A DNA stretch of 64,000 nt. Origin: Terriglobales bacterium (GTDB lineage Bacteria > Acidobacteriota > Terriglobia > Terriglobales > Acidobacteriaceae). Shown here in pieces: positions 1 to 64,000 of this stretch. How positions within the stretch are numbered: position 1 is the first letter of the stretch; each line of letters starts with the position of its first letter. The translations under genes were made by a program, and so were the position numbers. The stretch lies in contig DATJSG010000016.1 in assembly GCA_035504195.1 (NCBI GenBank), positions 284,828 through 348,827 of the forward strand, read 5' to 3'. The notes beneath the pieces were generated by a model. That model was not told the origin of the DNA. It did not search any database and saw only the letters and a list, made by a program, of their open reading frames with translations.

Positions 1-1207
1 TATCTTTGTCCAGCGGCGAGCCGGGATCCATCTTGTTCTCAATTCCGTCCAAACCAGCCATCAGCATGGCCGCGAACGCCATGTAGGGATTGCAACTCGG
101 ATCGGGAGGGCGGAATTCTACCCGCCTCGCCTTCGGATCCGCGGAATACATGGGAATGCGGCACGCCGCCGAGCGATTGCGCCGCGAGTAGGCCAAATTC
201 ACCGGCGCCTCAAATCCGGGCACCAGGCGTTTATACGAATTCGTAGTCGGCGCGATAATCGCCGAAAGCGCGGGGCCGTGCTTGATCAGCCCGCCGACAT
301 ACCACAGCGCCAGCTGCGACATGGCCGCGTATCCGTCGCCGGCAAACAGCGGCTGGCCCGATTTCCACAGCGACTGGTGCGTGTGCATGCCGCTGCCGTT
401 ATCGCCGAAGATGGGCTTTGGCATGAACGTGACCGTCTTGCCGTAATGATTCGCCACATTCTTCACGACATATTTGAAGAGCAGCATCTTGTCGGCCGAG
501 CGCAACAGCGAGTCGAACTTCAGGTCAATTTCGGTTTGACCCCCTGAAGCTACCTCGTGATGGTGGCATTCCACTTCCATGCCGCAGCTCTGCATGGTCA
601 GCACCATTTCCGAGCGCAGGTCCTGATAGTGATCAGTCGGCGGGACGGGAAAATATCCTTCCCTGTAGCGTGGCCGGTAGCCGAGATTGTTCTCTGCCCT
701 GCCCGAATTCCAGCGTCCTTCTTCGGCGTCGATGTAGTAAAAGCCGTACTGCTCGCGCTGATCGAAGCGCACACTGTCGAAAATAAAAAACTCCGCCTCC
801 GCCCCGAAGTACGCCGCATCGGCGATGCCGGTTGCGCTCAAGTGCATCTCAGCCTTGCGCGCAATATGACGCGGGTCGCGGTCGTAAGCCTGCTTGGTCA
901 CCGGATCGACCACATCGCAGATCAGCACCAGGGTCGGCACTTCGGTGAACGGATCAAGCAGGTGCGTGCTCGCATCCGGCTTCAGAATCATGTCGCTCTC
1001 GTGAATCGAGGCCCATCCGCGAATCGACGAGCCATCCATGCCGAAACCTTCTTCCAACGATGCCTCGGTCAACTGCTCGACGGGATAAGACACGTGATGC
1101 CACAGCCCAGGAATGTCGGTGAAGCGCAGATCGAGGATCTTCGCGTCGTGCTTCCTGGCGAATTCAAGAACGATCCTTGATCGTGCTTTGGCATCGGCAT
1201 CAGCCAT
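1..1207 (-). CDS. glnA: glutamine synthetase type I (C-terminal end lies outside the window)
   Basis: Absent from the ORF track because it runs off the window edge. My reverse-strand translation from the ATG (complement of 1205-1207) reads [42 protein letters not shown]... It later gives [18 protein letters not shown] (around 360-420), the canonical GS-I motif. The frame is open to position 1. Confidence 0.9.
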
Positions 1208-1428
1208 AAGAACTCCTTGCCGGGAAATGACTTCCCTCAAAATGGCAGCGATCGCTTGCGGAAGGTCCCGCGGACGGGCAGGCTGCTACAATCGGTCGCA
1301 CTATGCAGGACTCAGGAGTCTAAAGGCTGCCTTAGACGCTGGCAATTCGATAGTTTTTATAGCCGGAATAACGCGCCTTTATACTGTAACGCGAAGGAAG
1401 TGAAGGATTTTTGAGAAGTAAAGATCTT

Positions 1429-1635
1429 CGGAAGGGCACGACTTTAGAGCGCTGCGGAAAAATTCGGCGTTCGTCACGAACGGAAGGGCACGAGTTCGCT
1501 CGTGCCGCTAAGCATACGGGAGACGCTGCGCTTCAGCGCCTGAGGTATGCTCGTGCGGGTTGGCCGATGGCCTTCTGGGGCTAAAGCCCGACGTCATCAG
1601 AGCTTTTACGGCACGGCTAAAGTCATGCCTTTCCC
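1429..1635. repeat. cluster of REP-like palindromic units in the glnA-lysR intergenic region
   Basis: GAAGGGCACGACTTTAG (1431-1447) is identical to a 17-mer inside aguA (11374-11390). There is a hairpin GGCACGAGttcgCTCGTGCC (about 1486-1505). GGGGCTAAAGCCC and an inverted copy CGGCACGGCTAAAGTCATGCC (about 1609-1630) are also present. Confidence 0.6.
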
Positions 1636-1649
1636 AAAGCGGTTGCCTT

Positions 1650-2561
1650 ATGGACTTCGACCAGCTCGAAACCTTCTTCGAAGTGGCCAGGCACGCGTCG
1701 TTTTCGCGCGCGGCGGAGAAGCGTTTCCGCACCCAGCCCGCCATTTCCTCGCAAATTCGTGGGCTCGAAGAAGAAGTTGGAGCCAAGCTGTTCGACCGCT
1801 CCGGCGGCAAAGTCTCCCTCACTGCGGCCGGCAAGGCATTCCTGAAATATGTCGAGGAAACCCTCGACGCGCGCAAGGCCATGCTGGTTGCCATCGCCGA
1901 AATGGAGCGCGTGCCCCGCGGCGAAATTATCGTCGGCGCCAATGAAGGCACGTGCCTGCACATCCTGCCCTATGTGTTTGCCGATTTTAAGCGGCAATAT
2001 CCTGACGTGTCGGTCAACATCAAACGATCCGACTACGCCAAGATTCTCGAATCGGTTATCGACAACTCCGTGGACTTCGGAGTCGTTTCCCTTCCCGTGA
2101 CCGATCCCCGCTTGACCGTGGTTCTCATCCATCGCGATGAACTGATCCTGATCGTGCCCCCGCACCATCCGCTGGGCAAGGTAAGATCGGCCACCATCGC
2201 CGATGTGGCCAAGTTTCCCCTGGTCGTGCCCAAAGCGGGACACACACGCGATGCCATCGAGCAACTTTTTCATGAGCGACGCCTGAAGCCGAACTACTCC
2301 ATGGAACTCGACTCCAGTGAACTGCTCAAGCGCTTCGTCGCCGCAGAAGTGGGTATCGGATTTATCTCCCGCTCCAATGTTGAGGAAGATGTGAAGGCCA
2401 AGGTTCTGGCGGCCGTTCCGCTGGTGGACTTGCAGGTGCGTCGCGACCTGGCTCTGGTGTTTCGCAAAGACAAAGCGCTCAGCCGCGCCGCGCTGGCATT
2501 TATCGACATTGCGGTGAAACACAAATCTACGCAAGAATTAGTGCAGACGCCCGTCCGATGA
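1650..2561 (+). CDS. LysR-family transcriptional regulator
   Basis: The start is taken at internal Met31 of ORF 1560..2561. MDFDQLETFFEVARHASFSRAAEKRFRTQPAISSQIRGLEEEVGAKLFDR is a typical LysR wHTH, followed by a substrate-binding domain. The upstream part of the ORF covers repeat DNA. Confidence 0.85.
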   Translation: MDFDQLETFFEVARHASFSRAAEKRFRTQPAISSQIRGLEEEVGAKLFDRSGGKVSLTAAGKAFLKYVEETLDARKAMLVAIAEMERVPRGEIIVGANEGTCLHILPYVFADFKRQYPDVSVNIKRSDYAKILESVIDNSVDFGVVSLPVTDPRLTVVLIHRDELILIVPPHHPLGKVRSATIADVAKFPLVVPKAGHTRDAIEQLFHERRLKPNYSMELDSSELLKRFVAAEVGIGFISRSNVEEDVKAKVLAAVPLVDLQVRRDLALVFRKDKALSRAALAFIDIAVKHKSTQELVQTPVR

Positions 2562-3940
2562 TGAAGGTTAGTTGCACAATTCTGGCAGTCTTGCCGCTCC
2601 TCTTCCCTTTTCCTGCTCCGCATTTTCCGGGGCATGTTCAGCCATCGGCCTCGGGAACAGCGCAGGCGCAAATACCGGCTGCTGAACAGAATCTGGTCGC
2701 CATCAAGGTCACTGGCAGCAAACGCTATACCGAGCAGGCCATTGCGGCTGAAACTGGACTCCAGCTTGGCGTCCCCGTCACCGAAGACGACTTCAAGAAA
2801 GCAGCGGTCCGGCTCGGTGACACGGGAGCATTCAGCGACATCGCCTACCACTACTCTTACTCTTCCGCCGGCACCAAGCTCGAATTGCAGGTCACCGACA
2901 CGCACGATTTCGTCCCCGCCCATTTTGAGGATTTCGTCTGGTTCACTGACGCCGAACTGCGCCGCCGCATCAAGGAACGTGTGCCCTTATTTGACGGCGA
3001 AGTCCCGCTCTCCGGCCGCATGGCCGACGAAATCTCCGATGTGCTGCAGGCCATGCTGGTGGAGGGCGCCATCCCCGGCCATGTTGACTACATGCGCGTG
3101 GGAAAAGAGGACGGGCCGACGGAGGCGGTCAACTATCGCGTATCCGATGTCCTGATTCGAGTGCGCAACATCGAATTTACTGGCGCGGCCGGCCCCGAGT
3201 TGCCCGCCTTGAAAGCTGCCGGCGAGAAGTTTCCCGAACCCCGGGAATACTCGCGCAGTCGGCTCAATCTCTTCACGCAGCGCCAGCTTCTGCCCGTCTA
3301 CCTGGCGCGCGGATATCTGAAGGCGTCCTTCAGCCAGCCTCAGCCCAAGGCGGTTGGAATGCCCACCGCCACCACCTATCCCGAGACCATGGAAGTTGGT
3401 CCACGCAATCTGACTTTAGTGGACGTAACCTTTGCGGTCACTCCTGGTGCGCAATACAAGTTGAAGAGCCTGACCTGGTCGGGGAATCACGAGTTCCCTG
3501 CCGACCAGCTGCGAAAGCTGGTCCACGCTGAAGTCGGTCAGCCGGCCGACACGGTTCGCCTCGCCGAAGATCTCAAGGACATCCAGAAACTCTACGGCTC
3601 CCGTGGCTTCATTACCGCCTCCCTCAAGGCAAACGCCCGGTTCGACGATGCCGCCGATACCGTGGCGATGACCATCGACGTGAAAGAGGGCTTCGTATAC
3701 CACATGGGCGACCTGGAATTCCGCGGCTTGGACAATGGCCTGACCGCCAGGCTGCGCGACGCTTGGAAAATCCGGCCAGGCGATGTATACGACGCCAATT
3801 ACCTGCAGGACTATCTGCCCCAGGCCCGTAAACTCCTTCCGCCAACGTTTGACTGGGAAGTTTCCTCGCACGTGACTGCCAACTTGCGCGACAAAACGGT
3901 TGATGTGGACCTGATCTACACGGTGAATGCGCCAAGATAA
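2558..3940 (+). CDS. secreted POTRA-domain protein (BamA/FtsQ/ShlB-type POTRA repeats, no obvious barrel)
   Basis: 460-aa ORF with a hydrophobic N-terminus. IKVTGSKRYTEQAIAAETGLQLGVPVTEDDFKKAAVRLGDTGAFSDI and IEFTG/LEFRG segments look like POTRA units. Its ATG overlaps the lysR stop (ATGA). Confidence 0.55.
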   Translation: MMKVSCTILAVLPLLFPFPAPHFPGHVQPSASGTAQAQIPAAEQNLVAIKVTGSKRYTEQAIAAETGLQLGVPVTEDDFKKAAVRLGDTGAFSDIAYHYSYSSAGTKLELQVTDTHDFVPAHFEDFVWFTDAELRRRIKERVPLFDGEVPLSGRMADEISDVLQAMLVEGAIPGHVDYMRVGKEDGPTEAVNYRVSDVLIRVRNIEFTGAAGPELPALKAAGEKFPEPREYSRSRLNLFTQRQLLPVYLARGYLKASFSQPQPKAVGMPTATTYPETMEVGPRNLTLVDVTFAVTPGAQYKLKSLTWSGNHEFPADQLRKLVHAEVGQPADTVRLAEDLKDIQKLYGSRGFITASLKANARFDDAADTVAMTIDVKEGFVYHMGDLEFRGLDNGLTARLRDAWKIRPGDVYDANYLQDYLPQARKLLPPTFDWEVSSHVTANLRDKTVDVDLIYTVNAPR

Positions 3941-4372
3941 GTCCGCGGTGCGGGAACCTCCTCGGCAGTGACTCGCGTCTCTGGATACGACTGACCACAG
4001 GTCATGATCCGGAGCTTTTTCTTTTGCTCTGTTCGGCTTTTGGAACACTTTTCGACTTTTCTTGCCAAATCACCTTTCGATGCGTACGATAGGCAGTCTG
4101 GTACGAGGGGTTTTTGCCCGGGCCCTCCCCCAACGATGATCCGGGCACAAGGCGGGGATGCTCTCAGCGTCCCCGCGTTTTCCTTTTCCCTGCCCGGTTT
4201 CGAGTTCCCCAGGCAATCTCTGACATTTGCGCCGGCGCAAAATTTACCATCCAAACGCGGTCCCAAAGCTGTAACCTTTACTGGTAACAAACATCAAGGA
4301 CAGGATTCCGGCCGCTTTTTGCAGGGTAATCTTATCTTCTTAAACAGGGTTAACGACAAGGAGAACATAGGG

Positions 4373-4720
4373 ATGAATTTTCGTTTACCACGCTTCGGAT
4401 TTGGGTTTCTGACGCTGGCTTTGGCATTGGGTCTGGCGGCATCGGCGTCGGCCAAGGCCAGGACCTTCACCGGCACCGTCAGCGACAGCATGTGCGGCGC
4501 CAAACATGCCATGCCCGGCGACGACGCTTCCTGCACTCGCATGTGCGTCGCCAAGGGCTCGAAGTACGCCCTCGTCGTTGGCGATAAGGTCTACACGCTC
4601 GATACCACCGACAAAAGCGCCTTGGCCACGCTCGACAAGCAGGCTGGCGCCATGGTCACGGTCACCGGAATCGAGAAGGACGATACCATCACCGTCAGTT
4701 CGGTCAAGGCCGGGAAATAA
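4373..4720 (+). CDS. small secreted Cys-containing protein (hypothetical)
   Basis: Internal Met124 of ORF 4004..4720 is preceded by AAGGAGAAC. The signal peptide is [27 protein letters not shown]. The mature part has MCGAKH...CTRMC. A strong terminator follows. Confidence 0.6.
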
Positions 4721-4748
4721 TCTCCATTGCGTTTTCGGATTTCCGACT

Positions 4749-4783
4749 GCGGGAGGGTCGCCAGCGCCTCCCGCAATTTTTTT
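4749..4783 (+). terminator. rho-independent terminator
   Basis: GCGGGAGG-gtcgccagcg-CCTCCCGC stem-loop followed by AATTTTTTT. Confidence 0.7.
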
Positions 4784-4889
4784 GGTTCATGCCCGCAAAT
4801 TCACATTTCCTTTACAAAGCATTGTGTTAGATTGTGCATTCTCAACCTTCAATTTTCTCTTTCGGAGGATTAGCGAATTGGGCAAAGAC

Positions 4890-5435
4890 ATGGTTCCCAA
4901 GCGGATTTTCTTTACCAAAGGAGTCGGAAAGCACCGCGAGCGGCTCACCTCTTTCGAATTGGCATTGCGCGACGCCGGCATCGCCGCCCAAAACCTGGTC
5001 CGCGTTTCCTCCATCTTTCCGCCCAACTGCAAGCTGCTCGCCCGCAAAGAAGGCGTGAAGTACCTGCATCCCGGTGAAGTGGTTTTTGCGGTGGTCGCCG
5101 AAAACTCTACCCGCGAACCCCATCGCCTGCTGGCCTCTTCGATCGGAGTGGCCATCCCCGCCGACCGCAACACTTACGGCTATCTCAGCGAGCACCACTC
5201 CTACGGTGAGACCGAAGACGCCGCCGGGGAGTACGCCGAAGAGCTGGCCGCCGAAATGCTTGCCACCACGCTCAACGTGGAATTCGACCCCGACCGCTCC
5301 TGGGACGAGAAAAAGCAGATCTACCGCCTGTCAAACAAAATCGTGCGCACTGCCAACGTCACCCAATCTGCCGTCGGCGATAAGCGCGGCCTGTGGACCA
5401 CGGTGATCGCTTCGGCAGTATTGATCTTTGATTAG
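4890..5435 (+). CDS. pdaD: pyruvoyl-dependent arginine decarboxylase
   Basis: Internal Met of ORF 4506..5435. [45 protein letters not shown], including the VSS self-cleavage region, is typical of PdaD. The length is about 181 aa. Confidence 0.85.
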
Positions 5436-5570
5436 TTCGAAATCTTCGATTTATCGGCAGTGCACGGGCTACAGACCGCGTTTGCAATACGCGCTGGCAG
5501 CGCGGCTGAATCCATGCTCTCCCAGACCCAGTCATAGCTCCCGAGGCCGCATGCTATACTTTGATCTCGC

Positions 5571-6722
5571 ATGCCGAAGAATGCCGTAGGGGAAAAATTC
5601 CTCATCTTCCTTTACGTGCTGGCGATTACTCTCTCTGCGATTCACCTTTATCGCAAACCTGTCTATTCCATGGACTCCCTGCAGTACATGGGCAACGCCC
5701 TGCTCATGGAAGATCATGACATCGTCAGCGTTCACCGGCGGGTTTACGCGGAAGTGGATCGATGGGTCCCGGCCAACGCTCGCCGCGATTTGCTCGGCCA
5801 CGAGCCCGGAGGGCGCGAAGATCAGAATCGATCGCTGCAGCTCCGGGCGAAAAATGCGCTGATCTATGCCGAGTTTCTTCCCCTGTTTGCCATCCGGCCA
5901 CTTTACAATCAGGCAATTTGGGTCTTGAGCAAAACCGGGCTAGGACTCGTACGCGCTTCGATTATTATCTCGTTGGTGCCCTATTTCGCCATTGCATTGC
6001 TTCTCTTCACCTGGCTACGGCACTACGCGGGGGTGCTATTCGGCACCGGGATGGCCCTTTTGTTAATGATCAGTCCACCTTTGACCGATTTGGGAAGAGC
6101 CCTTTCCTCTGACGCAATTGCAACCTCCATCGCATTCGCGTCCTTGTATCTGATCTTTGAAAAGCACCGATTGACGCCTGGTCTGACGCTGCTGCTCGCC
6201 TCCATCTTTTTTCGTACGGATTTTGTAGCCCTGGCCGGACCGGTTCTTCTGGTGTGTTGGCTGCAACGCCGAATCGATTTCTGGAAAATGGCGGTTCTGG
6301 CTCTGCTAGCAGTTGGCTCGGTATTGGCGATTAATCACTTCGGCGGAGATTACGGAATCAAGATGCTGTATTACCGGAACTTTATCCGAGTTCCTGCGGC
6401 ACCCGCAGAAGTGGTCGTTCAGTTTACATGGCGCGACTATCTCTTGGCTTTTCGCTCGGGATTGGTTCTGGTTGCCAATAGCCATTTCCTTCCATTTCTA
6501 CTTCTGGGGACGGTTGGGCTCGTGGAACGAAAAGTGAGAGCCTTGTTTGGCGTGAGCCTGGCATACGTCTGTCTGCATTTCATTATTTTGCCCAATTGGC
6601 AGGAACGCTGGGTAGCAGTGTTCTATCTTGCCTCAGGCGTCTGCGCCGCTGCGGTTTTACAAGGTCGTCGAGCCGCGCTATTCTTAGATCGATCTCATGA
6701 CCTTGCCAGCCAATCCGGATAA
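5571..6722 (+). CDS. polytopic integral membrane protein (possible GT-C-like glycosyltransferase; function unknown)
   Basis: 383-aa ORF with many hydrophobic helices. It looks visibly AT-richer than its neighbours. No motif was recognised with certainty. Confidence 0.55.
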   Translation: MPKNAVGEKFLIFLYVLAITLSAIHLYRKPVYSMDSLQYMGNALLMEDHDIVSVHRRVYAEVDRWVPANARRDLLGHEPGGREDQNRSLQLRAKNALIYAEFLPLFAIRPLYNQAIWVLSKTGLGLVRASIIISLVPYFAIALLLFTWLRHYAGVLFGTGMALLLMISPPLTDLGRALSSDAIATSIAFASLYLIFEKHRLTPGLTLLLASIFFRTDFVALAGPVLLVCWLQRRIDFWKMAVLALLAVGSVLAINHFGGDYGIKMLYYRNFIRVPAAPAEVVVQFTWRDYLLAFRSGLVLVANSHFLPFLLLGTVGLVERKVRALFGVSLAYVCLHFIILPNWQERWVAVFYLASGVCAAAVLQGRRAALFLDRSHDLASQSG

Positions 6723-6891
6723 CATCGAGCATCCTTGCAAGTTATTAGCGATGAATGATTTACACTACATCTTTTATTCTTGGACAGCGTTGTGACTTTG
6801 GTAACGCCATCCCCCTGCCGAATGTAACGATCCGTTAACAGTGATCATCTAAAATGGCTGTAGCTGAAATGCTGAATACTGAGGGCTGGCA

Positions 6892-7167
6892 TTGGATATA
6901 GAAACTCGCAGGCAGAAGCGGCAGGAACTCATGGTCCGCATGGTGGAGCGTAAGGTGCGCGGGCGCGCCGAGCAGCTCTACCAGGAGCGCGGCCAAGGGG
7001 AGGGCTCCGCCTTGAAGGACTGGTTTGAGGCAGAAGCGGAAGTGCTTGCAAATATTACGGTTGCTCCACTTTATCGCAGACTGAAAGCTGAAACTCAGCC
7101 GGGAAACCAATCGCCCATCGAAGTGGAGGACCTGGCCGATCAGACCGCCCGTGAGCCTTCCGCCTAG
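6892..7167 (+). CDS. DUF2934-like small protein
   Basis: RAEQLYQERGQGEGSALKDWFEAEAEV matches the DUF2934 signature (RAYxLxxxRGxxxGxxxxDWxxAE). The start is uncertain: TTG at 6892 or ATG at 6931. Confidence 0.5.
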   Translation: MDIETRRQKRQELMVRMVERKVRGRAEQLYQERGQGEGSALKDWFEAEAEVLANITVAPLYRRLKAETQPGNQSPIEVEDLADQTAREPSA

Positions 7168-7190
7168 CTCCATGCGGGATAGCCTTCGCG

Positions 7191-8366
7191 CTATCTCTTG
7201 GCAACCGCCTTCGCTCCTCTGCGCAATCCTTTCTTCGCTTTTTCCAGCCGCTCCAAAACCGCCGCCACGATGATCGGCAAGCCCACGGTTGCATCCACAA
7301 AAACCTCCCCAAACCTCCCGCCCTCCGACGGCGGCACAAATTTACCCCACGAAATCGCCTCGCTATAGGGGCTGCCCGAAAGCCCTCCCCAATAAACCGG
7401 CTCAGGGCAAATCCGCAAGCCGTAGTGATAGCGCTTCAACGGTACGTTCTCCCCGAGGCGCCGGTGCCGAAGTTCACAGAACGGCCCAAACTGCTGCGAC
7501 CAGTTCCGCGGCACGCCGCCGCCGATGGTAAAGATCCCCAGTTTTTTCTGGCGCAGTAACGTCGCGGCGAAGTGCTCCAGATCTTCGAACGGATCGAACC
7601 GGATCTTGTGCCTGCCGGTCGATTCCCGCAACCGGTTGTTCAGCGCCGTATCCAGACCCAGTTCGGAGTCGCTGAATGCGGGCACAAACACCGGCACACC
7701 TTTTTCGTAAGCCGACTTCAAAATCCCCCGCGACCCCTGCGCATGCTTGACCAGATACGCGCCAATCGCATGATTCAGCTTGTACGAGCACATCACGTCA
7801 TTGTGATCCCAAGCCTCCAGCACAGCCGACATCACTTCCTCGACGTCGTCCAGATTCTGTTCCGGTTCGAGCGTGTCATAGACGCGGTTATAGCCCTGCT
7901 CGTAAAGCTCCTCGTCGGAAACTTCAGGATTCGCCCGGAAATGCGCGCGCCCCGTGGCCTCGACTAACCCATGCGCCATCAGCGCGCCGGTCGAAACAAT
8001 CGCATTGACAATACCCCGATCAATCAATTCGGTGACAATCAATCCCTGCTTGGCCACGGTCATGGCGCCGGCCAGCGTCATCACGATGAAAGCGTCTTCA
8101 TCGAGCGCCATCGCTTCGAGCACATCGGCAGCCTCGCCCAGTTGCCGTCCGGTAAAGGCAGTCTTGGCCATCGCCCGCACCAGCCCATCGATCGAATGCA
8201 CGCTGCCCAGGTCGAGCGGCTCCAGCGGAATCAATCGGTCTTCGATGGGATCATGCAGGTGCCGGTCAACCCCCTCGCCGCCGCTATGATTTCCGGCCTT
8301 CGGATGCGACTGATTCGGATGTGAATGATCCTGATGCGAATGATTTTTATGATTTCCCGGTTTCAC
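7191..8366 (-). CDS. deoxyhypusine synthase-like (homospermidine-synthase-like) protein with His-rich N-terminus
   Basis: The start is a GTG at 8366 preceded by GGAGG. The region from DRLIPLEPLDLGSVHSIDGLVRAMAKTAFTGRQLGEA to IFTIGGGVPRNW is DHS family. The upstream part of ORF 7191..8699 covers repeat DNA. Confidence 0.8.
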   Translation of the reverse strand: MKPGNHKNHSHQDHSHPNQSHPKAGNHSGGEGVDRHLHDPIEDRLIPLEPLDLGSVHSIDGLVRAMAKTAFTGRQLGEAADVLEAMALDEDAFIVMTLAGAMTVAKQGLIVTELIDRGIVNAIVSTGALMAHGLVEATGRAHFRANPEVSDEELYEQGYNRVYDTLEPEQNLDDVEEVMSAVLEAWDHNDVMCSYKLNHAIGAYLVKHAQGSRGILKSAYEKGVPVFVPAFSDSELGLDTALNNRLRESTGRHKIRFDPFEDLEHFAATLLRQKKLGIFTIGGGVPRNWSQQFGPFCELRHRRLGENVPLKRYHYGLRICPEPVYWGGLSGSPYSEAISWGKFVPPSEGGRFGEVFVDATVGLPIIVAAVLERLEKAKKGLRRGAKAVAKR

Positions 8367-8470
8367 CGCCAACCTCCAAGCCAAACAATTCTTCCCGTCT
8401 GATTTTGCACGACAACATACTCTACAGGAACCAGATGAAAGGACGCCACGCTCGGACCCTCCGGATGGTT

Positions 8471-8503
8471 TCCTTCGTGTGACTTCGTGTCCTTCGTGGT
8501 TAA
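8471..8503. repeat. short tandem CTTCGTG-type repeat element
   Basis: The sequence is TCCTTCGTGTGACTTCGTGTCCTTCGTGGTTAA. Related copies lie at 41181-41205, 44921-44945 and 49251-49285. Confidence 0.5.
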
Positions 8504-8544
8504 CGCCTTTTCTCTCCCATCCTGAAACGGCTACACTCCCAATC

Positions 8545-9546
8545 ATGCCCGGCAAGCGCGCCTTCGAAGCCCAAGTCGCCGCCCTGGACGACCTTCGCCA
8601 AGGCACGGCCGAAGCGCGCGCCAATTCGCTGCGCAAAGCCCTCGGACATCGCAATAATTTCATCGTGGCCAAAGCCGCCGACCTGATTCGCGAATTCATT
8701 CAGGAACCAGCCATAGCCAATCTTGAGCCCGACCTGCTGACGGCTTTCGGCCGCTTCTTCGACGATCCGGTGAAAAACGACCCGCAATGCTGGGCCAAAA
8801 ACGCCATCAGCCGCACACTAGCCGCCCTGGAACTTCAGGATGAAACCGTCTTTCTCCGCGGGATGCGCCACATCCAACTGGAGCCGGTCTGGGGAGGTCA
8901 GTCTGACACCGCCGGCACTCTACGCGCAACCTGCGTCCTCGCGCTCGTCCAGTGCCGCAGCCTGACAGAGCGGGATCTGCTGGCGCATCTGGTCGAAATG
9001 CTGGCTGACAAAGACAAGACCGTGCGAGTCGAGGTGGTTCGGGCCATCGAACAGGTTGGCTCAACCTCGGCGAGCCTGCTTCTCCGGCTCCGAGCCGTTC
9101 TTGGCTCAGCCGGAGCAGGCGCCGACGAACCGGAAGTCCTCGGCGCCTGTTACAGCGGAATCCTGCGCATCGAAGGCGCGGCTGCGATTCCGTGGGTTCG
9201 CCGATTTCTCGAAGCCGCCGACGACAACGCCGCCGAAGCAGCCCTGGCCATTGCGGGAACTCATTCCCCCGAAGCCCTCGACGTCTTGCGGAAGACTTTC
9301 CTGAAGGCTCACGATCCCTGGTGGCGCTCAGTCTTGCTCTCTGCCATCGCACTCACCCGTCAGGACACTGCGATCGAGTTTCTCCTCGAACTCGTCGGCA
9401 AAGAATCGCTCGAGGCCAAGGCCGCAATCGAGGCCGTCCTCCGCTCCGTGCCCTCAAAAGAGGTAATCCAACGTCTGGAGAAGCTGGTCGAAGGCAATCC
9501 ACGCCTGAAGCGAATCGTCGCCGCGCAACGAAAGGGATCATCGTAA
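8545..9546 (+). CDS. HEAT/ARM-repeat protein
   Basis: Met23 of ORF 8479..9546. The protein is all-helical with repeated A/L-rich roughly 30-40 aa units (e.g. DKDKTVRVEVVRAIEQVG). Confidence 0.55.
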   Translation: MPGKRAFEAQVAALDDLRQGTAEARANSLRKALGHRNNFIVAKAADLIREFIQEPAIANLEPDLLTAFGRFFDDPVKNDPQCWAKNAISRTLAALELQDETVFLRGMRHIQLEPVWGGQSDTAGTLRATCVLALVQCRSLTERDLLAHLVEMLADKDKTVRVEVVRAIEQVGSTSASLLLRLRAVLGSAGAGADEPEVLGACYSGILRIEGAAAIPWVRRFLEAADDNAAEAALAIAGTHSPEALDVLRKTFLKAHDPWWRSVLLSAIALTRQDTAIEFLLELVGKESLEAKAAIEAVLRSVPSKEVIQRLEKLVEGNPRLKRIVAAQRKGSS

Positions 9547-9607
9547 AAGGCTTGGCGTGGCAACATGAAAGCTACCCTCTGAGAGCCGACCGCTTTCTCC
9601 TGCTATA

Positions 9608-10540
9608 TTGTTCGCTGAGGTCAGAAAGCGCGTGCCCCCTGAAAAATTTCGCGTGGCTCTGGTGCAGATGTCCTGCGGCCCGGAGCCCGAGCAGAATCTC
9701 GAAAAGGCCCTCAGCCGCGTCGCCGACGCCGCCGGCCGCGGCGCGAAAGTAGTCTGCCTGCCCGAACTTTTTCAGACGCAATATTTCTGCCAGCGCGAAG
9801 ATCATTCTCTGTTCGATCTCGCCGAGCCAATCCCCGGACCTAGCTCCGAAAAGCTCTCCGCCGCCGCCCGCAGCAACGGAGTTGTCCTGATCGCTTCTTT
9901 GTTTGAAAAGCGCGCCGCCGGCGTCTACCACAACACCGCTGCCATCTTCGACAGCGACGGCACGCTCCGCGGCCTCTACCGCAAGATGCATATCCCCGAC
10001 GACCCTCTCTACTACGAGAAGTTCTATTTCACTCCCGGCGATCTCGGCTTCCGCGCGCTCGAGACCAGCGCCGGCAAGCTGGGCACGCTCGTTTGCTGGG
10101 ATCAGTGGTATCCCGAAGGCGCCCGCCTCACCGCGCTGCAGGGCGCCAGCATTCTCTTCTATCCCACGGCGATCGGTTGGCATCCTTCCGAGAAGGCTGA
10201 GTTCGGCGTAGCTCAACACGACGCCTGGCGTACCATTCAGCGCTCCCACGCCATCGCCAACGGAGTCTACGTCGCCGTGGTGAACCGCGTCGGCTTTGAA
10301 ACCGGCAACGTCCGCGGCAAGTCAGCTCCCGGCCAGGGATTGGAATTCTGGGGCGCGTCTTTTTTCTGTGACCCCTTCGGTAGAGTCCTCGCCGAAGCCT
10401 CGCATGATCGCGAAGAAATCCTGGTCGGCGACGTCGACCTGAAAGCGCTCGAAGACATCCGCCGCAACTGGCCGTTCCTGCGCGACCGCCGCATCGACGC
10501 CTACGCACCGATCACGAATCGTCTGCTCGATGGACGGTAA
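9608..10540 (+). CDS. aguB: N-carbamoylputrescine amidase (nitrilase superfamily)
   Basis: VALVQM...CLPELF...YRKMHIPDDPLYYEKFYFTPGD...LVCWDQWYPEGAR...FYPTAIGW are hallmarks of NCP amidase. The start is TTG, or nearby. Confidence 0.85.
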   Translation: MFAEVRKRVPPEKFRVALVQMSCGPEPEQNLEKALSRVADAAGRGAKVVCLPELFQTQYFCQREDHSLFDLAEPIPGPSSEKLSAAARSNGVVLIASLFEKRAAGVYHNTAAIFDSDGTLRGLYRKMHIPDDPLYYEKFYFTPGDLGFRALETSAGKLGTLVCWDQWYPEGARLTALQGASILFYPTAIGWHPSEKAEFGVAQHDAWRTIQRSHAIANGVYVAVVNRVGFETGNVRGKSAPGQGLEFWGASFFCDPFGRVLAEASHDREEILVGDVDLKALEDIRRNWPFLRDRRIDAYAPITNRLLDGR

Positions 10541-10638
10541 AATCGGGTCAATGAGTGTAACGGCTAACAACAGTTGTGCGAAAATACCCACGATGAAACG
10601 ATGCGCCGCTGAAAGAGACAAAACGGGGAGAGCATCGA

Positions 10639-11016
10639 GTGCCGCGATGGATAACCGCCCTTTGGCTGGCGTTTGTTGTCAGCCTAGCATTGACATCGAT
10701 AGTTATCGCCGTCCGGTTGAACTGTGACCCGGTCCGAACTCTCGGCTACCTCGTGGCCAGTTCTATACCCATCTTCGCATTGTCTGCTGTCGTGTACTTC
10801 GCGTTGTACGGGTTAAGCATATTGTTGGAGGGACTCGACTATCACAAGACCCACTGCGACGACAGCAAGCACTGGGGGCGGGACGGCGGACTTCATGCGA
10901 TGACCGTTCGGTCTGGCGAGGGGCAGATTGGCGTAAACATCCCAATTACACCGGAACCAGTTCGTCACGATCAACGTCCGCCCCTGGACTGCGTGATTTC
11001 TCATCCCGTGCAATAA
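10639..11016 (+). CDS. small membrane protein (hypothetical)
   Basis: 125-aa ORF with two predicted TM helices at the N-terminus. No family was recognised. Confidence 0.35.
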   Translation: MPRWITALWLAFVVSLALTSIVIAVRLNCDPVRTLGYLVASSIPIFALSAVVYFALYGLSILLEGLDYHKTHCDDSKHWGRDGGLHAMTVRSGEGQIGVNIPITPEPVRHDQRPPLDCVISHPVQ

Positions 11017-11025
11017 ACTACCCCC

Positions 11026-12216
11026 ATGCCCCGGTCCAGTAAGTCAGGTAACCCTTTAAGTGCTGCCCCGGCAGGTTCCGGCTACGCCATGCCCGCCGAG
11101 TGGGAGCCCCACGCCGCCACCTGGCTCGCCTGGCCGCACAACCACGACGACTGGCCGGGAAAATTCGAGCCCATCCCGTGGGTCTACGCCGAAATCATCC
11201 GCAACCTCGCCCGGCACGAACGCGTCGACCTGATCGTGAACAACGCCCGCGCCCAAACCCAGGCCCGCAAGTTGCTGAAGCTCGCCAACGCGCTCACGCC
11301 CAACGTCCACTTCCATCGCTGGCCCACGAACCGCGTCTGGCTCCGCGACTCCGGCTGCATCTTCTTGAAACGGGAAGGGCACGACTTTAGTCGTGCCGAT
11401 CAGGACCACAAGAAAGTTGGGGCTTCAGCCCCTGGGGGAACCGTCGCTCTCAAGTTCCGTTTCAACGCCTGGGCGAAATATTCCAACTGGCGACTCGACG
11501 ACAAGATCGGCAGCCTGATGGCGCACACCAAAACCCCCACTTCTCGCGCCCAGAACGCGCGAGAAATGGGGCACCCGCATTCTCACTTGCACGAAATTCA
11601 CCCCGTCTCCGCCGGCAAACACATCGTGCTCGAAGGCGGCTCCATCGACGTCAACGGCGCGGGCACCATCCTCACCACCGAGGAATGCCTGCTCAGCAAA
11701 ATCCAGCAGCGCAATCCGCACATGACCCGCGTCCACTACGAAAAAGCGTTCGCCGATTATCTCGGCGCACCCAACGTCATCTGGCTCGGACGCGGCATCG
11801 TCGGCGACGACACTCACGGCCACGTCGACGACCTCACCCGCTTCGTCTCCGCCGACGCCGTCGTGACCATGGTCGAGCCCAACTCCCGCGACGCCAACCA
11901 TGCCCCCTTGCTCGCAAATTTGCGCCGCCTGCAAGCCGCACGCGATCAAGCCGGCAGAGCACTCAACATCGTCGAACTCCCCATGCCCGGTCCTGTCGTC
12001 TTCGAAGGCCGCCGCCTCCCCGCCAGCTACGCCAATTTCTACATCGCCAATAAAGTCGTGCTGGTCCCGGTCTTCAACGATGCCAACGATCGCATCGTTC
12101 TCAACACTTTGGCGGGCGTGTTCCGCACGCGGCAGGTCGTTCCCATTTATGCGGGAGATTTGGTCTGGGGCCTCGGGACTCTGCATTGCATGACGCAACA
12201 ACAACCAGCAGAATAG
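11026..12216 (+). CDS. aguA: agmatine deiminase
   Basis: MPAEWEPHAATWLAWPH, WLRDSG, LEGGSIDVNGAGTILTTEECLL and the C-terminal GTLHCMTQQQP are agmatine deiminase motifs. It contains two in-frame repeat-derived segments (see the repeat features at 11372 and 11534). Confidence 0.85.
   Translation: MPRSSKSGNPLSAAPAGSGYAMPAEWEPHAATWLAWPHNHDDWPGKFEPIPWVYAEIIRNLARHERVDLIVNNARAQTQARKLLKLANALTPNVHFHRWPTNRVWLRDSGCIFLKREGHDFSRADQDHKKVGASAPGGTVALKFRFNAWAKYSNWRLDDKIGSLMAHTKTPTSRAQNAREMGHPHSHLHEIHPVSAGKHIVLEGGSIDVNGAGTILTTEECLLSKIQQRNPHMTRVHYEKAFADYLGAPNVIWLGRGIVGDDTHGHVDDLTRFVSADAVVTMVEPNSRDANHAPLLANLRRLQAARDQAGRALNIVELPMPGPVVFEGRRLPASYANFYIANKVVLVPVFNDANDRIVLNTLAGVFRTRQVVPIYAGDLVWGLGTLHCMTQQQPAE
11372..11440. 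repeat. REP-like palindromic element embedded in the aguA CDS
   Basis: The hairpin GGCACGAC-ttta-GTCGTGCC and GGGGCTtcAGCCCC are present. The 17-mer GAAGGGCACGACTTTAG is identical to intergenic 1431-1447. The segment encodes EGHDFSRADQDHKKVGASAPGG. Confidence 0.6.
11534..11576. repeat. hairpin repeat (CCCCACTTCTC...GAGAAATGGGGCACCC family) embedded in the aguA CDS
   Basis: The sequence is CCCCACTTCTCGCGC-ccagaac-GCGCGAGAAATGGGGCACCC. The 17-mer GAGAAATGGGGCACCCG recurs at 56452-56468. Related hairpins lie at 33512-33545 and 49113-49156. Confidence 0.65.
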
Positions 12217-12540
12217 CCGTCAGTCGTCGCCGCACTGTTCGCGACTCACCCTCTTCTGTCATCCTCAGGCAGCGGAGTCCCCGGCGAAGCCGAGGACTCC
12301 CAAACGAAGCGCCTCTGCACTTGGCCTCCCCACCTGTCTACTTTCGTGGTCTTGACGGGCCCACCGCTTTCAGCTAATTCTATGAGCTTAACCTTAGTGC
12401 ATTGACAGTCGCGCCAGGCTCCTAACTCCTTGCGGCTCAAGATTTTGACTCCTAAGTTCTTTAGATCATGGAATTTGGCGGGAATTTCCCGCTAAGCTGG
12501 TGATTCTACAGATTCGGGGGGGAGGGGGAGGGGGTACCCA

Positions 12541-12560
12541 CATAAGCGCTAACTTAAGGA
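12541..12560 (+). repeat. left terminal inverted repeat
   Basis: CATAAGCGCTAACTTAAGGA; its exact reverse complement is at 24734-24753. Confidence 0.85.
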
Positions 12561-12593
12561 GCAGGTTTTACGGCACCGACCTATGCTTGATGA

Positions 12594-13147
12594 ATGCGTA
12601 CCTCTGAAGAAGACTGGAATGTACTCGCATCCTTGCTTCCCGCAGGATGGCAGCAAATGGCGTGGCAGTCGGGTGCGCTGGAGCGATTGCGTCGGTTTTC
12701 ATCGCTCGACGTGCTGTTGCGTACTCTGATGCTTCATGTGGCAAGGGGTTACTCCTTGCGAGAGACGGTACTTCGCGCCAAACTGGCGGATTGGACGGAC
12801 ATTTCGGACGTGGCCTTGCTCAAGCGTTTTCGCCATAGCGAGGAATGGTTGCGTCTCTTTTGTATCGAATTGCTTCGGGAAACCGTCGCGTACCAGCTCG
12901 AAGAAGATATCACTCGGACGATCCGGATTGCACTATCGTCAGAGAGCCAGGCAAGACGGGGAGCCAATGGAGAATTCTGTATAGCATCAGACTACCGAGT
13001 TTCGTGTGTGATTTTTTCGAGGTGACCGCCACGATTGGCGAAGGCAGCGGAGAGTCACTGAACCGTCTGCCCGTGGGTCCGCGCGAATTTATTCTTGCGG
13101 ATGCCGGCATAGCACATCAAAAAGGTCTTTTCGGTCATTCGACATAA
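12594..13147 (+). pseudogene. IS4-family-like transposase, N-terminal fragment with frameshift
   Basis: ORF 12594..13025 (DWNVLASLLPAGWQQMAWQSGALERLRRFSSLDVLLRTLMLHVARGYSLRETV...ISDVALLKRFRHSEEWL) resembles an IS4 N-terminal domain. Homology-like sequence continues in another frame (12845..13147: TIVREPGKTGSQWRILYSIRLPSFVCDFFEVTATIGEGSGESLNRLPVGPREFILADAGIA). It then stops about where the GH3 gene ends. Confidence 0.6.
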
Positions 13148-14754
13148 TGACCGTTCAGCTGGCTTGACCAGCCATCGAGCGAACTGAGACCCGCCGGCTT
13201 GATATCGCCCAGCCGCTTTCCCATATCCTGGAGCCGCTGGCAGTATGACCGATAAGCGTCATCCGAGACGCGGAACAGTCGCGGAGGGCACAATTGGCCG
13301 AGCCGCCGGCAATAGGCGTAGTGCGGATTCGCCGAGAGAAGGCCATCCAGTTTGGCACACATTTCCTCGGTAGCGTCAGCGTTGATGTAAAGCGTGTAAC
13401 GCGATTCTTTCGTATCCACGTCGGGCGCAAGCATGGCGAAAGATGGCCGAGTCTGCGCTTCATGAAATAGTTTCATCAAGACCGACGCCACAAATCCGTC
13501 GGATAATTTTTCTCCGACGTAGTCCGAGAGTTGCGCGGACTTGCCGACGAAACGAATAGATGGAGTTCGCCCCAGCATTCCGCCAACCACCACTCGATCA
13601 TCCAGGCGATAACGCCACAATCCCCCGCCGGTTGTGAGAATGACGTTGTACTCGTGATCTTGTTGGAGGTCTGATGAACAGCGTACCAGTCCGGCAGCAT
13701 CTTCAAATTCCAAATAGTGAGATCGAATGGCGAGCGGATGCTGGCCTTGAAACGGTATAGAAACGATACCCTCAGTTGCGATGAGCCCCTTGGGTTGGAC
13801 TACGACCGAGCCCAACGACTGCGCGAGTTCGGCGGCGGCACCAGCGGCGTGCCCGTCGGTCCAACAGCTCAGGATTCTGAGTTTGGGCCACACCTGATCA
13901 ATCTTCAGAGGACCACTTATCCGCAATTCTTCAGAACGGCGAGGGTCGGAACGAAACCGGATTTCTGCACGCGCTGCCGGGGGAAGGCGTTTCGCCACAG
14001 CACATGTCCCGGTGGCTATCTCTGCTAGGAGTTGAGTCCAGTGATCGACGATTGTTTGCAGCAGCAGCGAAAAGAAGGAGGGATGCCACACTGAGACGAG
14101 ACTCAGGTCCCTTCGTCGAAGCAAAAGCAATGCCGTGATGTAGCGCCAATCCTCCGTGGACGAAATGTGTTTAAGCTCAGACGGCACGGCCATGCTCGCA
14201 TCGATCAGCCGTTTATGCCACCTCCCGAGATATGCAGCGTCCTCATCAAACCCAACCGGTATCGACGAGCGCTCAACAAACTGAAACGGGTCCGCAATGG
14301 CAGGGGAAATAGACCAATACGCTACGCCCAGCACCGCCTTAGGATGCATACGATAAAGGTCAAAAATCCAGGGACCGATCGCCTGGTTGAGCTCCGAATG
14401 CATCGAGGCAGTATAGGGAATGAGTTTGCGCGCGGCCGTTGAGCCACTGGAAGGCACCAATCGCCTCACCGGCTCATCGGTCAGCACTCGAGTTTCCCCC
14501 TGTCGGATTCTCTCAATCCACGGCCGCAGATCATCGTAGTTACGAATGGGAACGCGACTGGCAAATTCCGCAGGGGTACATTCCTCCGACAATCCGTGCT
14601 CTTGGCCAAAGGCAGTGCGTGCGTTCTTTCTGAGGAACGAGCGAAGCACCTGCTCCTGAGCAGCAGCCGGATCCTGCAGAGCGGTGGCGAAGGCAGCATA
14701 GGAACGGCTGCTGGCAAGCCACCATAACGAGTTTGCGAGAGCAGCCTTCACCAT
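13135..14754 (-). CDS. GH3-family acyl-adenylate-forming amido synthetase-like protein
   Basis: Start at Met24 (MVKAALANSLWW). RNYDDLRPWIERI and VPSSGSTAARKLIPYT (the SSG(T/S)T..K.IP adenylation motif) are typical of bacterial GH3 proteins. Its start overlaps the upstream stop (ATGGTGA). Confidence 0.7.
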   Translation of the reverse strand: MVKAALANSLWWLASSRSYAAFATALQDPAAAQEQVLRSFLRKNARTAFGQEHGLSEECTPAEFASRVPIRNYDDLRPWIERIRQGETRVLTDEPVRRLVPSSGSTAARKLIPYTASMHSELNQAIGPWIFDLYRMHPKAVLGVAYWSISPAIADPFQFVERSSIPVGFDEDAAYLGRWHKRLIDASMAVPSELKHISSTEDWRYITALLLLRRRDLSLVSVWHPSFFSLLLQTIVDHWTQLLAEIATGTCAVAKRLPPAARAEIRFRSDPRRSEELRISGPLKIDQVWPKLRILSCWTDGHAAGAAAELAQSLGSVVVQPKGLIATEGIVSIPFQGQHPLAIRSHYLEFEDAAGLVRCSSDLQQDHEYNVILTTGGGLWRYRLDDRVVVGGMLGRTPSIRFVGKSAQLSDYVGEKLSDGFVASVLMKLFHEAQTRPSFAMLAPDVDTKESRYTLYINADATEEMCAKLDGLLSANPHYAYCRRLGQLCPPRLFRVSDDAYRSYCQRLQDMGKRLGDIKPAGLSSLDGWSSQLNGHYVE

Positions 14755-15485
14755 GGTGCTAACCCAGCCGCCATGCGGCGGCCAGCTGGCGTCAGGTTGT
14801 GCGGCGAGAGTTCGGTGAGACACACCAACTCATCACCTCGCTCGTGAGCCGGATTACGGGACAGAAAGAACTTGACGTGAGAGTCTCTATGGCGGCCCGC
14901 GGGGACCTCGGCAAGCGGACCGCGCAACCTTTGTGGATTTTGGAAATGGACCACCCCGGTCCTCGCATCATATGCATGGCCGAATCTTTCGGCGGCTAAC
15001 AGGTCGGTCAAACGCTTCCAGTATGGCGGTGTTTGCGAATCAAAGCGTGGGAAGAATTCTCGCCAGAACAGCGGTAAGAAACGATAGGTACGAAAACCGG
15101 AGGTGATCAAGAGCCATAGATAAAGACCACGCCGGTAACGATTGCGCAACTCGGCTACTGCTGCGATCCAGGTTCGGGGAAGGGTCGACGCGTTCCAACC
15201 TTCTGAAGCAACGATTGTGTCTCCCGAATAGACCACGCTGTATATTTCGCCACCGACTGATGTCTCGTACACGAGAAGCGTTGAGAACCCGACGAAGCAA
15301 CCGCCCTTCTCCAGCAAGATGACCCAATTTTTTTCCGAAAGATCGCGCTGGAATTGGGCCGGGGTCACACCTTCAAAGTGTTGGGACAGCAAGCCGTACA
15401 TCTGACTCAGATCGTGCTCCTGAAGGAGTCGGCGCGCAACAAGACGGCCAGTACAGGCCGCTTCAATCTCCGCTGCGGAGCTCAA
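14748..15485 (-). CDS. GNAT-fold acyltransferase-like protein (function unknown)
   Basis: 245-aa ORF with a TTG start that overlaps the upstream stop (TTGA). The central segment WVILLEKGGCFVGFSTLLVY...YSGDTIVASEGW looks like a GNAT core. The family assignment is from memory only. Confidence 0.5.
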   Translation of the reverse strand: MSSAAEIEAACTGRLVARRLLQEHDLSQMYGLLSQHFEGVTPAQFQRDLSEKNWVILLEKGGCFVGFSTLLVYETSVGGEIYSVVYSGDTIVASEGWNASTLPRTWIAAVAELRNRYRRGLYLWLLITSGFRTYRFLPLFWREFFPRFDSQTPPYWKRLTDLLAAERFGHAYDARTGVVHFQNPQRLRGPLAEVPAGRHRDSHVKFFLSRNPAHERGDELVCLTELSPHNLTPAGRRMAAGLAPW

Positions 15486-16651
15486 AGGGTTGCCACCTCC
15501 GGGAAAAACAACCGTTCATCGAGCTTGGGAGTAAAAGCGGCGCCGTCCTCCCAATACACAGCGTAAATGCGGCTCACATATTCGCGCACACGAAACACCC
15601 TCCGGAGATGCGCCAGACGAGGGTCGCGCGAATCAAAGCCAATCACCACGTAGTCGGCGGACCGGGCGCTAGGGGAGGTCCGCACGAGATTGATCAGACA
15701 TTCCGTGAGTTCCGGCTGATCAGACCGCGCGGCTAAATGGGAAACATAAACGTGCGAAAGCGCGCTGCCAATCTCCGGCAGGAGAGGCGTGCCGAGGAAC
15801 CTAGCCGCAACATTGCAGAATGGCCTCGCCCATTTCAAAACCCCTGAATATCCGCGTACCACGCTCTGCTTCATTGCTCTCTGGTCCCAGATGGCAGCAC
15901 ATCCCACCTGTGTCTCAAGACTCGAATACAAAGTACAGAAATCATCGGCACAAATTTCGCTTGCCGACCAAACCGGCGCAAATTGGTATTCACGATTGTT
16001 GCGGTTCAGGATTTCCAGGATATCGAGGCTGCTGCTGTGCGAACCGGGCAGCGCTCGAAGATCTCCCTTTCGAAGCAACCGCCGGGTACGGGATGCAGGA
16101 TGATTGAATTTCCAGAAATGACTCCGGCGGATGATCAGTGTCACCAAGTCGCCGAGAAACCTGTAGGTCGGCATTCCCGTGAGTCCTTTCTCCAGGAATC
16201 TGAGCGCTGCCTGATTGCCAGCAACGATGCTGCTCAGGTAGATCAGAGGCCCGCCCTGGTCATGGATATTCCTAAAGAGGTCATAGCCGCGGCGAAGGAT
16301 TTCAGCGCGGCCTTTGCACGACCGATCCAATCGCAGCCCGCTGAGATAACCAACCCGCATCGGCTCGCCATTAATAAATCTTTGACGAGCTGAGATGCTG
16401 CCAGTGGCCACAACGCGTCCGTTTTCAATGGCAACAATGGTTTGGTGTTCCGATCCTTCGAATTTGGCGGCAGCGAAAAACTCGGGCTCGCGCTCCAGGG
16501 ATACGCTGATGGAGCCCGGTATTGGATTCTCGCGGAGTAGGCGCCGGAGCGCCGCATCGTGGTCCGCGGTAGCCAACTCAAAATGCAGGCCATTATTAAG
16601 GCGTTTATCATTGCCAACGATTAATTGGCCTGAAGCAACGGACCCGTCCAC
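15482..16651 (-). CDS. two-lobed GNAT-like protein (function unknown)
   Basis: 389-aa ORF. FELATADHDAALRRLLRENPIPGSISVSLEREPEFF and VGYLSGLRLD resemble an N-acyltransferase fold. The start is uncertain: ATG 16651 overlaps the upstream gene by 31 nt, and an in-frame TTG lies further downstream. Confidence 0.5.
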   Translation of the reverse strand: MDGSVASGQLIVGNDKRLNNGLHFELATADHDAALRRLLRENPIPGSISVSLEREPEFFAAAKFEGSEHQTIVAIENGRVVATGSISARQRFINGEPMRVGYLSGLRLDRSCKGRAEILRRGYDLFRNIHDQGGPLIYLSSIVAGNQAALRFLEKGLTGMPTYRFLGDLVTLIIRRSHFWKFNHPASRTRRLLRKGDLRALPGSHSSSLDILEILNRNNREYQFAPVWSASEICADDFCTLYSSLETQVGCAAIWDQRAMKQSVVRGYSGVLKWARPFCNVAARFLGTPLLPEIGSALSHVYVSHLAARSDQPELTECLINLVRTSPSARSADYVVIGFDSRDPRLAHLRRVFRVREYVSRIYAVYWEDGAAFTPKLDERLFFPEVATL

Positions 16652-17979
16652 GATTCGTCCCCCAATGGATATCCATCACGCAAGCCTACATCGCCTCGGT
16701 GCATTGCATTGATGAGAAAGAAATTGCGCCACATGAAGCCATCGGCGCGATTGATGGGATCGAAACCTCTGCGAACGATGCTGCGCCACGAGTAAAACTT
16801 TCGCCGCGCCTCCAGACAACAACGTTGCAGGTCCACCGGAGTCATTCCCGCCGGACGAAAAGGAATGTCATTGTATCGATAACGATCATTGAGCCACCAG
16901 GCATCATAGATCAGTCGCCCGCCGGCCTGGAGGCGCTTGTACAACGGCGTGCCAGGAAATGGTGTGAGGTGGTTAAAAGCAGCAATGTACATCGAATTCG
17001 ACTGAGCAAACTTCACTGTTTGTTGAAAACTTTCCGGAGTGTCGCGATCATACCCAAAAATGAACGTTCCATAGAGACGAATGCAATACTTTCGCAAGTT
17101 TTCGAGCGCTTTCGCAAAGCCGCCGCGCATTAAGTTGAAGGATTTATTCATGTCCTTCAAGTTGTCGGAATCGAGACTTTCAAACCCAATCAACACTCCC
17201 ATACAGCCGCTGCGTACCAGCAACTCCAGGAATTCCTCGTCGTGAGCCGCATTTATGCTCGCCTGGCTTACCCAGCGGACTTTCGCCGGAATCAACTCGC
17301 GAAAGAATTCCTTCGCCTGAGCGAGATTTGATGTGATGTTGTCATCTACGAAAAAGAAGAGCTTTCTGTGTTTCTTCACGGCGTTGACTTCCGCAACAAT
17401 ATCGTCCAAGGGCCGGCGGGTTTGAGTGGCGCCGAAAACCGTCTGCACCGCGCAGAACTCGCATCGAAAGTGACAGCCCCGGCCTGCTTCAACAAGGCCG
17501 ATCGGTAGATATCGCTTTCCGCGAAAGATAGAGCGATCGGGTTTGACTTTCGCCAATAATGGACGACCTTCTGCCCTGTATCGTTCTCGCAATCGCGCTG
17601 ACCGAGCGTCGTCAATCACTTGCTCCCATAGACTCTCCGCCTCGCCCACAACGACGGCCTCCGCGTACTTCGCGACCTCATCGGGCACAAGCGAGGCATG
17701 AAAGCCTCCCATCACCACCGGTATCTTGCGGCGACGGTATTCACTGGCGATCTGATAGGCACGCTTCGCGGTATAGGTTTCGACGCTGATCGCGACAAGG
17801 TCGGTCGGTTCATCAAACGGAATGCGCTCCATACGATCGTCGTAAAACCTCACTTCCACACCCTTGGGCGTAAGGCCGGCAATGGTCGCCGCCGGCAACG
17901 ACTCCATCTGCCAAGTCCGGACATAACTGCTGTCGCCATTCCGGCGCCCGATGCAGGGATGGACAATTGTCAGTCTCAT
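16621..17979 (-). CDS. B12-binding-domain radical SAM protein (class B, DUF4070-type C-terminus)
   Basis: Start at Met28 (MRLTIVHP) overlapping the upstream stop (ATGA). It has an N-terminal Rossmann-like B12-binding region (DLVAISVETYTAKRAYQIASEYRRRKIPVVMGGFHAS). The CxxxCxxC motif is in GRGCHFRCEFCAV. Confidence 0.8.
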   Translation of the reverse strand: MRLTIVHPCIGRRNGDSSYVRTWQMESLPAATIAGLTPKGVEVRFYDDRMERIPFDEPTDLVAISVETYTAKRAYQIASEYRRRKIPVVMGGFHASLVPDEVAKYAEAVVVGEAESLWEQVIDDARSARLRERYRAEGRPLLAKVKPDRSIFRGKRYLPIGLVEAGRGCHFRCEFCAVQTVFGATQTRRPLDDIVAEVNAVKKHRKLFFFVDDNITSNLAQAKEFFRELIPAKVRWVSQASINAAHDEEFLELLVRSGCMGVLIGFESLDSDNLKDMNKSFNLMRGGFAKALENLRKYCIRLYGTFIFGYDRDTPESFQQTVKFAQSNSMYIAAFNHLTPFPGTPLYKRLQAGGRLIYDAWWLNDRYRYNDIPFRPAGMTPVDLQRCCLEARRKFYSWRSIVRRGFDPINRADGFMWRNFFLINAMHRGDVGLRDGYPLGDESWTGPLLQAN

Positions 17980-19385
17980 TGCGCTTCGGGAAGGTTCAAA
18001 GAGAGGGACCGAGGAACTGCTTCGGCGCTCGTCATTTGATCGGAGCGGCCGATGATCCAATCGCAGTTATAGAACTTGCTCAGGTGGTTCGAGTAGAACC
18101 GATAGCCGAGGTTGGTGGCCAACCGTACGCCCCAGGGGGCCGGGGAATGCGGCAAGCGGGCCAGGATCGAGGAAACGCTGTAAGCGTGTTTCCAGGCAAT
18201 TTCAGTGCCTCGTTCCAGCTCTCGAATGCTCATCCGCTTGGGTTGAAAGACGACGTGTTGGCCATCGTAGAGTTCCCAGTTGCGGGTTAGGATTCGGCCT
18301 TCACTCTCGAGTCGGCTGTAAAGAGCGGTTCCAGGAAACGGCGTCACAATTGCGAACCGAGGAAGATCGATTTTCGCGGCCACGGCAAACTTCGCGGTTT
18401 TCATGAAGACGTCGGCATCATCGCCGTCCAATCCGAAAACGAAGCATCCCTGCAACGCGATGCCATGATCGTGAAGATTTTCAACTATGCGAACAAAGTG
18501 CTCAGGAGAATTGAACGCTTTTTTGCTTGCACGCAAGTTCTCAACTGAAACGGACTCCAGCCCCATGAGCAATCCGCGACAGCCGCTTCTCGCGGCCATG
18601 TCCAACAACTGCGGATCTTCCGCGAGCAGTACGGTTGCCAACCCATACCACTGCACACGCATGGGGATCAGCGCCTTGAATAAGCGAATTGCGTAGCCGC
18701 GATCGGCGATGAGATTGAGGTCTACAAAAATCAGTTTTCGAGCGCCATGCTGCCGGATGTCCTCGACTACGTCTTCGACAGGTTTTTGTAATGGCTTGCG
18801 TCCCCAGGCCGCCGGCACAACGCAGAAGTCACAGTTATGCACGCAACCACGCGTAGCCTCAAAAACACTATTCGTCAGAAAACGTCTTGAGGGGAGGAGA
18901 TCGCGACGCGCAAACGGCCGCCTCGCAAGGTCGAGATCGGGAGCCTGGTCGTATCTTCGCTGCATCCGGCCAGCCGCAAAGTCGCGAAGCAATTGTGGCC
19001 AGGTATCTTCGGCATAGCCAACGATGATCGAATCTGCGTGTGGCTGCGCGTCATCGGGAACGAGGGTGACGTGAGGTCCACCTAGAACTGTAGCAATCCC
19101 GCGTGATCTGAAATGTCTTGCCAGGTCATACGCGCGCGGGGCAGTGCCTGTAATTACAGTCAATCCGACAAGGTCGGCATCAAGGGATTCTGGAACTTCC
19201 TGGATGCCCTCATCGATGAGCGTGACCTCAGCGTTCATTTGAGGAGGGATCAGGGAGGCAAGAGTAGTCAGCGTCAACGGTTGGTAACGCAGAGACTTAC
19301 GGAAAATTCCTCCACGATGGCGGTAAAGCGGCCCTTTCGGAGAAACGAGAGCCAGTCGCAAGGGTCGTCCATCACGAGGCAACAC
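17976..19385 (-). CDS. B12-binding-domain radical SAM protein (paralog of 16621..17979)
   Basis: GTG start preceded by GGAGGTGG. The B12-binding-like region is DLVGLTVITGTAPRAYDLARHFRSRGIATVLGGPHVT. The CxxxCxxC motif is in TRGCVHNCDFCVV. The overall layout is collinear with the downstream paralog. Confidence 0.8.
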   Translation of the reverse strand: MLPRDGRPLRLALVSPKGPLYRHRGGIFRKSLRYQPLTLTTLASLIPPQMNAEVTLIDEGIQEVPESLDADLVGLTVITGTAPRAYDLARHFRSRGIATVLGGPHVTLVPDDAQPHADSIIVGYAEDTWPQLLRDFAAGRMQRRYDQAPDLDLARRPFARRDLLPSRRFLTNSVFEATRGCVHNCDFCVVPAAWGRKPLQKPVEDVVEDIRQHGARKLIFVDLNLIADRGYAIRLFKALIPMRVQWYGLATVLLAEDPQLLDMAARSGCRGLLMGLESVSVENLRASKKAFNSPEHFVRIVENLHDHGIALQGCFVFGLDGDDADVFMKTAKFAVAAKIDLPRFAIVTPFPGTALYSRLESEGRILTRNWELYDGQHVVFQPKRMSIRELERGTEIAWKHAYSVSSILARLPHSPAPWGVRLATNLGYRFYSNHLSKFYNCDWIIGRSDQMTSAEAVPRSLSLNLPEAQ

Positions 19386-19536
19386 GCGATACCACCTCCG
19401 GCCAACCGATCAGCCACTGGAAAAACTGCTTGAAATCCTTGGCGGAGATATTATAGTTATCCTCCACTTTGTCAAGTAATGCTGCCTCAGACAGTCGAAA
19501 ACAAGATTGAACGGAGCGACGAGTAGCAAATTTGTT

Positions 19537-20466
19537 ATGGCGAATGCGCCTCCACGTCTGTCGATCGTGCAGATTGCGGACCACGCCCATCGTTGCCGTA
19601 CCGACCGATCTCCTCTCGAAACTGACCTTCCCATCGATTTCACAAAACCTTTCGTCTGTCCCAGTTTGACAGCCCTCTATTACACCCCATTTTGGAGCAA
19701 ATTGGAGCCCACGGATCAGTTACGGTACACGCAACTATCCGCTCTGTCGTTCAACGAGTTGATCGCATGGTTTGAAAGAGGGTTTAGCTCAACGTTGCGG
19801 GCACTTATGCGAAGCGATCGGTTGCCGGAGGAGTTGAAATCACTCTTGCCAGGTTTTCTCGAGGACGAGTGCCGGCATCAGGAGATTTGGTGGACTCTCA
19901 ACCGTCGTGTCGATCCCGTGCGATATTCACGCAATATTGCGTCGATCTCTAAGATAGCTCCGGCGGGGCGCGCTTTGATGAGTTGGCTGGCCAGCCGTCC
20001 GCTGGATTATCCCGTTGTCATTTGGCTCATGCTTGTTCTGGAAGAACATGGCAACGAGATTGCTCGCCGTTGCGCAGCAAGACGACCCGACGAGATCGAA
20101 CCCCACTTCGCAGCGGCCTATCTCGCGCACGTTCGCGATGAGATCCGCCATGTTCAGATCGACTGGCATTTGCTGGATTCGCTGTGGCCGTCGCTCCGGG
20201 GATGGCGTCGGCGCATGAACATCGAGCTCTTCCGGTTGGTGATCGCACGCCTGTTGTTTAAGACAGAGCATGCTTCGATGTCGGTTGTGGAAGAACTTGT
20301 CCGGGAAAGGCCCCGACTTCGGCTATTGCTGCCGCAACTTCGCACACAGCTGCGCGAAGTCAGTCAGGACCGGGAATTTAGAAGCATGATGTTGTCCGCC
20401 CGATCGACTCCTATTGTTTTCCATCTTTTGGATTTGTTTCCCGAGCTCGAGAGCGTAATCGCGTGA
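19537..20466 (+). CDS. AurF-like ferritin-fold diiron oxygenase
   Basis: Carboxylate/His motifs are spaced as in diiron proteins: LEDECRHQE, LEEHGNE, VRDEIRHVQ. The start is ATG 19537, or alternatively TTG 19507. Confidence 0.55.
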   Translation: MANAPPRLSIVQIADHAHRCRTDRSPLETDLPIDFTKPFVCPSLTALYYTPFWSKLEPTDQLRYTQLSALSFNELIAWFERGFSSTLRALMRSDRLPEELKSLLPGFLEDECRHQEIWWTLNRRVDPVRYSRNIASISKIAPAGRALMSWLASRPLDYPVVIWLMLVLEEHGNEIARRCAARRPDEIEPHFAAAYLAHVRDEIRHVQIDWHLLDSLWPSLRGWRRRMNIELFRLVIARLLFKTEHASMSVVEELVRERPRLRLLLPQLRTQLREVSQDREFRSMMLSARSTPIVFHLLDLFPELESVIA

Positions 20467-21383
20467 CCAGAGTCCACGAAATCCCTAACGCAGCCAATGC
20501 GGTTGTCGTGGCGGTGCAACTCTCTGTCGTAGCCCTCTGCATCGCGGAGTGCAGAACGGCCAACGGCTGGTGGTGCATTGTGATCGGAGCCATGTTCGTA
20601 TTGACCTTGAATTCGGTTTATTTTGCAATTCATGAGGCGGAGCATGGCCTCTTGTTCTCCAACCGCAGATGTAACGAACTAGCGGGGACGATTCTCTCTG
20701 TCCTGCTTCCCGCCCCATACACTTTCATCCGCAATGTCCATCTCGCACACCATGTGCATAATCGTTCGGACGACGAAGTCTTTGATCTGTACTTCGAAGA
20801 AGATCCGGCCTGGTGGAAGAAACTGCAGTTTTTCGGCATTCTCACTGGAGGCTTTTGGCTGAGCCTGGTTGTCGGCAATATTGCGCTCGCTGTGGTACCC
20901 ATGCGATGGCTCTCGAAAGCCGTGGAGATCGACCGTCCTTCTGCGGCGGTGGTGCGCTATGTCAATCGGCGAAATCAGTGGTGGATCCGGGCAGAGGCCT
21001 GGATGGTCCTTCTTTTTCATTCGACAGTTTGCTGGCTGCTAGGGCCGCGGGCAATCAGGTACGGTCTGATGTACCTTGTCTTCGGTATGAGCTGGTCAAC
21101 GCTGCAGTATGTTCATCATTATGGGACTTGCCGGGACGTGCTGCGAGGCGCGAAGAATTTGCGTTACGGGTGGCCGCTTGATGTGCTGTGGCTCAATCAT
21201 GGCTGGCACTTGACTCACCATCTTCATCCCACGGTGTCATGGCTGCATTTGCGCCGAGTCGCGAGAGAGGATGAGCCTCGCGTGGAATCACTGGGCAGCG
21301 CTTATCTGAAAATGTGGCGAGGTCCACTGCTGACCAGCGAACGTGTGCAGAATCGCTATGACGGATACGTTGTACAACAGTAA
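20463..21383 (+). CDS. membrane fatty-acid desaturase family protein
   Basis: The histidine boxes are HEAEHG, HLAHHVH and HLTHHLH, and there are several TM helices. The GTG start overlaps the upstream stop (GTGA). Confidence 0.75.
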   Translation: MTRVHEIPNAANAVVVAVQLSVVALCIAECRTANGWWCIVIGAMFVLTLNSVYFAIHEAEHGLLFSNRRCNELAGTILSVLLPAPYTFIRNVHLAHHVHNRSDDEVFDLYFEEDPAWWKKLQFFGILTGGFWLSLVVGNIALAVVPMRWLSKAVEIDRPSAAVVRYVNRRNQWWIRAEAWMVLLFHSTVCWLLGPRAIRYGLMYLVFGMSWSTLQYVHHYGTCRDVLRGAKNLRYGWPLDVLWLNHGWHLTHHLHPTVSWLHLRRVAREDEPRVESLGSAYLKMWRGPLLTSERVQNRYDGYVVQQ

Positions 21384-22068
21384 CGCGGTTGCGATTGACT
21401 GGCCGGTCCACCGTCGACTGATCATGGTCCTGCTCGGCTATATTCCAATGCTTTTGTCAGGCCTCGTCGTATCTTGTATCGTACTTCCCGCGCGACGGTG
21501 GGGCCTGGTCAAAGGAGTGGCATGCGGCGTAATTGTCTTCTATGTTTTTCCGCCGCTGGCTTTTCGCGTGGCGTCCCTTTTATTCAAACCTCAGCCGGGA
21601 CGGCATTCGGTCGCATCCGCCGATTTCCTGCGTTGGTGGTTGTCTGCGCAATGGCAAGTGATTTTTAATCGCTTGCCAATGTTCGAGGAACTGCTTCGAA
21701 TCGTTCCCGGACTCTACTCAGCCTGGCTTCGTCTGTGGGGGGCGAAGATCGGCTCACTCGTGTATTGGAGTCCCGGAGTTGCGGTACTGGATCGAGCCTT
21801 CGTATGCATCGGCAGCCGCGTGGTGTTTGGCGCGGGCGTGCGACTCAATCCTCATGTGATTGTTCCAGGTAAGAAGCGGGAAGCTCAACTGTGGCTCGCT
21901 CCCGTGACCTTGGGCGATGACGCCCTGATCGGAGGTTACAGTCTGATTACCGCCGGCTGTACCGTTCCGGCCGGAGTTTCTCTGCCAGCCGGCAAATACG
22001 TTCGACCGTTTTCCACCTGGCAAGATAACGAATCGGCCCAAAGCCGATACGAGGGCGATTCGGATTGA
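21358..22068 (+). CDS. membrane-anchored hexapeptide-repeat (left-handed beta-helix) acyltransferase
   Basis: It has N-terminal TM helices followed by imperfect hexapeptide repeats (IGSRVVFGAGVRLNPHVIV ... VTLGDDALIGGYSLITAGCTVPAGVSL). The start is uncertain (21343, 21358 or 21424). The first two options overlap the desaturase 3' end. Confidence 0.55.
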   Translation: MTDTLYNSNAVAIDWPVHRRLIMVLLGYIPMLLSGLVVSCIVLPARRWGLVKGVACGVIVFYVFPPLAFRVASLLFKPQPGRHSVASADFLRWWLSAQWQVIFNRLPMFEELLRIVPGLYSAWLRLWGAKIGSLVYWSPGVAVLDRAFVCIGSRVVFGAGVRLNPHVIVPGKKREAQLWLAPVTLGDDALIGGYSLITAGCTVPAGVSLPAGKYVRPFSTWQDNESAQSRYEGDSD

Positions 22069-22751
22069 GCCGATCTTTACATTCCGCGTTACTGAGCCGA
22101 CTTCGATCGAACGTGGGATTGAAAATTGTTATGTTGCTCACCTTGCCCGTTGCCGTGACAGTTGGCTATCTTGCGATCCAGCGCGCTGTTGTTTTTCCAG
22201 ACGGTAGAGTTCCTCTGACGTGGTTCGACCACGTTATTCCTTTTCAGCCGCGTTGGGTCTGGGTCTATCTCTCGATGTATTTACTCAATCCCATTGGGCC
22301 TCTGTTCACCCGGTCGCGCGAGGACTTATTCCGGTATGCCCGCGGCATTCTGTTCTTTTTCGTTTGTGGATTCGTGTGCTTTGTATTCTTTCCAGTCCCG
22401 GGACCGCGGCCGCCTCGCGCGGACGATTTTTGGCTGTATCAGAGGCTTATTCTCGTTGATCGCCCCTACAATTCCTTTCCCTCCTTGCATGCCGCGTGTG
22501 CAGTTTATGCGGTTCTCTTCGCGGCCTACGCATCGTGCGATACATCGCGTCCCCATCTGAGAATTTCGCTGCTTTCTCTGGCATGGCTGTGGGTTGGCCT
22601 GATCTTGTATTCCACCGTAGCTACTCGTCAGCATTTCGCGATCGACTTGCCCGCCGGAATGTTCCTGGGCTGGCTTGCGCAATCGCTTTTTGTCAGTCGG
22701 AGCTCGCGTGCATCGAGCAAGACAGCTTTCGTCGACAGAGAGGCTGCGTGA
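22065..22751 (+). CDS. PAP2-superfamily membrane phosphatase/phosphotransferase
   Basis: It is polytopic. SFPSLHAACAV and TRQHFAIDLPAG match PAP2 C2/C3-type motifs, as in PAP2_C / IPC- or SM-synthase-like proteins. The TTG start overlaps the upstream stop (TTGA); an alternative ATG is at 22131. Confidence 0.6.
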   Translation: MSRSLHSALLSRLRSNVGLKIVMLLTLPVAVTVGYLAIQRAVVFPDGRVPLTWFDHVIPFQPRWVWVYLSMYLLNPIGPLFTRSREDLFRYARGILFFFVCGFVCFVFFPVPGPRPPRADDFWLYQRLILVDRPYNSFPSLHAACAVYAVLFAAYASCDTSRPHLRISLLSLAWLWVGLILYSTVATRQHFAIDLPAGMFLGWLAQSLFVSRSSRASSKTAFVDREAA

Positions 22752-23797
22752 TTCAGGAATCCCAATGCGCCATGCTCGCGCCTCCCCGGGCGGAAGCCTT
22801 CCCCGACTCACCTATGGGCTGGTACATACTTGGCCAATCGCACGAAATAACGAGTCGACCGAAAGCTATGGAGTTATTCGGCGAACGGCTTGTTTGCTTC
22901 CGTCTGTCCTCAGGAAGAGCGGTAACGATGGATGCGCGCTGTTGGCATCTAGGCGCCGACCTTTCCAAAGGCGTGGTTGCGGGTGATCAGATCGTTTGCC
23001 CGTTTCATGGTTGGCGATATGGAGCATCCGGAGATTGCGAGTTCATACCAAATCAGGAAGGCATCCCCGCCGCCCGCCAGCGGACTTATCAGACAGAAGA
23101 GCATGCGGGCTACGTGTTTGTCTTTCCATGCGATGTCTGCGACTACCCACCGCCATTCTTCGCAAGTATCGACCGGGCCGAACTCATCGCGGCTCCGTCG
23201 TTTGAATTTTTCATCGAGTGTCCTTGGTGGTTGGTAGGCACGAATGGCTTCGATCTTCAGCACTTCACCGGCTTACATCATCGCCGCCTCGTGGGCTTGC
23301 CAGCGATTGAATCACCCCATCCGGCAGCGCGGAGAATCGTGACGACCTTTGAGATTTGCGGAAGCAATTGGCAAGATCGACTCACACGAAGGGTTGCAGG
23401 TTCCCGAGTGACCATGGACGTGACCATTTGGTCTGGGACACTGGCGTTCGTCATGGCGCACTTTCACGATTCGGCGACTGCGGATCCCCGCTCCACGCGA
23501 ACCACCAGTTACGGCATGACCGAGATCCGGGCCCTTTCATCTCCGCGGGAACAGAGATCGCACGTGCGAGTAACGATCTTCCGCAAAAGGCGGCCCGGGT
23601 TAGCCATGCTTGACTGGCTGGACGTGCGAATCAAGCGATATTTCATTCATGCCTTCCTGAAGCCTGATACACTCCTGCTGACCCGGGCCCGGTACAACCG
23701 TGACCACTTGATCCATGCTGACCGGCAGATGATCGACTATCTTTGCTGGCTGGCGGCTGTTTCCAGCAAACGTTCTAATGCGAAGGAGCCGACATGA
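22748..23797 (+). CDS. Rieske [2Fe-2S] non-heme-iron oxygenase
   Basis: The GTG start overlaps the upstream stop (GTGA). The Rieske motif is CWHLGADL...CPFHGWRY. The mononuclear iron motif is NGFDLQHFTGLHH (D-x2-H-x4-H). Confidence 0.75.
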   Translation: MIQESQCAMLAPPRAEAFPDSPMGWYILGQSHEITSRPKAMELFGERLVCFRLSSGRAVTMDARCWHLGADLSKGVVAGDQIVCPFHGWRYGASGDCEFIPNQEGIPAARQRTYQTEEHAGYVFVFPCDVCDYPPPFFASIDRAELIAAPSFEFFIECPWWLVGTNGFDLQHFTGLHHRRLVGLPAIESPHPAARRIVTTFEICGSNWQDRLTRRVAGSRVTMDVTIWSGTLAFVMAHFHDSATADPRSTRTTSYGMTEIRALSSPREQRSHVRVTIFRKRRPGLAMLDWLDVRIKRYFIHAFLKPDTLLLTRARYNRDHLIHADRQMIDYLCWLAAVSSKRSNAKEPT

Positions 23798-24438
23798 TCT
23801 CGAGATCTGCAGTCGTTGTGATCACGCTGTTTGCTCTGGCAGTTGCTGTCATTCCTGCGGCGGCGGTTGATAACCCCTCAACTCCCCAGACCGTCGATGA
23901 GTCTAGCGCTGGGTTGGATCATTTGCGCGCTGCGCTGAAGGACGCATACGCGAAAGGCGACATCGACGCCATGATGCGTTACCTTCACCCCGACGTGGTC
24001 GTTGTTTTTCCGGATGGCAGCATCTTGAAAGGCCCTCAGGCTTTTCGCAACTACTATCAACAAATGATGACTGCTCCGAACCACCGCGTAGTCAGCTATT
24101 CTGCCGATCCCCAAGTCGAATCCCGGACCGTGCACAATGATGTCGGTCTTTCCTATGGCTATATGAACGATCGATACGTTCTCAATGACGGCAGGAGTTT
24201 TGCTCTGAATAGTCGGTTCACGGTGACCGTTTTCAAGTCCCCGGACGGACCAAAAGACACAGATGGCTGGATGATCCGTAGTTTTCATTCGTCTGCCGAT
24301 GCCTTCGATAATCCCATCATCACGATGGTTGCTCAAGGCGTCTTTTGGAGGGCGGGAATTGGTGGTGCGGTTGTGGGTACAGTGCTTGGTTTGATTGTTG
24401 GCATCTTCGCTCGTCGCCGGAAAACATCGACCACTTAA
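23794..24438 (+). CDS. NTF2/SnoaL-like (DUF4440-type) protein with signal peptide and C-terminal TM anchor
   Basis: The ATG overlaps the upstream stop (ATGA). The signal-like N-terminus is MISRSAVVVITLFALAVAVIPAAA. DIDAMMRYLHPDVVVVFPDG is SnoaL-like. The C-terminal hydrophobic tail is GIGGAVVGTVLGLIVGIFARRRK. Confidence 0.5.
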   Translation: MISRSAVVVITLFALAVAVIPAAAVDNPSTPQTVDESSAGLDHLRAALKDAYAKGDIDAMMRYLHPDVVVVFPDGSILKGPQAFRNYYQQMMTAPNHRVVSYSADPQVESRTVHNDVGLSYGYMNDRYVLNDGRSFALNSRFTVTVFKSPDGPKDTDGWMIRSFHSSADAFDNPIITMVAQGVFWRAGIGGAVVGTVLGLIVGIFARRRKTSTT

Positions 24439-24468
24439 CGAAAAGCCTTCGCAAAAATTAGGACGACG

Positions 24469-24585
24469 ATGAAACGGATCGCTATTCTCAGCGATCCAGA
24501 ACCGGCTCAGATTCTTGCCTTGTGGACACATTCGCAAAAGAGCATGGTGTCCATTCTCGGCTCAGCACGGAAGAATGCCGACTAG
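24469..24585 (+). pseudogene. possible C-terminal remnant of the IS4-like transposase
   Basis: The short ORF MKRIAILSDPEPAQILALWTHS... weakly resembles the FKRLKS..L...DP..A..WL segment near IS4 transposase C-termini. It lies just inside the right IR. The similarity is judged from memory only. Confidence 0.3.
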
Positions 24586-24733
24586 ACAACTAGTTCGCTA
24601 GAAGATCGCACCGGAAACTGGCTGTCGCTATACTTAACCCGTACACCGTTAGACAACTCACACAATGCTCTAAACGGCGTTCCACGCGAGAAAGTCAGAC
24701 TCCAAACCGCAGTAAAGCATGCTTTCATCTACG

Positions 24734-24753
24734 TCCTTAAGTTAGCGCTTATG
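24734..24753 (-). repeat. right terminal inverted repeat
   Basis: TCCTTAAGTTAGCGCTTATG is the exact reverse complement of 12541-12560. Confidence 0.85.
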
Positions 24754-24870
24754 GGGGGGACCGACCGCAAGCAAAAATTCCCAGACGGCGCCCGGACGGA
24801 AGAAGGCGCAGGGCAAACCGGCGCCGCGGCCTGGAGTGAAAGAAGGGGCTAAAGGCCAAGCGCCAACAGC

Positions 24871-25332
24871 CTATTTCTTATACAACGTCGGCACCGGGCC
24901 TTGTTCCAGCGTCTTGCGGTCCCAGATCCAGCCTTCGCGGGTGTAGCTGGCGAGTTCGAAGTCCTGGGTGAGTTCGAGGGCGTCGACGGGGCAGGCGTCT
25001 TCGCACAGGCCGCAGAACATGCAGCGGCTCAGGTCGTAGGTGAAGTTGGTGAGTTCCTTGCGGCGGGTTTGCTCATTGCGCGCGCTGGAGACGACGATCA
25101 GATTCTCCGGGCATGCCAGCGCGCACAGATCGCAGGCAATGCACATGGTCTCGTCGGTGTCGGGATTGACGTTCAGCCTCGGCGCTCCGCGGTAGCGCTC
25201 GGCCACCTGGGGCCGCTCCAGCGGATACTGCTCGGTATAAATTTCCTTGGGGTCCTGATAGCGAAAGGTAATCTTCAGGCCCTGGAACAGATCCACCAGA
25301 AGCACTTTACGCAGCAGGCTTGGCATGCCCAT
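24871..25332 (-). CDS. nuoI: NuoI-like 2x[4Fe-4S] ferredoxin subunit (stand-alone)
   Basis: YPLERPQVAERYRGAPRL, CIACDLCALACP and CMFCGLCEDACPVDAL are NuoI hallmarks. No other nuo genes are adjacent. Confidence 0.75.
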   Translation of the reverse strand: MGMPSLLRKVLLVDLFQGLKITFRYQDPKEIYTEQYPLERPQVAERYRGAPRLNVNPDTDETMCIACDLCALACPENLIVVSSARNEQTRRKELTNFTYDLSRCMFCGLCEDACPVDALELTQDFELASYTREGWIWDRKTLEQGPVPTLYKK

Positions 25333-25515
25333 ACGGGCTTAGGATACCACCGAACCGGCTTGCCTAAAAGTTTGGCATCGCCAGCACCCATCGCCGACCG
25401 GTGCAGCAGCCGAAGTGGAATCTTCCGTGTTCCCCCATGTCCTCTGTGCTTTAACAAGTCTGTTCCGCCGGGAACCTTTTTCGCGCCTCGCCCGTATCTA
25501 TGGACAGTGAGCGTC

Positions 25516-25671
25516 ATGAAAGCCTATTTCGCCAACCTGCCGATGAGAACGTGGCTGCTCATTGTCGTGCCGTGCGTGCTGATTGCCTATCCGGTCCTGC
25601 GGCTCGTGATTCCGGCAGTCGTCCACGCCGTCGTACCTGAAGTCGTGCTCTCGGTTCTGCGGGTCATCTGA
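25516..25671 (+). CDS. small hydrophobic protein (hypothetical)
   Basis: This is the 51-aa tail of ORF 24901..25671, MKAYFANLPMRTWLLIVVPCVLIAYPVLRLVIPAVV... The rest of that ORF is antisense to nuoI. Confidence 0.3.
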   Translation: MKAYFANLPMRTWLLIVVPCVLIAYPVLRLVIPAVVHAVVPEVVLSVLRVI

Positions 25672-25747
25672 GCCGCTACAATACAAATCGTACGACGACT
25701 TGGATGCTCGATCCGAAATCTTCATCGATAGCCGCATCCCGCGAACC

Positions 25748-26242
25748 ATGCCCGACGACCAACGACCAGCCACCGGCGACGCGCCCGCAACACCCCTCTC
25801 CGACGAACTCTGGATGGAAGAAGCCCTGCGCTGCGCCCAGCGCGCGCTCGAAGCCGGAGAGGTACCGGTCGGCGCAGTCGTAATTTGCACAGGCCGCATG
25901 GTCGGCCGGGGATGGAATCGCAATATTGCCGGCAACGATCCGACGGCCCATGCCGAAATCGTTGCGTTGCGCGAAGCCGGTACAACCGTTGGCAACCACC
26001 GTCTGGGGGAATGCGAACTGTTCGCCACCATTGAACCTTGCGCCATGTGTGCGGGCGCCCTGGTGCACGCCCGCATCAAGCGCCTCATATATGGCGCGGA
26101 CGATCCGAAAGCGGGCGCGGTGCGGTCGGTCATGCAGGTGCTGAACCATCCGCAACTCAACCACAAAATCGAGGTTCGGAGCGGAGTTCTGGCCGGCCGC
26201 AGCGCAGAGCTGCTGCAACAGTTCTTTAAGAGCCGTCGTTAG
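25748..26242 (+). CDS. tadA: tRNA adenosine(34) deaminase
   Basis: EVPVGAVV, HAEIVALREAG and the zinc-site motif EPCAMCAGAL are present. ATG 25748 is preferred over TTG 25700. Confidence 0.85.
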   Translation: MPDDQRPATGDAPATPLSDELWMEEALRCAQRALEAGEVPVGAVVICTGRMVGRGWNRNIAGNDPTAHAEIVALREAGTTVGNHRLGECELFATIEPCAMCAGALVHARIKRLIYGADDPKAGAVRSVMQVLNHPQLNHKIEVRSGVLAGRSAELLQQFFKSRR

Positions 26243-26390
26243 TTAAGGCGTTTGGTTTGCGGCGCGAGCGAAGCGGGAGCCAGCTGTCGCAATCCTGAGG
26301 AGCGTGGTTTTGCGCGAAACTAGATCTGGATTTTGCGTCCGTTCATCTCGGCATGTACGAGGTTTGGCAGAAAAGCCCAGCTCAAACTAC

Positions 26391-26480
26391 TGGCGGAGAG
26401 AGAGGGATTCGAACCCCCGATACCCGTAAAGGTATACACGCTTTCGAGGCGCGCGCCTTCAGCCACTCGGCCATCTCTCC
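26391..26480 (-). tRNA. tRNA-Ser (anticodon CGA)
   Basis: The reverse complement reads GGAGAGATGGCCGAGTGGCTGAAGGCGCGCGCCTCGAAAGCGTG-(long variable arm)-GGGGGTTCGAATCCCTCTCTCTCCGCCA. The 7-bp acceptor stem, the T-loop TTCGAAT and the class II variable arm were folded by eye. Confidence 0.85.
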
Positions 26481-26613
26481 GCGCTCGCCAGTTTCAATTT
26501 TTATTTTATCAGGGAAGCTGCCGGCATCGAATTTCCGCATCCCGCTCATTGAACTGAGTCCGGCTCAAGTATGTGACAGCCGCGGCTGCAAATCCCAGCA
26601 GCGCCATTTGATT

Positions 26614-27612
26614 TCACTGCTGTTGCTGTTGTTCCTGCTCGAGTTGCCTTGCTGGAGCGCGCAGCAGTACCGGTCTTGACCGCACCACGAAGCTGGGTGC
26701 TGCGGGCGGTGGGACCACGCTGTCCGCAGGGCTTACCGTCACCGTGACGCTCAACTCGCTTTGCGATTCGCCCTTATAGACGCCGCGGGTAGGAGGAACG
26801 TCGGCGTAATCGCGTCCGATGGCTACGCGGATGTGGCGGTCGCCGCCGACCAGATTATTGGTCGGATCGAACGCTACCCATCCCAGCCTGGGCACCAATG
26901 CTTCTACCCAGGCGTGCGACGCGCCTTCGAGGGACCTGTCTTTCTCGCTCTCGTCGCGATGGAACATGTATCCGCTGACGTAGCGGCAGGGAATGTTCAG
27001 CCGCCGCACCAGCGCGATCATGATGTGGGCGAAGTCCTGGCAAACTCCCTGACGCGCCTGGATCGCTTCTTCAATCGGCGAATCTACTTTCGTGCTGTTG
27101 GGAACGTAGGCAAATCGCTCGTAAATTGCGGCGTTGAGTGCGGTCAACATCTCAAACGGATTCGTGTGGCGCTCGCGGCTCACTTCATTGGCGGCGCTTT
27201 CGAGGGCAATGTCTTCGAGTAATTCTTTCGCCAGGCTTTCGAGCGCCGGGCTGGAGCGCGCGAACTGGCTGGGCAATAGCATTTCCCAGTAGTCGCCGCC
27301 CGCCACGAGCGCGTCAAGATCGGCCCAGTCACCGCAGTCGGAGGCACGCGGCCGGGACACCGTCTGCACTTCTACTGACGACTCTGCCGTGACTTTCACC
27401 TGCGTGTGACTGCCGGCTATGTCGAAATGATGGACCGTGTTGCCGGCAAAATCGCGGTATTGCATGAGGTTTGCCGCCGGCTCGACCTTGAGGGTGAAGC
27501 TCAGACAGCGTTGGTCGCCGTCGCTGCGCGGTTGCAAGCGGACCTCCATCACGCTCTCGCGCACCGCAGGTTCGTAGCGAAACGTGGTAGCGTGGCGGAC
27601 GGAATAGATCAA
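26614..27612 (-). CDS. transglutaminase-like protein (Bact_transglu_N plus transglutaminase core)
   Basis: MIYSVRHATTFRYEPAVRESVMEVRLQPR is the typical N-domain. GVCQDFAHIMIALVRRLNIPCRYVSGY contains the core Cys, and HAWVEA...FDPTN contains the His and Asp. The C-terminus ends in EQEQQQQQ. Confidence 0.8.
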   Translation of the reverse strand: MIYSVRHATTFRYEPAVRESVMEVRLQPRSDGDQRCLSFTLKVEPAANLMQYRDFAGNTVHHFDIAGSHTQVKVTAESSVEVQTVSRPRASDCGDWADLDALVAGGDYWEMLLPSQFARSSPALESLAKELLEDIALESAANEVSRERHTNPFEMLTALNAAIYERFAYVPNSTKVDSPIEEAIQARQGVCQDFAHIMIALVRRLNIPCRYVSGYMFHRDESEKDRSLEGASHAWVEALVPRLGWVAFDPTNNLVGGDRHIRVAIGRDYADVPPTRGVYKGESQSELSVTVTVSPADSVVPPPAAPSFVVRSRPVLLRAPARQLEQEQQQQQ

Positions 27613-27792
27613 GGCTCCTCTTTTCGTGAATCAGGCGAATTCGGTCAGGGGCTAAAGCCTTCACTCATTCGGCGGCTTATGGGGCCCTCGAAGGTCCACT
27701 TGTCCGCGGCGGCGTATCGTCTGCTTTATTGCGCGGCGTCCAAAGCCGCAGCCTGCCCCAAATCCTGTCTTGAAGCGAATTCGAAGCTATCC

Positions 27793-28791
27793 TTACGAAA
27801 CCAGCGCCGATTCCACTGAATAATCGAAGTACACCTGATGGATCGCCGTATGCGCCTGGGCACACTGATGGCGCACATTGTTCACATAAGCATTCGCGCC
27901 CGACGCCATGATTTCTTCGATCTGGCTGTAACTCAAGGTCGCGCATAGCCGTCCGGCGAGCCGCTCCGGCTGTTCCATTTTGCGCTCGGTCAATTCTCCA
28001 ATTGCGGTCAGGGCCCGATGCACGCGGTCCACGGAGAACCGCACCGAATGAGGGAATTCGAGATTCAGCAGCAGAAACTCGGCCACGCGCAGCGGGCGAA
28101 TCTCGGCCGTGTAGGTCTTGCAATAAGCCTCAAACGCCGCGCAGGACTTCAGCAGTGCCACCCATTCCAGGTATCCTTCGCTCTCGACGGCTTGATCGAG
28201 GGCATGCGGCAAGCGTCCGAAGTGAGTTCCAATCAGCCGCGCCAGTTCGTCAGTGCGCTCGACAAATCGCCCGAGTTGGATGTACTGCCAGCCTTCGCCA
28301 TGGGACATGGTCGAATCGGTCACACCCTGAAACAGATGTGCGCCCTCCTGCACGGCGCGAAAAAAGACGTGCGAGTGGAGCAGCCAGGCCTCGCTCGCCG
28401 TCGTGCTATTCACTTGCAGGTACAGGCGGTTGAGCTGCTCCCACATTTCCGTGCTGCACTGTTCGCGCACCTGCCGAAGATTTTCGCGCGCCGCTGCCAC
28501 GCAGGAAAGAATCGACGAGGCATTGGTGCGGTCAAGGGTGAGAATGTGGGTGAGCGATGCCGCATCGATCTTGCCGTCTTCGGGCGGCGCCACCTGGCAG
28601 GCTTCGAGCAGCCGAAGCCAGCGCCCCGCGCCCGTTTCCGGGGATTGATCGAGGCGAAGCTGCAAGTCGACATCGATCAGCCGCGCGGTGTGCTCGGCGC
28701 GCTCCAGGTAACGGCTCATCCAGTACAAACTGTCCGCGACCCGCGAAAGCATTACGGATTGTCTGCGCCCTGCCATGCCTGATCCATTCAT
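27793..28791 (-). CDS. alpha-E domain protein (DUF403)
   Basis: MLSRVADSLYWMSRYLERAEHTARLIDV is the canonical alpha-E N-terminus. Confidence 0.8.
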   Translation of the reverse strand: MNGSGMAGRRQSVMLSRVADSLYWMSRYLERAEHTARLIDVDLQLRLDQSPETGAGRWLRLLEACQVAPPEDGKIDAASLTHILTLDRTNASSILSCVAAARENLRQVREQCSTEMWEQLNRLYLQVNSTTASEAWLLHSHVFFRAVQEGAHLFQGVTDSTMSHGEGWQYIQLGRFVERTDELARLIGTHFGRLPHALDQAVESEGYLEWVALLKSCAAFEAYCKTYTAEIRPLRVAEFLLLNLEFPHSVRFSVDRVHRALTAIGELTERKMEQPERLAGRLCATLSYSQIEEIMASGANAYVNNVRHQCAQAHTAIHQVYFDYSVESALVS

Positions 28792-28837
28792 GCCGGTTCG
28801 ATCATATTGGCTCGTTCGTTTCGTGCTGGAGTATCGA

Positions 28838-28965
28838 GTCGACCTCAGGGGCTAAAGCCCCGGTTTATTTTTTGCCCCTTAACGCGGCCCTTAAGGGCCG
28901 CTCTTCCACGGCGATCCATGCATTGGTGGCGCTTCCACGGCGATCCGTCCGTCCGTGGCGCTCTC
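28838..28965. repeat. intergenic REP-like cluster
   Basis: It contains CAGGGGCTAAAGCCCC, the 18-bp palindrome GCGGCCCTTAAGGGCCGC and a direct repeat CTTCCACGGCGATCC (two copies). Confidence 0.55.
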
Positions 28966-28967
28966 GG

Positions 28968-30488
28968 TTACGCGCGCAGCACCCAGGTATCTTTGCTGCC
29001 GCCGCCTTGCGACGAATTTACCACCAGCGATCCGCGGCGCAGGGCCACGCGAGTTAATCCTCCGGGCACCAGCGTGACATTCTCGCCATACAAAATGTAG
29101 GGACGCAGATCCACATGCCGCGCCTGCACTTCGCCGTCGAGGAAGCAAGGCGCACGCGACAGGCTCAGCGTGGGCTGCGCGATGTAGTTTCGGGGCTCGG
29201 CCTCGATTCTGCGGCGGAAGTCTTCCCTTTCTTCTTCTGTGCTGTGCGGGCCAATCAACATGCCGTAGCCGCCCGACTCTCCGACCGCCTTCACCACCAG
29301 TTCTTCCAGATGATCGAGCACATAATTTCTCTGTGAACGGTCGTTAAGCAGATATGTCTGGATATTTTGCAGGACGGGATCTTCGCCCAGATAGTACCGA
29401 ATGATCGCCGGCACATACGCGTACAGAGCCTTGTCATCGGCGACTCCGGTTCCGATCGCGTTGGCCAGGATCACGTTGCCGGCGCGATAGGCGTTGAACA
29501 ATCCCGGCACGCCCAGGCTCGAGTCCTGGCGGAAACACAGCGGGTCGAGAAAGTCGTCGTCGACGCGGCGGTAAATCACGTCCACGCGCCGCAGGCCTGC
29601 CGTAGTCCGCATATAGACGACATTGTCGTGGACGAGCAGATCGCGTCCCTCGACCAGTTCAATGCCCATCTGCTGCGCCAGAAACGTGTGCTCGAAATAT
29701 GCGGAATTGAAAACTCCCGGCGTCAGCAAAACCACTGTCGGTTCGTGCCGCGAAGTGGAACTTCCCGGCGCTAGCGCGCGCAACGTCGCCAGCAACGCCT
29801 GGGCGTAGTGGTCTACCGGGCAGACGCCGTAATCCCCAAACATGGTGGGGAACACTTTCTTCAGCACTTTGCGATTGGCCAGCATGTAGGAAACGCCGCT
29901 GGGAACCCGCAAATTGTCTTCGAGCACCGCGAAGCTGCCGTCGGGAAGGCGCACCAGGTCGGTTCCGCAAATGCTGACATAGATGCCGCGGGGCACGGTG
30001 ATGCCGCGCATCTCACGCCGGAAGTGGCGGCAGCTGTAAACCAGTTCGCGCGGAACAATGCCATCGGCCAGAATTCTTCCGTGATGGTAAATGTCTTCGA
30101 GAAAAAGATTCAGCGCGGCAATGCGCTGGGTGAGGCCGCTTTCGATCCTGCGCCATTCCTCGTGCGGAATAATTCGCGGCAGCAGATCGTTAGGAAAAAC
30201 GCGTTCCGTCCCTTCTTCGTTGCCGTAAACCGTGAACGTGATTCCCTGGTGCAGAAAGGAGAGATCGGCGGCCTGCTGGCTCTTGCGCAGTTCTTCGGGA
30301 GGCAGTTCGAGCAACGTTTGAAACAATGCCTTGTAATGCGGACGCGGCGTGCCCGGCGCGGCAAACATTTCGTCGTAGGCGCCACCGAACTGGTAGTTGC
30401 GAAATGGAGGTCGAAAAAGTGTAAGTGGAGGTTCCGGCGAAGTCATCCGGTGTACGAGTGCGCGGGCTCGGGTACGGCTGGGCTGCAC
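28968..30488 (-). CDS. circularly permuted type-2 ATP-grasp protein
   Basis: It is a 506-aa protein. YDEMF...[37 protein letters not shown] and [15 protein letters not shown] are typical of the CP_ATPgrasp_2 family (DUF404/DUF407). Confidence 0.8.
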
Positions 30489-30635
30489 TCTAGGACTCTA
30501 GGGGGCTGATCGGCCCAACGTCCAATCGAAATTGTTTATCGCAGGCATTCGGATTTCCGGTACCTGGAGAACGTGTTCGAAATCCCCATGAGAGCCTGCA
30601 CGGCGAGAAGTCGAAGGGAATCTGCTTTCTGCTGC

Positions 30636-32117
30636 CTACTCTCCCGACTTTTTCTGTCCCGCGCGAAACACGGTCCACGGCCCTGCCTTCATGTCGCGCA
30701 ACAGCGGCTTCTGCCAGGCAAATTCCGGATGATGATCGAGAAAAGGTTCCGCCAGAAAATCTTCCCCGCAGGGATGGCCTGCGTGGGCCACGAAGCTCAT
30801 CTTTTCCGCCATCGCGCTGCTGGTTGCCTTGCCCTGCACCGCGCCTCCGGGATTGTACGGATCCCAGCCCCATTCTTTTTCGCCGCGCGGCGAGTTGTCG
30901 ACATGCCCGCACAAGGAGCGCTCGTCGGGCTGCGGGTTCTCTGACGCAGTCTTTTCGAAACTGTCTTCGTGATCGGCCAGGAAGCGCTCGGCCATCCTGA
31001 CGTCGATTCTGCCTTTGTCCTCTTTCATGAGTTGTTCCCAGCGCACATGCCGCGCATTGGCCGACGACGAAGCGTCGTTGGGATCAAACGTGGTCTCTTC
31101 GGAAATCACCTTCGGATCGCGGGCAAAATTGGAGCTGACGAAATATCCATCCTTGGTGCGCCACATCGGCGTGTTCTTGAGGCCCAGTTCCAAATACGCG
31201 ATCTCGCCGGTTTTTCGGTCCCCGATCAGCCAGTCGTTGGCGTAACCGCCATTGTTTCCTTCTTTGATGATGCGCACATAGTCATCAATACTGCCGGCAT
31301 ACTGTAGCGCCTTGCGCGAGCGCATGAACTCCGGCTTACCGTTCGGGTCCCAGCCTTCGAATTGCGTGATGGTGGTTTCCGTGATCATGATTCCGGCGGA
31401 ATTGATGCCGAAATCGTCGTCGCTGGTAATCACGCCCGGAAATCCGTCCATCAGAATGCGGTTGCCGTGCTCGGGTTGGATATCGAAAATAATTACCCAG
31501 CGCTCGCCCGCCAGATAGCTTGTCCAATTGTTGTGAGCGATGACGATCTGACCATCCTTCGTCATGCTGCCGGTCGCGATGAAGGCGCTGCAATTTCCGG
31601 GCGCGGCCAGCTTCGGCGCCTTTGCGGAGTTCTGCCGCTTGTTCAGCCACGGGACATAGTAGTCCGGCACTTCTTCGAACGCATTGAGTGCAACAATGTC
31701 GTAAACATCGAGAGCCACCCCGTGCGCCCTGACGCCACTGGCAATGCCCTGCAGTTCCTGCTGATACTCGGCGTCAATGTGCGGCCAAAGCATTTGCCGT
31801 GCTACCGTGCGGAAGAACTCCCAGTCGCGCTGCGTCTCGTGCGTGTCGAACAGCTTGATAGCCTCGAAGGCGTCGGCGATCTCGGGGGCGAGCAGGTAGC
31901 CGTGCTGATATCCGATATCCTCGGGCGAGCCTTCCAGATGCACATAGGTCCACCCGCCCTGCTCGAAGCGATAGGCCTTGCGCAGGCGCACATCGGCGGA
32001 GCCGGGCTTTGATCTTGCCGCCAGTGCCCTGCCGGTTGTTTTTGGGAAGAATCCGGCCAGCAACAATCCTGTCAATGCCAATCCAAGAACGCAGAAAGCC
32101 CGAGCCATCTTGTTCAT
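30636..32117 (-). CDS. secreted phospholipase-B-like / Ntn-hydrolase family protein
   Basis: It has a signal peptide. GNCSAFIATGSMTKDGQIVIAHNNWTSY resembles the autoprocessing Cys site and following strand of Phospholip_B/C45-type Ntn hydrolases. The assignment is from memory. Confidence 0.5.
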   Translation of the reverse strand: MNKMARAFCVLGLALTGLLLAGFFPKTTGRALAARSKPGSADVRLRKAYRFEQGGWTYVHLEGSPEDIGYQHGYLLAPEIADAFEAIKLFDTHETQRDWEFFRTVARQMLWPHIDAEYQQELQGIASGVRAHGVALDVYDIVALNAFEEVPDYYVPWLNKRQNSAKAPKLAAPGNCSAFIATGSMTKDGQIVIAHNNWTSYLAGERWVIIFDIQPEHGNRILMDGFPGVITSDDDFGINSAGIMITETTITQFEGWDPNGKPEFMRSRKALQYAGSIDDYVRIIKEGNNGGYANDWLIGDRKTGEIAYLELGLKNTPMWRTKDGYFVSSNFARDPKVISEETTFDPNDASSSANARHVRWEQLMKEDKGRIDVRMAERFLADHEDSFEKTASENPQPDERSLCGHVDNSPRGEKEWGWDPYNPGGAVQGKATSSAMAEKMSFVAHAGHPCGEDFLAEPFLDHHPEFAWQKPLLRDMKAGPWTVFRAGQKKSGE

Positions 32118-32201
32118 GAACCCCTCGCTGGGTATGACTTCAAAAACAGACGCAATATTCTAGCCGAAGCCCAATCCGTCTGCGCAAATGCACTTGCTTC
32201 C

Positions 32202-32522
32202 CTAGACGTCTGTACGCCGGTCGGGATGCCGGCTCAAATACCAGCACGGCAGGTTACCGCCATGGGGAAACAGGGCATTGACGCAGGTCTGGGAGTACGA
32301 CGGGTCGAAGATAAACTCCGTTTTCCCGTCTTTCAACAGCACCGCGTAGTAGGGATTAACCACGACCGAGCCGTAGGGATGCCGGTTCGTGGCCACGCGA
32401 ATCTCGAAAACCGCGAAGTCCAATCCGAATGCCAGTGCAGCTGTTCCCATAATGATCAGGAGCGCAATAAGAAAGAACCGTCGGAGCCGAGTTCTAAGGT
32501 TTGGTCGGGAGGGTTGGGTCAC
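32202..32522 (-). CDS. membrane-anchored hypothetical protein
   Basis: The start is GTG at 32522 (VTQPSRPNLRTRLRRFFLIALLIIMGTAALAF...). It has a single TM helix followed by a roughly 70-aa domain. Confidence 0.4.
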   Translation of the reverse strand: MTQPSRPNLRTRLRRFFLIALLIIMGTAALAFGLDFAVFEIRVATNRHPYGSVVVNPYYAVLLKDGKTEFIFDPSYSQTCVNALFPHGGNLPCWYLSRHPDRRTDV

Positions 32523-32696
32523 GCGGGTGCGATTATATCCTCCCGGCGCCCTGGATCCAGCATCTGATCGTTGACAATTCCCCCGTCCGACAGGCAAACT
32601 ACCGCATTCGCCGGGAAACAGTCCCGGCGAACGTCTGAAGAGGCGGTTTGCGGGCAAGTCGGCCGTCTTGTCTTATACTCATTCTGTCCACCGTCC

Positions 32697-33149
32697 ATGG
32701 CCATGACCGAACATCGGGTCTCTTATACGCTCGACTCCTCGCTTGATACGATCGACCACGCCGAGGAGAAGGCTACCCGTATTGCAACCGAACTTGGGTT
32801 TGCCGAAGACGAGGTCATGCAGATTTCCATGGCGGTGCGCGAAGGCGCGGTAAACGCTGTTCTGCACGGCAACGCCTACGCACCCGACAAAAAAGTCACG
32901 CTGGCCTTTGAGCAAACCGGCAGCGATCTGGTTATTACCATTCGAGATCAGGGCAGGGGCATGGATCTGGGCAAGATTCCCAATCCGCTGGCGCCGGAGA
33001 ATCTGCTGAAGACTTCAGGACGCGGAATTTTTCTAATGCGCTCGTTCATGGATGTGGTGGAAATCCGCCCCTCCGAAACGGGCACCGAACTTAAATTGAT
33101 CAAGCACGTCCACGGGCCAACCGCGGGCGGCAAGGAGGCTTCCCAGTGA
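32697..33149 (+). CDS. RsbW/SpoIIAB-like anti-sigma factor serine kinase (HATPase_c_2)
   Basis: Met43 of ORF 32571..33149. [21 protein letters not shown] and IRDQGRGMD...[12 protein letters not shown] are GHKL-kinase anti-sigma motifs. Confidence 0.75.
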
Positions 33150-33490
33150 GCATGAAGGTTGGTAGTCGGCAAGTGGATGGAGTCACAATCGTGGACTGCA
33201 GCGGTCGCATCACACTCGGCGAAGGCAGCGTGATTCTGCGCGATACGGTGCGCGACCTGCTTTCCAAGGGCAACAAGAAGATCGTGCTGAATCTCGGCGA
33301 AGTCAACTATATCGACAGCTCGGGCATCGGCGAGCTGGTCAGCGCCTTCACCACCACCAAGAATCAGGGCGGCGAACTCAAGCTGCTGAACCTCACCAAG
33401 AAGGTGAACGACCTGCTCCAGATCACCAAGCTTTACACCGTCTTCGACGTGAAAGACGACGAAGCCGCGGCCGTCAAGTCGTTCAAATAG
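33146..33490 (+). CDS. STAS-domain anti-sigma-factor antagonist
   Basis: [18 protein letters not shown] contains the phosphorylatable Ser context. It is 114 aa long. Its start overlaps the kinase stop. Confidence 0.8.
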
Positions 33491-33511
33491 ACTCAGCAAT
33501 TTAACCCTCTG

Positions 33512-33545
33512 CCATTTCTCGCGTCTCTCTCGGGCGCGAGAAATG
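33512..33545. repeat. hairpin repeat of the GAGAAATGG family (possible terminator)
   Basis: The sequence is CCATTTCTCGCG-tctctctcggg-CGCGAGAAATGG, immediately after the STAS gene. Confidence 0.55.
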
Positions 33546-33669
33546 GTGCGTTTCAGGGTTGCCTTACTTTCGTCTTGCCTCTTCATCGATTCCCCGTCAT
33601 CATAATGTGGTTGAGCTGGTTCCACTACGGATACAGACTCCGAATTCCGATGGCTCCGAGGAGGTTTCG

Positions 33670-34059
33670 ATGCATTCTCTCCGGCTCGCTTGCGCAACTT
33701 CCCTGCTCCTGCTCGCGGCATTCCTTACAGGTTCCTGCGGTAGCGGCAACCCAAACAGCAATCGGCAGCTTCTGAAGATCTCAGTTGCTCCAAATCCTGA
33801 CTTGATCGCCCCGACCTCCTATATCGCTACAGGCACCTACAGCGCTCCGCCAATCACGGTTGCGCCGCTACCGGTTTTCTGGTATTCGATCGATCCGCCA
33901 GACGGATATCAGCTCACTCCAACGCCATACGTAGCTTGTAATTTGCCACACGGATCGACCGTGACAGCCATCGCGCCTGTGAATCCCAACGCCCCGACCA
34001 GCGGGCCAATTGGATCGACTCCAATGGTTCAGGGCAGTGCAACGCTCTCCTGCCCGTAA
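33670..34059 (+). CDS. lipoprotein (hypothetical), paralog 1
   Basis: The RBS is GAGGAGG. The lipobox is LTGSC. It shares VAPLPVFWYSIDPP and APVNPNAPTSGPIGSTPMV with the next gene. Confidence 0.6.
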   Translation: MHSLRLACATSLLLLAAFLTGSCGSGNPNSNRQLLKISVAPNPDLIAPTSYIATGTYSAPPITVAPLPVFWYSIDPPDGYQLTPTPYVACNLPHGSTVTAIAPVNPNAPTSGPIGSTPMVQGSATLSCP

Positions 34060-34166
34060 GGCAGGCGAGCGTTCGCGCTTTTTGCAAACGGCGATTCTCG
34101 TTAATGTGGGCAACTTTTCCCGCTATTGAGGGTTCGGAGGTTCAGGAGAACCAAAAGGAGGTCGCC

Positions 34167-34547
34167 ATGAAGAGATACTGGCTTCCCTCACTGCTACTGC
34201 TTGTCGCTTCTCTGCTGCTCGCCTGCGGAAGCGGAGGCGGTCGCCAACTTCAATCCATCACTATTAACGCTACTCCTAGCGGTAATCAGATTCAGCTCGT
34301 CGCGATCGGCACCTTCTCGTCCCCGCCGAGCACGGTCACTCCGCTTCCGGTCTTTTGGTCCATTGATCTGCCGCCGGCGCAGTACACTCTGACAGCCCAG
34401 CCCCTCTTGATCGATTGCACAGTTGGGGAATATCTGGGCCCGTTCATCGCGATGGCTCCTGCGGACCCGAACGCCCCGAGCAGCGGGCAGATTTCAACGA
34501 CGAAGATGGTCACCCAATCGACGTCCTGTACCCAGGTTAATCACTAA
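34167..34547 (+). CDS. lipoprotein (hypothetical), paralog 2
   Basis: The RBS is AAGGAGG. The lipobox is LLACG. VTPLPVFWSIDLPP and APADPNAPSSGQISTTKMV parallel the upstream gene. Confidence 0.6.
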   Translation: MKRYWLPSLLLLVASLLLACGSGGGRQLQSITINATPSGNQIQLVAIGTFSSPPSTVTPLPVFWSIDLPPAQYTLTAQPLLIDCTVGEYLGPFIAMAPADPNAPSSGQISTTKMVTQSTSCTQVNH

Positions 34548-34647
34548 ATCCCGGCTCATGCCCAATCTAGGTTCCATAATGGAACTGCGCGCAAAAGTTT
34601 TGGCCGCATCACTGAATTGTGCCCGCCGTAACTCATAGAATCTTGGC

Positions 34648-35172
34648 ATGCCGAGTGCGTGGCTGAACTGCCTGATGCTTGTCGCAGCTGCAATTTGTGG
34701 ACTGCCTGTCTCCACACTCGCCGCCGATTGCGTCCCCATCCACGAAGCCCGTCAGCATGTCGGCCAAAATGCATGCGTCACAGGCAAGGTCTTAAAGGTG
34801 AAGGTGGGCGCGAGGGGAGTTCATTTCCTCGACTTCTGCGAAGATCAGATGGCCTGCCCCTTTTCGGTTGTAGTTTTTCCGCACGATCTGAAAGATGTGG
34901 GCGACGTGCGCCGTCTGGCCGGCCACCTGATTGAGATTAAAGGCCCGGTGAAACTCTACAATGGACGCGCCGAGATCATCCTGAATCGCGTCGGCCAGAT
35001 CAGCGGAGGCGCAACTCTGATCCCGCCGCTTCCCAAAGAGTACGACGTAGAAAAACAAGGCCACTACAGCGCCGGCCATCTCACTTCGAAGAAGTTGAAG
35101 AGCGCCAGGCCCAAGCCCAACCCAACCGCAACCTACGGCTATGATGTGGAAGGCTCCGAGCCGCCGGAATAA
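34648..35172 (+). CDS. secreted hypothetical protein (possible OB-fold)
   Basis: 174-aa ORF with a signal-like N-terminus and a Lys/Pro-rich tail. No firm family assignment was possible. Confidence 0.45.
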   Translation: MPSAWLNCLMLVAAAICGLPVSTLAADCVPIHEARQHVGQNACVTGKVLKVKVGARGVHFLDFCEDQMACPFSVVVFPHDLKDVGDVRRLAGHLIEIKGPVKLYNGRAEIILNRVGQISGGATLIPPLPKEYDVEKQGHYSAGHLTSKKLKSARPKPNPTATYGYDVEGSEPPE

Positions 35173-35173
35173 C

Positions 35174-36367
35174 CTACACCAAGCCCTTTCGCAAATCTTC
35201 CAGCGGATACTTCGTGCCGCGCCATTCAATCCCATCGTTCCACAACGTCAGCACCATCGACCGCAGCAGCGTGTAGATGAACAAGGCCGAACTCACGGGA
35301 TGCAACAGAAAATAATATGGTGGCACCGACGAACGTCGCGATATGCCCACATAAATCGCAAACATCGACCCCAGCGCCACTCCGTAAGGCATGCGCGCCC
35401 AGCCGTGGGCCAGCCAAATACTAAGAAACGGCCCCAGGTTGAGAAACGCCAGCCCGAACGCCGAAAGCAAAGCCCGTGGCCACTGAAACGACAGTACGGC
35501 GAAGAAGTTTTTTGTCAAGTTGTTGACCACGCCCATGGCGCCATGCGCCCAGCGGATCGAAACCAGGTCGCCGCCAAAAACGTTGCGCTGCGCGAAGCCG
35601 GCCTTCTTCACCACTTTTCCCAGCTTCATGTCGTCAACCACTTCCATGCGCAGCGCTTCATGCGTGCCCACAAGGTCATACACGCGCCGCCGCACCAGGT
35701 TGAATGCGCCTACGCCCATGTGATCGTCCGCCTTTGGATCGGCCACTTTCCATGGCCGGTGCCCAAACACAAAGAGGGTCTGAAAAAACGCGATCATCAT
35801 GCGCTCACCCGGCGAATGCATGATCATCTGCGGGAACAGCACAACGTGGTCGGCGCGCTCCGTCTCGGCATAAGCCAACGCGCGCCGCAGCGAGTCCGGT
35901 TTGAAGAGCACATCGGCGTCGGTAAACAGCAGCCACTCTCCCGTCGCCTGATTCGCCGCGGTCCACATGGCATGAGTCTTGCCCAGCCAGCCCGCGGGAA
36001 GTTCTTGGTGATGAATGACATGAAGAATGGGGTGCCCCGTTCGAGCTTGGTTTGGCCGGCGATTCTTCCCGATCGAGTCCATAATCGCACCCGTGCGGTC
36101 GGTCGACCGGTCGTCCACTGCGATCACTTCGTAGTTGTCGTAATCAAGCGCCAGCAGAGAGTTGAGCGCCTGCTCGATGGCCAATTCCTCGTTGCGTGCG
36201 GGAACAATGATGGAAACGCGAGGATTGCCGGCCGCCGAAACTGGATTGCGATCCCACTCGCGGCGAGAGACATCGGCCACGCTCGGCATGCCCAGCGCAG
36301 CATCGATGATGCGGGAAAGCCACGCAACGCCCAGAACAATTCCCGCAACCCAATAGAAATAGATCAT
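35174..36367 (-). CDS. family-2 glycosyltransferase with C-terminal TM helices
   Basis: VSIIVPARNEE...YEVIAVDDRSTDRT...GWLGKTHAMW...LLFTDADV is a GT2 DxD-type signature (HpnB/CrtQ-like layout). Confidence 0.75.
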   Translation of the reverse strand: MIYFYWVAGIVLGVAWLSRIIDAALGMPSVADVSRREWDRNPVSAAGNPRVSIIVPARNEELAIEQALNSLLALDYDNYEVIAVDDRSTDRTGAIMDSIGKNRRPNQARTGHPILHVIHHQELPAGWLGKTHAMWTAANQATGEWLLFTDADVLFKPDSLRRALAYAETERADHVVLFPQMIMHSPGERMMIAFFQTLFVFGHRPWKVADPKADDHMGVGAFNLVRRRVYDLVGTHEALRMEVVDDMKLGKVVKKAGFAQRNVFGGDLVSIRWAHGAMGVVNNLTKNFFAVLSFQWPRALLSAFGLAFLNLGPFLSIWLAHGWARMPYGVALGSMFAIYVGISRRSSVPPYYFLLHPVSSALFIYTLLRSMVLTLWNDGIEWRGTKYPLEDLRKGLV

Positions 36368-36372
36368 TCTTC

Positions 36373-37611
36373 TTACGTCTTCCCGGCTCCGATGGACGCG
36401 CCATCCACCGCAACCGGTGGGGCAAACTTCATCCCATAAAACAGTATGGCAGCAGAAATCCCCATCGCGATAATCGGCAGAACAAACGCAACCTGCAGCG
36501 ATCGCCGGTCCGCAACCCAGCCCATCATGGTCGGCGAAGGCACGTCGCCAAGAAGATGGATCAGGAAAATATTGACCGCCAGCGCGGTCGCGCGAATATG
36601 CGCCCCCACCGAGTTAATGACCGCTGCATTCAACGGCGCTGTATTCAACAGCAGAAAGAATGCAGCCACTCCAATCGCGGGGATCATCAATGGCCCCTTG
36701 GCAAACAGGGCGACGATCATCACCGGAATGCCCAGCAACATGCTGAGCGCCGAAACGAAGTAGTAAGAGCTCTTCATGCGCGGCAGCAGAAAATCGCCGA
36801 GCCATCCGCCGGCCAGCGCCGCTAGAATCCCATCCACGACGATGATGACGCCGAACATCAGATTCGCGTTTTCCAGCGTGTAGTGGCGTTCGCTGTAAAG
36901 GAACTGCGGCATCCACACCTGAACGCCACCCAGAGAAAATGTCATCGCGGCCATGCCCAGAGTGGAAGTCAGGAACGCGGGATTCTTTGCCAGCCCCAGA
37001 ACTGAGCCGCGCTCGGGAGTTTCTTTCAGCGTGTCGAATTGTCCCCGCTCCGGTTCCGTGAGGAACATCGCAGCCACCGCCAGGAGAAATCCGGGCGCGG
37101 CAGCAATGTAAAACGGGAAACGCCAGCCATGCGCTGGCGCCAGATATCCGCCCAGCAGATATCCCGCGGCCGAGCCTACGGGAATTGCCAAGTAGAACAC
37201 TCCTAGAATGCGGCCGCGTTTTTTCTCCGCAAAAAGATCGGCCACGAAAGTCGGCGCAATGGTAACGAAGGTCGCCTCGCCGATTCCAACCAGCGTGTGC
37301 CGGATGAGCAGTTCTGTGTAGGTGTGCGTGACTGCGGTGAGCAGTGTAAGCCCGCTCCAGAACACCGCCCCCAGCACGATGATCAGCTTGCGCGAGTAGC
37401 GGTCAGCAAGAGGCCCCACGAACGGAGCCGCGATCATATAGAAACCGAGGAATGCGCTGGTCAGATATCCAATCTGCTCTTTGTTGAGATGAAATTCATC
37501 CTGCACGAGCGGTTGCACCGCAAACAGAACGTTGCGGTCCGCGTAGTTGAGCAGATTGAGCGCCGTCAGAACGATCAGCGCCGTGCGTGGTTGGAGATCG
37601 GACTGGGCCAC
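36373..37611 (-). CDS. MFS transporter (Spinster-like)
   Basis: 412 aa with 12 predicted TM helices. NLLNYADRNVL and GPLADRYSRK are MFS motif-A-like loops. Confidence 0.75.
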   Translation of the reverse strand: MAQSDLQPRTALIVLTALNLLNYADRNVLFAVQPLVQDEFHLNKEQIGYLTSAFLGFYMIAAPFVGPLADRYSRKLIIVLGAVFWSGLTLLTAVTHTYTELLIRHTLVGIGEATFVTIAPTFVADLFAEKKRGRILGVFYLAIPVGSAAGYLLGGYLAPAHGWRFPFYIAAAPGFLLAVAAMFLTEPERGQFDTLKETPERGSVLGLAKNPAFLTSTLGMAAMTFSLGGVQVWMPQFLYSERHYTLENANLMFGVIIVVDGILAALAGGWLGDFLLPRMKSSYYFVSALSMLLGIPVMIVALFAKGPLMIPAIGVAAFFLLLNTAPLNAAVINSVGAHIRATALAVNIFLIHLLGDVPSPTMMGWVADRRSLQVAFVLPIIAMGISAAILFYGMKFAPPVAVDGASIGAGKT

Positions 37612-37668
37612 GGGTCCAGCGAATATAACATGGCGGCTCGGTCATCGCCTGCGGGCCAGTAATAACGA

Positions 37669-37697
37669 TTGACATTATTAACGAGCACCGTTATTAT
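37669..37697 (+). promoter_or_regulatory. sigma70-type promoter with overlapping palindrome upstream of higB
   Basis: TTGACA (37669-37674), a 17-nt spacer, then TATTAT (37692-37697). The palindrome TAACG-agcac-CGTTA (37679-37693) overlaps the spacer and -10. The higB GTG is only 7 nt downstream of the -10. Confidence 0.55.
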
Positions 37698-37703
37698 ACT
37701 GAT

Positions 37704-37979
37704 GTGCTCAAGACTTTCGCCAACAAACTGACGGCGGAAATCTGGAGGACGGGCAAAACGAGGGGGGCGGCGGCAGCGGGCGTTAGCAAACGAAAGCTGG
37801 CGATGCTCGACGGTGCGGCGTCTCTGGACGATTTGAAATGTCCCCCCGGAAACAGGCTGGAGAAGTTGAGCGGCGACCGCCAAGGGCAATACAGCATTCG
37901 TATCAACGACCAATACCGAATCTGTTTTGAATGGCGCGGTCACGATGCGTACGAAGTAGAGATCACCGACTATCACTAG
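37704..37979 (+). CDS. higB: HigB-type toxin (RelE superfamily, plasmid maintenance killer)
   Basis: PPGNRLEKLSGDRQGQYSIRINDQYRICFEW...DAYEVEITDYH is the canonical HigB ending. Confidence 0.85.
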   Translation: MLKTFANKLTAEIWRTGKTRGAAAAGVSKRKLAMLDGAASLDDLKCPPGNRLEKLSGDRQGQYSIRINDQYRICFEWRGHDAYEVEITDYH

Positions 37980-38024
37980 AATTGGCAAGCTCACTGAGGA
38001 AGCGGCTGAAAGCGTAAAACAATC

Positions 38025-38345
38025 ATGAGTATCGTCAGAAAAGGCGCCCCACACTGGAGAGTGCATCCCGGCGAAATCTTGCGGGAAGAGTTTCTCAAGC
38101 CGCTCGGCATCTCGGCGTATGAACTGGCAAAGCGACTTCACGTTCCCGCGCCTCGCGTCAACGACATCGTACTTGAGCGCCGCGGCATCAGCGCCGATAC
38201 CGCCGTCCGTCTCTCGCGTTTCTTCGGAACGACCGACCAGTTCTGGCTCAACCTGCAGGGCACCTATGAGGTCAGCCGCGTAATGGCCGAACAAGGCGCC
38301 GAAATTGAGCGAATCCAACCGCGATCGGCCTCCGCAGCGCGCTAA
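38025..38345 (+). CDS. higA: HigA-family antitoxin (HTH-XRE)
   Basis: HPGEILREEFLKPLGISAYELAKRLHVPAPRVNDIVLERRGISADTAVRLSRFFGTTDQFWLNLQ. Confidence 0.85.
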   Translation: MSIVRKGAPHWRVHPGEILREEFLKPLGISAYELAKRLHVPAPRVNDIVLERRGISADTAVRLSRFFGTTDQFWLNLQGTYEVSRVMAEQGAEIERIQPRSASAAR

Positions 38346-38364
38346 AACGCTGACCTTACCCTCC

Positions 38365-38760
38365 TCACTTCGCCCGCGGCCATTTCGCCACAATCGTGGT
38401 TGAGATTCCGCCGCGCGGACGAAACTCTCCTCTCACTTCCGCCCAGACCGGCTTCGCCCACTTGACCACGTCCTTGAGCACTTGATTGACCACGTTTTCC
38501 TGAAAGATGCCCAGATTCCGATAGGACTGCAAATACTCCTTCAAGGACTTCAACTCCAGGCAGTTCTTGTCGGGCATGTAACGAATGGTGAGTGCGCCAA
38601 AATCCGGCAATCCCGTCTTCGGGCATACCGAAGTAAACTCCGGATCGTCCACCACAATCTCGTATCCGGGGAATTGATTGGGCCAGGTTTCGATCTCAGG
38701 GAACTTCGCGTCGAGGCCGGCGGCGGCGTGCTCAGGCGTATAACGGGGGGATTTAGGCAT
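38365..38760 (-). CDS. queF: NADPH-dependent 7-cyano-7-deazaguanine reductase (type I)
   Basis: FTSVCPKTGLPDF contains the catalytic Cys. The QueF motif is ELKSLKEYL. The protein is 131 aa. Confidence 0.85.
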   Translation of the reverse strand: MPKSPRYTPEHAAAGLDAKFPEIETWPNQFPGYEIVVDDPEFTSVCPKTGLPDFGALTIRYMPDKNCLELKSLKEYLQSYRNLGIFQENVVNQVLKDVVKWAKPVWAEVRGEFRPRGGISTTIVAKWPRAK

Positions 38761-38939
38761 GGCAGTATTGTAACGGCTCCGCGCTGCACCCGAAGCCGAT
38801 CAGCCCGCATCCAACCAGTTAGCGTGCTGGGGAGTTCTCTCCGTCGGCGTTGGCCGGAGAGTGGTAAATTACTCCTTCCAGTATTTCCTGCCGCACCCTG
38901 AAAAGAACAGGGAAAGATGCGCCGGTAAAGACAAACAGG

Positions 38940-40181
38940 TTGGCATCGACGAACAACTCGAACGCGGCGCCGTCGCGGCGCTGGATTTGGCTCGTGCTGG
39001 CCGTGCTGGCGTTAGCGCTGCTGTATTCTTATTTTCACAATTCTCCTCTGCGGGTGCGCGCGGCAGCCGTGGAGCGCGGCCCCATTCGCAGCCTGGTTTC
39101 TACCAACGGCAAGATCGAGCCCATTCAGAACTTCGAGGCGCACGCGCCTGTTGCAACCACAGTGAAGCGCCTGCTGGTCAAGGAAGGCGACCACGTGCGC
39201 AAGGGACAACTGTTGTTGCAGTTGGACGACGACGATATCCGCACCCAGGCTAGCCGAGCTTTGGTTCAGGTAAGAGACGCTCAGGCGGCGCTGGCGGCGC
39301 TGCGAAATTCCGGTACGCACGAAGAAGTCATTACGCTGGACGCGCAACTCACCAAAGCTCGCAGCGCCCGCGACGAGGCCCGTCATACTCTCGAGGCCTT
39401 ACGCCGTCTGCAACAAGAAGGCGCAGCCTCCCCCGGCGAAGTGCGTCAAGCTGAAGATACGCTGCGGCAGGCCCAAGCAGACCTCACACTGGACGAGCAG
39501 AAAAAGAAGGATCGTTACTCTGAACCTGAAGTCGCGAAAATTCAGGCCCAGGCTTCCGAAGCCCAGGCCGCCTATGACGCCGCCGAAGACGCTCTCAGCA
39601 AATCCAATGTCCGCGCGCCTTTCGATGGAATCGTCTATTCCCTTCCGGTGAAGCAGGGCACGTTTGTTCAGGCCGGCGAACTGATGCTGCAGGAAGCGGA
39701 TCTTTCCCACGTGCTGGTCCGCGCCTTTGTCGACGAGCCTGACATTGGACGCCTGCAGCCGGGCCAACCTGTCGAAGTGAGCTGGGATGCGCTTCCCGGC
39801 CGCACCTGGACCGGAACTGTAAGCACGGTCCCGTCCACCGTAAAACTGCATGGCAACCGAAATGTCGGCGAAACCACTTGCGTGATCGACAACCATGACC
39901 TGCGGCTGCTGCCCAACGTCAACGTCGGCGTCACTATTGTGATCGCTCAACACCAGGACGTGCTCACCCTGGAGCGCGATGCGATCCACGCCGATGACAG
40001 TAAGCCCTATGTCTTCCAGATCGTCGACGGGCACTTAAAGCGCCAGACCGTTTCGATATCCCTGCAGAATTTGACCCGCGTCGAAATTGCCTCCGGGCTC
40101 GATCAAGGGGCGGAGGTCGCGTTGTCGACCGAAGATGCGAAACCTCTGTTCGATGGCGCCGCTGTAAAGGTGATCCCATAA
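38940..40181 (+). CDS. efflux periplasmic adaptor (HlyD/MacA-like membrane fusion protein)
   Basis: It has an N-terminal TM helix, a lipoyl-like segment (VKRLLVKEGDHVRKGQLLLQLDD), a long coiled coil, then beta-barrel segments. The TTG start is uncertain. Confidence 0.7.
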   Translation: MASTNNSNAAPSRRWIWLVLAVLALALLYSYFHNSPLRVRAAAVERGPIRSLVSTNGKIEPIQNFEAHAPVATTVKRLLVKEGDHVRKGQLLLQLDDDDIRTQASRALVQVRDAQAALAALRNSGTHEEVITLDAQLTKARSARDEARHTLEALRRLQQEGAASPGEVRQAEDTLRQAQADLTLDEQKKKDRYSEPEVAKIQAQASEAQAAYDAAEDALSKSNVRAPFDGIVYSLPVKQGTFVQAGELMLQEADLSHVLVRAFVDEPDIGRLQPGQPVEVSWDALPGRTWTGTVSTVPSTVKLHGNRNVGETTCVIDNHDLRLLPNVNVGVTIVIAQHQDVLTLERDAIHADDSKPYVFQIVDGHLKRQTVSISLQNLTRVEIASGLDQGAEVALSTEDAKPLFDGAAVKVIP

Positions 40182-40185
40182 ACGC

Positions 40186-41172
40186 ATGAGCCGTGCAGCG
40201 GGGGCGTTCTGTCGTCGTGGGTCAACTACGCTGTTGCTCACGACGCTTCTCTGCGTTGTCTTATTCTGTACCGCTCGCGCCGCCACGCCGAAAGATTTAC
40301 TGGCGTCCGGCCAGGTGGACGAGGCGCTTCAGACTCTGCAGCAGGAGATCGATCGCTCTCCGGAGGACGCCCAAGCGTATAACCTTCTCTGTCGTGCATA
40401 CTTCATGGTCGACCAGTGGGATCGCGGAATTCCGGCCTGCGAGCGCGCCCGCAATCTCAATCCTGACAACAGTCTCTACGAACTCTGGCTGGGCCGAATC
40501 TACGGCGAAAAAGCCGATCGCGCTGGCTTTCTCTCCGCCGCCGGACTGGCCAAAAAAGTCCGCGTCGCCTTCGAACGCGCTGTGGAACTGGATCCCAAGA
40601 GCTGGGAAGCTCGCACCGATTTAGCCGAGTTTTATCTGGAGGCGCCAGGCATTGTCGGTGGCGGCAAAGACAGAGCTCAACGGGAAGCCGACGCCCTCAT
40701 GCTTCTGAATCCCGCCCGTTCGCATTGGGTCGCGGCCCGCATCGAGGAAAAAGATAAAGACGCGGCTGCCGCCGAACTCGAATATCGCGCCGCTATCGCC
40801 GTCAGCCACTCTGCCGCACGCGAATGGGTCGATCTGGCGATTTTCCTCCGTCACACAAATCGCCTGGACGAAATGGACCAAGCCCTGGCACACCTCGATT
40901 CCGCCCCGCTCGATCACCCCGAGTCGCTTATGGACGGCGCCAGCCTTCTTCTCCGCACCGGCCGCGATTATTCGCTCGGGGTGCGTCTGCTGCACCGTTA
41001 TCTTTCGGCTCCGGTTGAGGAAGGTCCCGCCTTCAAGGCGCATGACATGCTTGGCCAGTTGTTAGAACGGCAGGGCGACCGGAAGGCTGCCGCCGAGGAA
41101 TATCGCGCGGCTCTGGCGCTTTGGCATGGCTACGCCCGCGCGCAGGAGGATCTAAAGCGCGTCACGCGCTGA
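40186..41172 (+). CDS. tetratricopeptide-repeat protein (secreted)
   Basis: It has a signal-like N-terminus and multiple TPR-like units (AQAYNLLCRAYF..., ELWLGRIYGEKA..., AEEYRAALALW). Confidence 0.65.
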   Translation: MSRAAGAFCRRGSTTLLLTTLLCVVLFCTARAATPKDLLASGQVDEALQTLQQEIDRSPEDAQAYNLLCRAYFMVDQWDRGIPACERARNLNPDNSLYELWLGRIYGEKADRAGFLSAAGLAKKVRVAFERAVELDPKSWEARTDLAEFYLEAPGIVGGGKDRAQREADALMLLNPARSHWVAARIEEKDKDAAAAELEYRAAIAVSHSAAREWVDLAIFLRHTNRLDEMDQALAHLDSAPLDHPESLMDGASLLLRTGRDYSLGVRLLHRYLSAPVEEGPAFKAHDMLGQLLERQGDRKAAAEEYRAALALWHGYARAQEDLKRVTR

Positions 41173-41180
41173 GCCCGGTG

Positions 41181-41205
41181 TCTCTCTGTGCCCTCTGTGG
41201 TTCAA
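41181..41205. repeat. CTCTGTGG-type short repeat
   Basis: The sequence is TCTCTCTGTGCCCTCTGTGGTTCAA; see 8471, 44921 and 49251 for related copies. Confidence 0.45.
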
Positions 41206-41319
41206 GCTTCCTGTTTTGCCGCGGAAAATCGCTCCGGCCGCTCCATCGGGCATTTAGAATTTCGCTTGCATCTAACTCATTCACGAATTCATTCCCAGTG
41301 CCTCGCGAAAGGGACAAAA

Positions 41320-42675
41320 ATGAAAACCTCGCGTCGCGGCGCATGCGCCGCTCAATGGATTTCCGTAATCTTCCTGCTCTCGACTTCCCTGCTGGCAGAG
41401 CCCATTCCGCTCAAGCGCGTCGTCGAACTTGCTCTCACGCACGCCACCGGAGCCGCCATCGCCGCGGCCGATGAGCAGCGCGCCGCGGCGGGTTACCACG
41501 AACTTCGCGGAGACTACCTGCCGCAACTCACCACCGGAGCCGGCCTCGGTTACTCTTATGGTTTTCCGCTCGGCCTGGAAGGATCGGCGCCGTCGCTGTT
41601 CAGCTTGAATATGCAGTCGGCGCTGCTGAATCCTTCGCTGCGCGATTTTGTTCGAGCCGCGCGAGTCGAGTCCAATGTCGCCGCACTCAAGAATAAAGAT
41701 CAGCGCAACCAGGTGATTCATGATGCCGCGCTCAGTTATGCCGAGTTGGCCAAATGGGAGCAGCGGCTTTCCCGTTTACGGGAAACCGCCGATGAAGCCG
41801 ACAAGCTGCAGGCAGCCGTTGCCGAGCGCATCAAAGAAGGCGTCGATACCGAACTCGACGGGGATCAGGCCAAACTTTCCGCCGCGCGCATTCACCTGCG
41901 CATCACCGAGGCGCAAGACGCTGCCGCGGTGCTGCGCGAGCACATCTCAAAATTGACCGGCCTTCCGGCGGCTGACATCGAGACGGAGCCAGACGCGCTG
42001 CCCGATTTTCCCGCGCTCCCGAAGGATCCATCCACTCCCGCGCATGCGGCCGATTCAAGTCCGGCGGTTCAGGCCGCAGTGGAACACGCACGCGCCCAAT
42101 ACCTGCGTGCCCAAGGCGAGCACCGTGCGTTCTGGCCCAGCTTTGATTTCGCCGCGCAATACTCCCTGCTCTCGAGGTTCAACAATTTTCAGCAGTACTA
42201 TATTCCCGGAAAGCCGTGCCCGGTTGCGGGGGTTGAAGTTGTGTGCGTGGACGATTCGTTTCGCCAGAATAATGCCACTGTCGGAATCTCCATCCGTTTT
42301 CCGTTTCTGAACTTCTCGCAGCGGGCCCGCGCCCAGGCCGCCGACGCCGACGCGATCAAAGCGAACAAGCAGGCCGAAGCCGCCCGCAATCAGGTTTCTG
42401 AAGAGACCTTGCGCTTGCAGCGGTCAGTCGCTCAGATGCAAGCCGCGCGCGAAGTGTCCCGACTGGAATATGAGATCGCGGAGAAGACCCTCTCGGCCGT
42501 ACAAACTCGCATGAACGCCGGCACCGCCACGATTCAAGATCTCGACGACGCCCGCTCTCAAGTCAGCGAACATTTCATCGCTTTGCAGGATGTCACCTTC
42601 GAACTCGAACGAAGCCAACTCGGCCTGTTGCGTTCTACCGGAGACTTAGAGAAATGGGCTCTCGGCACACCCTAA
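41320..42675 (+). CDS. TolC-family outer-membrane efflux protein
   Basis: Internal Met45 (MKTSRRGACAAQWISVIFLLSTSLLA) of ORF 41188..42675. It is a two-repeat alpha/beta OMF pattern with a long coiled content. Confidence 0.7.
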   Translation: MKTSRRGACAAQWISVIFLLSTSLLAEPIPLKRVVELALTHATGAAIAAADEQRAAAGYHELRGDYLPQLTTGAGLGYSYGFPLGLEGSAPSLFSLNMQSALLNPSLRDFVRAARVESNVAALKNKDQRNQVIHDAALSYAELAKWEQRLSRLRETADEADKLQAAVAERIKEGVDTELDGDQAKLSAARIHLRITEAQDAAAVLREHISKLTGLPAADIETEPDALPDFPALPKDPSTPAHAADSSPAVQAAVEHARAQYLRAQGEHRAFWPSFDFAAQYSLLSRFNNFQQYYIPGKPCPVAGVEVVCVDDSFRQNNATVGISIRFPFLNFSQRARAQAADADAIKANKQAEAARNQVSEETLRLQRSVAQMQAAREVSRLEYEIAEKTLSAVQTRMNAGTATIQDLDDARSQVSEHFIALQDVTFELERSQLGLLRSTGDLEKWALGTP

Positions 42676-42767
42676 CGAAAAAGCAAAGCTGCAAGAGCGG
42701 CCCTCCGGGCCGCGTCGGAAGGTTGCGAGCCGGCCTCAGCACTGGTGGCCGTCTTTACGCAGCCTCG

Positions 42768-43085
42768 TTACAACTTCCCTCTCAATGTCTTCACCAACTG
42801 CCGGATCACCTTCTCATCCCTCCGATACCAACGCCACTGACCGCGCTTCGTCGCTTCCACGAGTCCCGCCTTCGTGAGAATTCCCATGTGATGAGAAATG
42901 GTCGGTTGCGACAGATGAATTCGCTCTTCAATGTCCCCGCCGCACAAACAGCGTTCAAGGCCGGCCACATTCCTTACGACAGCCTTCGCGGCCGGTCCTT
43001 CTTTCAAAGTCCGCAAAATGCGGCGCCGCGTGGGGTCGGCAATGGCATGAAGCGCGCGGTCGAGCATGGCATCGGAAACAGACAT
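42768..43085 (-). CDS. ArsR/SmtB-family transcriptional regulator
   Basis: LHAIADPTRRRILRTL...LSQPTISHHMGILTKAGLV. Confidence 0.8.
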   Translation of the reverse strand: MSVSDAMLDRALHAIADPTRRRILRTLKEGPAAKAVVRNVAGLERCLCGGDIEERIHLSQPTISHHMGILTKAGLVEATKRGQWRWYRRDEKVIRQLVKTLRGKL

Positions 43086-43188
43086 GATCGACTAGAAATA
43101 ACGCGAGAATCGATGCCTGTCAATGTAGGAATAAAGAGTGAGCTGATCGACGATCACGCTGAAAGTCGGCGCTCTCGGGTTCAGAATG

Positions 43189-43797
43189 TTATTTCTTCAG
43201 AATCGGGCTATACCCATCCCCGATCAGCCGCGCGCGCATGGCCTCCGCTTCCTTCGCGTCCGTATAGGGTCCCAATTGCACTCGAAATAGCGCATCGGTT
43301 GCAGACGAGGGTGCGACAAATGCCGGATAGTCTTTCTTCTTGAGCGCGTCCACCAAAGCGTCGGCATCTTCCTGCTTGCTGACCGCAGCCACCTGCACAA
43401 AATATGCGGACGTGGGAAGCGTGGCCGCCGAGTCCGGCGCGCTCGCCGCCGGAGCCGTTGGGGCGCCAGCATTCGCCGCGCCGGAATTCCCCGCGGCAGT
43501 GGGCGTATCCGGTTTCGCCTGGGTTGTAGGCGTTAACTCTGCATTCGCGTCTTTCTGTTCCACCGATTTATAGAACGTCATCGGCGGACTCGCCGGAGCT
43601 CCGCTGTTCGATTTGTTTCCCGCTGTCGCAGTCTGCGGCGCAACCGCGGCGCTTGCCGTCGTCAGGGCCGGCTCCGACTTGCGTCCCAGCGAGTATCCCA
43701 AGGCGAAGAACAGCGCGCAGATTCCCACCAGCCCAAAAAACAAGACCAGCAGCTTGCCTGTTCCAAGCGTTATTTCCGTATCTTCAGACGAAGCCAT
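43189..43797 (-). CDS. SPOR-domain protein
   Basis: It has an N-terminal TM helix, a low-complexity linker and a C-terminal YFVQVAAVSKQEDADALVDALKKKDYPAFV...FRVQLGPYTDAKEAEAMRARL. Confidence 0.75.
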   Translation of the reverse strand: MASSEDTEITLGTGKLLVLFFGLVGICALFFALGYSLGRKSEPALTTASAAVAPQTATAGNKSNSGAPASPPMTFYKSVEQKDANAELTPTTQAKPDTPTAAGNSGAANAGAPTAPAASAPDSAATLPTSAYFVQVAAVSKQEDADALVDALKKKDYPAFVAPSSATDALFRVQLGPYTDAKEAEAMRARLIGDGYSPILKK

Positions 43798-43918
43798 AAT
43801 TCAACTCCCATCGTTGAAGTCCAGTTCCGGCGCGCAAAAAATCTAACTCGTTGTCATTCCGACTCCTGAGCGAAGTGAAGGACGGGGAAATCCGTTTTTG
43901 GCCAGCCAGCTCTCTCCG

Positions 43919-44791
43919 TCACGCCGTCTTCGCCGGCGGCGCAGGCGCCGCGGCGCTCGTTCCCGGCGTACCGAGCAATTTCTGAATCCCCGAGAAAAAG
44001 TCCACCGGCACCGGAAAAACCACGGTCGTATTCTTCTCCACGCCAATCTCCGTCAAGGTCTGCAGATATCTCAACTGCACGCTAACCGGCTCGCTCGACA
44101 GCAGATGCGCCGCGTCCACCAGCCGCTGCGCCGCCGAAAACTCGCCCTCGGCATGAATGATCTTCGACCGTTTCTCGCGTTCCGCCTCGGCTTGCTTGGC
44201 CATCGCGCGCTGCATATCCTCCGGCAAATCCACCTGCTTCACCTCAACATTGGTGACTTTCACGCCCCAAGGTGAAGTGTGCTGGTCGAGAATGCTCTGC
44301 AAGCGCAGATTGATCTTGTCGCGATGCGAAAGCAATTCGTCGAGTTCCTGCTCGCCCAGCACGGACCGCAGCGTAGTCTGCGCAAACTGCGAAGTCTGGT
44401 ACACGTAGTTCGACACTTCCACGACCGCCTTGCGCGGCTCAATCACGCGCAGAAAGATTATCGCGTTTACTTTTAACGTGACGTTGTCGCGCGTAATAAT
44501 GTCCTGCGGGGGAACTTCCAGCGCCTCCTGGCGCAGCGAAACCCGTACCATCCGGTCGACCGGCGCAAACACGAGAATGACGCCCGGCCCTTTGGCCTCA
44601 GGGAGCAAACGCCCCAGGCGGAAGATGACGCCGCGCTCATACTCAGCCAGAATCTTGATGGAATTAATAAGGTAAATAACAATCACGACCCCGATGATTG
44701 CAATTGTGCCAATGCCCAGCCCAAGAAATTCCACGGCAGCCTCCACAATTGGAGCGACAAAATGGGAACGACCGAGCCTGGAGCTACCCAA
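43919..44791 (-). CDS. SPFH/band-7 (stomatin/slipin-like) protein
   Basis: [19 protein letters not shown]...[24 protein letters not shown]... The start is uncertain (TTG 44791 or a downstream GTG). Confidence 0.8.
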
Positions 44792-44980
44792 CCCGGAGCC
44801 CCGAACCCGCTCCTACCGCGGATTGTATAGCAGGCAGGCAGACTCGGCGCGTAAATCGCTGTGTACAGGTTGCTTGGCTTGATGCCACGCGAGGCCGCAG
44901 AGAACTCGCAGCAAGAAGTTCTTCCCTGTCCTCTGTGGTTGTTTTGAAGGGGAAATCTACCCGCCCGGCAAACCCTGCGC

Positions 44981-45817
44981 CTACGATCCCGCTTTCGCCA
45001 CCTGAATCCGGCTCGCATCTACGGTAATGTCGCGTTGAATTTCCATCTCAATCGACGTGCCCACGTCGAGCTTCAGCTCCGGACCGTGCTTCAGCAGCGC
45101 CCACGCCACTCCGGCCGCCAGTCCCGCTGCACCGCCGATGCGCGCGCCGCTCAACCCTCCGGCGGCCACTCCGCCGATGCTGCCCACCGTGCCCGCAACC
45201 GCCGCATCCTTGGCAGCATCTTCAACCCGCTTGCCTGTGTCTTTATCCTGCTGGATGGTCCCTTCACTGTCTTTCACGCCCTTGTCGTCGGCGCCCGGCG
45301 TATTCTCCACAGACGCCGGCAACATGACCGTATACCCGCTCGGATAAATCAGGGTCGTAAAGTGGATCAGAATTTCCGCCCGCTTCTTCGACCGCCCCGC
45401 CGGTTCGGTATGGGAAATTTTGCCTTGGATATACGTTCCCGCCGGCACCAGCACGCGATCGTTCAGCACAAACGGAAACACGGTCTGCGCATAGACCGCA
45501 TCACCCTCGCGCGCGTTCTTGGTCGAAATCGCCTGCGCCAGCGACAGCGGAATCTTCGAACCCGCGGGAATGACCAGCGCATTCGGATCGCGCGCCGGCG
45601 ACGCCGTCGTCCCAGCCGGAGCAGAGGTTAACGGGGAAGGCTTGTCAGCTTTACCCGTCGCGGGCTTGTCGCTTTGAGTTGCTGCGGCGGACTGATCCGT
45701 AGCTGAAGCCTGAGTCGCCGTGGAGGCTTGAACCGGGGTTTCCGCAGCCTTCGGCGAATCGGCCGCCTGCCCAAAAGTCATTCCCGAAACCAACAGCACT
45801 GTTAAGAGCGCTCGCAT
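44981..45817 (-). CDS. secreted protein with TrbI/VirB10-like region and glycine-zipper tail (hypothetical)
   Basis: It has a signal peptide. IPAGSKIPLSLAQAISTKNAREGDAVYAQTVFPFVLNDRVLVPAGTYIQGKI resembles the TrbI-like pattern. The C-terminal Gly/Ala zipper is AGTVGSIGGVAAGGLSGARIGGAAGLAAG. Confidence 0.4.
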   Translation of the reverse strand: MRALLTVLLVSGMTFGQAADSPKAAETPVQASTATQASATDQSAAATQSDKPATGKADKPSPLTSAPAGTTASPARDPNALVIPAGSKIPLSLAQAISTKNAREGDAVYAQTVFPFVLNDRVLVPAGTYIQGKISHTEPAGRSKKRAEILIHFTTLIYPSGYTVMLPASVENTPGADDKGVKDSEGTIQQDKDTGKRVEDAAKDAAVAGTVGSIGGVAAGGLSGARIGGAAGLAAGVAWALLKHGPELKLDVGTSIEMEIQRDITVDASRIQVAKAGS

Positions 45818-45999
45818 CTAACCCTCCCGACGCACTCCTTTGCCTTCGAACAAGCGTAATTCGCCCGACGTGGGCTTCGCAACTCTCCAGGCTGAGATGC
45901 GACCCTTCCACGTCCAGGCTGCCCGAGGGGCCTGGACTTGCTCGCGTACGCTCAACGTTTTATCATCAGTTTCGAAAATCGGGCCCGTGGAGGTTCTCC

Positions 46000-46647
46000 A
46001 TGCGTTTAATGCCCCTTCAAAACAGCCTTCTGTCAGGGCTTGTGCTTGCTTTCCTTTGCCTTCCGCTCGTGCCCGGCCATGCGCAAAGCCGAGCTTCTCT
46101 CGCTACATCACGGCGCAGCTTTATGCACGACCCCAACGTCAGGGAGGAATATAAGAAGTGGCTCAAAGAGGATGTCGCATGGATTATCACGGATGAGGAA
46201 ATGGCGGACTTCGTGAATCTTTCGACCGATCAACAACGCGACCAATTTGTAGTGGCGTTCTGGGAACGCCGCAACCCGAATCCCGGCGCGAAAGAGAACG
46301 AATTCAAGGAAGAACACTATCGCAGGATTGCGTTCGCGAACCAGCATTTTGGCAGCGGCAAGATTCCGGGCTGGAAAACCGACCGAGGCCGCATCTACAT
46401 ACAGTTAGGGCCGCCGGATTCTGTCGATCAGTTTCCTGCGTACATGCCCGCATTGGAGATCTGGCATTACGCATTGGCCTACACAGATCTCACCGGTACC
46501 GGCGAAAGAAACGCAGTGCTCAGGTTCGTGGACGAGTGCATTTGCGGTGAGTATCGAATGAGTCTGCCCGAAAGGAGCAACGAAGCGTTCGCATGGGAGG
46601 CCCCACCGGCCATTTTCGACCCGCTGGACCCCTATCGGTTTCCTTAG
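46000..46647 (+). CDS. GWxTD-domain protein
   Basis: It has a signal peptide. The GWKTDRGRIYIQLGPPD motif is present. Confidence 0.7.
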   Translation: MRLMPLQNSLLSGLVLAFLCLPLVPGHAQSRASLATSRRSFMHDPNVREEYKKWLKEDVAWIITDEEMADFVNLSTDQQRDQFVVAFWERRNPNPGAKENEFKEEHYRRIAFANQHFGSGKIPGWKTDRGRIYIQLGPPDSVDQFPAYMPALEIWHYALAYTDLTGTGERNAVLRFVDECICGEYRMSLPERSNEAFAWEAPPAIFDPLDPYRFP

Positions 46648-46653
46648 CAGCCT

Positions 46654-49110
46654 TCACTTGTAAATCAAATACTTCTCCCTTACCTTGTCAAACTTCTCCA
46701 ACCCCTCCTGCCAATCCCCAGCAATCCGCCGCGGATCTTCCCCTGCCATCAGCGCGTCATACGCACTCTGATTCACCAGCAACTGCTGCATGCGCCCGAT
46801 CTTGAAATCTGCCGGATAAAGCTTCTGCAGCGCCGCCGCCAGTTCAATCCCTAGCTCGGGCGCGTCAAATCCGTTCCGATCCGTCAGAATAACGTTCACG
46901 CCCCGGCATTCCTGCCCGCTATAAACGCTTGCCGCCGGAGTAAACGTCACCGGGACAAAGCGCACGCCGCCAATCCCGCGTGCGTTCAAATAAGCCGCCA
47001 GTTCCCTGCTATTCGGCTTTATCCATGGCGCGCCCACCAACTCAAATGGAGTATCCGTCCCGCGCCCCACCGAAACATTCGTGCCTTCGATCAGCGCGGC
47101 TCCCGGATACAGCGCCGCCTCGGTCACGCTCCGCAAATTCGGCGACGGATTTACCCAGGCAAGCCCCGTCGAATCAAACCAGTCGCCGCGTTGCCATCCA
47201 TCCATTGGCACCACGGTCAGCTTCGCGTTGATGCCGCGCTCAGTATTGAACATTTTTGCCAGCTCGCCCATCGTCATTCCGTGACGCACCGGCACGGTCC
47301 AATAATTGGTAAAACTCTCGCGCCCTTCATCCGAAACCGGCCCCTGCACAAACGAGCCCGTAATCGGATCGGGCCGGTCCAGCACGATCAACTCGATCCC
47401 CGCCTTCGCCGCCGCCTCCAGAAAATATCCCAGCGTCGTCTCGTAGGTATAAAACCGCGTCCCCGCATCCTGAATGTCAAACACCACCGCATCAAGATTC
47501 TTCAGCACATCGAGCGAAGGCCGCCGGTCGGCATCCTTCGCGCCATACACGCTGTACACCGGAATGCCAGTCGCCGCGTCTTTTGAATTATTGATGTCTG
47601 TCGTATCCAGCGTTCCGGTCACCCCGTGCTCGGGACTGAAAATCGCGTCCAGCGAGACTCCGGGCGCATGCGCCAGCACGTCAATCGTTCGCTTCCCGTC
47701 CGCATCAACACCGGTCTGATTCGTCACCAGCCCAATTTTTTTCTTCGTGTCGGAAGATGCTCCCGCAGCCTTCAGCACATCAAATCCGTTCTCTTCCAGC
47801 ACATCAATGCCGGTTTTCACCGTGCCATTGCGCGAACTCATCCGGCGCGCCGCACTCTGCGCCTCGTTATAGCCGGTGAGACTCTTCCATCGCAGCTCGT
47901 CTTTCTCCGACGGTGTCAGAGTCAGCGCCGCCGCCACTTCCGTCGCCACTTTCGACCGCAGCGCGATCGCAGTTCCCTTTCCCCGCGGATGCACCGCATT
48001 GGTCAGCAGAATAATGTAGGTCTGGGTCGTCGGATCGATCCACATCGATGTACCCGTGAACCCCGTGTGCCCGAACCCTCCCACGGGGAACAAATCTCCG
48101 CGATTCGACGAAAACGGAGAATCAATATCCCACCCAAACCCGCGCAGCACCGGGGCTGACGGCGGCTGTTCCGGCGTAGTCATCTTCTCGACCGCGGCCG
48201 CCGACAAAATTCCATCCCCGCCATCGAGCAGCGCCTGAGCAAATTTCGCGAGATCGTCGCCCGTAGAAAATAATCCCGCATGTCCCGCCACGCCGCCCAT
48301 CCGCCGCGCCGTCGGATCGTGCACCACCCCCCATAGCATGTGCTCGTTCTCGTCATACTGCGTCGGGGCAATTTTCGAGCGCCACGACTCCGGAGGCAAA
48401 AACCGCGTCCGCGTCATCTTCAGCGGCGCGAAAATATGCCGCTCCGCATATTCATCCAGCGTCTCGCCCGAAACCCGCTCCACCAGCGCGCCGAGAACGA
48501 TAAAATTGATGTCGCTATACGTGAAATGCGACCCCGGCGGCTCCGCCGGCGCCCCCTCGAACGCCATCTTGTAAGCCGTATCTTTCCCTTCCCACGGCGT
48601 CTTCAGATCCAGATCCTTGTCCAGTCCCGAATAGTGCGTCAGCAACTGCCGCACCGTAATGTCTTCTTTTCCATTCTGCGCAAACTCCGGCAGATACTTC
48701 GCCACGGGATCGTTGAACCTGACTTTGCCCTCTTCGAACAACTGCATCACAGCGGTTGTAGTCACAATCACTTTGGTCAACGACGCCAGATCGAAAATCG
48801 TATCCAGCGTCATCGGTTCGCGCCGCGGCTCCAGCGACCGCTCGCCATAAGCCTTGCGATAAACCACGGCGCCGTCGTGCCCCACCACCAGCACTGCTCC
48901 CGGAATATTTCCGTCAGCAATCGCACGCTCAATAGTGGAGTCAACCGCACTCAGCTTCACCGCAGCAGAGGTTTTTGCCGATAAAGAAGACGAAGATGTA
49001 GAGACAGCCGCCTCGGCTGTTTCGCCGGGGCGAAGCCCGGCGGCAGCGTAACTCCCCTCGCCAAGAGCAAGAAATGCCGCAACCAGAAATAAAGCCGCAG
49101 TAGCAAACAA
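46654..49110 (-). CDS. fusion protein: beta-lactamase-fold serine hydrolase plus DUF1343 (NamZ-like exo-N-acetylmuramidase)
   Basis: The N-terminal half has the SxxK motif (ASLTKV) and HTGFTGT. The C-terminal half has GLVTNQTGVD...VFDIQDAGTRFYTY...VLDRPDP, typical of DUF1343. The start is TTG. Confidence 0.75.
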   Translation of the reverse strand: MFATAALFLVAAFLALGEGSYAAAGLRPGETAEAAVSTSSSSLSAKTSAAVKLSAVDSTIERAIADGNIPGAVLVVGHDGAVVYRKAYGERSLEPRREPMTLDTIFDLASLTKVIVTTTAVMQLFEEGKVRFNDPVAKYLPEFAQNGKEDITVRQLLTHYSGLDKDLDLKTPWEGKDTAYKMAFEGAPAEPPGSHFTYSDINFIVLGALVERVSGETLDEYAERHIFAPLKMTRTRFLPPESWRSKIAPTQYDENEHMLWGVVHDPTARRMGGVAGHAGLFSTGDDLAKFAQALLDGGDGILSAAAVEKMTTPEQPPSAPVLRGFGWDIDSPFSSNRGDLFPVGGFGHTGFTGTSMWIDPTTQTYIILLTNAVHPRGKGTAIALRSKVATEVAAALTLTPSEKDELRWKSLTGYNEAQSAARRMSSRNGTVKTGIDVLEENGFDVLKAAGASSDTKKKIGLVTNQTGVDADGKRTIDVLAHAPGVSLDAIFSPEHGVTGTLDTTDINNSKDAATGIPVYSVYGAKDADRRPSLDVLKNLDAVVFDIQDAGTRFYTYETTLGYFLEAAAKAGIELIVLDRPDPITGSFVQGPVSDEGRESFTNYWTVPVRHGMTMGELAKMFNTERGINAKLTVVPMDGWQRGDWFDSTGLAWVNPSPNLRSVTEAALYPGAALIEGTNVSVGRGTDTPFELVGAPWIKPNSRELAAYLNARGIGGVRFVPVTFTPAASVYSGQECRGVNVILTDRNGFDAPELGIELAAALQKLYPADFKIGRMQQLLVNQSAYDALMAGEDPRRIAGDWQEGLEKFDKVREKYLIYK

Positions 49111-49257
49111 TCCGGGTGCCGCATTTCTCGCGCGCCTTCTGCGCGAGAGGTGCGGTTTTTCTCGGTCCCACGATTTGGATTCAAAATAGAAGATACTCTG
49201 ACTCTACACAACGCCAGCCTGGCACTCAACCAACCCAGGTAACGGAAAGGTTCCTCT

Positions 49258-50532
49258 GTGTTCCCCTGTGTCGTCCGTGGTGAAGACCTCGCTTTACCCC
49301 TCGCCCGCAACTCTGCTATAACCCGCACAGTTCCGGAATTTCTCCGACGAGCATCCACGCTGACCGACCTCGCTCCAACTCTTGTCCCCGCGTTCGATCA
49401 CCAGGACGAAGTCCTGGTTTCCGCATTCTCTGTTTTGCGAGAAGCCATCACGCAGCGTGCTTTCCCCGCCGCCTCGATCGCCGTCACGCACGCGGACAAA
49501 CTGGTAGCCCTGAAATCCTTCGGGCATTTTGTTTACGAAAAGGATCTCGAGGGTGCCCCGTCCTTGTCGCATTCTCTGCGACAGGGCGGGAACCTTGAAG
49601 TCACGCCCACCACGCTCTTCGACCTCGCGTCCCTCACCAAAGTAGTCGCCACCACCACGATGGCGATGATGCTCTACGAGCGCGGCCTGCTCGAACTCGA
49701 CGCGGCAATCCTCGGAACCATCCCCGAATTCCTGGTCGATTCCTGCGGCGAACCCGACCCTCGGCGCCGCGAAGTTACCTTCCGCATGCTGCTTGCCCAC
49801 TGCTCCGGCATGCCCGCCTACGAAAAGCTATTCCTCAAAGCGCGCACCCGGGAAGACCTGCTGCGCGCCGTGTTCACCACCCCGCTCTCTGCCGACCCCA
49901 ATACCCGCGCTGAATACAGCGACATCGGATTCATTCTCTTAGGTGCAGCTCTCGAACGCATCGCAGAAGAGGCGCTCGATATATTTTGCCAGCGCGAAAT
50001 CTTCGGCCCGCTCGGCATGACGCGCACAACTTTCAACCCTGCTGCGGACATGTGCGCGAAAATTCCTCCCACCGCGGATGAAAGAGAAGAGGAACACAAA
50101 TTTCGCAATCGAATCATCCAGGGCGAAGTGCAGGACGAAAACGCCGTCGTCCTCGGCGGCGTTGCAGGACATGCCGGGCTCTTTTCGACCGCCGAAGATC
50201 TCGCGCGCTTCGCCAGCGCGATGCTCCAGGGGGGGCAACCCATCGTCCGACCCGAAACCGCTGCCCTCTTCACCCGCCGCGAGACCGCGCCCAGCGGCAC
50301 ATCCCGCGCCCTCGGCTGGGACACTCCCTCCGCTCCCTCGCAATCCGGACAATATTTCGGCCCGCATTCCTTCGGCCATCTGGGCTACACCGGCACTTCG
50401 CTCTGGATCGATCCCGACCGCCAGCTTTCGATCAGCTTGCTCACCAACCGCACCTGGCCCGACTGCGCCAATCAGGCCATTAAGCAAGTCCGCCCAAAAT
50501 TCCATGACGCCATCGTCGATGCCATGGGCTGA
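49258..50532 (+). CDS. serine hydrolase (class C beta-lactamase/AmpH-like fold)
   Basis: ASLTKVVATTTMAMML (SxxK), YSDIGF and GHLGYTGTS are present. The start is uncertain because the first codons lie in repeat DNA. Confidence 0.7.
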   Translation: MFPCVVRGEDLALPLARNSAITRTVPEFLRRASTLTDLAPTLVPAFDHQDEVLVSAFSVLREAITQRAFPAASIAVTHADKLVALKSFGHFVYEKDLEGAPSLSHSLRQGGNLEVTPTTLFDLASLTKVVATTTMAMMLYERGLLELDAAILGTIPEFLVDSCGEPDPRRREVTFRMLLAHCSGMPAYEKLFLKARTREDLLRAVFTTPLSADPNTRAEYSDIGFILLGAALERIAEEALDIFCQREIFGPLGMTRTTFNPAADMCAKIPPTADEREEEHKFRNRIIQGEVQDENAVVLGGVAGHAGLFSTAEDLARFASAMLQGGQPIVRPETAALFTRRETAPSGTSRALGWDTPSAPSQSGQYFGPHSFGHLGYTGTSLWIDPDRQLSISLLTNRTWPDCANQAIKQVRPKFHDAIVDAMG

Positions 50533-50657
50533 CTTCAGCAGCACAGTGGAGGGGCGGCGCCTCAGTGCCGCATGCGAGCATATAGAATGAACCGGGCCTT
50601 AGCCCTGGGGGACTCCCCCAAAAGCACCACTTCGAAGCCAACAAGAAAGGTTCCTGC

Positions 50658-51584
50658 TTGACCCGCACCGCCAAACTCAAATCCGATCTCCGCACGCTCT
50701 CGACCGAGCAACTCCTCCCCGCCGCGCGCGATCTCGACCGCATGTCTTCGCTCGAGATCGTCCGCCTCATCAATGAAGAAGATGCAACCGTTGCCGCCGC
50801 CGTCGGCCGCGCGCTGCCGCAAATTGCCCGCGCCATCGATCTCATCGCCGCCAGCCTCCGTCACGGCGGACGCCTCATCTACGTCGGCGCCGGCACCAGC
50901 GGACGCCTCGGCGCTCTCGACGCCAGCGAAATTCAGCCCACCTTCAACACCGACCCGCGCACCGTGCAATTCATTATGGCCGGTGGCCCCAAAGCTCTCG
51001 GCTCGTCCACCGAAGCCAGCGAAGACGACACCGCGCTTGCGATTCGAGAAATGAAGAAGCACAAACCCGGCAAATATGACGTCATCCTCGGCATCGCCTC
51101 CAGCGGCCGCACTCCCTTCACCATCGCCGCCGTCGAATACGCCCGCCGTCGCGGAGCCCGCACCATCGCCCTCACCTGCAATCGCAACTCGCCGCTCGAG
51201 CGCGCCGCCGATTTTGCCATCGTCACCGAAGTCGGCCCCGAAGTCCTAGCCGGATCGTCGCGCATGAAAGCGGGCACGGCGCACAAGATGGTCCTGAACA
51301 TGATCTCGACCGCCGCCATGACGCGTCTCGGCTATGTCTATGGCAATCTCATGGTCAATGTGTGGACGAAAAACGAAAAGCTGATCCAGCGCGCCACCCG
51401 CATCCTAGAACAAGCCACCGGCGCCGACCACGACGCGGCCGCCCGCGCCCTGAAAGCCGCAGGCAACCGCACTCCAGTGGCAGTAGTAATGCTCGCCGCG
51501 GGTGTAACGAAATTTAAGGCCGCCAGTGTGTTAAGAAAGTCCAAAGGCCACGTGCGCCAAGCGATTGCACTGGCACAGAACTAG
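50658..51584 (+). CDS. murQ: N-acetylmuramic acid 6-phosphate etherase
   Basis: It has a SIS domain. GRLIYVGAGTSGRLGALDASE...GIASSGRTPF...SRMKAGTAHKMVLNMIST. The start is TTG. Confidence 0.85.
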   Translation: MTRTAKLKSDLRTLSTEQLLPAARDLDRMSSLEIVRLINEEDATVAAAVGRALPQIARAIDLIAASLRHGGRLIYVGAGTSGRLGALDASEIQPTFNTDPRTVQFIMAGGPKALGSSTEASEDDTALAIREMKKHKPGKYDVILGIASSGRTPFTIAAVEYARRRGARTIALTCNRNSPLERAADFAIVTEVGPEVLAGSSRMKAGTAHKMVLNMISTAAMTRLGYVYGNLMVNVWTKNEKLIQRATRILEQATGADHDAAARALKAAGNRTPVAVVMLAAGVTKFKAASVLRKSKGHVRQAIALAQN

Positions 51585-51693
51585 AGGGCGGGGATTTTTG
51601 ACTTTCCGCCCCGCTCGTCCTTCTCCCATCGTGCCGTCGCGATCAACATCAATTGTTCGTCTCACCGCTACAATTAGCCTGTGAGGATCTTCC

Positions 51694-52989
<1,296 letters not shown>

Positions 52990-53081
52990 TCGTGTGGCGC
53001 GGGCGCCCCGCCGGCGGAGGCAGTGCTAGAAATCCAGGAATCGGAGTTGAGCCGTGGCCCCGGAAGATAAAGGCTCCGGGG

Positions 53082-53489
53082 TCAGAAATTGCTGTCGACC
53101 GGTGGTGGTTTTTCAGACACGACTTCAACGACATTGAAGGATTTGAATGTGACGTGCGTAGATTCTGATTCGGTTAGTTCATAGTGAAACATTGTTTCGC
53201 ACTTGCGTTCCACCGCGTAAGTATTTCGAAAGCGCCAAGTCTTAACGTTCTCCTCCGCAGCAGACTTAAGCAAAGGATGGCCCGATATTGCTTTAACACT
53301 AGTTGGCTCGCCGCTGTTTGCGGGCAGCGTGAACGCTACTCTCACGCTTCCATAAATGCGGGCCTGTCGAGCTAATGGTGGATAGAAAGGGATATTCGCT
53401 GAAAGCAACACGGGCTCATCGGTCTGCGCTGCCAATCCCAGGCATAAAGCAAGAATGAAACCTAAGATGAGCTCCGGATGGTGTCTCAT
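53082..53489 (-). CDS. TonB C-terminal-domain-like periplasmic protein
   Basis: It has a signal/anchor. YPPLARQARIYGSVRVAFTL...AISGHPLLKSAAEENVKTWRF resembles the TonB_C fold. The DNA is AT-richer than its surroundings. Confidence 0.5.
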   Translation of the reverse strand: MRHHPELILGFILALCLGLAAQTDEPVLLSANIPFYPPLARQARIYGSVRVAFTLPANSGEPTSVKAISGHPLLKSAAEENVKTWRFRNTYAVERKCETMFHYELTESESTHVTFKSFNVVEVVSEKPPPVDSNF

Positions 53490-53566
53490 AGGGATATATC
53501 TCTCGCTTGGAATTGTAGCCGCAGTGTCTTTGAATTCGGAATCTGATTGTCATACCCGGAAGACCG

Positions 53567-54103
53567 CTACTCCCGCGTTAACCGCTCAATCACTCCCCGA
53601 TGCTGTGGGTAATCCCGCACCAACTCCGCGCGTTTCCCCATCTCGAAATCTTCAAACTCAAATCCCGGAGCAACAGTACAGCCCACCAGCACAAAGGGCG
53701 GGTGCCCCAATTCTGGCCGGTTTTGCCAGACGTGGGGATTTTGCGCGACTTGCGCCCCGAACCAGCATCCCGCCTTCACCACCGCCTGAAATTGCTGACC
53801 TGCCTCCGCATCGTTCCCAAGCTCAATCGTGAAGTGTCGTCCGTTCGGCGCGATCACATGCACCTCCAGCACACTCCCCGCATAGAAATGCCACATCTCA
53901 TCCGACCGCAATCGATGAAGCGCCGAGAACTCCTCACCCTCCAGCAAAAAATAAATCGCCGTCGACGCCGCGCGGCTCCCGCTAAACTGGGGCAGCGCAG
54001 CCTTGTCAATCCTCAGTTCTGATTGATAAGTCTGTCGAAAATGTCCGCCCTCGGGATGCGGATACAATCCAAGCTGTCCAATCCAGTATTTTGCGTCTTT
54101 CAT
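53567..54103 (-). CDS. cupin-superfamily protein (DUF985)
   Basis: LGLYPHPEGGHFRQTYQS...IYFLL...FSALHRLRSDEMWHFY. Confidence 0.7.
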   Translation of the reverse strand: MKDAKYWIGQLGLYPHPEGGHFRQTYQSELRIDKAALPQFSGSRAASTAIYFLLEGEEFSALHRLRSDEMWHFYAGSVLEVHVIAPNGRHFTIELGNDAEAGQQFQAVVKAGCWFGAQVAQNPHVWQNRPELGHPPFVLVGCTVAPGFEFEDFEMGKRAELVRDYPQHRGVIERLTRE

Positions 54104-54198
54104 GAGAGCCCCCGGGCGTCATGACACGAATCGCAACCCGAGAAAAGTCTGGAAGCGAAACGACGCGCCATCCCCGTCATCACGATTGGCATCGTGGT

Positions 54199-55539
54199 CT
54201 ACTGCGTCAGCTTGATTGCCAACTGCCGCTCCGGCTGCGTCATCTCGCCCCAAAGTTTCTCCAGATCCGTCTGCACCGACTGATTGTCCGGATCTTTCCG
54301 CAAAGCCAGCGCGAACCACCGATATGCCGTAGGCAGATCGCGCGGCGTGCACAATCCCGCCGAATAGAGCGCGCCCATTTGGATCATGGCCCTTGGGTTG
54401 GCATGTTCCGCCAAAGGCTTCAGCAGGCGCAATCCGCGATCGCAATTCTGCGGCACGCCGGTCCCATCGATATATTTCTGCGCCTCCGCCACCGGATCCA
54501 CCGGCTTCGGCGGCGCCACCACTGCCGGCGGCTTGGGCTTCACCGCAGGCGCAGTAGCCGCGTCGCTATCCGTCGCGGGCGGCGCGGAAGAAGATGGTTT
54601 CGACGTAGATGGGGATGACGCGGACCCAGATGAAGGGGCTTGAGAAGAAGTCGGTTGAACTGAAGGCACCCGGTTCGCGGAAGGTTGACTCGGAGCGGGC
54701 TGACTCGTAGGCGGCTGGCTGGACGCAGCCGGCTGATTTGCAGCGGGCTGGCTCGCCGCTGGCGCGGCAGCGGAATGTGTTGGGCCGGCTGAAGCGGGAG
54801 CACTTCCTGCCGCCGGTCCGGTCGCTACCGCTCCAGGCGCCACAGAGCCAGGCGTGGCCGGAGCAGCAGCCGAACCTCCGCTCGCCGGGGGATTTCCCGC
54901 CGGCTGTGTCGTCCCCGCACTCGGCTGACTCGCAACCGGCGTGGGCGGCGCTGTACTACCGGCCGCGGCTGGTGCCGTCGAATTCGCACTGCTGTTGTCG
55001 GAAGACTGCGTCGCAGCCGCAGGCTTCGCACCACTCACCCCCAGCCATGCGAATCCCTGATTTCTCCAGCGCAGATATCCGAAACCGGCCGCCAACGCTA
55101 GCGCCACCAGAATCAGAATGAATTTCCCGGCCCCGCTGCGCTCAGGTTCTTCGTCATCTTCCAACAAATAATCAAGGCTGCGCGAACTCGGCGCCGAATT
55201 CGGATCGATGCTCAACCGGTTCCCCGCGCCCGCCCGTGGAGCGCTGTTCGCAGCCGGACTGGGAGCCGGCTGGTTCAATCCCAGAAACGATGGCCCCGTG
55301 ATGACCGGCGACGGCTCGCTCACCGGGGCTGGCGGCCGGGCCGGCACCGGCGACGATGGCCTTGGAGACGCTGGGCCTGCAGACGACAGGCCGGGAGACG
55401 GCGGTGCCGCTACCGGAGTTGCAGGACGCGCCGCCGTTGCCGGCAGCGCCGTTCCTCCCTGCAATAGCGTCGCCCCACACATCCCGCAAAAACGGTTCGT
55501 GTCCGAATTTTCGTTGCCGCAGCGTGCGCAGCGCACCAA
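54199..55539 (-). CDS. zinc-ribbon / low-complexity / Sel1-repeat membrane protein
   Basis: It has an N-terminal CARCGNEN...CGMCG zinc ribbon, one TM helix and a long P/A/S-rich region. The C-terminal region is Sel1-like (NPRAMIQMGALYSAGLCTPRDLPTAYRWFALA). Confidence 0.6.
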   Translation of the reverse strand: MVRCARCGNENSDTNRFCGMCGATLLQGGTALPATAARPATPVAAPPSPGLSSAGPASPRPSSPVPARPPAPVSEPSPVITGPSFLGLNQPAPSPAANSAPRAGAGNRLSIDPNSAPSSRSLDYLLEDDEEPERSGAGKFILILVALALAAGFGYLRWRNQGFAWLGVSGAKPAAATQSSDNSSANSTAPAAAGSTAPPTPVASQPSAGTTQPAGNPPASGGSAAAPATPGSVAPGAVATGPAAGSAPASAGPTHSAAAPAASQPAANQPAASSQPPTSQPAPSQPSANRVPSVQPTSSQAPSSGSASSPSTSKPSSSAPPATDSDAATAPAVKPKPPAVVAPPKPVDPVAEAQKYIDGTGVPQNCDRGLRLLKPLAEHANPRAMIQMGALYSAGLCTPRDLPTAYRWFALALRKDPDNQSVQTDLEKLWGEMTQPERQLAIKLTQ

Positions 55540-55919
55540 ATCCTCCTGATGCTCTCTTATAGCTTACGATATCCTGAGGATTACTTGCAGCGCCGTGCAT
55601 TGTGTCTGGCCGTAAAGCCGCGGTAACGCCATGGAGGCAGAGCGAACGGACTACCAGGGACCGCCGCCGATTCCGTCGGCAAATTCAGCCCGCGACGACG
55701 CGGCCTCAGGCATCGAAACCTCACTGATGCCCCCCGTTATAACCCCCACCCAAACTTTTTGTCATTCCGAACCGTCGCGCAGCGCCGGTGAGGAACCTGC
55801 TTTCCCCGCCTCACCGCCAGACCGAAACCCGCGCACATCCTTTACGCTCCTCAACTCCCCGTGATATTCTCTAAACGTCACAAAGACAAACGATTAAGAA
55901 CAGGAGCACATCAGCTTAC

Positions 55920-56186
55920 GTGCTAGCCAGAGAGCAAAAGAAATCCGTCATTGACGGCAATCGCACGCACGCGACCGACACCGGCAGTCCGGAGGTGCAG
56001 ATCGCGCTGCTCAGCGAGCGTATCGGCCAGTTGACGGAGCACTTCAAGACGCACCAGAAAGACCACGGCTCGCGCCGCGGGCTTCTCATGCTGGTCAGCA
56101 AGCGGCGTCGCTTGTTGGACTACCTCAAGAAATACGATTCCGAGCGCTATAAAGGTGTGATCACCAAGCTCGGCATCCGCAAGTAA
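55920..56186 (+). CDS. rpsO: 30S ribosomal protein S15
   Basis: [49 protein letters not shown]. The start is GTG. Confidence 0.9.
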
Positions 56187-56429
56187 CGGCTTGGCCTGGA
56201 ATTCCAAGGTCTGGAACTTCAAGGTTTCCAAAGTGGCAAGGTTCCGGCCTTGAGACATTGAAACCTGCGAACCTTGCAACCTTATCTTCCGGGATATTTC
56301 TGACGACCGTCTCTGGCGAGACGGAACAGCATTGAGGAACTTTCCATCCGTGCGTTTTTCAAGCGCAGCGAACTTTTCCAGCCTCATCAACAGGGTGACG
56401 TGTGCCTTTCCTCTGGGGAGGTTCAAAAT

Positions 56430-56466
56430 CCCCACTTCTCCCAAAATCGGGGAGAAATGGGGCACC
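56430..56466. repeat. hairpin repeat of the CCCCACTTCTC...GAGAAATGGGGCACCC family
   Basis: The sequence is CCCCACTTCTCCC-aaaatc-GGGGAGAAATGGGGCACCC, in the rpsO-pnp spacer. Confidence 0.6.
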
Positions 56467-56528
56467 CGGTTCGCCTTGTTTACGGCTCATGGCACGGCTC
56501 ACGCTCATAGCTCCCAAAGGAATGAATT

Positions 56529-58976
56529 ATGAAACCAGAACCAACCAGCGTTACCGTACACCTCACCGGCGGCAAAGAAATTTCATTTGAAACCGGAAAG
56601 CTTGCCAAACAGGCACACGGCGCGGCCGTGGTACGCCTTGGCGAAAACGTCGTTCTCGCCACTGCCGTGGCCAATGCCGACCCGCGCGAGGGCATCGATT
56701 TCTTCCCGCTTACCGTCGATTACCGCGAATACACCTACGCCGGCGGACGCTTCCCCGGCGGCTTCATCAAGCGCGAAGGCCGCATGAGCGAGCGCGAAGT
56801 GCTCACCAGTCGCCAGATCGACCGGCCAGTCAGACCAATGTTCGCCGAGGGATTCAAATGCGAAACCCAGGTCATCGCGTTCGTGCTGTCGGCCGACACC
56901 GATAATGACCCTGATGTGCTCGGCATCAACGGCGCCTCGGCTGCGCTCACGCTCTCCGACATTCCATTTCTCGGACCCATCGGCGCGGTGCGCGTCGGCC
57001 TGGTTAATGGATCGTTCGTCGTCAATCCGACTTACAACGAAATGCGCGAGAGCCTTGTAAACATCATGGTCGTCGGAACTTCCGACGGCATCGTGATGAT
57101 CGAGTCGGGCGCGAAAGAGGTGAAGGAAGAAACGGTGGTCGACGCGATCGAGTTCGGCCACACCGAGATCAAGAAAATCTGCGCCGCGATCAACGATCTG
57201 CGGGCGAAGGCCGGCAAGCCAAAGCGCGTGGTCGAGCCTCCCGTGTTCGACGAAGCGTATTACAACCATCTGCGCAGCAGCGTGGGCGACCAGCTTTCCG
57301 ATGCGCTCGACACCAGGAAGCATCCCAAGGCGGAAAGCTACACGCTGGTCAAAGAGATCAAGAAGAAACTCGCCGCCGAGCTGCCGAAGACCGGCAACGA
57401 AAAGGAAGACGAGGCCGCAAAGAAGAAACTCGATCATTATTACGAAACTCTGCGCGAGCGGATTTTCCGTGAGCAGGTGCTCAACCACAAGCGGCGTCCG
57501 GATGCGCGCGCCTTCGATGAGATCCGCGAAATCTGGATCGAAGCCGGAGTCCTTCCCCGCACCCACGGCAGCGCCATCTTCACCCGCGGTGAAACCCAGG
57601 CCTTAGTCACCACCACTCTCGGCACCAGCGACGACATGCAGCGCCTCGAAGGTTTCGAAGGCGAAGCCAAAAAACGCTTTTTCTTACATTACAACTTCCC
57701 GCCGTTCAGTGTCGGTGAGGTTGCGTTTATGCGGGGGGCGGGGCGTCGTGAGATTGGGCACGGGGCGCTGGCCGAGCGCGCGATTTCGGCGGTGCTGCCG
57801 AGCGAGGAGAAGTGGCCTTATGCCATGCGCGTGGTCTCCGACATTCTGGAGTCGAACGGGTCGTCGTCAATGGCGACGGTTTGCGGCGCTTCGCTTTCGC
57901 TGATGGATGCGGGCGTTCCGTTGAAGGCTCCCGTAGCTGGGGTGGCGATGGGGCTGGTGAAGGAAGGCGAGCAGTACGCCATTCTCAGCGACATTGCGGG
58001 CGCGGAAGATCATTACGGCGACATGGATTTCAAAGTTGCCGGAACGAGCGAAGGCATAACCGCGCTGCAGATGGATATTAAAGTTGCCGGCATCACGGCG
58101 CAGATCATGCGCGAGGCGCTGGCGCAGGCACAGCGCGGACGGATGCACATCCTGGGAAAGATGGAAGAAGTCATCTCAACGGGACGGGCGAAGATTTCCG
58201 ACTATGCACCGCGTTTCTACACGGTGCAGATTCCGGTCGACAAGATTCGCGATCTGATTGGGCCGGGCGGAAAGATGATCCGCTCGATCGTCGAACAGAC
58301 CGGGGTGAAAATCGATGTGGAAGACTCCGGCATCGTGAAGGTAGCATCGAGCGACCAGGCATCGGCGGCGAAAGCGCTGCAGATTATCGGCGACATCACG
58401 GCCACGCCGGAGGTCAACAAGACATATCTCGGGAAAGTCACGCGGCTGGCGGATTTCGGCGCGTTTGTCGAGATCATTCCCGGGACCGAGGGATTGCTGC
58501 ACATTAGCGAAGTCGCGGAGCATCGCATTGCCGATGTCCGCGATGAGTTGAAAGAAGGCGATCAGGTGCTGGTGAAAGTGCTGGCGGTTGAAGGCAACCG
58601 CATCCGGCTGTCGCGTAAGGCGATCCTGAAAGAGCAGCGCGCGAAAATGCAGGGCGGAAGCGGAGACGCTCCGGTGCAGGCTGCGGTGGTGGCGGAAGGT
58701 GAACCGCTTCCGGCGGGTACGGTTGTGATTGAGGGCGGCGGGGACTTCCCTGACGAACCCGATAGCGAGCCGAATTTTAATCGCGAGGGCGCGCCTCTGG
58801 CTGGCGCGATTGGCGGTGGAGATCGTCCTCGCGGAGATCGCGGAGGCGATCGTGGCGGACGCGGCGGACGTCCCGGAGGCGGCGGGCGTGGACGCGGGCG
58901 CGGCGGACGCAATGGCGGACGCGGCGGGCACGGTGGCGGCCACGGCGGACATGGCGGCGGTGGAGGAAGACACTAG
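56529..58976 (+). CDS. pnp: polyribonucleotide nucleotidyltransferase (PNPase) with Arg/Gly/His-rich C-terminal tail
   Basis: It has two RNase PH domains (FPLTVDYREYTYAGGRFPGGFIKREGR; GHGALAERA), a KH domain (IRDLIGPGGKMIRSI) and an S1 domain (GKVTRLADFGAFVEI). These are followed by a roughly 60-aa RGG/HGG tail. Confidence 0.9.
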   Translation: MKPEPTSVTVHLTGGKEISFETGKLAKQAHGAAVVRLGENVVLATAVANADPREGIDFFPLTVDYREYTYAGGRFPGGFIKREGRMSEREVLTSRQIDRPVRPMFAEGFKCETQVIAFVLSADTDNDPDVLGINGASAALTLSDIPFLGPIGAVRVGLVNGSFVVNPTYNEMRESLVNIMVVGTSDGIVMIESGAKEVKEETVVDAIEFGHTEIKKICAAINDLRAKAGKPKRVVEPPVFDEAYYNHLRSSVGDQLSDALDTRKHPKAESYTLVKEIKKKLAAELPKTGNEKEDEAAKKKLDHYYETLRERIFREQVLNHKRRPDARAFDEIREIWIEAGVLPRTHGSAIFTRGETQALVTTTLGTSDDMQRLEGFEGEAKKRFFLHYNFPPFSVGEVAFMRGAGRREIGHGALAERAISAVLPSEEKWPYAMRVVSDILESNGSSSMATVCGASLSLMDAGVPLKAPVAGVAMGLVKEGEQYAILSDIAGAEDHYGDMDFKVAGTSEGITALQMDIKVAGITAQIMREALAQAQRGRMHILGKMEEVISTGRAKISDYAPRFYTVQIPVDKIRDLIGPGGKMIRSIVEQTGVKIDVEDSGIVKVASSDQASAAKALQIIGDITATPEVNKTYLGKVTRLADFGAFVEIIPGTEGLLHISEVAEHRIADVRDELKEGDQVLVKVLAVEGNRIRLSRKAILKEQRAKMQGGSGDAPVQAAVVAEGEPLPAGTVVIEGGGDFPDEPDSEPNFNREGAPLAGAIGGGDRPRGDRGGDRGGRGGRPGGGGRGRGRGGRNGGRGGHGGGHGGHGGGGGRH

Positions 58977-59026
58977 AACCTTCGCCACGGATCTTTATAG
59001 ATATTCACGGATAATCCGATTCAAAG

Positions 59027-59056
59027 AAAGGCCACGGCGCGAGTCGTGGCCTTTTG
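59027..59056. terminator. bidirectional stem-loop terminator between convergent pnp and permease genes
   Basis: AAAGGCCACG-gcgcgagt-CGTGGCCTTTTGT, with A- and T-runs on either side. Confidence 0.6.
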
Positions 59057-59085
59057 TCTAGAGCCGGTTTCAACTGTGAGATGGC

Positions 59086-61596
59086 CTACTCGTACCTCAG
59101 CGCCACCATGGGATCAACTTTGGTTGCGCGGCGCGCTGGAATGTAGCAGGCAAGCCACGCGACGGCGGTTAGCAAGAGCGCGACCCCGGCGAACGTCATG
59201 GCATCGATTGGCTTCACGCCGTACAGGAGAGTAGCGAGGTAACGGGTCGCAGTGAAAGCCACAATGACTCCGACCACTGCGCCCGCAAGAGCCAGCACAA
59301 TCCCTTGCCCAACCACCATGCGCATGACATTGCGCCGCGGCGCGCCCAGCGCCATGCGGATGCCGATCTCGCGTGTGCGGCGAACCACCTCATACGAAAG
59401 CAGGCCATAGAGCCCGATACATGCCAGAGCAAGCGCGAACAAGCCGAAAAGACTTGACAGCCACGCAAACAGCCGTTCCTGATAAAGGTCACGATCCATT
59501 TGTTCGGTTTGTGTCGTGATGTGAGAAGGCGACAAACTGCCGTTTACGCTGCTCAGGGCATTGCGAACCAATGAAATCAGGCCTCTAGGATCGGCCGTGG
59601 TTCTGAGCTCGAAAGCCCCCCAACCTTCTTTGAGTGGAACGTACGCGGTAGGCGTTATCTCATGTCGTACTGCCTGATATTTCGCGTCGCCGACAACGCC
59701 AACGATTCGCCAATCCGCGGTCTTTAAGTTACCCTCGGCAAGAACGCGGTCTAGTGGATTCTGCTTCCCGAACAATCGTCCCGCGAACATTCGGTTGATG
59801 ACCACCGGTTCCGGCTTGGTGTCCGGCTCATAGTCTGCCGCGGCAAACGTCCGCCCGGTGAGCAACGGGATGCGCATGGTCTCGAAGAAATTCGGCCCCA
59901 CGGGAAGCTCTGCGGCTTCCATGTTTTCGGATGCGTTCGGGAGGCGGAAAGAGGTCGTCATGTTGGCGCCGCTCAGTAGCGAGGTCATCGAGTAACTTGC
60001 TGAAGTCACGCCGGGGAGTGCAGCGAGTCGACTCTGTAAATCGCCGTACAGGCTTTGAACTTGCTTACCTTTGTAGCCGCTGAAGGTGGGGTCCAAGTCG
60101 AAAAGAAGAACGTTATGAGTGTCAAAGCCGACGTCCAAAGTTTCAAGATTGACGAGCGTGCGCACTAACAGCCCCGCACCAGCCATCAGCACGAGAGAAA
60201 GCGATACCTGCACCACGACCAGGACGTTGCCAATTCCGAAGCGCCAGCCCCGGCCGAGCAACGAGCTTAACGTGCTGCCAGAATCCTCCTTAAAGCTGGG
60301 CATTACGTCCGCACGCACGCTGCGGAAAGCAGGTGCAAGCCCAAACAGGATTCCAATCAGCACGGAGACGCCGGTGGTGAAACCAAGGACGCGTGCCTCC
60401 GGATGAACGTCCAGGTCGAAGGGCATGAACCAGTTTGACGACAGAAATGCGGTAAGAGAAATCGCGCCCCAATAGGCAAGCACAACCCCCAGCGCGCCAC
60501 CCGCAGCCGCCAGCATCAAGCTTTCCGTCAGAAGCTGGCGGATGATCCTCGATTTGCCCGCACCCAAGGCGAAGCGCACGCCCATCTCCCTCCGTCGGGC
60601 AGTAGCGCGGGCAAGCATCAAACCGGCCACATTGGCGCAGGCAATCAACAGGATGATTCCCACGGCAGTCAGCAGCACGAGGAGCGGCTTCGAGAAGTCT
60701 TGGCGCAGCGTGTCGAGTCCCCGTGCAGCGCTGGGCAGGTCGATGCGTGGTGCGTCGTCTGGTTTGAAGATCGCGTTGGACCCGCTGGCTGCGCTGCGAG
60801 CAAAAATCTCGCTGATCGTCGATTCCGCCTGTGACGCCGTGACGCCCGGTTTCAATCGCGCCCCCATCCAGACCCACAACGCAGCGGCGTCCGTTTTCTT
60901 GGGGAAATCTGGAGACACGCTGGGTTGAAAGCAAAATGGCACCCAAAAGTCGGTTTCGATGCCGGTATTGAGACCGAAAAATCCGCGCGCTGTTATCCCT
61001 ACAACCGTGAAGGGGACTCCATTCACCGTGATTGATTTGCCGAGGACCGAGCGGTCGCCTCCAAAATGCCTCTGCCAGTAGCCGTAGCCGAGCACCAGAG
61101 CCGAGGCTGTGCCGGGAAGGTCATCGCTGGGACCGAGCGTGCGGCCAACCAAGGCATGTGCACCTATCGTCGAGAAGAAGTCGCCGGAGACAAACAAGCC
61201 ACGCGCCTGACTTGGGCGCCCGTCTACGCTCTCCACGTGCGCGGGGACGAAAGCAAAAAGGCCTGAAAATATGTTCTGCTCTGAATGTAGTTGCGCGAAC
61301 ACGGGATAAGAGAACGAGCAGCTTCCGATAGTGACCGCGGGGGAATTATTCGGACACCCAGCCCAGTTATAACTCTGGTGGGTATGGGGATCGTGAAGTG
61401 CGCTCCATCTCAGGAGGACCAGTCGTTGTGGGTCGCGCACCGGCAGGGTGCGCAGCATCACGGCATTGATCAAGCTGAAGATCGCGGTGTTGGCGCCAAT
61501 GCCCAGGGCCAGCGTGACCACGGTGACGGCCGTGAAGCCCGGACTCTTGCGGAGCTGGCGTAGGGCGTAACGTACGTCTTGGAGCACACCAGTCAT
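59086..61596 (-). CDS. ADOP-family duplicated FtsX/MacB-type permease
   Basis: MTGVLQDVRYALRQLRKSPGFTAVTVVTLALGIGANTAIFSLINAVMLRTLPVRDPQRLV is the typical ADOP N-terminus. It is 836 aa with two FtsX-like halves. The RBS is GGGAGGA. Confidence 0.8.
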   Translation of the reverse strand: MTGVLQDVRYALRQLRKSPGFTAVTVVTLALGIGANTAIFSLINAVMLRTLPVRDPQRLVLLRWSALHDPHTHQSYNWAGCPNNSPAVTIGSCSFSYPVFAQLHSEQNIFSGLFAFVPAHVESVDGRPSQARGLFVSGDFFSTIGAHALVGRTLGPSDDLPGTASALVLGYGYWQRHFGGDRSVLGKSITVNGVPFTVVGITARGFFGLNTGIETDFWVPFCFQPSVSPDFPKKTDAAALWVWMGARLKPGVTASQAESTISEIFARSAASGSNAIFKPDDAPRIDLPSAARGLDTLRQDFSKPLLVLLTAVGIILLIACANVAGLMLARATARRREMGVRFALGAGKSRIIRQLLTESLMLAAAGGALGVVLAYWGAISLTAFLSSNWFMPFDLDVHPEARVLGFTTGVSVLIGILFGLAPAFRSVRADVMPSFKEDSGSTLSSLLGRGWRFGIGNVLVVVQVSLSLVLMAGAGLLVRTLVNLETLDVGFDTHNVLLFDLDPTFSGYKGKQVQSLYGDLQSRLAALPGVTSASYSMTSLLSGANMTTSFRLPNASENMEAAELPVGPNFFETMRIPLLTGRTFAAADYEPDTKPEPVVINRMFAGRLFGKQNPLDRVLAEGNLKTADWRIVGVVGDAKYQAVRHEITPTAYVPLKEGWGAFELRTTADPRGLISLVRNALSSVNGSLSPSHITTQTEQMDRDLYQERLFAWLSSLFGLFALALACIGLYGLLSYEVVRRTREIGIRMALGAPRRNVMRMVVGQGIVLALAGAVVGVIVAFTATRYLATLLYGVKPIDAMTFAGVALLLTAVAWLACYIPARRATKVDPMVALRYE

Positions 61597-62346
61597 ACCG
61601 TTTGGTCCTCCCTACTTTACTACGCCGCCACGACGGGATCGACTTCGTGGCACGGCCCGCTGGGACCTGCGGCGCGCGATCTATGGCGGCGACATAGGCG
61701 CCAGGTGAAATCTGTGGGAGCACGGCTTCGACCAAATCTGCGTCAAAAGTAACCTGTTGACTGTAAAAGGGAAATCGAAAGGCTTACTGTGGGAACGAAG
61801 AAGATCATTCTGTCCGCCTAAGAACTCTTCTGTCCGGAAGCGGACAGCAATATTCAGCCTGCTGGGGTTCTTGAAACCGGTCGTTGTTGGAGGATGAAGG
61901 TCAAAATCCCGGCCCATGCGGAGTTTGGGCGGGCAAGCCGTCCTTTTGGTTGGAACCGCATCAAAGCCTCTGAAGGGTGGTGTGCGAGCACTTCGCCCAA
62001 ATCCCTTCTTAGGGAGCGTCGATATGTATCTCGATACGATGATGCTCTTGAAGGTGATGCTGGCTTTGGCGCTTTTTGCCATCATCATGAGCCTGATTCG
62101 GAGGGTGAAGTGAGAGTTACGGCGCGCGCTTAGCCTGTTCTTCTTCTCGTTCCCTTTACCTCCGCCCTCACGTCCGAATAGCCGGAGTCGCTCTTCCAGA
62201 TCCCCGCAGATCCAGCCTGTTCTAACCCGAAGTAACAATCGAACCTGCTGAAGCACGTTCGCGGTCTTGCCGAAGATGACCGCAGAGGGTCTGCGCGCAG
62301 GCTCGAGGTTGCGGCTTGCGCATAAGAACGGCCTTGGGAGGGCTGC

Positions 62347-64000
62347 ATGATAGTGGCTGGAATGGCTTGCGCTGCGCGTCTTCCTGGACGGTCTTGGCCT
62401 GGACGGGCTTGGCCTGGACGGGCTTTGGCTGGATGGGCTTTGACTTCGCGCCTCATCGCGCCAGCCAACCGCCGCATCTGCTCCAGACCGTGGTTCGTTA
62501 TTTTTCTCTCATTTGCCTTGGCGTCAGCTCTAGCATTCCCTTTATTTGTGGCAACGGCGCGCGCGCAGGACGCGACGAAGGATGGGGCTAAGGATGCACC
62601 AAAACTCGCAACTCAGGATCTGGGACAAGCCAGCCTTGAAGAACTGGGAACCATTCAGGTTTACAGCGCCTCGAAACATCTGCAGAACGCCAGCGACGCG
62701 CCGTCCTCGGTGACGGTCGTTACAGCGGATGAAATTCAGAAATACGGCTATCGCACCTTGGCCGACGTTCTGGAGAGTGTGCGCGGCTTTTTCATCACCT
62801 ACGACCGCGACTACACCTTCGTGGGCGTGCGCGGCTTTGGACGCCTGGGGACATGGAACAGCAGCATCCTGCTGTTGGTCGACGGACACCGCATCAACGA
62901 CAACGTTCTGGGCGACGGCTTAGTGGGGCCGGAGTTTCTGGTGGATCTGGATCTGGTCGATCGCGTGGAAATTATCCGCGGGCCCAGTTCGTCGCTCTAC
63001 GGGGCGCAGGCGTTTCTGGCTGTCATCAATGTGATTACCCGCAAGCCGGCGCAACTCAAAGGGGTGGAGGTGTCGTTTGCGCCGGGCAGTTTTGAAACCT
63101 ACCAGGGACGAGCGACTTACGGCAGCCAGTATAAAGAGATCGGGATGCTGCTCTCGGGCACGTTTTATAACAGCCAGGGACCGACTCTGTTTTTTCCGCA
63201 GTTCGACAGCCCCGCCACCAATAACGGGATTACAAGCAACACGGACTACGAAAACTTCCAGCACCTGCTGGCGACGATCAGTTTTCGCGGATTTACTCTG
63301 CAGGGCTTGTTCAGCGCGCGCGACAAGGGAGTGCCTACGGGATACTTTGGCTCGGTGTTCAATAATCCCGGCACTTTCAATCGGGACTACCACCAGTACT
63401 TCGACCTGAGCTACCAGCATTCCGTCGCCGAGAAGTGGGATGTGACCGCCCGCACTTCTTATGACCAGACGCGCCTGCAAGGTCCGGTCGTGTACGCTGC
63501 TGGACCGCCCGCCGGATCGACGGCGGTCGATACGTATTCATTCCGCGGGAACTGGTGGGACAGCGAGGCAAAATTAAGCGGCACCCTGTTCGACAAACAT
63601 AGAATCACACTGGGCACGGAGATCACGGATAATCTGCGGCAGGATCAAGGGAACCTGTTCGAAGGCGTCTTTACCCCGGATCCTGAGAGCTCGGTGATCT
63701 GGGCGCTCTACGGGCAGGATGAATTCGCCATCGCCCGAAAGTTCGCGCTGAGCGCCGGGGTTCGCTACGATCATTATTCCAATTTTGGCGGGACGACCAA
63801 TCCGCGGCTAGGGCTGATTTATCATCTGTTCCACCCCACCACCTTGAAGCTGCTTTACGGAACGGCCTTCCGCGCACCCGAACCCTATGAACTCACGCCG
63901 GATTTCGGATCCTTCTACGACGATAATCCGAAGCTGGGACCAGAGAGGATCCGGAGCATCGAAGGAGTCGTGGAGCAGGGGCTCGGAGCACATCTCACGC
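62347..64000 (+). CDS. TonB-dependent receptor (N-terminal part; continues beyond window; start uncertain)
   Basis: Not in the ORF track because no stop falls in the window. My frame-1 translation gives a signal-like ...WFVIFLSFALASALAFPLFVATARAQD. The plug follows: VTVVTADEIQKYGYRTLADVLESVRGF...VDGHRINDN...VEIIRGPSSSLYGAQAF. KLLYGTAFRAPEP comes later. The frame is open to 64000. Confidence 0.8.
   Translation, partial: MIVAGMACAARLPGRSWPGRAWPGRALAGWALTSRLIAPANRRICSRPWFVIFLSFALASALAFPLFVATARAQDATKDGAKDAPKLATQDLGQASLEELGTIQVYSASKHLQNASDAPSSVTVVTADEIQKYGYRTLADVLESVRGFFITYDRDYTFVGVRGFGRLGTWNSSILLLVDGHRINDNVLGDGLVGPEFLVDLDLVDRVEIIRGPSSSLYGAQAFLAVINVITRKPAQLKGVEVSFAPGSFETYQGRATYGSQYKEIGMLLSGTFYNSQGPTLFFPQFDSPATNNGITSNTDYENFQHLLATISFRGFTLQGLFSARDKGVPTGYFGSVFNNPGTFNRDYHQYFDLSYQHSVAEKWDVTARTSYDQTRLQGPVVYAAGPPAGSTAVDTYSFRGNWWDSEAKLSGTLFDKHRITLGTEITDNLRQDQGNLFEGVFTPDPESSVIWALYGQDEFAIARKFALSAGVRYDHYSNFGGTTNPRLGLIYHLFHPTTLKLLYGTAFRAPEPYELTPDFGSFYDDNPKLGPERIRSIEGVVEQGLGAHLT
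62380..62437. repeat. imperfect 15-bp tandem repeat (about 4 units)
   Basis: The units are CTTCCTGGACGGT, CTTGGCCTGGACGGG, CTTGGCCTGGACGGG and CTTTGGCTGGATGGG. They lie in the 5' region of the TonB-dependent receptor ORF. Confidence 0.7.

Follow-up and report, generated by a model that had tools for sequence, protein, structure and literature searches.

Tn5 and Tn10 are classic examples of composite transposons formed by IS4-family elements. MIC231, the mobile insertion cassettes (MICs) of the Bacillus cereus group, derives from IS231 (IS4 family); MICs are small (∼1–3 kb), contain no transposase remnants, and need a transposase in trans to move. Transporter ISs (tIS) usually carry a load of one to a few passenger genes. 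The tIS is an ISfinder concept and covers IS derivatives with passenger genes inside the terminal repeats (PMC9330008, PMC3129680). [quoted passage not shown]

We analyzed a 64,000-nucleotide stretch (the window) of a Terriglobales (Acidobacteriota) MAG. A 12.2-kb segment within it is probably, with a probability we place at roughly two in three, a single IS4-family IS with passenger genes (a transporter IS, or unit transposon) that has decayed and is non-autonomous. Like a tIS, the segment has one transposase gene, one pair of terminal repeats (IRL and IRR, left and right), and passengers between the transposase gene and one end, which would be carried by the same transposition reaction. It differs in that the load is a complete 11-gene, ∼11.3-kb biosynthetic cluster and in that the transposase has been lost from the window's copy; no fully intact copy (IRL–transposase–cargo–IRR with an exact 11-bp duplication) was seen among the relatives. 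As in MIC231, IS4-family terminal repeats bracket passengers and a functional transposase is absent, but the window has a transposase pseudogene, a far larger cargo, and an Acidobacteriota host, and its dependence on a transposase in trans is putative. Tn5 and Tn10 share the IS4-family DDE chemistry, the IS ends that bracket a cargo, and target duplications of ∼9–11 bp; theirs are two complete IS copies, whereas the arms in the window are complementary halves of one IS.

The sequence-only reading had reported perfect 20-bp inverted repeats at the ends of the segment, and the pair is exact. IRL (12541..12560, plus strand) is the 20-mer CATAAGCGCTAACTTAAGGA, and IRR (24734..24753, minus strand) is its exact reverse complement. 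The 20-mer has two matches in the window, inverted with respect to each other, and still two when up to three mismatches are allowed; 0 of 100 shuffles gave a match. It is the conserved terminus of an IS4-family IS present in many soil and peat MAGs, and more than 120 elements in public MAGs end in it. The full IS copies among them are 1.32–1.35 kb long, with exact 11-bp duplications at GGGC-N3-GCCC-like targets. No intact IS copy lies within the window. The extension of the repeats that had been proposed into the outer C/G-rich bases can be drawn as a 24-nt arm at 96% identity, but it is weak and mirrors the G/C-rich target site, not the IS. The 11-mers that flank the repeats, GGGGGTACCCA (12530..12540) and GGGGGGACCGA (24754..24764), are candidate target-site duplications. 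They agree at 9 of 11 positions, a level that 2.5% of unrelated flank pairs also reach because of target-site preference, and as a trace of target duplication the agreement is suggestive only. Two of the 11 flanking positions differ, yet all 40 bases of the repeats are unchanged, which counts against the single-IS reading.

The left arm of the IS (12541..13108, plus strand; IS positions 1 to ∼575) contains an N-terminal transposase pseudogene that starts at the ATG at 12594. The IS4-like fragment claimed here earlier is real: 12538–13108 shares 81–84% nucleotide identity with IS copies in other MAGs (L120, L068, L049, L119, L033, and L025), and the translation is 29–34% identical to annotated IS4- and IS421-family transposases (tblastn). 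No Pfam or NCBIfam model recognized the fragment itself; full-length IS relatives have a DDE_Tnp_1 domain and the Y-2-R-3-E-6-K motif. The window's transposase is destroyed, by a frameshift and by the loss of its 3′ part. In the alignment to L119, a 7-bp deletion near 12930 shifts the frame, and the arm is cut off just past ADAG, the first catalytic-region motif. Homology to L119 stops at GCCGGC (13103..13108), a microhomology at the deletion junction, where IS position ∼570 is joined to spacer. The IS consensus (GCGGATGCCGGCTACTGC) and the spacer of the relative L121 (…AACAGCCGGCATAGCACATC) each contain the hexamer, and the order across the junction in the window is IS, GCCGGC, spacer. This second deletion, of ∼0.95 kb as estimated from relatives, lies between two GCCGGC hexamers and took the catalytic and C-terminal part of the transposase together with most of the spacer. 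The remaining 26 bp of cargo-side spacer (13109..13134), also present in L121 and partly in L147, lie beside the GH3 stop codon. Judged by this comparison, the window form appears to derive from an L121-like form via deletion across GCCGGC. The closest IS relatives (L068, L049, L119, L033, L120, and L109) have no canonical IRR within 2–5 kb, a further point against the single-IS reading.

The right arm (24554..24753, plus strand) corresponds to the last ∼200 bp of the IS, a non-coding 3′-terminal stretch that ends in IRR. A C-terminal-like transposase remnant had been suspected here; the segment is indeed IS-derived, but it does not encode protein. The uninterrupted IS 3′ end is taken from L136 and L137, in which the C-terminal end of the transposase runs directly into a ∼200-bp segment homologous to 24554–24753 (∼81% identity over 24589–24755, with the alignment reaching back to 24554). 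The spacer on the cargo side of the arm (24439..24553) is not IS-derived and is missing from L122, an 85% relative: the alignment to L122 stops at 24436, and the homology to the IS 3′ end of L136/L137 starts at 24554. In L121 (96.5% nucleotide identity), spacer and cluster come after the end of the transposase (...GGGATGCCGTACTT), and past the cluster the IS sequence restarts (TCTCGGCTCAG...) with neither overlap nor gap relative to L137; the L121 contig terminates inside the IS. Because L136/L137 are contiguous where L121 is split by spacer and cluster, the cargo appears to lie precisely where the transposase ORF stops and the right, 3′ end of the IS begins. By the alignments, both arms are of one IS lineage. 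Against this, the L136/L137 copies are 5′-truncated, reach only ∼81% identity, and show a degenerate IRR.

The same pieces could be the remains of a composite transposon, in which two directly oriented IS copies once flanked the cluster, the left copy then losing its 3′ end and IRR and the right copy keeping its last 200 bp. The precedent of Tn5 and Tn10 and the IS-rich, decaying character of the region, where L141, L137, L049, and L106 have IS pieces that are truncated or adjacent, would suit such a history. We consider it improbable: the IS pieces are exactly complementary, with one break point relative to L136/L137 and nothing duplicated or missing, two independent deletions ending at the same nucleotide would be needed, and the arrangement is common to L121 and the window. 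The earlier placement of the segment inside an inactivated IS holds up on three counts, namely arms of one lineage, cargo at a single break, and a destroyed transposase.

For a single cargo-carrying IS, the ancestral layout would have been IRL, transposase, a ∼225-bp spacer, the 11-gene cargo, a ∼115-bp spacer, the ∼200-bp IS 3′ end, and IRR. By analogy with IS4-family biology and with the relatives, the DDE transposase would bind the two 20-bp terminal repeats and excise the entire unit, which would insert into G/C-rich, roughly palindromic GGGC-N3-GCCC-like targets with duplication of 11 bp. With the transposase dead and the terminal repeats intact, further movement would need a transposase in trans; since both 20-bp ends are intact, such mobilization of the window's element is conceivable.

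Relatives provide evidence of mobility. The 11-gene block recurs as a unit beside unrelated neighbors in other Acidobacteriota, and the same element (93–97% nucleotide identity) ends precisely at the last base of IRR beside three unrelated flanks: nuoI in the window, a tRNA-Glu remnant and rhaM in L138–140, L143, and L146, and other genes in L147. That base is the exact homology boundary between the window and these six loci. In a fourth context (L141/L142), IRR is truncated. Judged by these boundaries, the element also occupies other chromosomal positions in close relatives among soil and peat Acidobacteria. L143 and L147, which have IRR, lack an IS on the GH3 side, an observation that counts against a single IS and would fit a coincidence, in which a left-hand truncated IS and, at the other side, a solo IS end or MITE remnant of unrelated origin happen to border an independent cluster and the repeats define no unit. 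The imperfect flanking 11-mers and the great abundance of the 20-mer, which also occurs in short MITE-like derivatives and solo ends, point the same way. Such a coincidence is nevertheless quite unlikely, given that both arms are of the same IS sub-lineage and in the correct relative orientation, that the cargo occupies the single break in the IS, that homology among relatives at different sites stops at the last base of IRR, and that the compositional boundary falls at the repeats.

As the sequence-only reading had claimed, the island is richer in AT: its GC content is 0.551, compared with 0.589 elsewhere in the window, and its GC3 is 0.60, compared with 0.74 for the flanking genes. No other 12.2-kb stretch of the window has a lower GC content, and the island also shows the largest tetranucleotide deviation. 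The flanks are housekeeping genes, also as claimed: aguA (PAD_porph) on the left and, on the right, the gene for a NuoI-like 2x[4Fe-4S] protein and tadA. L130 keeps the order HEAT, CN_hydrolase, aguA, one ORF, nuoI and lacks the 11-gene block. Deviant composition, recurrence of the block elsewhere, and the L130 synteny together uphold the proposal of a horizontally acquired accessory island.

Acquisition by another mechanism, either as a tRNA-targeting integrative island or through homologous or illegitimate recombination after transfer, with the IS end carried along as a scar, is unlikely, although several relatives offer hints of it. Left boundaries vary, the junctions past the GH3 stop lying at +3, +22, and +26–32 bp in three genomes, a clustering that the single-IS reading does not account for. 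The GH3 stop is 24 bp from tRNA-Glu in L143/L144, in L138 a direct copy of the 3′ end of tRNA-Glu (26/28) lies ∼600 bp past IRR, a resolvase fragment adjoins the cluster in L122, and more distant relatives carry the cluster without any IS sequences. However, no integrase, tRNA, or att-like repeat was found at the boundaries of the window's element, the sole tRNA being a tRNA-Ser 1.6 kb away, and an exact IRR boundary at three sites is a prediction of transposase cleavage and not of recombination.

The cargo consists, as first described, of 11 intact genes in two divergent operons (five on the minus strand, six on the plus strand), and no other mobility gene was found in the island. Gene lengths agree with those of orthologs, and internal stops are absent. 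The minus-strand operon includes a GH3-family acyl-acid amido synthetase (539 aa; 13135..14754; Pfam GH3 N, M, and C domains), which has PDB matches to plant GH3 amido synthetases and is identical to HTW57539.1 from a Terriglobales MAG. A GNAT-like protein (245 aa; 14748..15485; Acetyltransf_9, 26.2 bits, cut-off 25), whose gene always neighbors GH3 in orthologous clusters, is followed by an uncharacterized 389-aa protein (15482..16651) with weak GNAT similarity in both halves. The latter matched no Pfam family at cut-off and nothing significant in a PDB profile search; it has 2622 representative homologs (708 at E ≤ 1e-30), and the one on a Citrobacter plasmid is annotated as an N-acetyltransferase. 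Two B12-binding radical SAM enzymes complete the operon. The 452-aa enzyme (16621..17979; Radical_SAM and B12-binding) is most similar among NCBIfam models to HpnJ, PhpK, BchE, and lipid B12-rSAM models, all far under their cut-offs, and has PDB matches to AprD4, CysS, and TsrM; the 469-aa enzyme (17976..19385) has Radical_SAM, B12-binding, and DUF4070 domains. In the divergent intergenic (promoter) region, 19386..19536, no Rfam families were found.

The plus-strand operon encodes an AurF-like di-iron oxygenase (309 aa; 19537..20466; AurF, 48.5 bits), a membrane fatty-acid desaturase/hydroxylase family protein (306 aa; 20463..21383; FA_desaturase, 95.7 bits), and a membrane-anchored left-handed β-helix (hexapeptide, LbH) acyltransferase-like protein (236 aa; 21358..22068). 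The last scores 25.8 bits for Hexapep, slightly below the cut-off of 27, and resembles O-acetyltransferases and the Pls/PosA terminal domain only weakly among NCBIfam models. A PAP2-superfamily phosphatase/phosphotransferase (228 aa; 22065..22751; PAP2_3 and PAP2) precedes a Rieske non-heme-iron oxygenase (∼349 aa; 22748..23797; Pfam Rieske), whose GTG start was set by ortholog comparison and whose top PDB relatives are KshA 3-ketosteroid-9-alpha-hydroxylase oxygenases. The SnoaL/NTF2-like protein (214 aa; 23794..24438; SnoaL_2, DUF4440, and SnoaL_3) has an N-terminal signal-like segment, a C-terminal hydrophobic tail, and 106 homologs at E ≤ 1e-40.

The cluster resembles OlsH/OlsI in that a bacterial GH3-family enzyme is encoded in one operon alongside genes of acyltransferase type and genes for lipid modification. 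However, its GH3 protein scores 36.6 bits against the OlsH model (cut-off 620), there is no OlsI-type α/β-hydrolase or OlsG methyltransferase, and two B12-radical-SAM enzymes, three oxygenases, PAP2, and two GNAT-like proteins are present instead. A related cluster, annotated but uncharacterized, lies on the Citrobacter portucalensis IncF plasmid NZ_CP134684.1, likewise a mobile replicon. The core common to both clusters comprises GH3, PAP2, several radical SAM proteins, a fatty acid desaturase, an N-acetyltransferase of ∼340 aa, and a small hypothetical protein. The GH3 proteins are only 34% identical, and the plasmid version, with five genes for radical SAM proteins, lacks AurF, Rieske, and SnoaL genes and is not IS-bounded within the part examined.

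The cargo is a conserved, widely distributed, uncharacterized biosynthetic cluster. The suggestion that the segment holds an undescribed system fits this pathway, on which no literature was found, but not the mobile element, which is of a known kind (transporter IS or mobile insertion cassette). From family-level domain content, GH3 would activate a (fatty) acid by adenylation and couple it to an amine or amino acid, with acyl groups added by the GNAT-like and hexapeptide proteins. Methylation or rearrangement of unactivated carbons would fall to the two B12-radical-SAM enzymes and oxidation of the product to the three oxygenases (di-iron, membrane desaturase-type, and Rieske), while the target of PAP2 would be a phosphate head group. 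The most likely role of the cargo is to make or remodel an envelope lipid, and it probably builds or tailors a membrane lipid of the N-acyl-amino-acid type.

The element is delimited by the 20-mer CATAAGCGCTAACTTAAGGA, which lies on the plus strand at 12541–12560 (IRL, the left terminal inverted repeat) and recurs as its exact reverse complement on the minus strand at 24734–24753 (IRR, the right). These are its only two matches in the 64-kb window, even when up to three mismatches are allowed, and none of 100 dinucleotide-preserving shuffles gave any 20-mer match. A repeat finder lengthened the arms to 24 nt at 96%; the bases beyond 20 bp are G/C-rich flanks. When species-representative genomes were scanned, the exact 20-mer was found in at least 120 stretches, mostly from Acidobacteriota; the matches listed also include Verrucomicrobiota, delta-proteobacterial/myxococcal MAGs, and other groups. 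At nine loci among the matches listed, two facing 20-mers 1.32–1.39 kb apart enclose a transposase gene; at other listed loci the paired 20-mers are 86–800 bp apart and look MITE-like. Complete copies of the insertion sequence (IS) are bordered by exact 11–12-bp direct repeats (in L013, L021, L038, L071, L078, L082, and L083, where L numbers denote the genomic and metagenomic loci compared with the window), at roughly palindromic target sites of the form GGGC-N3-GCCC. The IS4 family combines short terminal inverted repeats with a fixed target duplication of about 9–13 bp; the 20-bp repeats and the exact 11–12-bp duplications of the relatives match this pattern, while the 11-mers that flank the window copy agree at only 9 of 11 positions. 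Full-length relatives carry the DDE_Tnp_1 domain (PF01609; 52.5 bits in L119 and 63.8 bits in L021, against a cut-off of 23), and in L068 and L120 the IS4 signature Y-(2)-R-(3)-E-(6)-K, located past the third catalytic residue, can be read directly as LYRMRWQIELVFKRLK; that region is deleted in the window. Taken with the similarity to IS4/IS421 transposases, these features identify the repeats as the ends of an IS4-family insertion sequence.

The window contains no intact copy of this IS that could supply a cognate transposase in trans. Its closest relatives (L068, L049, L119, L033, L120, and L109) each have a transposase gene behind a perfect left repeat and no canonical IRR within 2–5 kb of that gene; degenerate IRR-like motifs spotted by eye nearby were unconvincing and were dropped. 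Four of the six (L068, L049, L033, and L119) have about 105–130 bp after the stop codon in common and then diverge into ordinary genes. The six copies may be truncated, or they may be further carriers of cargo. Elsewhere, IS ends lie back to back, 1–11 bp apart (L106 7117–7167, L049 5216–5256, and L137 at about 8820–8870, the last arranged as IRR-GGACAGCGCCC-IRL-like), which suggests that the IS often inserts beside the end of an existing copy or into a duplicated target. G-rich runs of the GGGGGAGGGGG type occur just outside IS ends in the left flank of the window copy (12500–12540) and in L050, L063, and L104, and may represent a preferred target context.

An IS4-like fragment of the transposase N terminus had been claimed immediately inside the left repeat from sequence alone, and the comparisons bear this out. 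Positions 12538–13108 are 81–84% identical to the IS copies in L120, L068, L049, L119, L033, and L025, and the N-terminal third of the transposase that the window retains is 29–34% identical to annotated IS4/IS421-family transposases. Neither Pfam nor NCBIfam gave a match to this fragment, so homology was established through tblastn and nucleotide similarity to the IS copies. Alignment to the intact copy in L119 revealed a 7-bp deletion near 12930 that shifts the reading frame. Homology to L119 then breaks off at GCCGGC (13103–13108), right behind the ...LADAG motif, and approximately 740 bp of transposase coding sequence are absent. Comparison with L121, a close relative of the cluster that ends inside the IS, shows that the deletion runs between two GCCGGC copies, one in the IS and one in the spacer. 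The window copy thus combines two exact repeats, a transposase gene that is both frameshifted and truncated, and 11 intact passenger genes, as is characteristic of a mobile insertion cassette.

For the right arm, comparison with the first 120 of the 20-mer loci gave no match apart from some 25–50 bp beside the right repeat. Scanning metagenomes with a 23-mer from inside the arm recovered L136 and L137, two 5'-truncated IS copies in which the C-terminal end of a transposase of the same sub-lineage runs straight into a segment of about 200 bp homologous to 24554–24753 (approximately 81% identity over 24589–24755; the right repeat of both copies is degenerate). This contiguity identifies 24554–24753 as the non-coding 3' end of the IS itself. 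The C-terminal-like remnant proposed at this position is therefore indeed derived from the IS, but it does not encode protein.

The locus L121 defines how the cargo is positioned. It is 96.5% identical to the window across the cluster, starts inside the right repeat, and shares with the window the 295 bp between the SnoaL gene and that repeat. Past the GH3 stop codon it has a spacer of about 225 bp followed by the C-terminal end of the transposase, oriented as is the fragment in the window. The uninterrupted junction in L137 reads ...GGGATGCCGGGCTT|TCTCGGCTCAG..., and L121 has ...GGGATGCCGTACTT|TGACAAG... at its left junction and ...GTCCAT|TCTCGGCTCAG... at its right one; the IS is therefore broken at one point, at the end of the transposase ORF. 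Measured against L137, a decayed reference that is only about 81% identical, the cargo of L121 and the window sits at the exact point of contiguity with no IS sequence doubled or missing, and the passengers lie between the transposase gene and the terminal repeat of the same IS, the arrangement that distinguishes a transporter IS. A single IS with an insert explains these junctions. A composite transposon, which would have been built from two once-complete IS copies, does not fit them: the arms do not overlap, and together they complement each other as pieces of a single IS. Two copies that had suffered matching reciprocal deletions would likewise not explain an interruption at a single point. 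Inspection by eye of both ends of the inserted segment revealed no convincing terminal repeats, inverted or direct, and no convincing cryptic IRL-like site was seen close to the GH3 stop codon.

Under the single-IS reading, the ancestor would have had the order IRL, transposase gene, spacer, 11 genes, spacer, 3' end, IRR. This inferred layout is that of a transporter IS as defined previously (PMC9330008). The window copy would be a non-autonomous derivative of such an ancestor, and the proposal in the sequence-only reading that the island sits inside an inactivated IS agrees with what was found: both arms come from one IS, the cargo lies at a single break, and the transposase gene is frameshifted and truncated. 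We take the window copy to be comparable to the mobile insertion cassettes derived from IS231.

Contigs that are 93–97% identical at the nucleotide level carry the same cluster and IS 3' end at other places. In L138–140, L143, and L146, homology to the window ends at the last base of the right repeat, and the flank begins CCGAACTGCCC... and continues into rhaM and sugar-acid genes. Homology to L147 likewise ends at the right repeat, where the flank, TGGGCTTCGCC, is a typical target. The right repeat of L141 and L142 is cut after TCCTT and is followed by another IS fragment and an amino-acid permease gene. The fact that the boundary coincides exactly with the IRR at three different sites supports cleavage by the transposase. 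Flanking the window copy are the 11-mers GGGGGTACCCA and GGGGGGACCGA, which match at 9 of 11 positions; the null probability is 0.025, since the target preference brings 2.5% of unrelated flank pairs to 9/11 as well. None of the loci retrieved contained a copy with both ends and a perfect duplication. On the GH3 side, no IS is present in L143 or L147. Past the GH3 stop codon, the left junction comes after 3 bp in L143, 22 bp in L147, and 26–32 bp in the window, a clustering that is too tight for random deletions.

Two features of the surroundings of these relatives were also recorded. Past the TCCTT cut, L141 (10945–11060) and the equivalent part of L142 contain an apparent 5' leader and first codons (MDENWRVVSSLFP) of another IS copy of the same family, which indicates nested insertions and decay around the element. 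A tRNA-Glu(ttc) gene lies at L143 11644–11721 and L144 10907–10984, its 3' end 24 bp from the GH3 stop codon of a 93.5%-identical relative, and L138 (approximately 11520–11550) has a direct copy of the tRNA-Glu 3' end (26 of 28 positions) about 600 bp beyond the right repeat. These copies look like the att-site signature of a tRNA-targeting island. No integrase was found at the tRNA-Glu-associated locus, and the element in the L143/L144/L138 context may sit in the remnant of such an island.

The island has a GC content of 0.551, compared with 0.589 for the rest of the window, and no other 12.2-kb stretch of the window is lower; third codon positions differ more strongly (0.60 versus 0.74 in the flanking genes), and the island shows the largest tetranucleotide deviation in the window. 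This agrees with the AT-richness that had been noticed in sampled lines. The flanks are housekeeping genes, as had been read: aguA (PAD_porph, 11026–12216), preceded by genes for a CN-hydrolase and a HEAT-repeat protein, on the left, and genes for a NuoI-like 2×[4Fe-4S] protein and tadA on the right. A relative, L130, keeps the order HEAT, CN_hydrolase, aguA, one ORF, nuoI without the cluster; its divergence (74–87%) is too high for a clean empty site to be defined. More distant relatives (85%, 72%, and 68% or 53% GH3 identity) keep the eleven genes or, in L131, a rearranged variant of them, and have no IS sequence and completely different neighbors. This recurrence upholds the earlier suggestion of horizontal acquisition. 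Rfam detected only a tRNA-Ser, outside the element. Separately, a hairpin repeat of about 50 nt with the core GAGAAATGGGGCACCCG occurs four times in the window (11530–11581, 49109–49160, 53699–53743, and 56424–56468), a count reached in none of 100 shuffles. The first copy falls within the aguA ORF, where translation makes it an in-frame insertion of about 12 residues that the L130 orthologue lacks; L130 aguA has a different, 24-residue insertion elsewhere that matches window 48996–49049. The pattern resembles that of palindromic elements that insert in frame into genes.

The cargo runs from the GH3 gene (13135–14754, minus strand) to the SnoaL gene (23794–24438, plus strand). As originally read, it consists of 11 intact genes in two divergent operons, five on the minus and six on the plus strand, all uninterrupted and equal in length to their orthologues. 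The GH3 acyl-acid amido synthetase, whose PDB relatives are plant GH3 enzymes, has N-terminal, middle, and C-terminal domains that all score above cut-off (PF03321, 160 bits; PF23571, 43.9; PF23572, 39.1). Its 539-aa version is identical to HTW57539.1 from a Terriglobales MAG; the 562-aa ORF version gave no exact protein match. Assignment as the lyso-ornithine lipid synthetase OlsH was rejected (36.6 bits against an NCBIfam equivalog cut-off of 620, over the N-terminal 85 residues only), and the cluster contains no OlsI-type α/β-hydrolase partner. Beside GH3 are a 245-aa GNAT-like protein and a second GNAT-like protein of 389 aa with no Pfam family above cut-off. Representative homologues of the 389-aa protein number 2,622, including 708 at E ≤ 1e-30; no scanned member of this family has a solid Pfam match, and no PDB relative was found even by profile search. 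Sequence and profile searches of the PDB with the 245-aa, 389-aa, and AurF-like proteins gave nothing significant, and single-sequence structure predictions were unusable (pLDDT 39.5 for the 245-aa and 36.8 for the 389-aa protein). The remaining products are two B12-binding radical SAM enzymes (most similar to the HpnJ, PhpK, BchE, and lipid B12-rSAM models, with every score far below cut-off), an AurF-like di-iron oxygenase, a membrane protein of the fatty-acid-desaturase family, a membrane-anchored hexapeptide-repeat protein, a PAP2 protein, a KshA-like Rieske oxygenase, and a SnoaL/NTF2 protein with signal-like and anchor-like segments.

From these assignments, we infer that the cluster may build or tailor an amide-linked envelope lipid. 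Biochemical precedent among bacterial GH3 enzymes is limited to OlsH, which makes N-acyl ornithine on the way to ornithine lipids (PMC12493201). B12-radical-SAM enzymes are established modifiers of lipid tails. A role for the radical SAM enzymes in brGDGT or membrane-spanning lipids was considered, and nothing was found in support. PADLOC detected no known defense system among the ten cargo proteins scanned (all except SnoaL); the radical SAM proteins gave a weak match to the candidate model PDC-M51A (27–30 bits) and the other eight none. The cluster is not a recognized defense system.

A related cluster, encoding a small hypothetical protein, GH3, radical SAM proteins, an N-acetyltransferase, PAP2, and a desaturase, adjoins an alpha-2-macroglobulin operon on an IncF plasmid of Citrobacter portucalensis; a collection of E. 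coli genomes gave no match to it. Alpha-2-macroglobulin genes were seen beside a GH3/radical-SAM cluster in three unrelated contexts, namely this plasmid (L148, NZ_CP134684.1 42198–63631) and two acidobacterial contigs (L122 16593–21620 and L131 14135–18992). This adjacency may be coincidental or may point to a functional connection with envelope protection.

Insertion sequences are usually regarded as gene-free. Passenger-carrying IS and IS-derived cassettes are nevertheless already known, mostly with one to a few genes and described mainly from well-studied pathogens and Firmicutes. The expectation that this was an undescribed system therefore stands in part: literature searches found no description of the cargo cluster, and its pathway is uncharacterized, but the mobile element belongs to a known type (transporter IS, mobile insertion cassette, IS4 family) and has an unusual form. 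What is unusual is the very large multi-gene cargo, the acidobacterial host, and the population-level evidence of relocation.

A bolder reading, to which we give a probability of only about 0.3, is that an IS4-family lineage of soil and peat Acidobacteria has come to serve specifically for carrying a complete 11-gene pathway and is moving it, or recently was, between chromosomal sites. The product would be an envelope lipid of a class not described so far, a modified N-acyl amino acid or another type, the core enzymes of the pathway (GH3, the tandem-GNAT-like protein, the B12-radical-SAM enzymes, PAP2, and the desaturase) would occur in many phyla and on an enterobacterial IncF plasmid, and the IS relatives with no right end nearby may carry cargo at the same position. 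The single-IS reading set out above, which we favor, places a whole multi-enzyme pathway inside one IS, in an abundant and poorly studied soil phylum. Among populations only a few per cent apart, the same cluster and IS 3' end are found at several places on the chromosome. The cluster itself, conserved and unannotated, with a signature 389-aa protein that belongs to no Pfam family despite more than 2,600 representative homologues, is a candidate for new lipid chemistry, and an IS that bears such cargo offers a concrete mechanism for the exchange of envelope-remodeling functions among Acidobacteria.

Follow-up and report, generated by a model that had tools for sequence, protein, structure and literature searches.

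Gene content and layout of the locus

We analyzed a 64,000-nt window from a Terriglobales bacterium (GCA_035504195.1, contig DATJSG010000016.1, forward-strand positions 284,828–348,827). Between 13135 and 19385, the ORF listing gives five overlapping, co-directional minus-strand genes, A–E, and six further genes, F–K, run divergently from them on the plus strand (19507–24438; Table 1). The listed ORFs of A, C and D (17976–19385, 15482–16651 and 14748–15485) coincide with the genes as tabulated; B and E start at ATG codons (17979 and 14754) inside longer ORFs (16621–18060 and 13135–14823). Read on the minus strand, the A/B junction is ATGA (17979–17976), B/C is a 31-nt overlap (16651–16621), C/D is TTGA (15485–15482), and D/E is ATGGTGA (14754–14748); the operon shows translational coupling of A–E. 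One public gene call gives a shorter gene A of 420 aa. A GGAGGTGG ribosome-binding site lies upstream of the GTG at 19385, and orthologs conserve the N-terminal stretch that this start adds. A first-pass annotation of this DNA had described the operon and its junctions, which we re-derived from the ORF listing and the junction letters, and the motifs it named were found: CxxxCxxC in A (CVHNCDFC, residue 181) and B (CHFRCEFC, residue 169), and, in the GH3 protein E, SSGST at residue 102. No transmembrane segments were predicted in the five core proteins.

The best two promoter-like matches of a 13-kb scan both fall between the two operons, one per strand: TTGACA-16-TAATAT on the minus strand (19475–19448) and TTGAAA-16-TATAGT on the plus strand (19430–19457), each a 10/12 match to consensus only.

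Table 1. Features of the cluster, in window coordinates
Feature	Position	Strand	Basis
Inverted repeat, left arm, 24 nt	12537..12560	+	Copy count vs shuffles
IS4-like (IS421-type) transposase, N-terminal fragment, 143 aa	12594..13025	+	tblastn vs plasmids
E: GH3-family acyl-acid amido synthetase, 539 aa, ATG start	13135..14754	-	Pfam
D: single-domain GNAT, 245 aa, TTG start, conserved ~100-aa extension	14748..15485	-	Pfam, Foldseek
C: tandem-GNAT N-acyltransferase-like protein, 389 aa	15482..16651	-	AlphaFold, Foldseek
B: paralogous B12-domain radical SAM protein, 452 aa, ATG start	16621..17979	-	Pfam
A: B12-binding-domain radical SAM protein, 469 aa, GTG start, DUF4070 tail	17976..19385	-	Pfam
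Divergent intergenic region, core vs accessory operon, 121 bp	19386..19506	.	Two promoter-like matches
F: AurF-like diiron oxygenase	19507..20466	+	Pfam AurF 48.5 bits
G: membrane fatty-acid-desaturase-family protein	20463..21383	+	Pfam FA_desaturase 95.7 bits
H: membrane-anchored hexapeptide-repeat transferase	21343..22068	+	Pfam Hexapep 25.8 bits, under cut-off 27
I: PAP2/PAP2_3 membrane phosphatase or phosphotransferase	22065..22751	+	Pfam PAP2_3 43.9, PAP2 42.5 bits
J: Rieske [2Fe-2S] oxygenase, 341 aa	22772..23797	+	Pfam Rieske 67.2 bits
K: SnoaL/DUF4440-like protein, hydrophobic N- and C-terminal segments	23794..24438	+	
Inverted repeat, right arm, 24 nt, 23/24 complementary	24734..24757	-	

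Distribution across genomes and mobility in this genome

We compared 66 informative loci, defined as genome loci from other genomes with enough flanking sequence; the best 80 loci were used for taxonomy and a small-ORF search. All five core genes were present in 64 of the 66, and 58 had a compact, colinear core. Co-occurrence of the five genes elsewhere, on which the first-pass reading depended, is thus near-universal, and because the identical gene order recurs in 58–64 of these loci, the operon is beyond chance. With little change, the cassette occurs in hundreds of bacteria of soil and fresh water that span six or more phyla; by the names in the records, carriers belong to Verrucomicrobiota, Acidobacteriota, Phycisphaerae, Gemmatimonadota and Chloroflexota, with one proteobacterial MAG, and the loci include a cultured carrier, Chthoniobacter flavus Ellin428. 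No Pfam family was shared by more than 3 of 117 adjacent flanking genes, and since the flanks are unrelated between loci, the cluster is a functional unit. We found no curated family or literature that covers the five-gene cassette.

In the window, a 24-nt inverted repeat encloses the whole cluster (12537–24757), occurring in two copies where shuffles give an expectation of 0. The transposase remnant sits inside this interval; 99% of its ORF aligns with annotated IS4-like IS421-family transposases (28.5% identity, E = 7e-6), and it has no Pfam match. GC is lower in the cluster than anywhere else in the window, and the locus of its closest relative (L003) has no flanking genes in common with it. 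Judged from sequence, the cluster appears to be a recent horizontal acquisition in this genome, and it may have arrived as a unit on a transposon-like element that has since decayed.

Two paralogous radical SAM proteins

A and B share 35% identity (E = 6e-78). Pfam matches in A are B12-binding (44.5 bits, cut-off 32.1), Radical_SAM (46.4) and DUF4070 (24.3), and in B Radical_SAM (57.6 bits) and B12-binding at 31.9 bits, 0.2 bits below the cut-off. Both resemble QCMT/MgmA, HpnJ, BchE, PhpK, HpnP/R, GrsA/B and AprD4 in their Rossmann-type B12-binding N-terminus, CxxxCxxC motif and length of ~450 aa, and radical SAM proteins with this domain often form paralogous pairs working in sequence, as A and B are paired. 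They differ in scoring 4- to 10-fold under the cut-offs of curated B12 radical SAM models, and the identities HpnJ (76–91 bits vs 578), BchE (63–80 vs 481) and HpnR (46–52 vs 650) were rejected; the QCMT model gives 58–68 bits vs 360. The HpnJ, BchE and HpnR scores bear out the earlier expectation that the pair lies outside characterized clades.

The nearest solved relatives are QCMT (9CCB), a B12-dependent methylase that acts as a protein glutamine C-methyltransferase, and AprD4 (6FD2), a dehydratase that binds no cobalamin, at only 44–51 bits (~50 bits for B). Since B falls under the Pfam B12-binding cut-off and AprD4 is cobalamin-free, cobalamin use by A and B is not a given; nor is methylation, because these two weakly matching relatives are one methylase and one dehydratase.

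Orthologs of A and B have median identities to the window proteins of 73% and 75%, vs 40–56% for C, D and E. Across 52 sequences, A reaches 97% conservation or more at 179 of its 469 positions. The stronger conservation of the pair would be compatible, too, with a substrate that is macromolecular or resembles a cofactor.

In a speculative version, the first-pass annotation had linked the set to chain methylation or C–C coupling for unusual acidobacterial lipids, branched or membrane-spanning, which would mean iso-diabolic acid or brGDGT; we dropped this link as very improbable. The window does come from a Terriglobales (Acidobacteriota) MAG, and the B12-domain radical SAMs HpnP/R, GrsA/B and Gmm methylate or cyclise lipid chains (PMC13459092), but the best 80 loci include 43 Verrucomicrobiota and 11 Phycisphaerae, the cluster itself was apparently acquired recently, and a constant GH3 ligase with two GNATs would go unexplained. 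Moreover, the bacterial enzymes known to make membrane-spanning lipids (Mss) are Tes homologues, and Tes relies on auxiliary Fe-S clusters, not on cobalamin (PMC13459092).

GNAT-fold proteins and the GH3 enzyme

By sequence, C reaches only 17.1 bits to Pfam Acetyltransf_1 (cut-off 20.7); it had no Pfam NMT match, and a profile search of PDB sequences returned nothing. Its AlphaFold model (pLDDT 89.4) is a tandem GNAT whose top Foldseek matches are N-myristoyltransferases (NMTs; E = 4e-13, TM 0.53, 12% identity) and the tandem GNAT MAB_4324 (TM 0.55); the NMT match may reflect generic tandem-GNAT topology. The C family counts 1620 representatives at E ≤ 1e-30, and 263 of 264 relatives end in ...PEVA(L/T)L. 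In NMT and Eis the C-terminal carboxylate is the catalytic base, and C is like NMT and the mycobacterial Eis and MAB_4324 both in fold and in a strictly conserved C-terminal residue; unlike eukaryotic NMT, to which it has no sequence-level similarity, it is bacterial and operon-encoded. D matches Acetyltransf_9 (26.2 bits, cut-off 25), and its model (pLDDT 90.7) matches AAC(2')-Ia, Eis-like proteins and NatD over ~120–140 residues; it has 4006 relatives at E ≤ 1e-5. E matches the GH3 N, M and C domains in Pfam (160.5, 44 and 39 bits), its best PDB sequence matches are plant GH3 and JAR1 structures, and its ATP/AMP motif residues are invariant (alignment A1). An OlsH identity for E was rejected (36 bits vs cut-off 620, residues 23–85 only). 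The earlier GH3 assignment therefore survives HMM search, as does that of D as a GNAT, and C, sub-threshold by sequence, joins them by predicted structure.

With NMTs as the top fold matches of C and QCMT as the nearest solved relative of B, we considered a RiPP-like system that modifies a peptide or protein post-translationally. In it, C would acylate an N-terminus, the radical SAMs would C-methylate residues in the manner of QCMT and Mmp10, and E would ligate a carboxylate, either of a side chain or of the C-terminus. That A and B are so highly conserved would suit a macromolecular substrate that does not vary. GNAT-dependent lipidation is also known from the RiPP lipopeptides selidamides and goadvionins, which share with the cassette a GNAT-fold amine acylation, sometimes beside radical SAM tailoring. 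Unlike those systems, the cassette has no fatty-acid or polyketide synthase, and no precursor peptide was found: in 80 loci, neither the cluster nor its borders hold a small ORF that is conserved. No recurrent neighbor could serve as a protein substrate, genes for RiPP recognition, proteases or transporters were not found, the QCMT model stays far under its cut-off, and the recurrent partners are lipid-type membrane enzymes. The first-pass annotation had already disfavored a RiPP on its reading of the window, and we regard this alternative as improbable.

A proposed amide-linked product

We tentatively propose that A–E form the invariant heart of a self-contained, horizontally mobile cluster whose product is an amide-linked, most likely lipidic and probably membrane-associated metabolite with no ribosomal precursor. 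The best reading is an N-acylated, radical-SAM-tailored, amino-acid-derived lipid assembled independently of the ribosome. C would acylate a primary amine of an amino-acid-type scaffold, with acyl-CoA or acyl-ACP as donor, its invariant C-terminal carboxylate probably serving as base. E would adenylate a carboxylate (a fatty acid, as in OlsH, or the N-acyl amino acid itself) and join it to a second amine or amino acid, D would add a short acyl group to a further amine, and A and B would each functionalize one unactivated carbon, by C-methylation, the commonest outcome for such architecture, or by other chemistry.

OlsH, the only characterized bacterial GH3, uses ATP to couple a fatty acid to ornithine (PMC12493201, PMC12971839), and its product, lyso-ornithine lipid (PMC12493201), helps make an N-acyl amino acid or lipoamino acid the best available reading; this part of the first-pass proposal was retained and its branched or membrane-spanning version was not. 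In the OlsH/OlsI pathway of Singulisphaera acidiphila, as in the cassette, a GH3 gene lies in an operon with acyltransferases; that GH3 couples a carboxylate to an amino acid with ATP, starting an aminolipid, and both systems occur in PVC-group bacteria (PMC12493201). The cassette differs in its two extra radical SAMs and two extra GNATs, and the window has no OlsI-type alpha/beta-hydrolase.

The divergent accessory operon

The operon F–K, which the first-pass annotation had omitted, belongs to the same conserved unit as the core. An F-type gene lies beside the cassette in 19 loci (clustering), a G-type gene in 38 (clustering) or 49 (tblastn), H-type in 11–13, I-type in 32–40, J-type in 35–41 and K-type in 30–42, and accessory sets differ between lineages. 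Four accessory proteins have TM-like segments, among them G (three), H and I. H also weakly matches the Pls/PosA terminal domain, and the best NCBIfam match of J is the sterol monooxygenase SdmA (52.8 bits vs cut-off 600). On the lipid reading, this variable set would then hydroxylate, desaturate or re-head-group the product in the membrane.

The main contender, which we consider less likely, is that the cassette makes a soluble specialized metabolite (a signal, metallophore or small modified peptide-like amide), with the membrane accessory enzymes acting on a small molecule or its export. The core proteins are predicted to be soluble, and nothing in the core as such demands a lipid. The cluster is mobile and patchily distributed, and its accessory sets vary by lineage like natural-product tailoring genes. 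Pairs of paralogous B12-type radical SAMs are a typical feature of tailoring in antibiotic and natural-product pathways, with CysS and TokK as examples. Membrane desaturase-family enzymes can, moreover, act on free amino acids, for example the arginine hydroxylase GntB, to which there is a weak NCBIfam match. Against this, genes for transport, regulation, NRPS/PKS or resistance are absent from the recurrent neighbors, and four of the partners that recur are embedded in the membrane or anchored to it. Across phyla, the radical SAM proteins keep 63–82% identity, unusually high for secondary metabolism, and the sole characterized bacterial GH3 yields a membrane lipid (PMC12493201).

In two Vicinamibacterales loci (L059 and L082), all eleven genes are co-directional and the J-type gene sits between A and B.

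A conserved five-gene cassette in several phyla

The five core genes form a real, strongly conserved and uncharacterised biosynthetic cassette, which combines known enzyme superfamilies in a new way. Using the alignment of its GH3 protein as query, we scanned one genome per GTDB species and found at least 575 loci with a GH3 relative, alongside thousands of metagenomic relatives of the cassette. The best 80 of these at least 575 loci were fetched with 10-kb flanks and assigned to taxa from their record titles: 43 were Verrucomicrobiota, 23 Acidobacteriota (including Terriglobales, Thermoanaerobaculia, Vicinamibacteria, Holophagales and others) and 11 Phycisphaerae and relatives, with one each from Gemmatimonadota, Chloroflexota (Limnocylindria) and Proteobacteria. 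Among the 66 loci whose upstream sequence was long enough, 64 had all five genes, so the grouping first read from this one genome recurs elsewhere; 58 of the 64 were compact and colinear, 5 were colinear with an insertion and 1 was rearranged. Median identity to the window proteins was 73% for A and 75% for B, the two radical SAM paralogs, compared with 40% for C (tandem GNAT), 56% for D (single GNAT) and 46% for E (GH3), so constraint is far stronger on the A/B pair than on the rest.

Genes flanking the cluster were unrelated between loci: none of the Pfam families was found more than three times among 117 adjacent genes, and these heterogeneous flanks offered no function by guilt by association. 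PADLOC models, considered for a defence role, gave only generic radical SAM matches (27-31 bits, one candidate model). We found no description of the cassette in the literature on GH3 with radical SAM, B12, GNAT or the host phyla, Verrucomicrobia included, nor in term searches of the text of two 2026 reviews, one on lipid radical SAM enzymes and one on B12-dependent radical SAM enzymes. Sections of the former cover Tes, Mss, Gms, GrsA/B, Gmm, Cds, HpnH/J/P/R, Jaw5 and the enzymes of ladderanes. Some genomes hold the cassette twice, as in one Phycisphaerales MAG that contributed two loci (L004 and L005), and on one acidobacterial contig (L074/L075) a second GH3 gene lies 9.7 kb upstream of the cassette GH3.

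Organization of the core and accessory operons

The window forms part of a metagenomic contig of 365 kb, and a protein identical to one of its own is placed by NCBI in a Terriglobales MAG. The ORF listing of the window gave five co-directional core genes, and all four junctions, re-read on the minus strand, match the first-pass annotation exactly. Gene A starts with GTG at 19385, downstream of the ribosome-binding site GGAGGTGG. The N-terminus gained by this start is conserved in orthologs, and the 420-aa shorter form in one public gene call is therefore disfavoured.

Features of the window, and of two loci from other genomes with core and accessory genes on one strand
Feature	Position	Strand	Description
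Pyruvoyl arginine decarboxylase	4890-5435		
Deoxyhypusine-synthase-like	7191-8699	minus	
CN_hydrolase	9608-10540		
PAD_porph	11026-12216		agmatine-deiminase type
Inverted repeat, left arm	12537-12560		24 nt
Transposase fragment	12594-13025	plus	IS4-like, 143 aa, N-terminal part; IS421-family, 28.5% identity, E = 7e-6
Core cassette	13135-19385	minus	five genes
E	13135-14754	minus	539 aa; GH3 family (Pfam)
D	14748-15485	minus	245 aa; GNAT, Pfam Acetyltransf_9
C	15482-16651	minus	389 aa; tandem GNAT (predicted structure)
B	16621-17979	minus	452 aa; Radical_SAM behind B12-binding-type domain (0.2 bits under Pfam cut-off)
A	17976-19385	minus	469 aa; B12-binding domain, then Radical_SAM, DUF4070 tail (Pfam)
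A/B junction		minus	ATGA; A stop overlaps B start
B/C junction		minus	31-nt overlap of B end and C start
C/D junction		minus	TTGA; C stop overlaps D start
D/E junction		minus	ATGGTGA; D stop overlaps E start
Accessory operon	19507-24438	divergent from core	AurF-like diiron, fatty-acid-desaturase-family, hexapeptide-repeat transferase, PAP2/PAP2_3, Rieske, SnoaL/DUF4440-like
Inverted repeat, right arm	24734-24757		24 nt
tRNA-Ser (CGA)	26391-26480	minus	
Transglutaminase-like protein	26614-27612	minus	last of three-gene run 26614-30488
Alpha-E domain protein	27793-28791	minus	same three-gene run
Circularly permuted ATP-grasp	28968-30488	minus	first of three-gene run
Phospholipase-B-like protein	30636-32117		
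Co-directional array, L059	about 4411-15550 of locus		core and accessory genes
Co-directional array, L082	about 4483-17100 of locus		core and accessory genes

The cluster is larger than first reported and includes the accessory operon. Homologs of the desaturase were found beside the core in 38-49 loci, of Rieske in 35-41, of PAP2 in 32-40, of SnoaL in 30-42, of AurF in 19-23 and of the hexapeptide protein in 11-13. These genes form two partly alternative sets, both of which are present in the window. Two Vicinamibacterales MAGs (L059 and L082) have all eleven genes on one strand, with the Rieske gene inserted between A and B; no other single observation argues as strongly that the oxygenases belong to the cassette's pathway. 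Between the two divergent operons lie 121 bp of intergenic sequence with the region's two best promoter-like matches, one per strand, as consensus matches only. An Rfam scan of 11500-25500 for riboswitches (e.g. cobalamin, SAM) returned nothing at E ≤ 1.

Radical SAM proteins A and B

A and B are paralogs (35% identity, E = 6e-78), and both exceed the Pfam Radical_SAM cut-off of 29.5 bits (46.4 and 57.6 bits, respectively). The first-pass annotation had given both proteins a CxxxCxxC motif behind a B12-binding-type domain. The motif stands, with all three cysteines 100% conserved in 52 orthologs of A and 59 of B; the domain (PF02310, cut-off 32.1) passes in A at 44.5 bits and falls 0.2 bits short in B at 31.9. 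Three further cysteines per protein are 93-100% conserved (C269, C314 and C441 in A; C9, C259 and C388 in B) and form no recognisable motif for an auxiliary Fe-S cluster.

Every curated NCBIfam radical SAM model scored far below its cut-off, placing the pair outside the characterised clades (HpnJ, BchE, HpnR), an outcome in favour of the first reading. HpnJ gave 76-91 bits against 578, BchE 63-80 against 481, HpnR 46-52 against 650, QCMT 58-68 against 360 and the ladderane-type lipid radical SAM (rSAM_ladder_B12) 54-72 against 360; the PhpK and AprD4 equivalogs were likewise far under their cut-offs. A and B thus share the architecture of class B radical SAM enzymes and are members of no curated clade. 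Ortholog profiles found only two close solved relatives, QCMT (9CCB) and AprD4 (6FD2), at 44-51 bits. QCMT is a B12-dependent glutamine C-methyltransferase acting on methyl-coenzyme M reductase, and AprD4 is a dehydratase with a B12-type domain that binds no cobalamin. The class-B-like architecture of A and B establishes neither methylation nor cobalamin use. Their orthologs are about 75% identical across phyla yet fall outside characterised clades, so the pair probably carries out chemistry not yet described, on a substrate that does not vary.

We compared A and B with Tes, Mss, GrsA/B and Gmm by architecture only. Tes works via auxiliary Fe-S clusters, Mss enzymes are Tes homologues, and a B12 domain is present in the Grs and Gmm lipid radical SAM enzymes (PMC13459092). 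The first-pass annotation had raised a branched or membrane-spanning lipid as a product; this brGDGT-type idea is not supported and we regard it as very improbable, whereas its suggestion of an N-acyl amide is plausible.

GNAT proteins C and D

Profile searches of PDB sequences with C and D gave nothing meaningful, so structure prediction was required for both. D passes Acetyltransf_9 marginally (26.2 bits against a cut-off of 25), and its model (pLDDT 90.7) consists of one GNAT domain and a conserved extension of ~100 residues, with structural matches to AAC(2')-Ia, Eis-like proteins and NatD at probability 1.00. C had no significant sequence-family match in Pfam or NCBIfam, with Acetyltransf_1 at a sub-threshold 17.1 bits (cut-off 20.7). 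Its model (pLDDT 89.4) is nevertheless a tandem GNAT over the whole protein (E = 4e-13), and the GNAT assignments of the first reading therefore hold for both proteins, by family for D and by predicted structure for C. The best fold matches of C in Foldseek were eukaryotic N-myristoyltransferases (NMT; E = 4e-13, TM 0.53), the mycobacterial tandem GNAT MAB_4324 matched at TM 0.55, and the top matches spanned ~400 aligned columns at TM 0.51-0.55.

In NMT and Eis, the C-terminal carboxylate serves as catalytic base, a mechanism that predicts an invariant C-terminus. We found that 263 of 264 members of the C family (120/120 close homologs and 143/144 representatives of 50%-identity clusters) terminate at one shared position, in the motif [PLV][ED]xAxL; confidence in the model is high for this tail as well (pLDDT 85). 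C is thus like NMT and Eis in fold and fixed C-terminus but unlike them in sequence, with no relation to NMT or NMT_C in Pfam, NCBIfam or the profile search of PDB sequences. It would be a bacterial counterpart to the NMT/Eis catalytic design.

GH3 protein E

E is clearly a GH3-family protein and, by its motifs, a predicted acyl-acid amido synthetase of the ANL superfamily. The N-terminal, middle and C-terminal GH3 domains scored 160.5, 44 and 39.2 bits (Pfam cut-off 23.6) and the SSGST motif lies at residue 102, which bears out the GH3 call of the first reading. The best PDB matches were plant GH3.8, GH3.15 and JAR1. We aligned 12 sequences (47-70% identity) over the motifs SSGT/S...K..P, T-E, YRxxD and the C-terminal Lys; the nucleotide-binding residues P101, G104, S105, K110, L111, I112 and P113 were invariant, as were T327, E328, Y382, R383, L384 and D386, and K519 was nearly so.

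OlsH, the sole characterised bacterial GH3, initiates aminolipid synthesis by joining a fatty acid to ornithine (PMC12493201, PMC12971839). E is not OlsH: model NF052613 gave 36 bits against a cut-off of 620 and aligned to residues 23-85 only. The window cluster also has no gene for OlsI, the alpha/beta-hydrolase O-acyltransferase that is the operon partner of OlsH. The cassette would work like the OlsHI aminolipid pathway, yet is no member of it. A conserved protein of ~335 aa, absent from the window, accompanies the cluster in 21 loci (e.g. L004:1743-2750), where it adjoins the SnoaL and PAP2 genes. It has no Pfam or NCBIfam match; its S-L-S-K-G stretch could be a hydrolase nucleophile elbow, and the protein might be a counterpart of OlsI.

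Possible product of the pathway

The core joins three predicted amide-bond-forming enzymes (GH3, tandem GNAT and GNAT) with two radical enzymes for unactivated carbons. Genes that repeatedly accompany it encode membrane oxygenases or desaturases and a PAP2 enzyme; NRPS, PKS, transporter and regulator genes were absent from this recurrent neighbourhood. The most economical reading, which we favour tentatively, is a lipid pathway in which an N-acylated amphiphile derived from an amino acid or amine would be assembled without the ribosome. In this scheme, every step of which we infer from the observed cluster anatomy and conservation, C would put an acyl chain on an amine, E would adenylate a carboxylate and ligate it to a second amine, D would cap another amine, and A and B would each modify one carbon. 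Within the membrane, the accessory enzymes would then introduce hydroxyl groups or double bonds into the product or give it a different head group.

Transmembrane-like segments are absent from the five core proteins and present in the desaturase, hexapeptide, PAP2 and SnoaL proteins; a soluble small-molecule product is accordingly worth considering, but we think it doubtful. A peptide or protein modification system appears less probable still. The solved relative QCMT acts on an enzyme, as noted; clustering of 8352 small ORFs from the 80 loci gave only shadow ORFs of conserved genes and no RiPP precursor peptide, in agreement with the earlier view that a RiPP was less likely for want of a precursor ORF.

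Within the lipid reading, it is conceivable, if rather unlikely, that an unrecognised mobile pathway makes a new class of radical-SAM-alkylated N-acyl aminolipids. The NMT/Eis-type acyltransferase and GH3 would build the amide backbone, and the PAP2_3 phosphotransferase and desaturase-family enzyme would lead to a sphingolipid-like phospho-aminolipid without serine palmitoyltransferase. Such a pathway would be widespread among Verrucomicrobiota, Acidobacteriota and Phycisphaerae of soils and fresh waters.

A membrane-lipid role of bacterial GH3 enzymes has been known only since 2025 (OlsH), and the cassette is a second GH3-centred bacterial gene set, far more elaborate than that of OlsH. The phyla that carry it dominate soils and peat, and their lipidomes contain many unidentified aminolipids. 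One carrier among the 80 loci, Chthoniobacter flavus Ellin428 (L033), is cultured, which makes the function of the cassette directly testable. Its genes A-E occupy roughly 135.7-141.9 kb of NZ_ABVL01000003.1, and its accessory genes lie upstream, beginning at about 130.6 kb.

Mobility and genomic neighborhood of the cluster

The 11 cluster genes of both operons, together with a transposase fragment that breaks off 110 nt from the stop codon of the GH3 gene, are enclosed by a 24-nt inverted repeat (23/24 complementary; 0 expected in shuffles). This arrangement is suggestive of a composite-transposon-like structure that has decayed; the repeats showed no target-site duplication. The GC content of the bracketed cluster is 55.3%, compared with 58.9% elsewhere in the window, and is the lowest among equal-sized stretches. 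In the closest relative (L003), the cluster proteins are 77-94% identical, the window's flanking genes are not shared and the inverted repeat is lacking. The window GH3 also shows higher identity to its Phycisphaerales counterparts (58-60%) than to the majority of those from other Acidobacteriota (44-49%). Together, the repeat and transposase fragment, the low GC, the flanks of L003 and the kinship of the GH3 suggest that the cluster was acquired in one piece, carried by a transposon-like element that has since decayed. Directly outside the left repeat arm, at 12516-12534, is a G-rich tract, GGGGGGGAGGGGGAGGGGG.

Polyamine-type genes (4890-12216) adjoin the cluster in the window; this adjacency looks incidental, because they were found in none of the 80 other cassette loci. 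On the other side, the phospholipase-B-like gene lies next to the run encoding ATP-grasp, Alpha-E and transglutaminase-like proteins. The tRNA-Ser gene, the sole tRNA gene of the window, is found 1.6 kb past the right repeat arm.

Follow-up and report, generated by a model that had tools for sequence, protein, structure and literature searches.

Among described bacterial systems, the ornithine-lipid pathway of Singulisphaera acidiphila uses a GH3 enzyme, OlsH, to N-acylate ornithine with a free fatty acid, together with an alpha/beta-hydrolase, OlsI, as its O-acyltransferase (PMC12493201). Cobalamin radical-SAM enzymes are known to modify lipid tails, as exemplified by the hopanoid methylases HpnP and HpnR, by GrsA/GrsB, and by Gmm (PMC11214058), while the work on CylC showed that distant relatives of AurF act on carrier-bound fatty acyl chains (PMC8406957).

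Within the window, i.e., the whole 64,000-nucleotide stretch of DNA that we analyzed, we found an 11-gene cluster at 13135-24438 that consists of a six-gene + strand operon and a divergent five-gene - strand operon, and we could assign gene families to all 11 products. A first-pass annotation had proposed that the + strand genes form a membrane-lipid-type tailoring operon with a functional tie to the radical-SAM operon, in a combination that did not correspond to a described pathway. Our results support this view: no NCBIfam model reached its cut-off in a search of the cluster proteins, literature searches for the gene combination returned no paper describing it, and we encountered neither an assignment to a known pathway nor any pseudogenes. 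Genes overlap or abut throughout the cluster, the sole gap being a 151-bp promoter region, and GC content is ~55% versus 59-61% in the flanks. Neither transporter or regulator genes nor reductase, ferredoxin, ring-cleavage, or beta-oxidation genes were present among the gene calls at the cluster.

The divergent control region (19386-19536) is common to both operons and conserved. The two best sigma-70-like matches of a 12-kb scan both fall in it, as overlapping predicted promoter sites: TTGAAA-16-TATAGT on the + strand (19430-19457) and TTGACA-16-TAATAT on the - strand (19475-19448). Four loci (L004, L005, L011, and L016) keep the hexamers unchanged where the bases around them have diverged.

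The conserved core operon

The - strand operon is the conserved half of the cluster, with a fixed order of two cobalamin radical-SAM enzymes, an N-myristoyltransferase (NMT)-like tandem GNAT, a small GNAT, and a GH3 amide ligase. Radical-SAM enzyme A (17976-19385, - strand; motif CVHNCDFC) matched B12-binding at 44.5 bits, Radical_SAM at 46 bits, and DUF4070, and enzyme B (16621-17979, - strand, longest open reading frame reaching 18060; motif CHFRCEFC) matched Radical_SAM at 57 bits and B12-binding at 31.7 bits. Like the lipid-tail enzymes, they combine an N-terminal B12-binding domain with a Cx3Cx2C core within a putative lipid gene cluster. Unlike HpnJ and HpnR, however, they score far under the respective cut-offs (HpnJ, the best NCBIfam match of B, 90 bits vs 577; HpnR 46 vs 650), and, unlike the lipid-tail enzymes, they are two paralogs with 35% identity that always occur as an adjacent pair. 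In loci with ~45% identity in GH3, enzyme B reaches 72-81%.

For the tandem GNAT (GNAT389; 15482-16651, - strand), an AF2 model with a pLDDT of 89.7 gave NMT1 and the tandem GNAT MAB_4324 as best Foldseek matches (E ~1e-12, TM ~0.52). The C-terminal carboxylate of NMT is its catalytic base, and the C-terminal residue is likewise strictly conserved here, as all 38 of 38 GNAT389 family members end in E-x-A-x-Leu-COOH. Unlike NMT, GNAT389 did not match the NMT Pfam families at the sequence level and is a bacterial protein in a small-molecule cluster; rather than a protein N-terminus, it probably acylates the amine of a lipid or an amino acid. The small GNAT (GNAT245; 14748-15485, - strand; Acetyltransf_9 26.2 bits), which carries a C-terminal extension, has the widest distribution of the system's markers, with >5,640 homologs at ~60% identity across phyla, and its AF2 model (pLDDT 91) gave structural matches to the generic GNAT fold only.

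The GH3-family acyl-acid amido synthetase (13135-14754, - strand; longest open reading frame reaching 14823, gene call of 539 aa), a predicted ATP-dependent amide ligase, matched Pfam GH3 at 160 bits as well as GH3_M and GH3_C, aligned with plant GH3 structures at E 2e-15, and contains SSGST at 125, ATEG at 349, and YRLDD at 405. As in the OlsH/OlsI pathway, a bacterial GH3-family ligase is central to a putative lipid cluster, and we propose that, like OlsH, it spends ATP to link a free fatty acid to an amine and that a separate O-acyltransferase acts later, as OlsI does. The systems also overlap in phylum, with Planctomycetota carrying a version of the window cluster. Yet the window GH3 scored 36.6 against an OlsH cut-off of 620, the window lacks OlsI and OlsG, and the cluster has two GNATs, two B12 radical-SAM enzymes, three oxygenases, an Aur1-like PAP2 enzyme, and an NTF2-like protein beyond what the OlsH pathway contains. 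The first-pass annotation was silent on the GH3 ligase and both GNATs. It had suggested a lipid or polyketide-like product, of which the lipid part stands; since GH3 and the two GNATs are the most widely kept core genes, an amide-linked acyl product is favored over a polyketide.

The variable tailoring operon

The six co-directional + strand open reading frames (19537-24438) constitute the variable half and are all intact, and their Pfam matches, judged against curated cut-offs, agree with the families first given to them, with Hexapep falling slightly short for the left-handed beta-helix (LbH) protein (25.8 vs 27). Four junctions are 4-nt start/stop overlaps, as had been reported (GTGA 20463-20466, TTGA 22065-22068, GTGA 22748-22751, and ATGA 23794-23797), and the desaturase, whose stop codon is at 21381-21383, overlaps the LbH gene by 26 nt from start 21358 or 41 nt from start 21343. 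Ortholog alignment favors 21358, with a conserved N-terminal MTDTLYN, and likewise 19537 and 22748 as the starts of the AurF-like and Rieske genes. The ExxH, His-box, PSLH/RQHFAID, and Rieske motifs were all found at the places claimed for them.

The first product, a predicted AurF-like soluble diiron (dimetal-carboxylate) oxygenase (19537-20466, + strand; PF11583 48.5 bits, cut-off 29.6), shares with the dimetal-carboxylate oxygenases and halogenases of the AurF and CylC type a ferritin-like fold and a set of four Glu and three His ligands with the AurF spacing H-x3-E-x2-H; E74, E111/H114, E169/E170, and H198/E202/H205 are invariant across 14 homologs, with the ExxH motifs ECRH at 111 and EIRH at 202. 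Its match to AurF itself, by contrast, reached only E 0.017, and, unlike AurF and CylC, this type of enzyme is always paired with, and in one relative fused to, a membrane desaturase. The clade comprises ~237 50%-identity clusters. Other relatives are fused to MMPL or to an AMP-binding domain of the fatty-acyl-AMP-ligase type plus a carrier domain. The membrane di-iron desaturase/hydroxylase-like enzyme (20463-21383, + strand; FA_desaturase 95.7 bits, cut-off 29.7) has transmembrane segments and three His boxes (HEAEHG at residue 57, HLAHHVH at 93, and HLTHHLH at 249), and no NCBIfam equivalog was found for it, the best match being CrtR with 26 bits vs 475.

The predicted membrane-anchored LbH acyltransferase (21358-22068, + strand) aligned by profile with maltose/galactoside O-acetyltransferases (E 1e-7), their catalytic His falling on the invariant H166, and its transmembrane and linker region is similar to the C-terminal domain of Pls/PosA (E 8e-7, far under the model cut-off). 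Downstream, the PAP2 phosphotransferase (22065-22751, + strand; six predicted transmembrane helices; PAP2_3 43.9 bits, cut-off 27) carries PSLH at 139 and RQHFAID at 188, with R115-P116, H142, H190, and D194 invariant. The kinship to IPC synthases suggested earlier was borne out by profile: the best PDB match was yeast Aur1 (E 3e-6, with FPSLH and H-x3-D aligned), whereas classical phosphatases gave E > 0.2. By the positive-inside rule, the sequence predicts a periplasmic location for both motifs.

These two membrane enzymes invite a comparison with sphingolipid tailoring, in which the PAP2 enzyme would correspond to the IPC synthase Aur1, the desaturase is a membrane His-box di-iron enzyme like the Des1-type members of the FA_desaturase family, and the implied substrate would similarly be a lipid bearing an amide-linked acyl chain and a free hydroxyl. 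Unlike in sphingolipid systems, however, serine palmitoyltransferase, ceramide reductase, and bacterial ceramide synthase are all absent, the Bacteroides phosphoinositol-dihydroceramide synthase model scored 18.8 vs a cut-off of 480, and the amide bond would come from the GH3 and NMT-like enzymes.

The Rieske non-haem iron oxygenase of alpha-subunit type (22748-23797, + strand; Rieske 67.7 bits, cut-off 20.3) contains CWH...CPFH at 65-87 and DLQHFTGLH at 169, and its Cys/His ligands and D-x2-H-x4-H motif are conserved among orthologs. The last product is a predicted periplasmic NTF2-like protein (23794-24438, + strand; SnoaL_2 38.4, cut-off 27, plus DUF4440 and SnoaL_3). The signal peptide and C-terminal anchor ascribed to it coincide with hydropathy peaks at 7-25 and 183-205, the latter followed by RRRK, and 10 orthologs drawn from several phyla share this architecture with both terminal segments.

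Distribution and gene order

The census took in 26 core loci from 24 lineages whose sequence extends 5.5 kb or more past radical-SAM A; in 20 of these loci, representing 18 of the 24 lineages, three or more tailoring families lie beside the core. It is biased toward close relatives because the sampled loci were the best matches to the query. The two operons are co-inherited: all 11 genes are intact within unrelated flanks in the four loci with invariant hexamers, rearranged in L018, and interleaved as core and tailoring sets on one strand in an Acidobacteriota genome (L009). As the same gene set, in an order shuffled across Acidobacteriota, Planctomycetota, and Proteobacteria and with unrelated flanks, recurs in dozens of independent contigs, the arrangement goes beyond chance.

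No locus has both the LbH gene (found at 21 loci from 16 lineages) and a Ser-Asp-His alpha/beta-hydrolase (found at 9 loci from 9 lineages); the hydrolase, which shares the OlsI fold, stands in for LbH in sister clusters. Desaturase, PAP2, and NTF2 genes are present in both classes, and the Rieske and AurF-like genes vary. Radical-SAM genes are absent from the Planctomycetota and Burkholderia versions and oxygenases from some versions; both are separable add-ons. Four lineages have the core but lack tailoring genes close to it, and one locus (L007) has the tailoring set with no core within 10 kb.

Candidate products of the cluster

Tentatively, and at somewhat less than even confidence, we propose as the most probable reading that the cluster makes a cell-envelope amphiphile with amide-bound fatty acyl groups. 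We infer each chemical step from family resemblance. The GH3 ligase would adenylate a carboxylic acid, be it a free fatty acid or another, and couple it to an amine in the way that OlsH acylates ornithine, the NMT-like GNAT would transfer a CoA-activated long acyl chain to a second amine, and the small GNAT may acylate or acetylate a further position. The radical-SAM enzymes would alkylate, probably methylate, unactivated carbons, while the AurF-like and desaturase-like enzymes, acting as a pair, and the Rieske oxygenase could introduce O2-derived hydroxyls or double bonds at the cytoplasmic face. The LbH enzyme, or the alpha/beta-hydrolase in sister clusters, would esterify a new hydroxyl; after flipping, the PAP2 enzyme may use a glycerophospholipid as donor and place its phospho-head group on a free hydroxyl in the outer leaflet, and the tail-anchored NTF2 protein may bind or finish the product.

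Recurrence with unrelated flanks, the 18 of 24 lineages, and the conserved hexamers argue for a co-functional unit. Amide and acyl chemistry is suggested by the GH3 membership and motifs, the OlsH precedent, and the fold and invariant C-terminal Leu of GNAT389, a lipid or acyl substrate by the AurF-like fusions, and O-acyl transfer by the LbH alignment, the LbH/hydrolase exclusion, and the fold of OlsI. Head-group transfer is consistent with the Aur1-like PAP2 profile and its predicted periplasmic motifs. Against such a pathway speak the generic matches of GNAT245, the lineages in which core and tailoring sets occur apart, the closeness of the Rieske domain to the steroid enzyme KshA, and the AurF family itself, whose best-known activity is the N-oxygenation of arylamines.

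The same enzymology could instead yield a released amphiphilic secondary metabolite (for example, an N-acyl amine or amino-acid compound serving as a surfactant, signal, or antibiotic) processed by the PAP2 and NTF2 proteins during export, which we consider unlikely but worth weighing. A tripartite HlyD-MFS-OEP efflux-pump operon of Acinetobacter baumannii contains the GNAT245-GH3-GNAT389 trio, TrwC relaxases adjoin the cluster in five metagenome loci, and Citrobacter portucalensis carries a version on an IncFIB/IncFII plasmid; these contexts fit an exported accessory metabolite equally well as an envelope lipid, and the patchy distribution, variable flanks, and deviating GC content point the same way. 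Yet the window cluster and its Acidobacteriota relatives lack a transporter gene, Aur1-type enzymes use membrane phospholipid donors to make membrane lipids, and the NTF2 protein is predicted to be membrane-tethered in all orthologs.

Tailoring of a hopanoid or sterol is very improbable. It would involve KshA- or SdmA-like ring oxidation, ketosteroid-isomerase-like NTF2 chemistry, HpnP/HpnR/HpnJ-like radical-SAM methylation or side-chain chemistry, and GH3 amide conjugation of an amino-hopanoid. Two of the host phyla make hopanoids, and the best Rieske matches are KshA (84 bits, among solved structures) and the sterol enzyme SdmA (52.7 bits, in NCBIfam), alongside the HpnJ match of radical-SAM B. 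But the SdmA and HpnJ scores fall far under the curated cut-offs of 600 and 577, the KshA match is confined to the generic Rieske domain, and many variants dispense with the Rieske gene. Cyclase and hpn genes are absent from the window neighborhood and related loci, the AurF-like fusions indicate acyl chains, and cluster versions occur in Citrobacter and Acinetobacter, which are not known as triterpenoid producers.

We give equally little credence to maturation of a ribosomal lipopeptide by radical-SAM C-methylation, GNAT/NMT-like N-terminal lipidation, and GH3 ligation. Radical-SAM B has weak matches to RiPP models (ApyD 65 bits, rSAM_ocin_1 23 bits), and the structures matched by the folds of the two GNATs include NMT and NatD, whose targets are protein N-termini; the tight gene packing, however, leaves no room for a precursor gene, a protease and an ABC exporter are absent, and four of the six + operon products are lipid-type membrane enzymes. 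A 38-aa open reading frame past the NTF2 gene has no gene call in L016. Finally, although catabolic clusters often contain members of the Rieske and NTF2 families, a chance juxtaposition of unrelated neighbors, or of an aromatic- or steroid-catabolic oxygenase set with the radical-SAM operon, is hardly credible given that the census already contradicts it through cross-phylum synteny despite rearrangement, that the genes are translationally coupled, that one relative carries the AurF-like and desaturase genes as a single fused gene, and that the catabolic partner genes listed above are absent.

Overall, this 11-gene combination is an undescribed cluster, recurrent in many uncultured soil bacteria, and its + operon may serve as the membrane-tailoring half of the proposed pathway to an amide-linked envelope amphiphile.

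The eleven-gene locus and its control region

In the Terriglobales (Acidobacteriota) metagenome assembly that yielded the contig, we found all six plus-strand ORFs that the first-pass annotation had placed at 19537-24438, none of them broken, with every reported motif at its given position and with the four reported 4-nt start/stop overlaps intact (GTGA at 20463, TTGA at 22065, GTGA at 22748 and ATGA at 23794). At the desaturase/LbH junction, for which both an overlap and a short gap had been considered, the desaturase gene ends at 21383, and an LbH acyltransferase gene starting at 21358 would yield a 26-nt overlap; this start, as well as those of the AurF-like gene (19537) and the Rieske gene (22748), is backed by ortholog alignments. 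Pfam searches agreed with the proposed families, recovering AurF, FA_desaturase, PAP2_3/PAP2, Rieske and SnoaL/DUF4440. For the divergent minus-strand operon (13135-19385), the description as a radical-SAM operon held for two B12-binding radical-SAM proteins (A and B) and had to be extended, as the operon additionally encodes a GH3-family ligase and two proteins of GNAT fold, one of 389 aa (GNAT389) and one of 245 aa (GNAT245). Its junctions are tightly coupled, with two overlaps of 4 nt, one of 7 nt and one of 31 nt in the gene calls mapped to the window. Right after the NTF2 gene, a 38-aa ORF (24469-24585, plus strand) is called in both assemblies of the contig and is uncalled in a 66%-identity relative (L016).

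When the entire 12 kb was scanned for sigma-70-like sites, the two top-scoring matches both fell in the 151-bp gap between the two operons, one per strand and with overlapping -10 elements. In four relatives, whose proteins are just 65-90% identical, the promoter-like hexamers are invariant while the flanking bases diverge, and this conservation indicates that the gap probably acts as one shared control region for both operons.

Enzyme families of the core and tailoring products

None of the ten products scanned against NCBIfam (all but radical-SAM A) reached the cut-off of any model, and full-text literature searches for the gene combination gave no relevant result, in keeping with the earlier impression that this is not a described pathway. 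Hopanoid, sterol, ladderane, carotenoid, guanitoxin and OlsH enzymes were all rejected as identities, with scores far under the NCBIfam cut-offs: 36.6 bits for the OlsH model (cut-off 620), 90 bits for HpnJ (577), 52.7 bits for SdmA (600), 26 bits for CrtR (475) and 18.8 bits for phosphoinositol-dihydroceramide synthase (480). Two recent papers on GH3-dependent aminolipids leave the cluster unmentioned; one of them describes an uncharacterised, Acidobacteria-enriched GH3 clade.

The GH3 product scored 160 bits against PF03321 (cut-off 23.6), carries the nucleotide-binding motifs SSGST, ATEG and YRLDD, and matched plant GH3 structures with an E-value of 2e-15. Its alignment to the OlsH model (NF052613) was limited to residues 25-108, and the window contains no adjacent alpha/beta-hydrolase O-acyltransferase of the OlsI type. 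OlsH, the sole characterised bacterial GH3 member, joins free fatty acids and ornithine using ATP (PMC12493201). Because the defining features of the OlsHI pathway are lacking here, we filed the cluster outside that pathway, but as a new form of GH3-based bacterial lipid biosynthesis.

Sequence searches of the PDB with GNAT389 and GNAT245 returned nothing significant and made structure prediction necessary. GNAT389, modeled at pLDDT 89.7, shows a tandem-GNAT fold and has N-myristoyltransferases (NMTs) as its best structural matches (E 1e-12, TM 0.52), while the protein gave no NMT hit in Pfam; a C-terminal Leu is common to 38 of 38 diverse family members. In NMTs, the C-terminal carboxylate serves as the catalytic base. 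GNAT245 was modeled as a single GNAT with an extension (pLDDT 91), for which the structural search found generic GNAT matches only and none that was specific, and its homologs (E <= 0.001) exceed 5,640 in number, counted as one per 90%-identity cluster. Both radical-SAM proteins contain the Cx3Cx2C motif, and we took them as class B (cobalamin) enzymes, with N-terminal B12-binding domains that scored 44.5 bits for A and a borderline 31.7 bits for B (cut-off 32.1); the hopanoid models HpnJ and HpnR gave 90.6 and 46 bits against cut-offs of 577 and 650.

Among the tailoring products, the AurF-like protein scored 48.5 bits against PF11583 (cut-off 29.6) and retains the full ligand set of four Glu and three His as invariant residues (E74, E111, H114, E169/170, H198, E202 and H205), while its likeness to AurF itself is remote (E 0.017). 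Its clade comprises about 237 50%-identity clusters among 1.84 billion representatives. In one relative, on a single 3-kb contig, the AurF-like and desaturase parts form one protein, with a DUF4440 gene adjoining, and further fusions join AurF-like domains to an AMP-binding and carrier-protein module, to MMPL and to FG-GAP. These fusions argue for an enzyme that may act on carrier- or membrane-bound acyl substrates as a working pair with the desaturase. The fusion of AMP-binding, PP-binding and AurF domains lies in a different lipid-type cluster (L023) with MMPL, DUF3419, HMG-CoA-reductase/APH fusion and PPDK_N proteins; DUF3419 is the family to which the betaine-lipid synthase BtaA belongs. 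The desaturase itself scored 95.7 bits against FA_desaturase (PF00487, cut-off 29.7) and shows TM segments and three His boxes (residues 57, 93 and 249); it reached no NCBIfam equivalog subfamily and had zero matches in the PDB.

The LbH product, a stand-alone 236-aa protein, scored slightly under the Pfam Hexapep cut-off (25.8 versus 27 bits), and its profile matched maltose/galactoside O-acetyltransferases (E 1e-7), with their catalytic His aligned to the invariant H166. Compared with the C-terminal domain of Pls/PosA NRPSs (TIGR02353, 27.8 bits against a cut-off of 423), its likeness is limited to one TM-linker-LbH unit. The PAP2 product scored 43.9 bits against PAP2_3 (cut-off 27) and 42.5 bits against PAP2, contains the C2 and C3 motifs, and has invariant H142, H190 and D194. 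Among solved structures, its profile matched yeast Aur1 best (E 3e-6, versus 0.24-0.31 for the phosphatases PLPP3 and LpxE), and it classifies by sequence as an Aur1/IPC-synthase-like protein, nearer to Aur1 than to the lipid phosphate phosphatases. Hydropathy and the positive-inside rule predict six helices with both termini inside, which would place PSLH and H-x3-D facing the periplasm. The Rieske product scored 67.7 bits against Rieske in Pfam; its match to KshA was confined to the Rieske domain (from residues 22-136 up to residues 22-161 across the KshA entries) with no full-length match. Finally, the signal peptide of the NTF2 protein and its Gly-rich C-terminal helix followed by RRRK are kept in all orthologs.

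Conservation, modularity and apparent mobility of the cluster

A scan with the AurF-like profile over one genome per species found just eight loci, all in MAGs of Acidobacteriota and Planctomycetota. The six-gene synteny recurred as part of a larger unit, with all 11 genes in the same layout in Acidobacteriaceae and Sulfotelmatobacter relatives, and since the neighbours of these clusters differ on both sides, the cluster boundaries can be fixed at 13135 and 24438. Other arrangements were also found. One locus (L009) has all cluster genes interleaved on a single strand, and a 9.2-Mb Planctomycetota genome, devoid of radical SAM, has the order Rieske-GNAT245-GH3-GNAT389-desaturase-FG-GAP (two genes)-AurF-desaturase-LbH-PAP2-NTF2. 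Several gene-level oddities were seen as well: a Rieske-domain segment and radical-SAM B share one 779-aa open frame at L009:15191-17530, either a fusion or merely a missing stop; the Rieske gene is in two ORFs at L018:2762-3795; two FG-GAP/UnbV_ASPIC beta-propeller genes stand ahead of the AurF-like gene in the Thermoanaerobaculia and Planctomycetota versions (L007:6759-9935; upstream in L008 and L013); and FG-GAP and AurF-like domains are fused in one protein (P0322).

A GNAT245-profile scan of metagenomes returned at least 507 contigs, the best 80 of which were kept as loci and censused with purpose-built HMMs, in counts that ignore phylogeny. Across the censused metagenome loci, the order of the core, rSAM_A-rSAM_B-GNAT389-GNAT245-GH3 (rSAM, radical-SAM), was fixed, and the radical-SAM genes were the slowest evolving, at 70-80% identity where GH3 and GNAT389 were at 40-48%. 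The suggested link between the tailoring genes and the radical-SAM operon was borne out, as three or more tailoring families occurred in 20 of the 26 core loci whose sequence extends 5.5 kb or more past rSAM_A (18 of 24 lineages); two of the remaining six loci had one or two families, and four had none. The tailoring genes fell into two classes that have desaturase, PAP2 and NTF2 in common: class 1, AurF-desaturase-LbH-PAP2-(Rieske)-NTF2 (21 loci, 16 lineages), and class 2, in which desaturase-PAP2 and Rieske-NTF2 go together with a 320-350-aa protein and AurF is optional (9 loci, 9 lineages). This class 2 protein had no Pfam hit, and its profile matched Ser-Asp-His esterases (E 2e-7), that is, an alpha/beta-hydrolase; it is unrelated in sequence to OlsI. 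LbH and the alpha/beta-hydrolase never co-occurred in the census loci, all nine sister loci with the hydrolase being devoid of LbH.

Cultured bacteria carry reduced or rearranged versions. An IncFIB/IncFII plasmid of Citrobacter portucalensis 64A:C (NZ_CP134684.1, about 51.4-63.5 kb), on which RefSeq annotates the cluster genes generically, has GNAT245-GH3-rSAM-rSAM-GNAT389-rSAM-rSAM-PAP2-NTF2 and a divergent rSAM-desaturase pair; the Burkholderia arboris (MEC_B345) version has desaturase, Rieske protein and PAP2 without radical SAM; and in Acinetobacter baumannii, the GNAT245-GH3-GNAT389 trio is interleaved with an HlyD-MFS-OEP efflux system, in the order HlyD-MFS-GNAT245-GH3-OEP-GNAT389-SurE-like (L108; NZ_CP064203.1, 1.50-1.52 Mb). 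The latter record, a 3.97-Mb replicon labelled 'plasmid', places the trio in a tripartite efflux operon of a clinical pathogen. In five metagenome loci (L054, L066, L071, L073 and L078), GH3 is followed at a distance of a few kb by a gene for a TrwC relaxase/helicase of about 900 aa (e.g. L054:13383-16091). Together, these variants and the TrwC loci lead us to regard the trio as the minimal core, with radical-SAM genes, the oxygenase/PAP2 set and efflux pumps as modular additions, and from the TrwC loci and the Citrobacter plasmid the system appears to be mobile.

In the window, GC content is about 55-56% across 13000-24500 versus 59-61% in the adjoining 8-12 kb and 26-30 kb, and AT skew drops to -0.19 across the plus-strand operon. 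The GC contrast, along with the variable flanks in relatives, fits horizontal acquisition of the cluster. We discarded genomic-island boundaries: tRNA-Ser(CGA) (26391-26480, minus strand), the window's sole RNA gene, lies 2 kb downstream, yet no att-like direct repeats and no integrase were seen. A riboswitch or other RNA was likewise discarded, as Rfam returned the tRNA alone. Further downstream are a three-gene set of transglutaminase, Alpha-E and circularly permuted ATP-grasp proteins (26614-30368, minus strand), followed by a phospholipase B-like gene (30636-32117), and, 13-20 kb from the cluster, a HigB-like toxin with an HTH antitoxin (37704-38345, plus strand) and a lone TrbI-like conjugal-transfer gene (44981-45817, minus strand). 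Just upstream lies a polyamine-synthesis block (4890-12216) encoding pyruvoyl arginine decarboxylase, a 383-aa unknown, a deoxyhypusine-synthase-like protein (minus strand), a HEAT protein, a CN_hydrolase and agmatine deiminase, with N-carbamoylputrescine amidase counted among these polyamine-type neighbours; a link to the cluster was rejected, as no such neighbour stands beside it in any related locus.

Proposed pathway and alternative readings

We are highly confident that the 11 genes constitute one co-functional biosynthetic cluster. For its product we propose an envelope amide lipid, a model that, as stated here, we rate at slightly under an even chance. GH3 and the NMT-like GNAT would work in the cytoplasm, making amide bonds that place fatty acyl groups onto an amine or amino-acid scaffold, GNAT245 may add one more acyl or acetyl group, and the radical-SAM pair would alkylate unactivated carbons. 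Other B12 radical-SAM enzymes are known to act on lipid tails, Gmm by methylating them and GrsA/B by forming rings in them (PMC11214058). Coupling of tails, as by enzymes of the Mss/Tes type, is another conceivable reaction for the pair. The AurF-desaturase pair and the Rieske enzyme could then introduce hydroxyls or unsaturation, and LbH might esterify a hydroxyl, a step that the alpha/beta-hydrolase is proposed to perform in class 2 clusters, likewise to OlsI, which esterifies in the OlsH pathway. After flipping, the Aur1-like PAP2 protein would put a phospho-head group on the lipid in the outer leaflet, where the tethered NTF2 protein may bind or complete the product.

The strongest rival to this model is an exported amphiphilic metabolite, for which the efflux context in Acinetobacter and the association with plasmids and relaxases speak. 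Tailoring of a triterpenoid is poorly supported, as is a RiPP lipopeptide, whose precursor peptide would call for a conserved small ORF or for intergenic space to hold one, neither of which was found. Chance juxtaposition of the genes is supported just as poorly, and a role in anti-phage defence is excluded within the reach of PADLOC, which gave no hit for nine of ten scanned products (all but radical-SAM B) and a single weak generic hit (27 bits) for radical-SAM A.

Acidobacteriota of soil and peat are abundant, mostly uncultured, and a source of climate-proxy lipids whose biosynthesis is only partly known. No homolog of mss turned up in a survey of acidobacterial genomes, though these bacteria make iso-diabolic acid (PMC13159169). 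The analysis defines a large orphan gene-cluster family that unites a GH3 amide ligase, a type of enzyme whose role in making a bacterial lipid was shown only recently, with the chemistry of cobalamin radical-SAM enzymes, with O2-dependent oxidation and with an IPC-synthase-like transferase for head groups. Testable rules come out of the census, namely a fixed five-gene core, LbH or alpha/beta-hydrolase as interchangeable acyltransferase solutions, and an obligate AurF-desaturase pairing, and the culturable carriers, C. portucalensis with its IncF plasmid, B. arboris and A. baumannii, allow for a direct product search. Preferring the envelope amide lipid, we put forward, as a speculative and rather improbable extension, that the family's product is a bacterial envelope lipid of a new class. 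It would be an amide-linked phospholipid that resembles ceramide but arises independently of serine palmitoyltransferase, being assembled by GH3 and the NMT-like protein, alkylated in its tails by the conserved radical-SAM pair, hydroxylated in O2-dependent steps, acylated, and given its head group by the Aur1-like protein. If true, such a lipid would have a wide distribution among the uncultured Acidobacteriota, Planctomycetota and relatives of soil and peat, and could explain some of the orphan lipids found in the environment.
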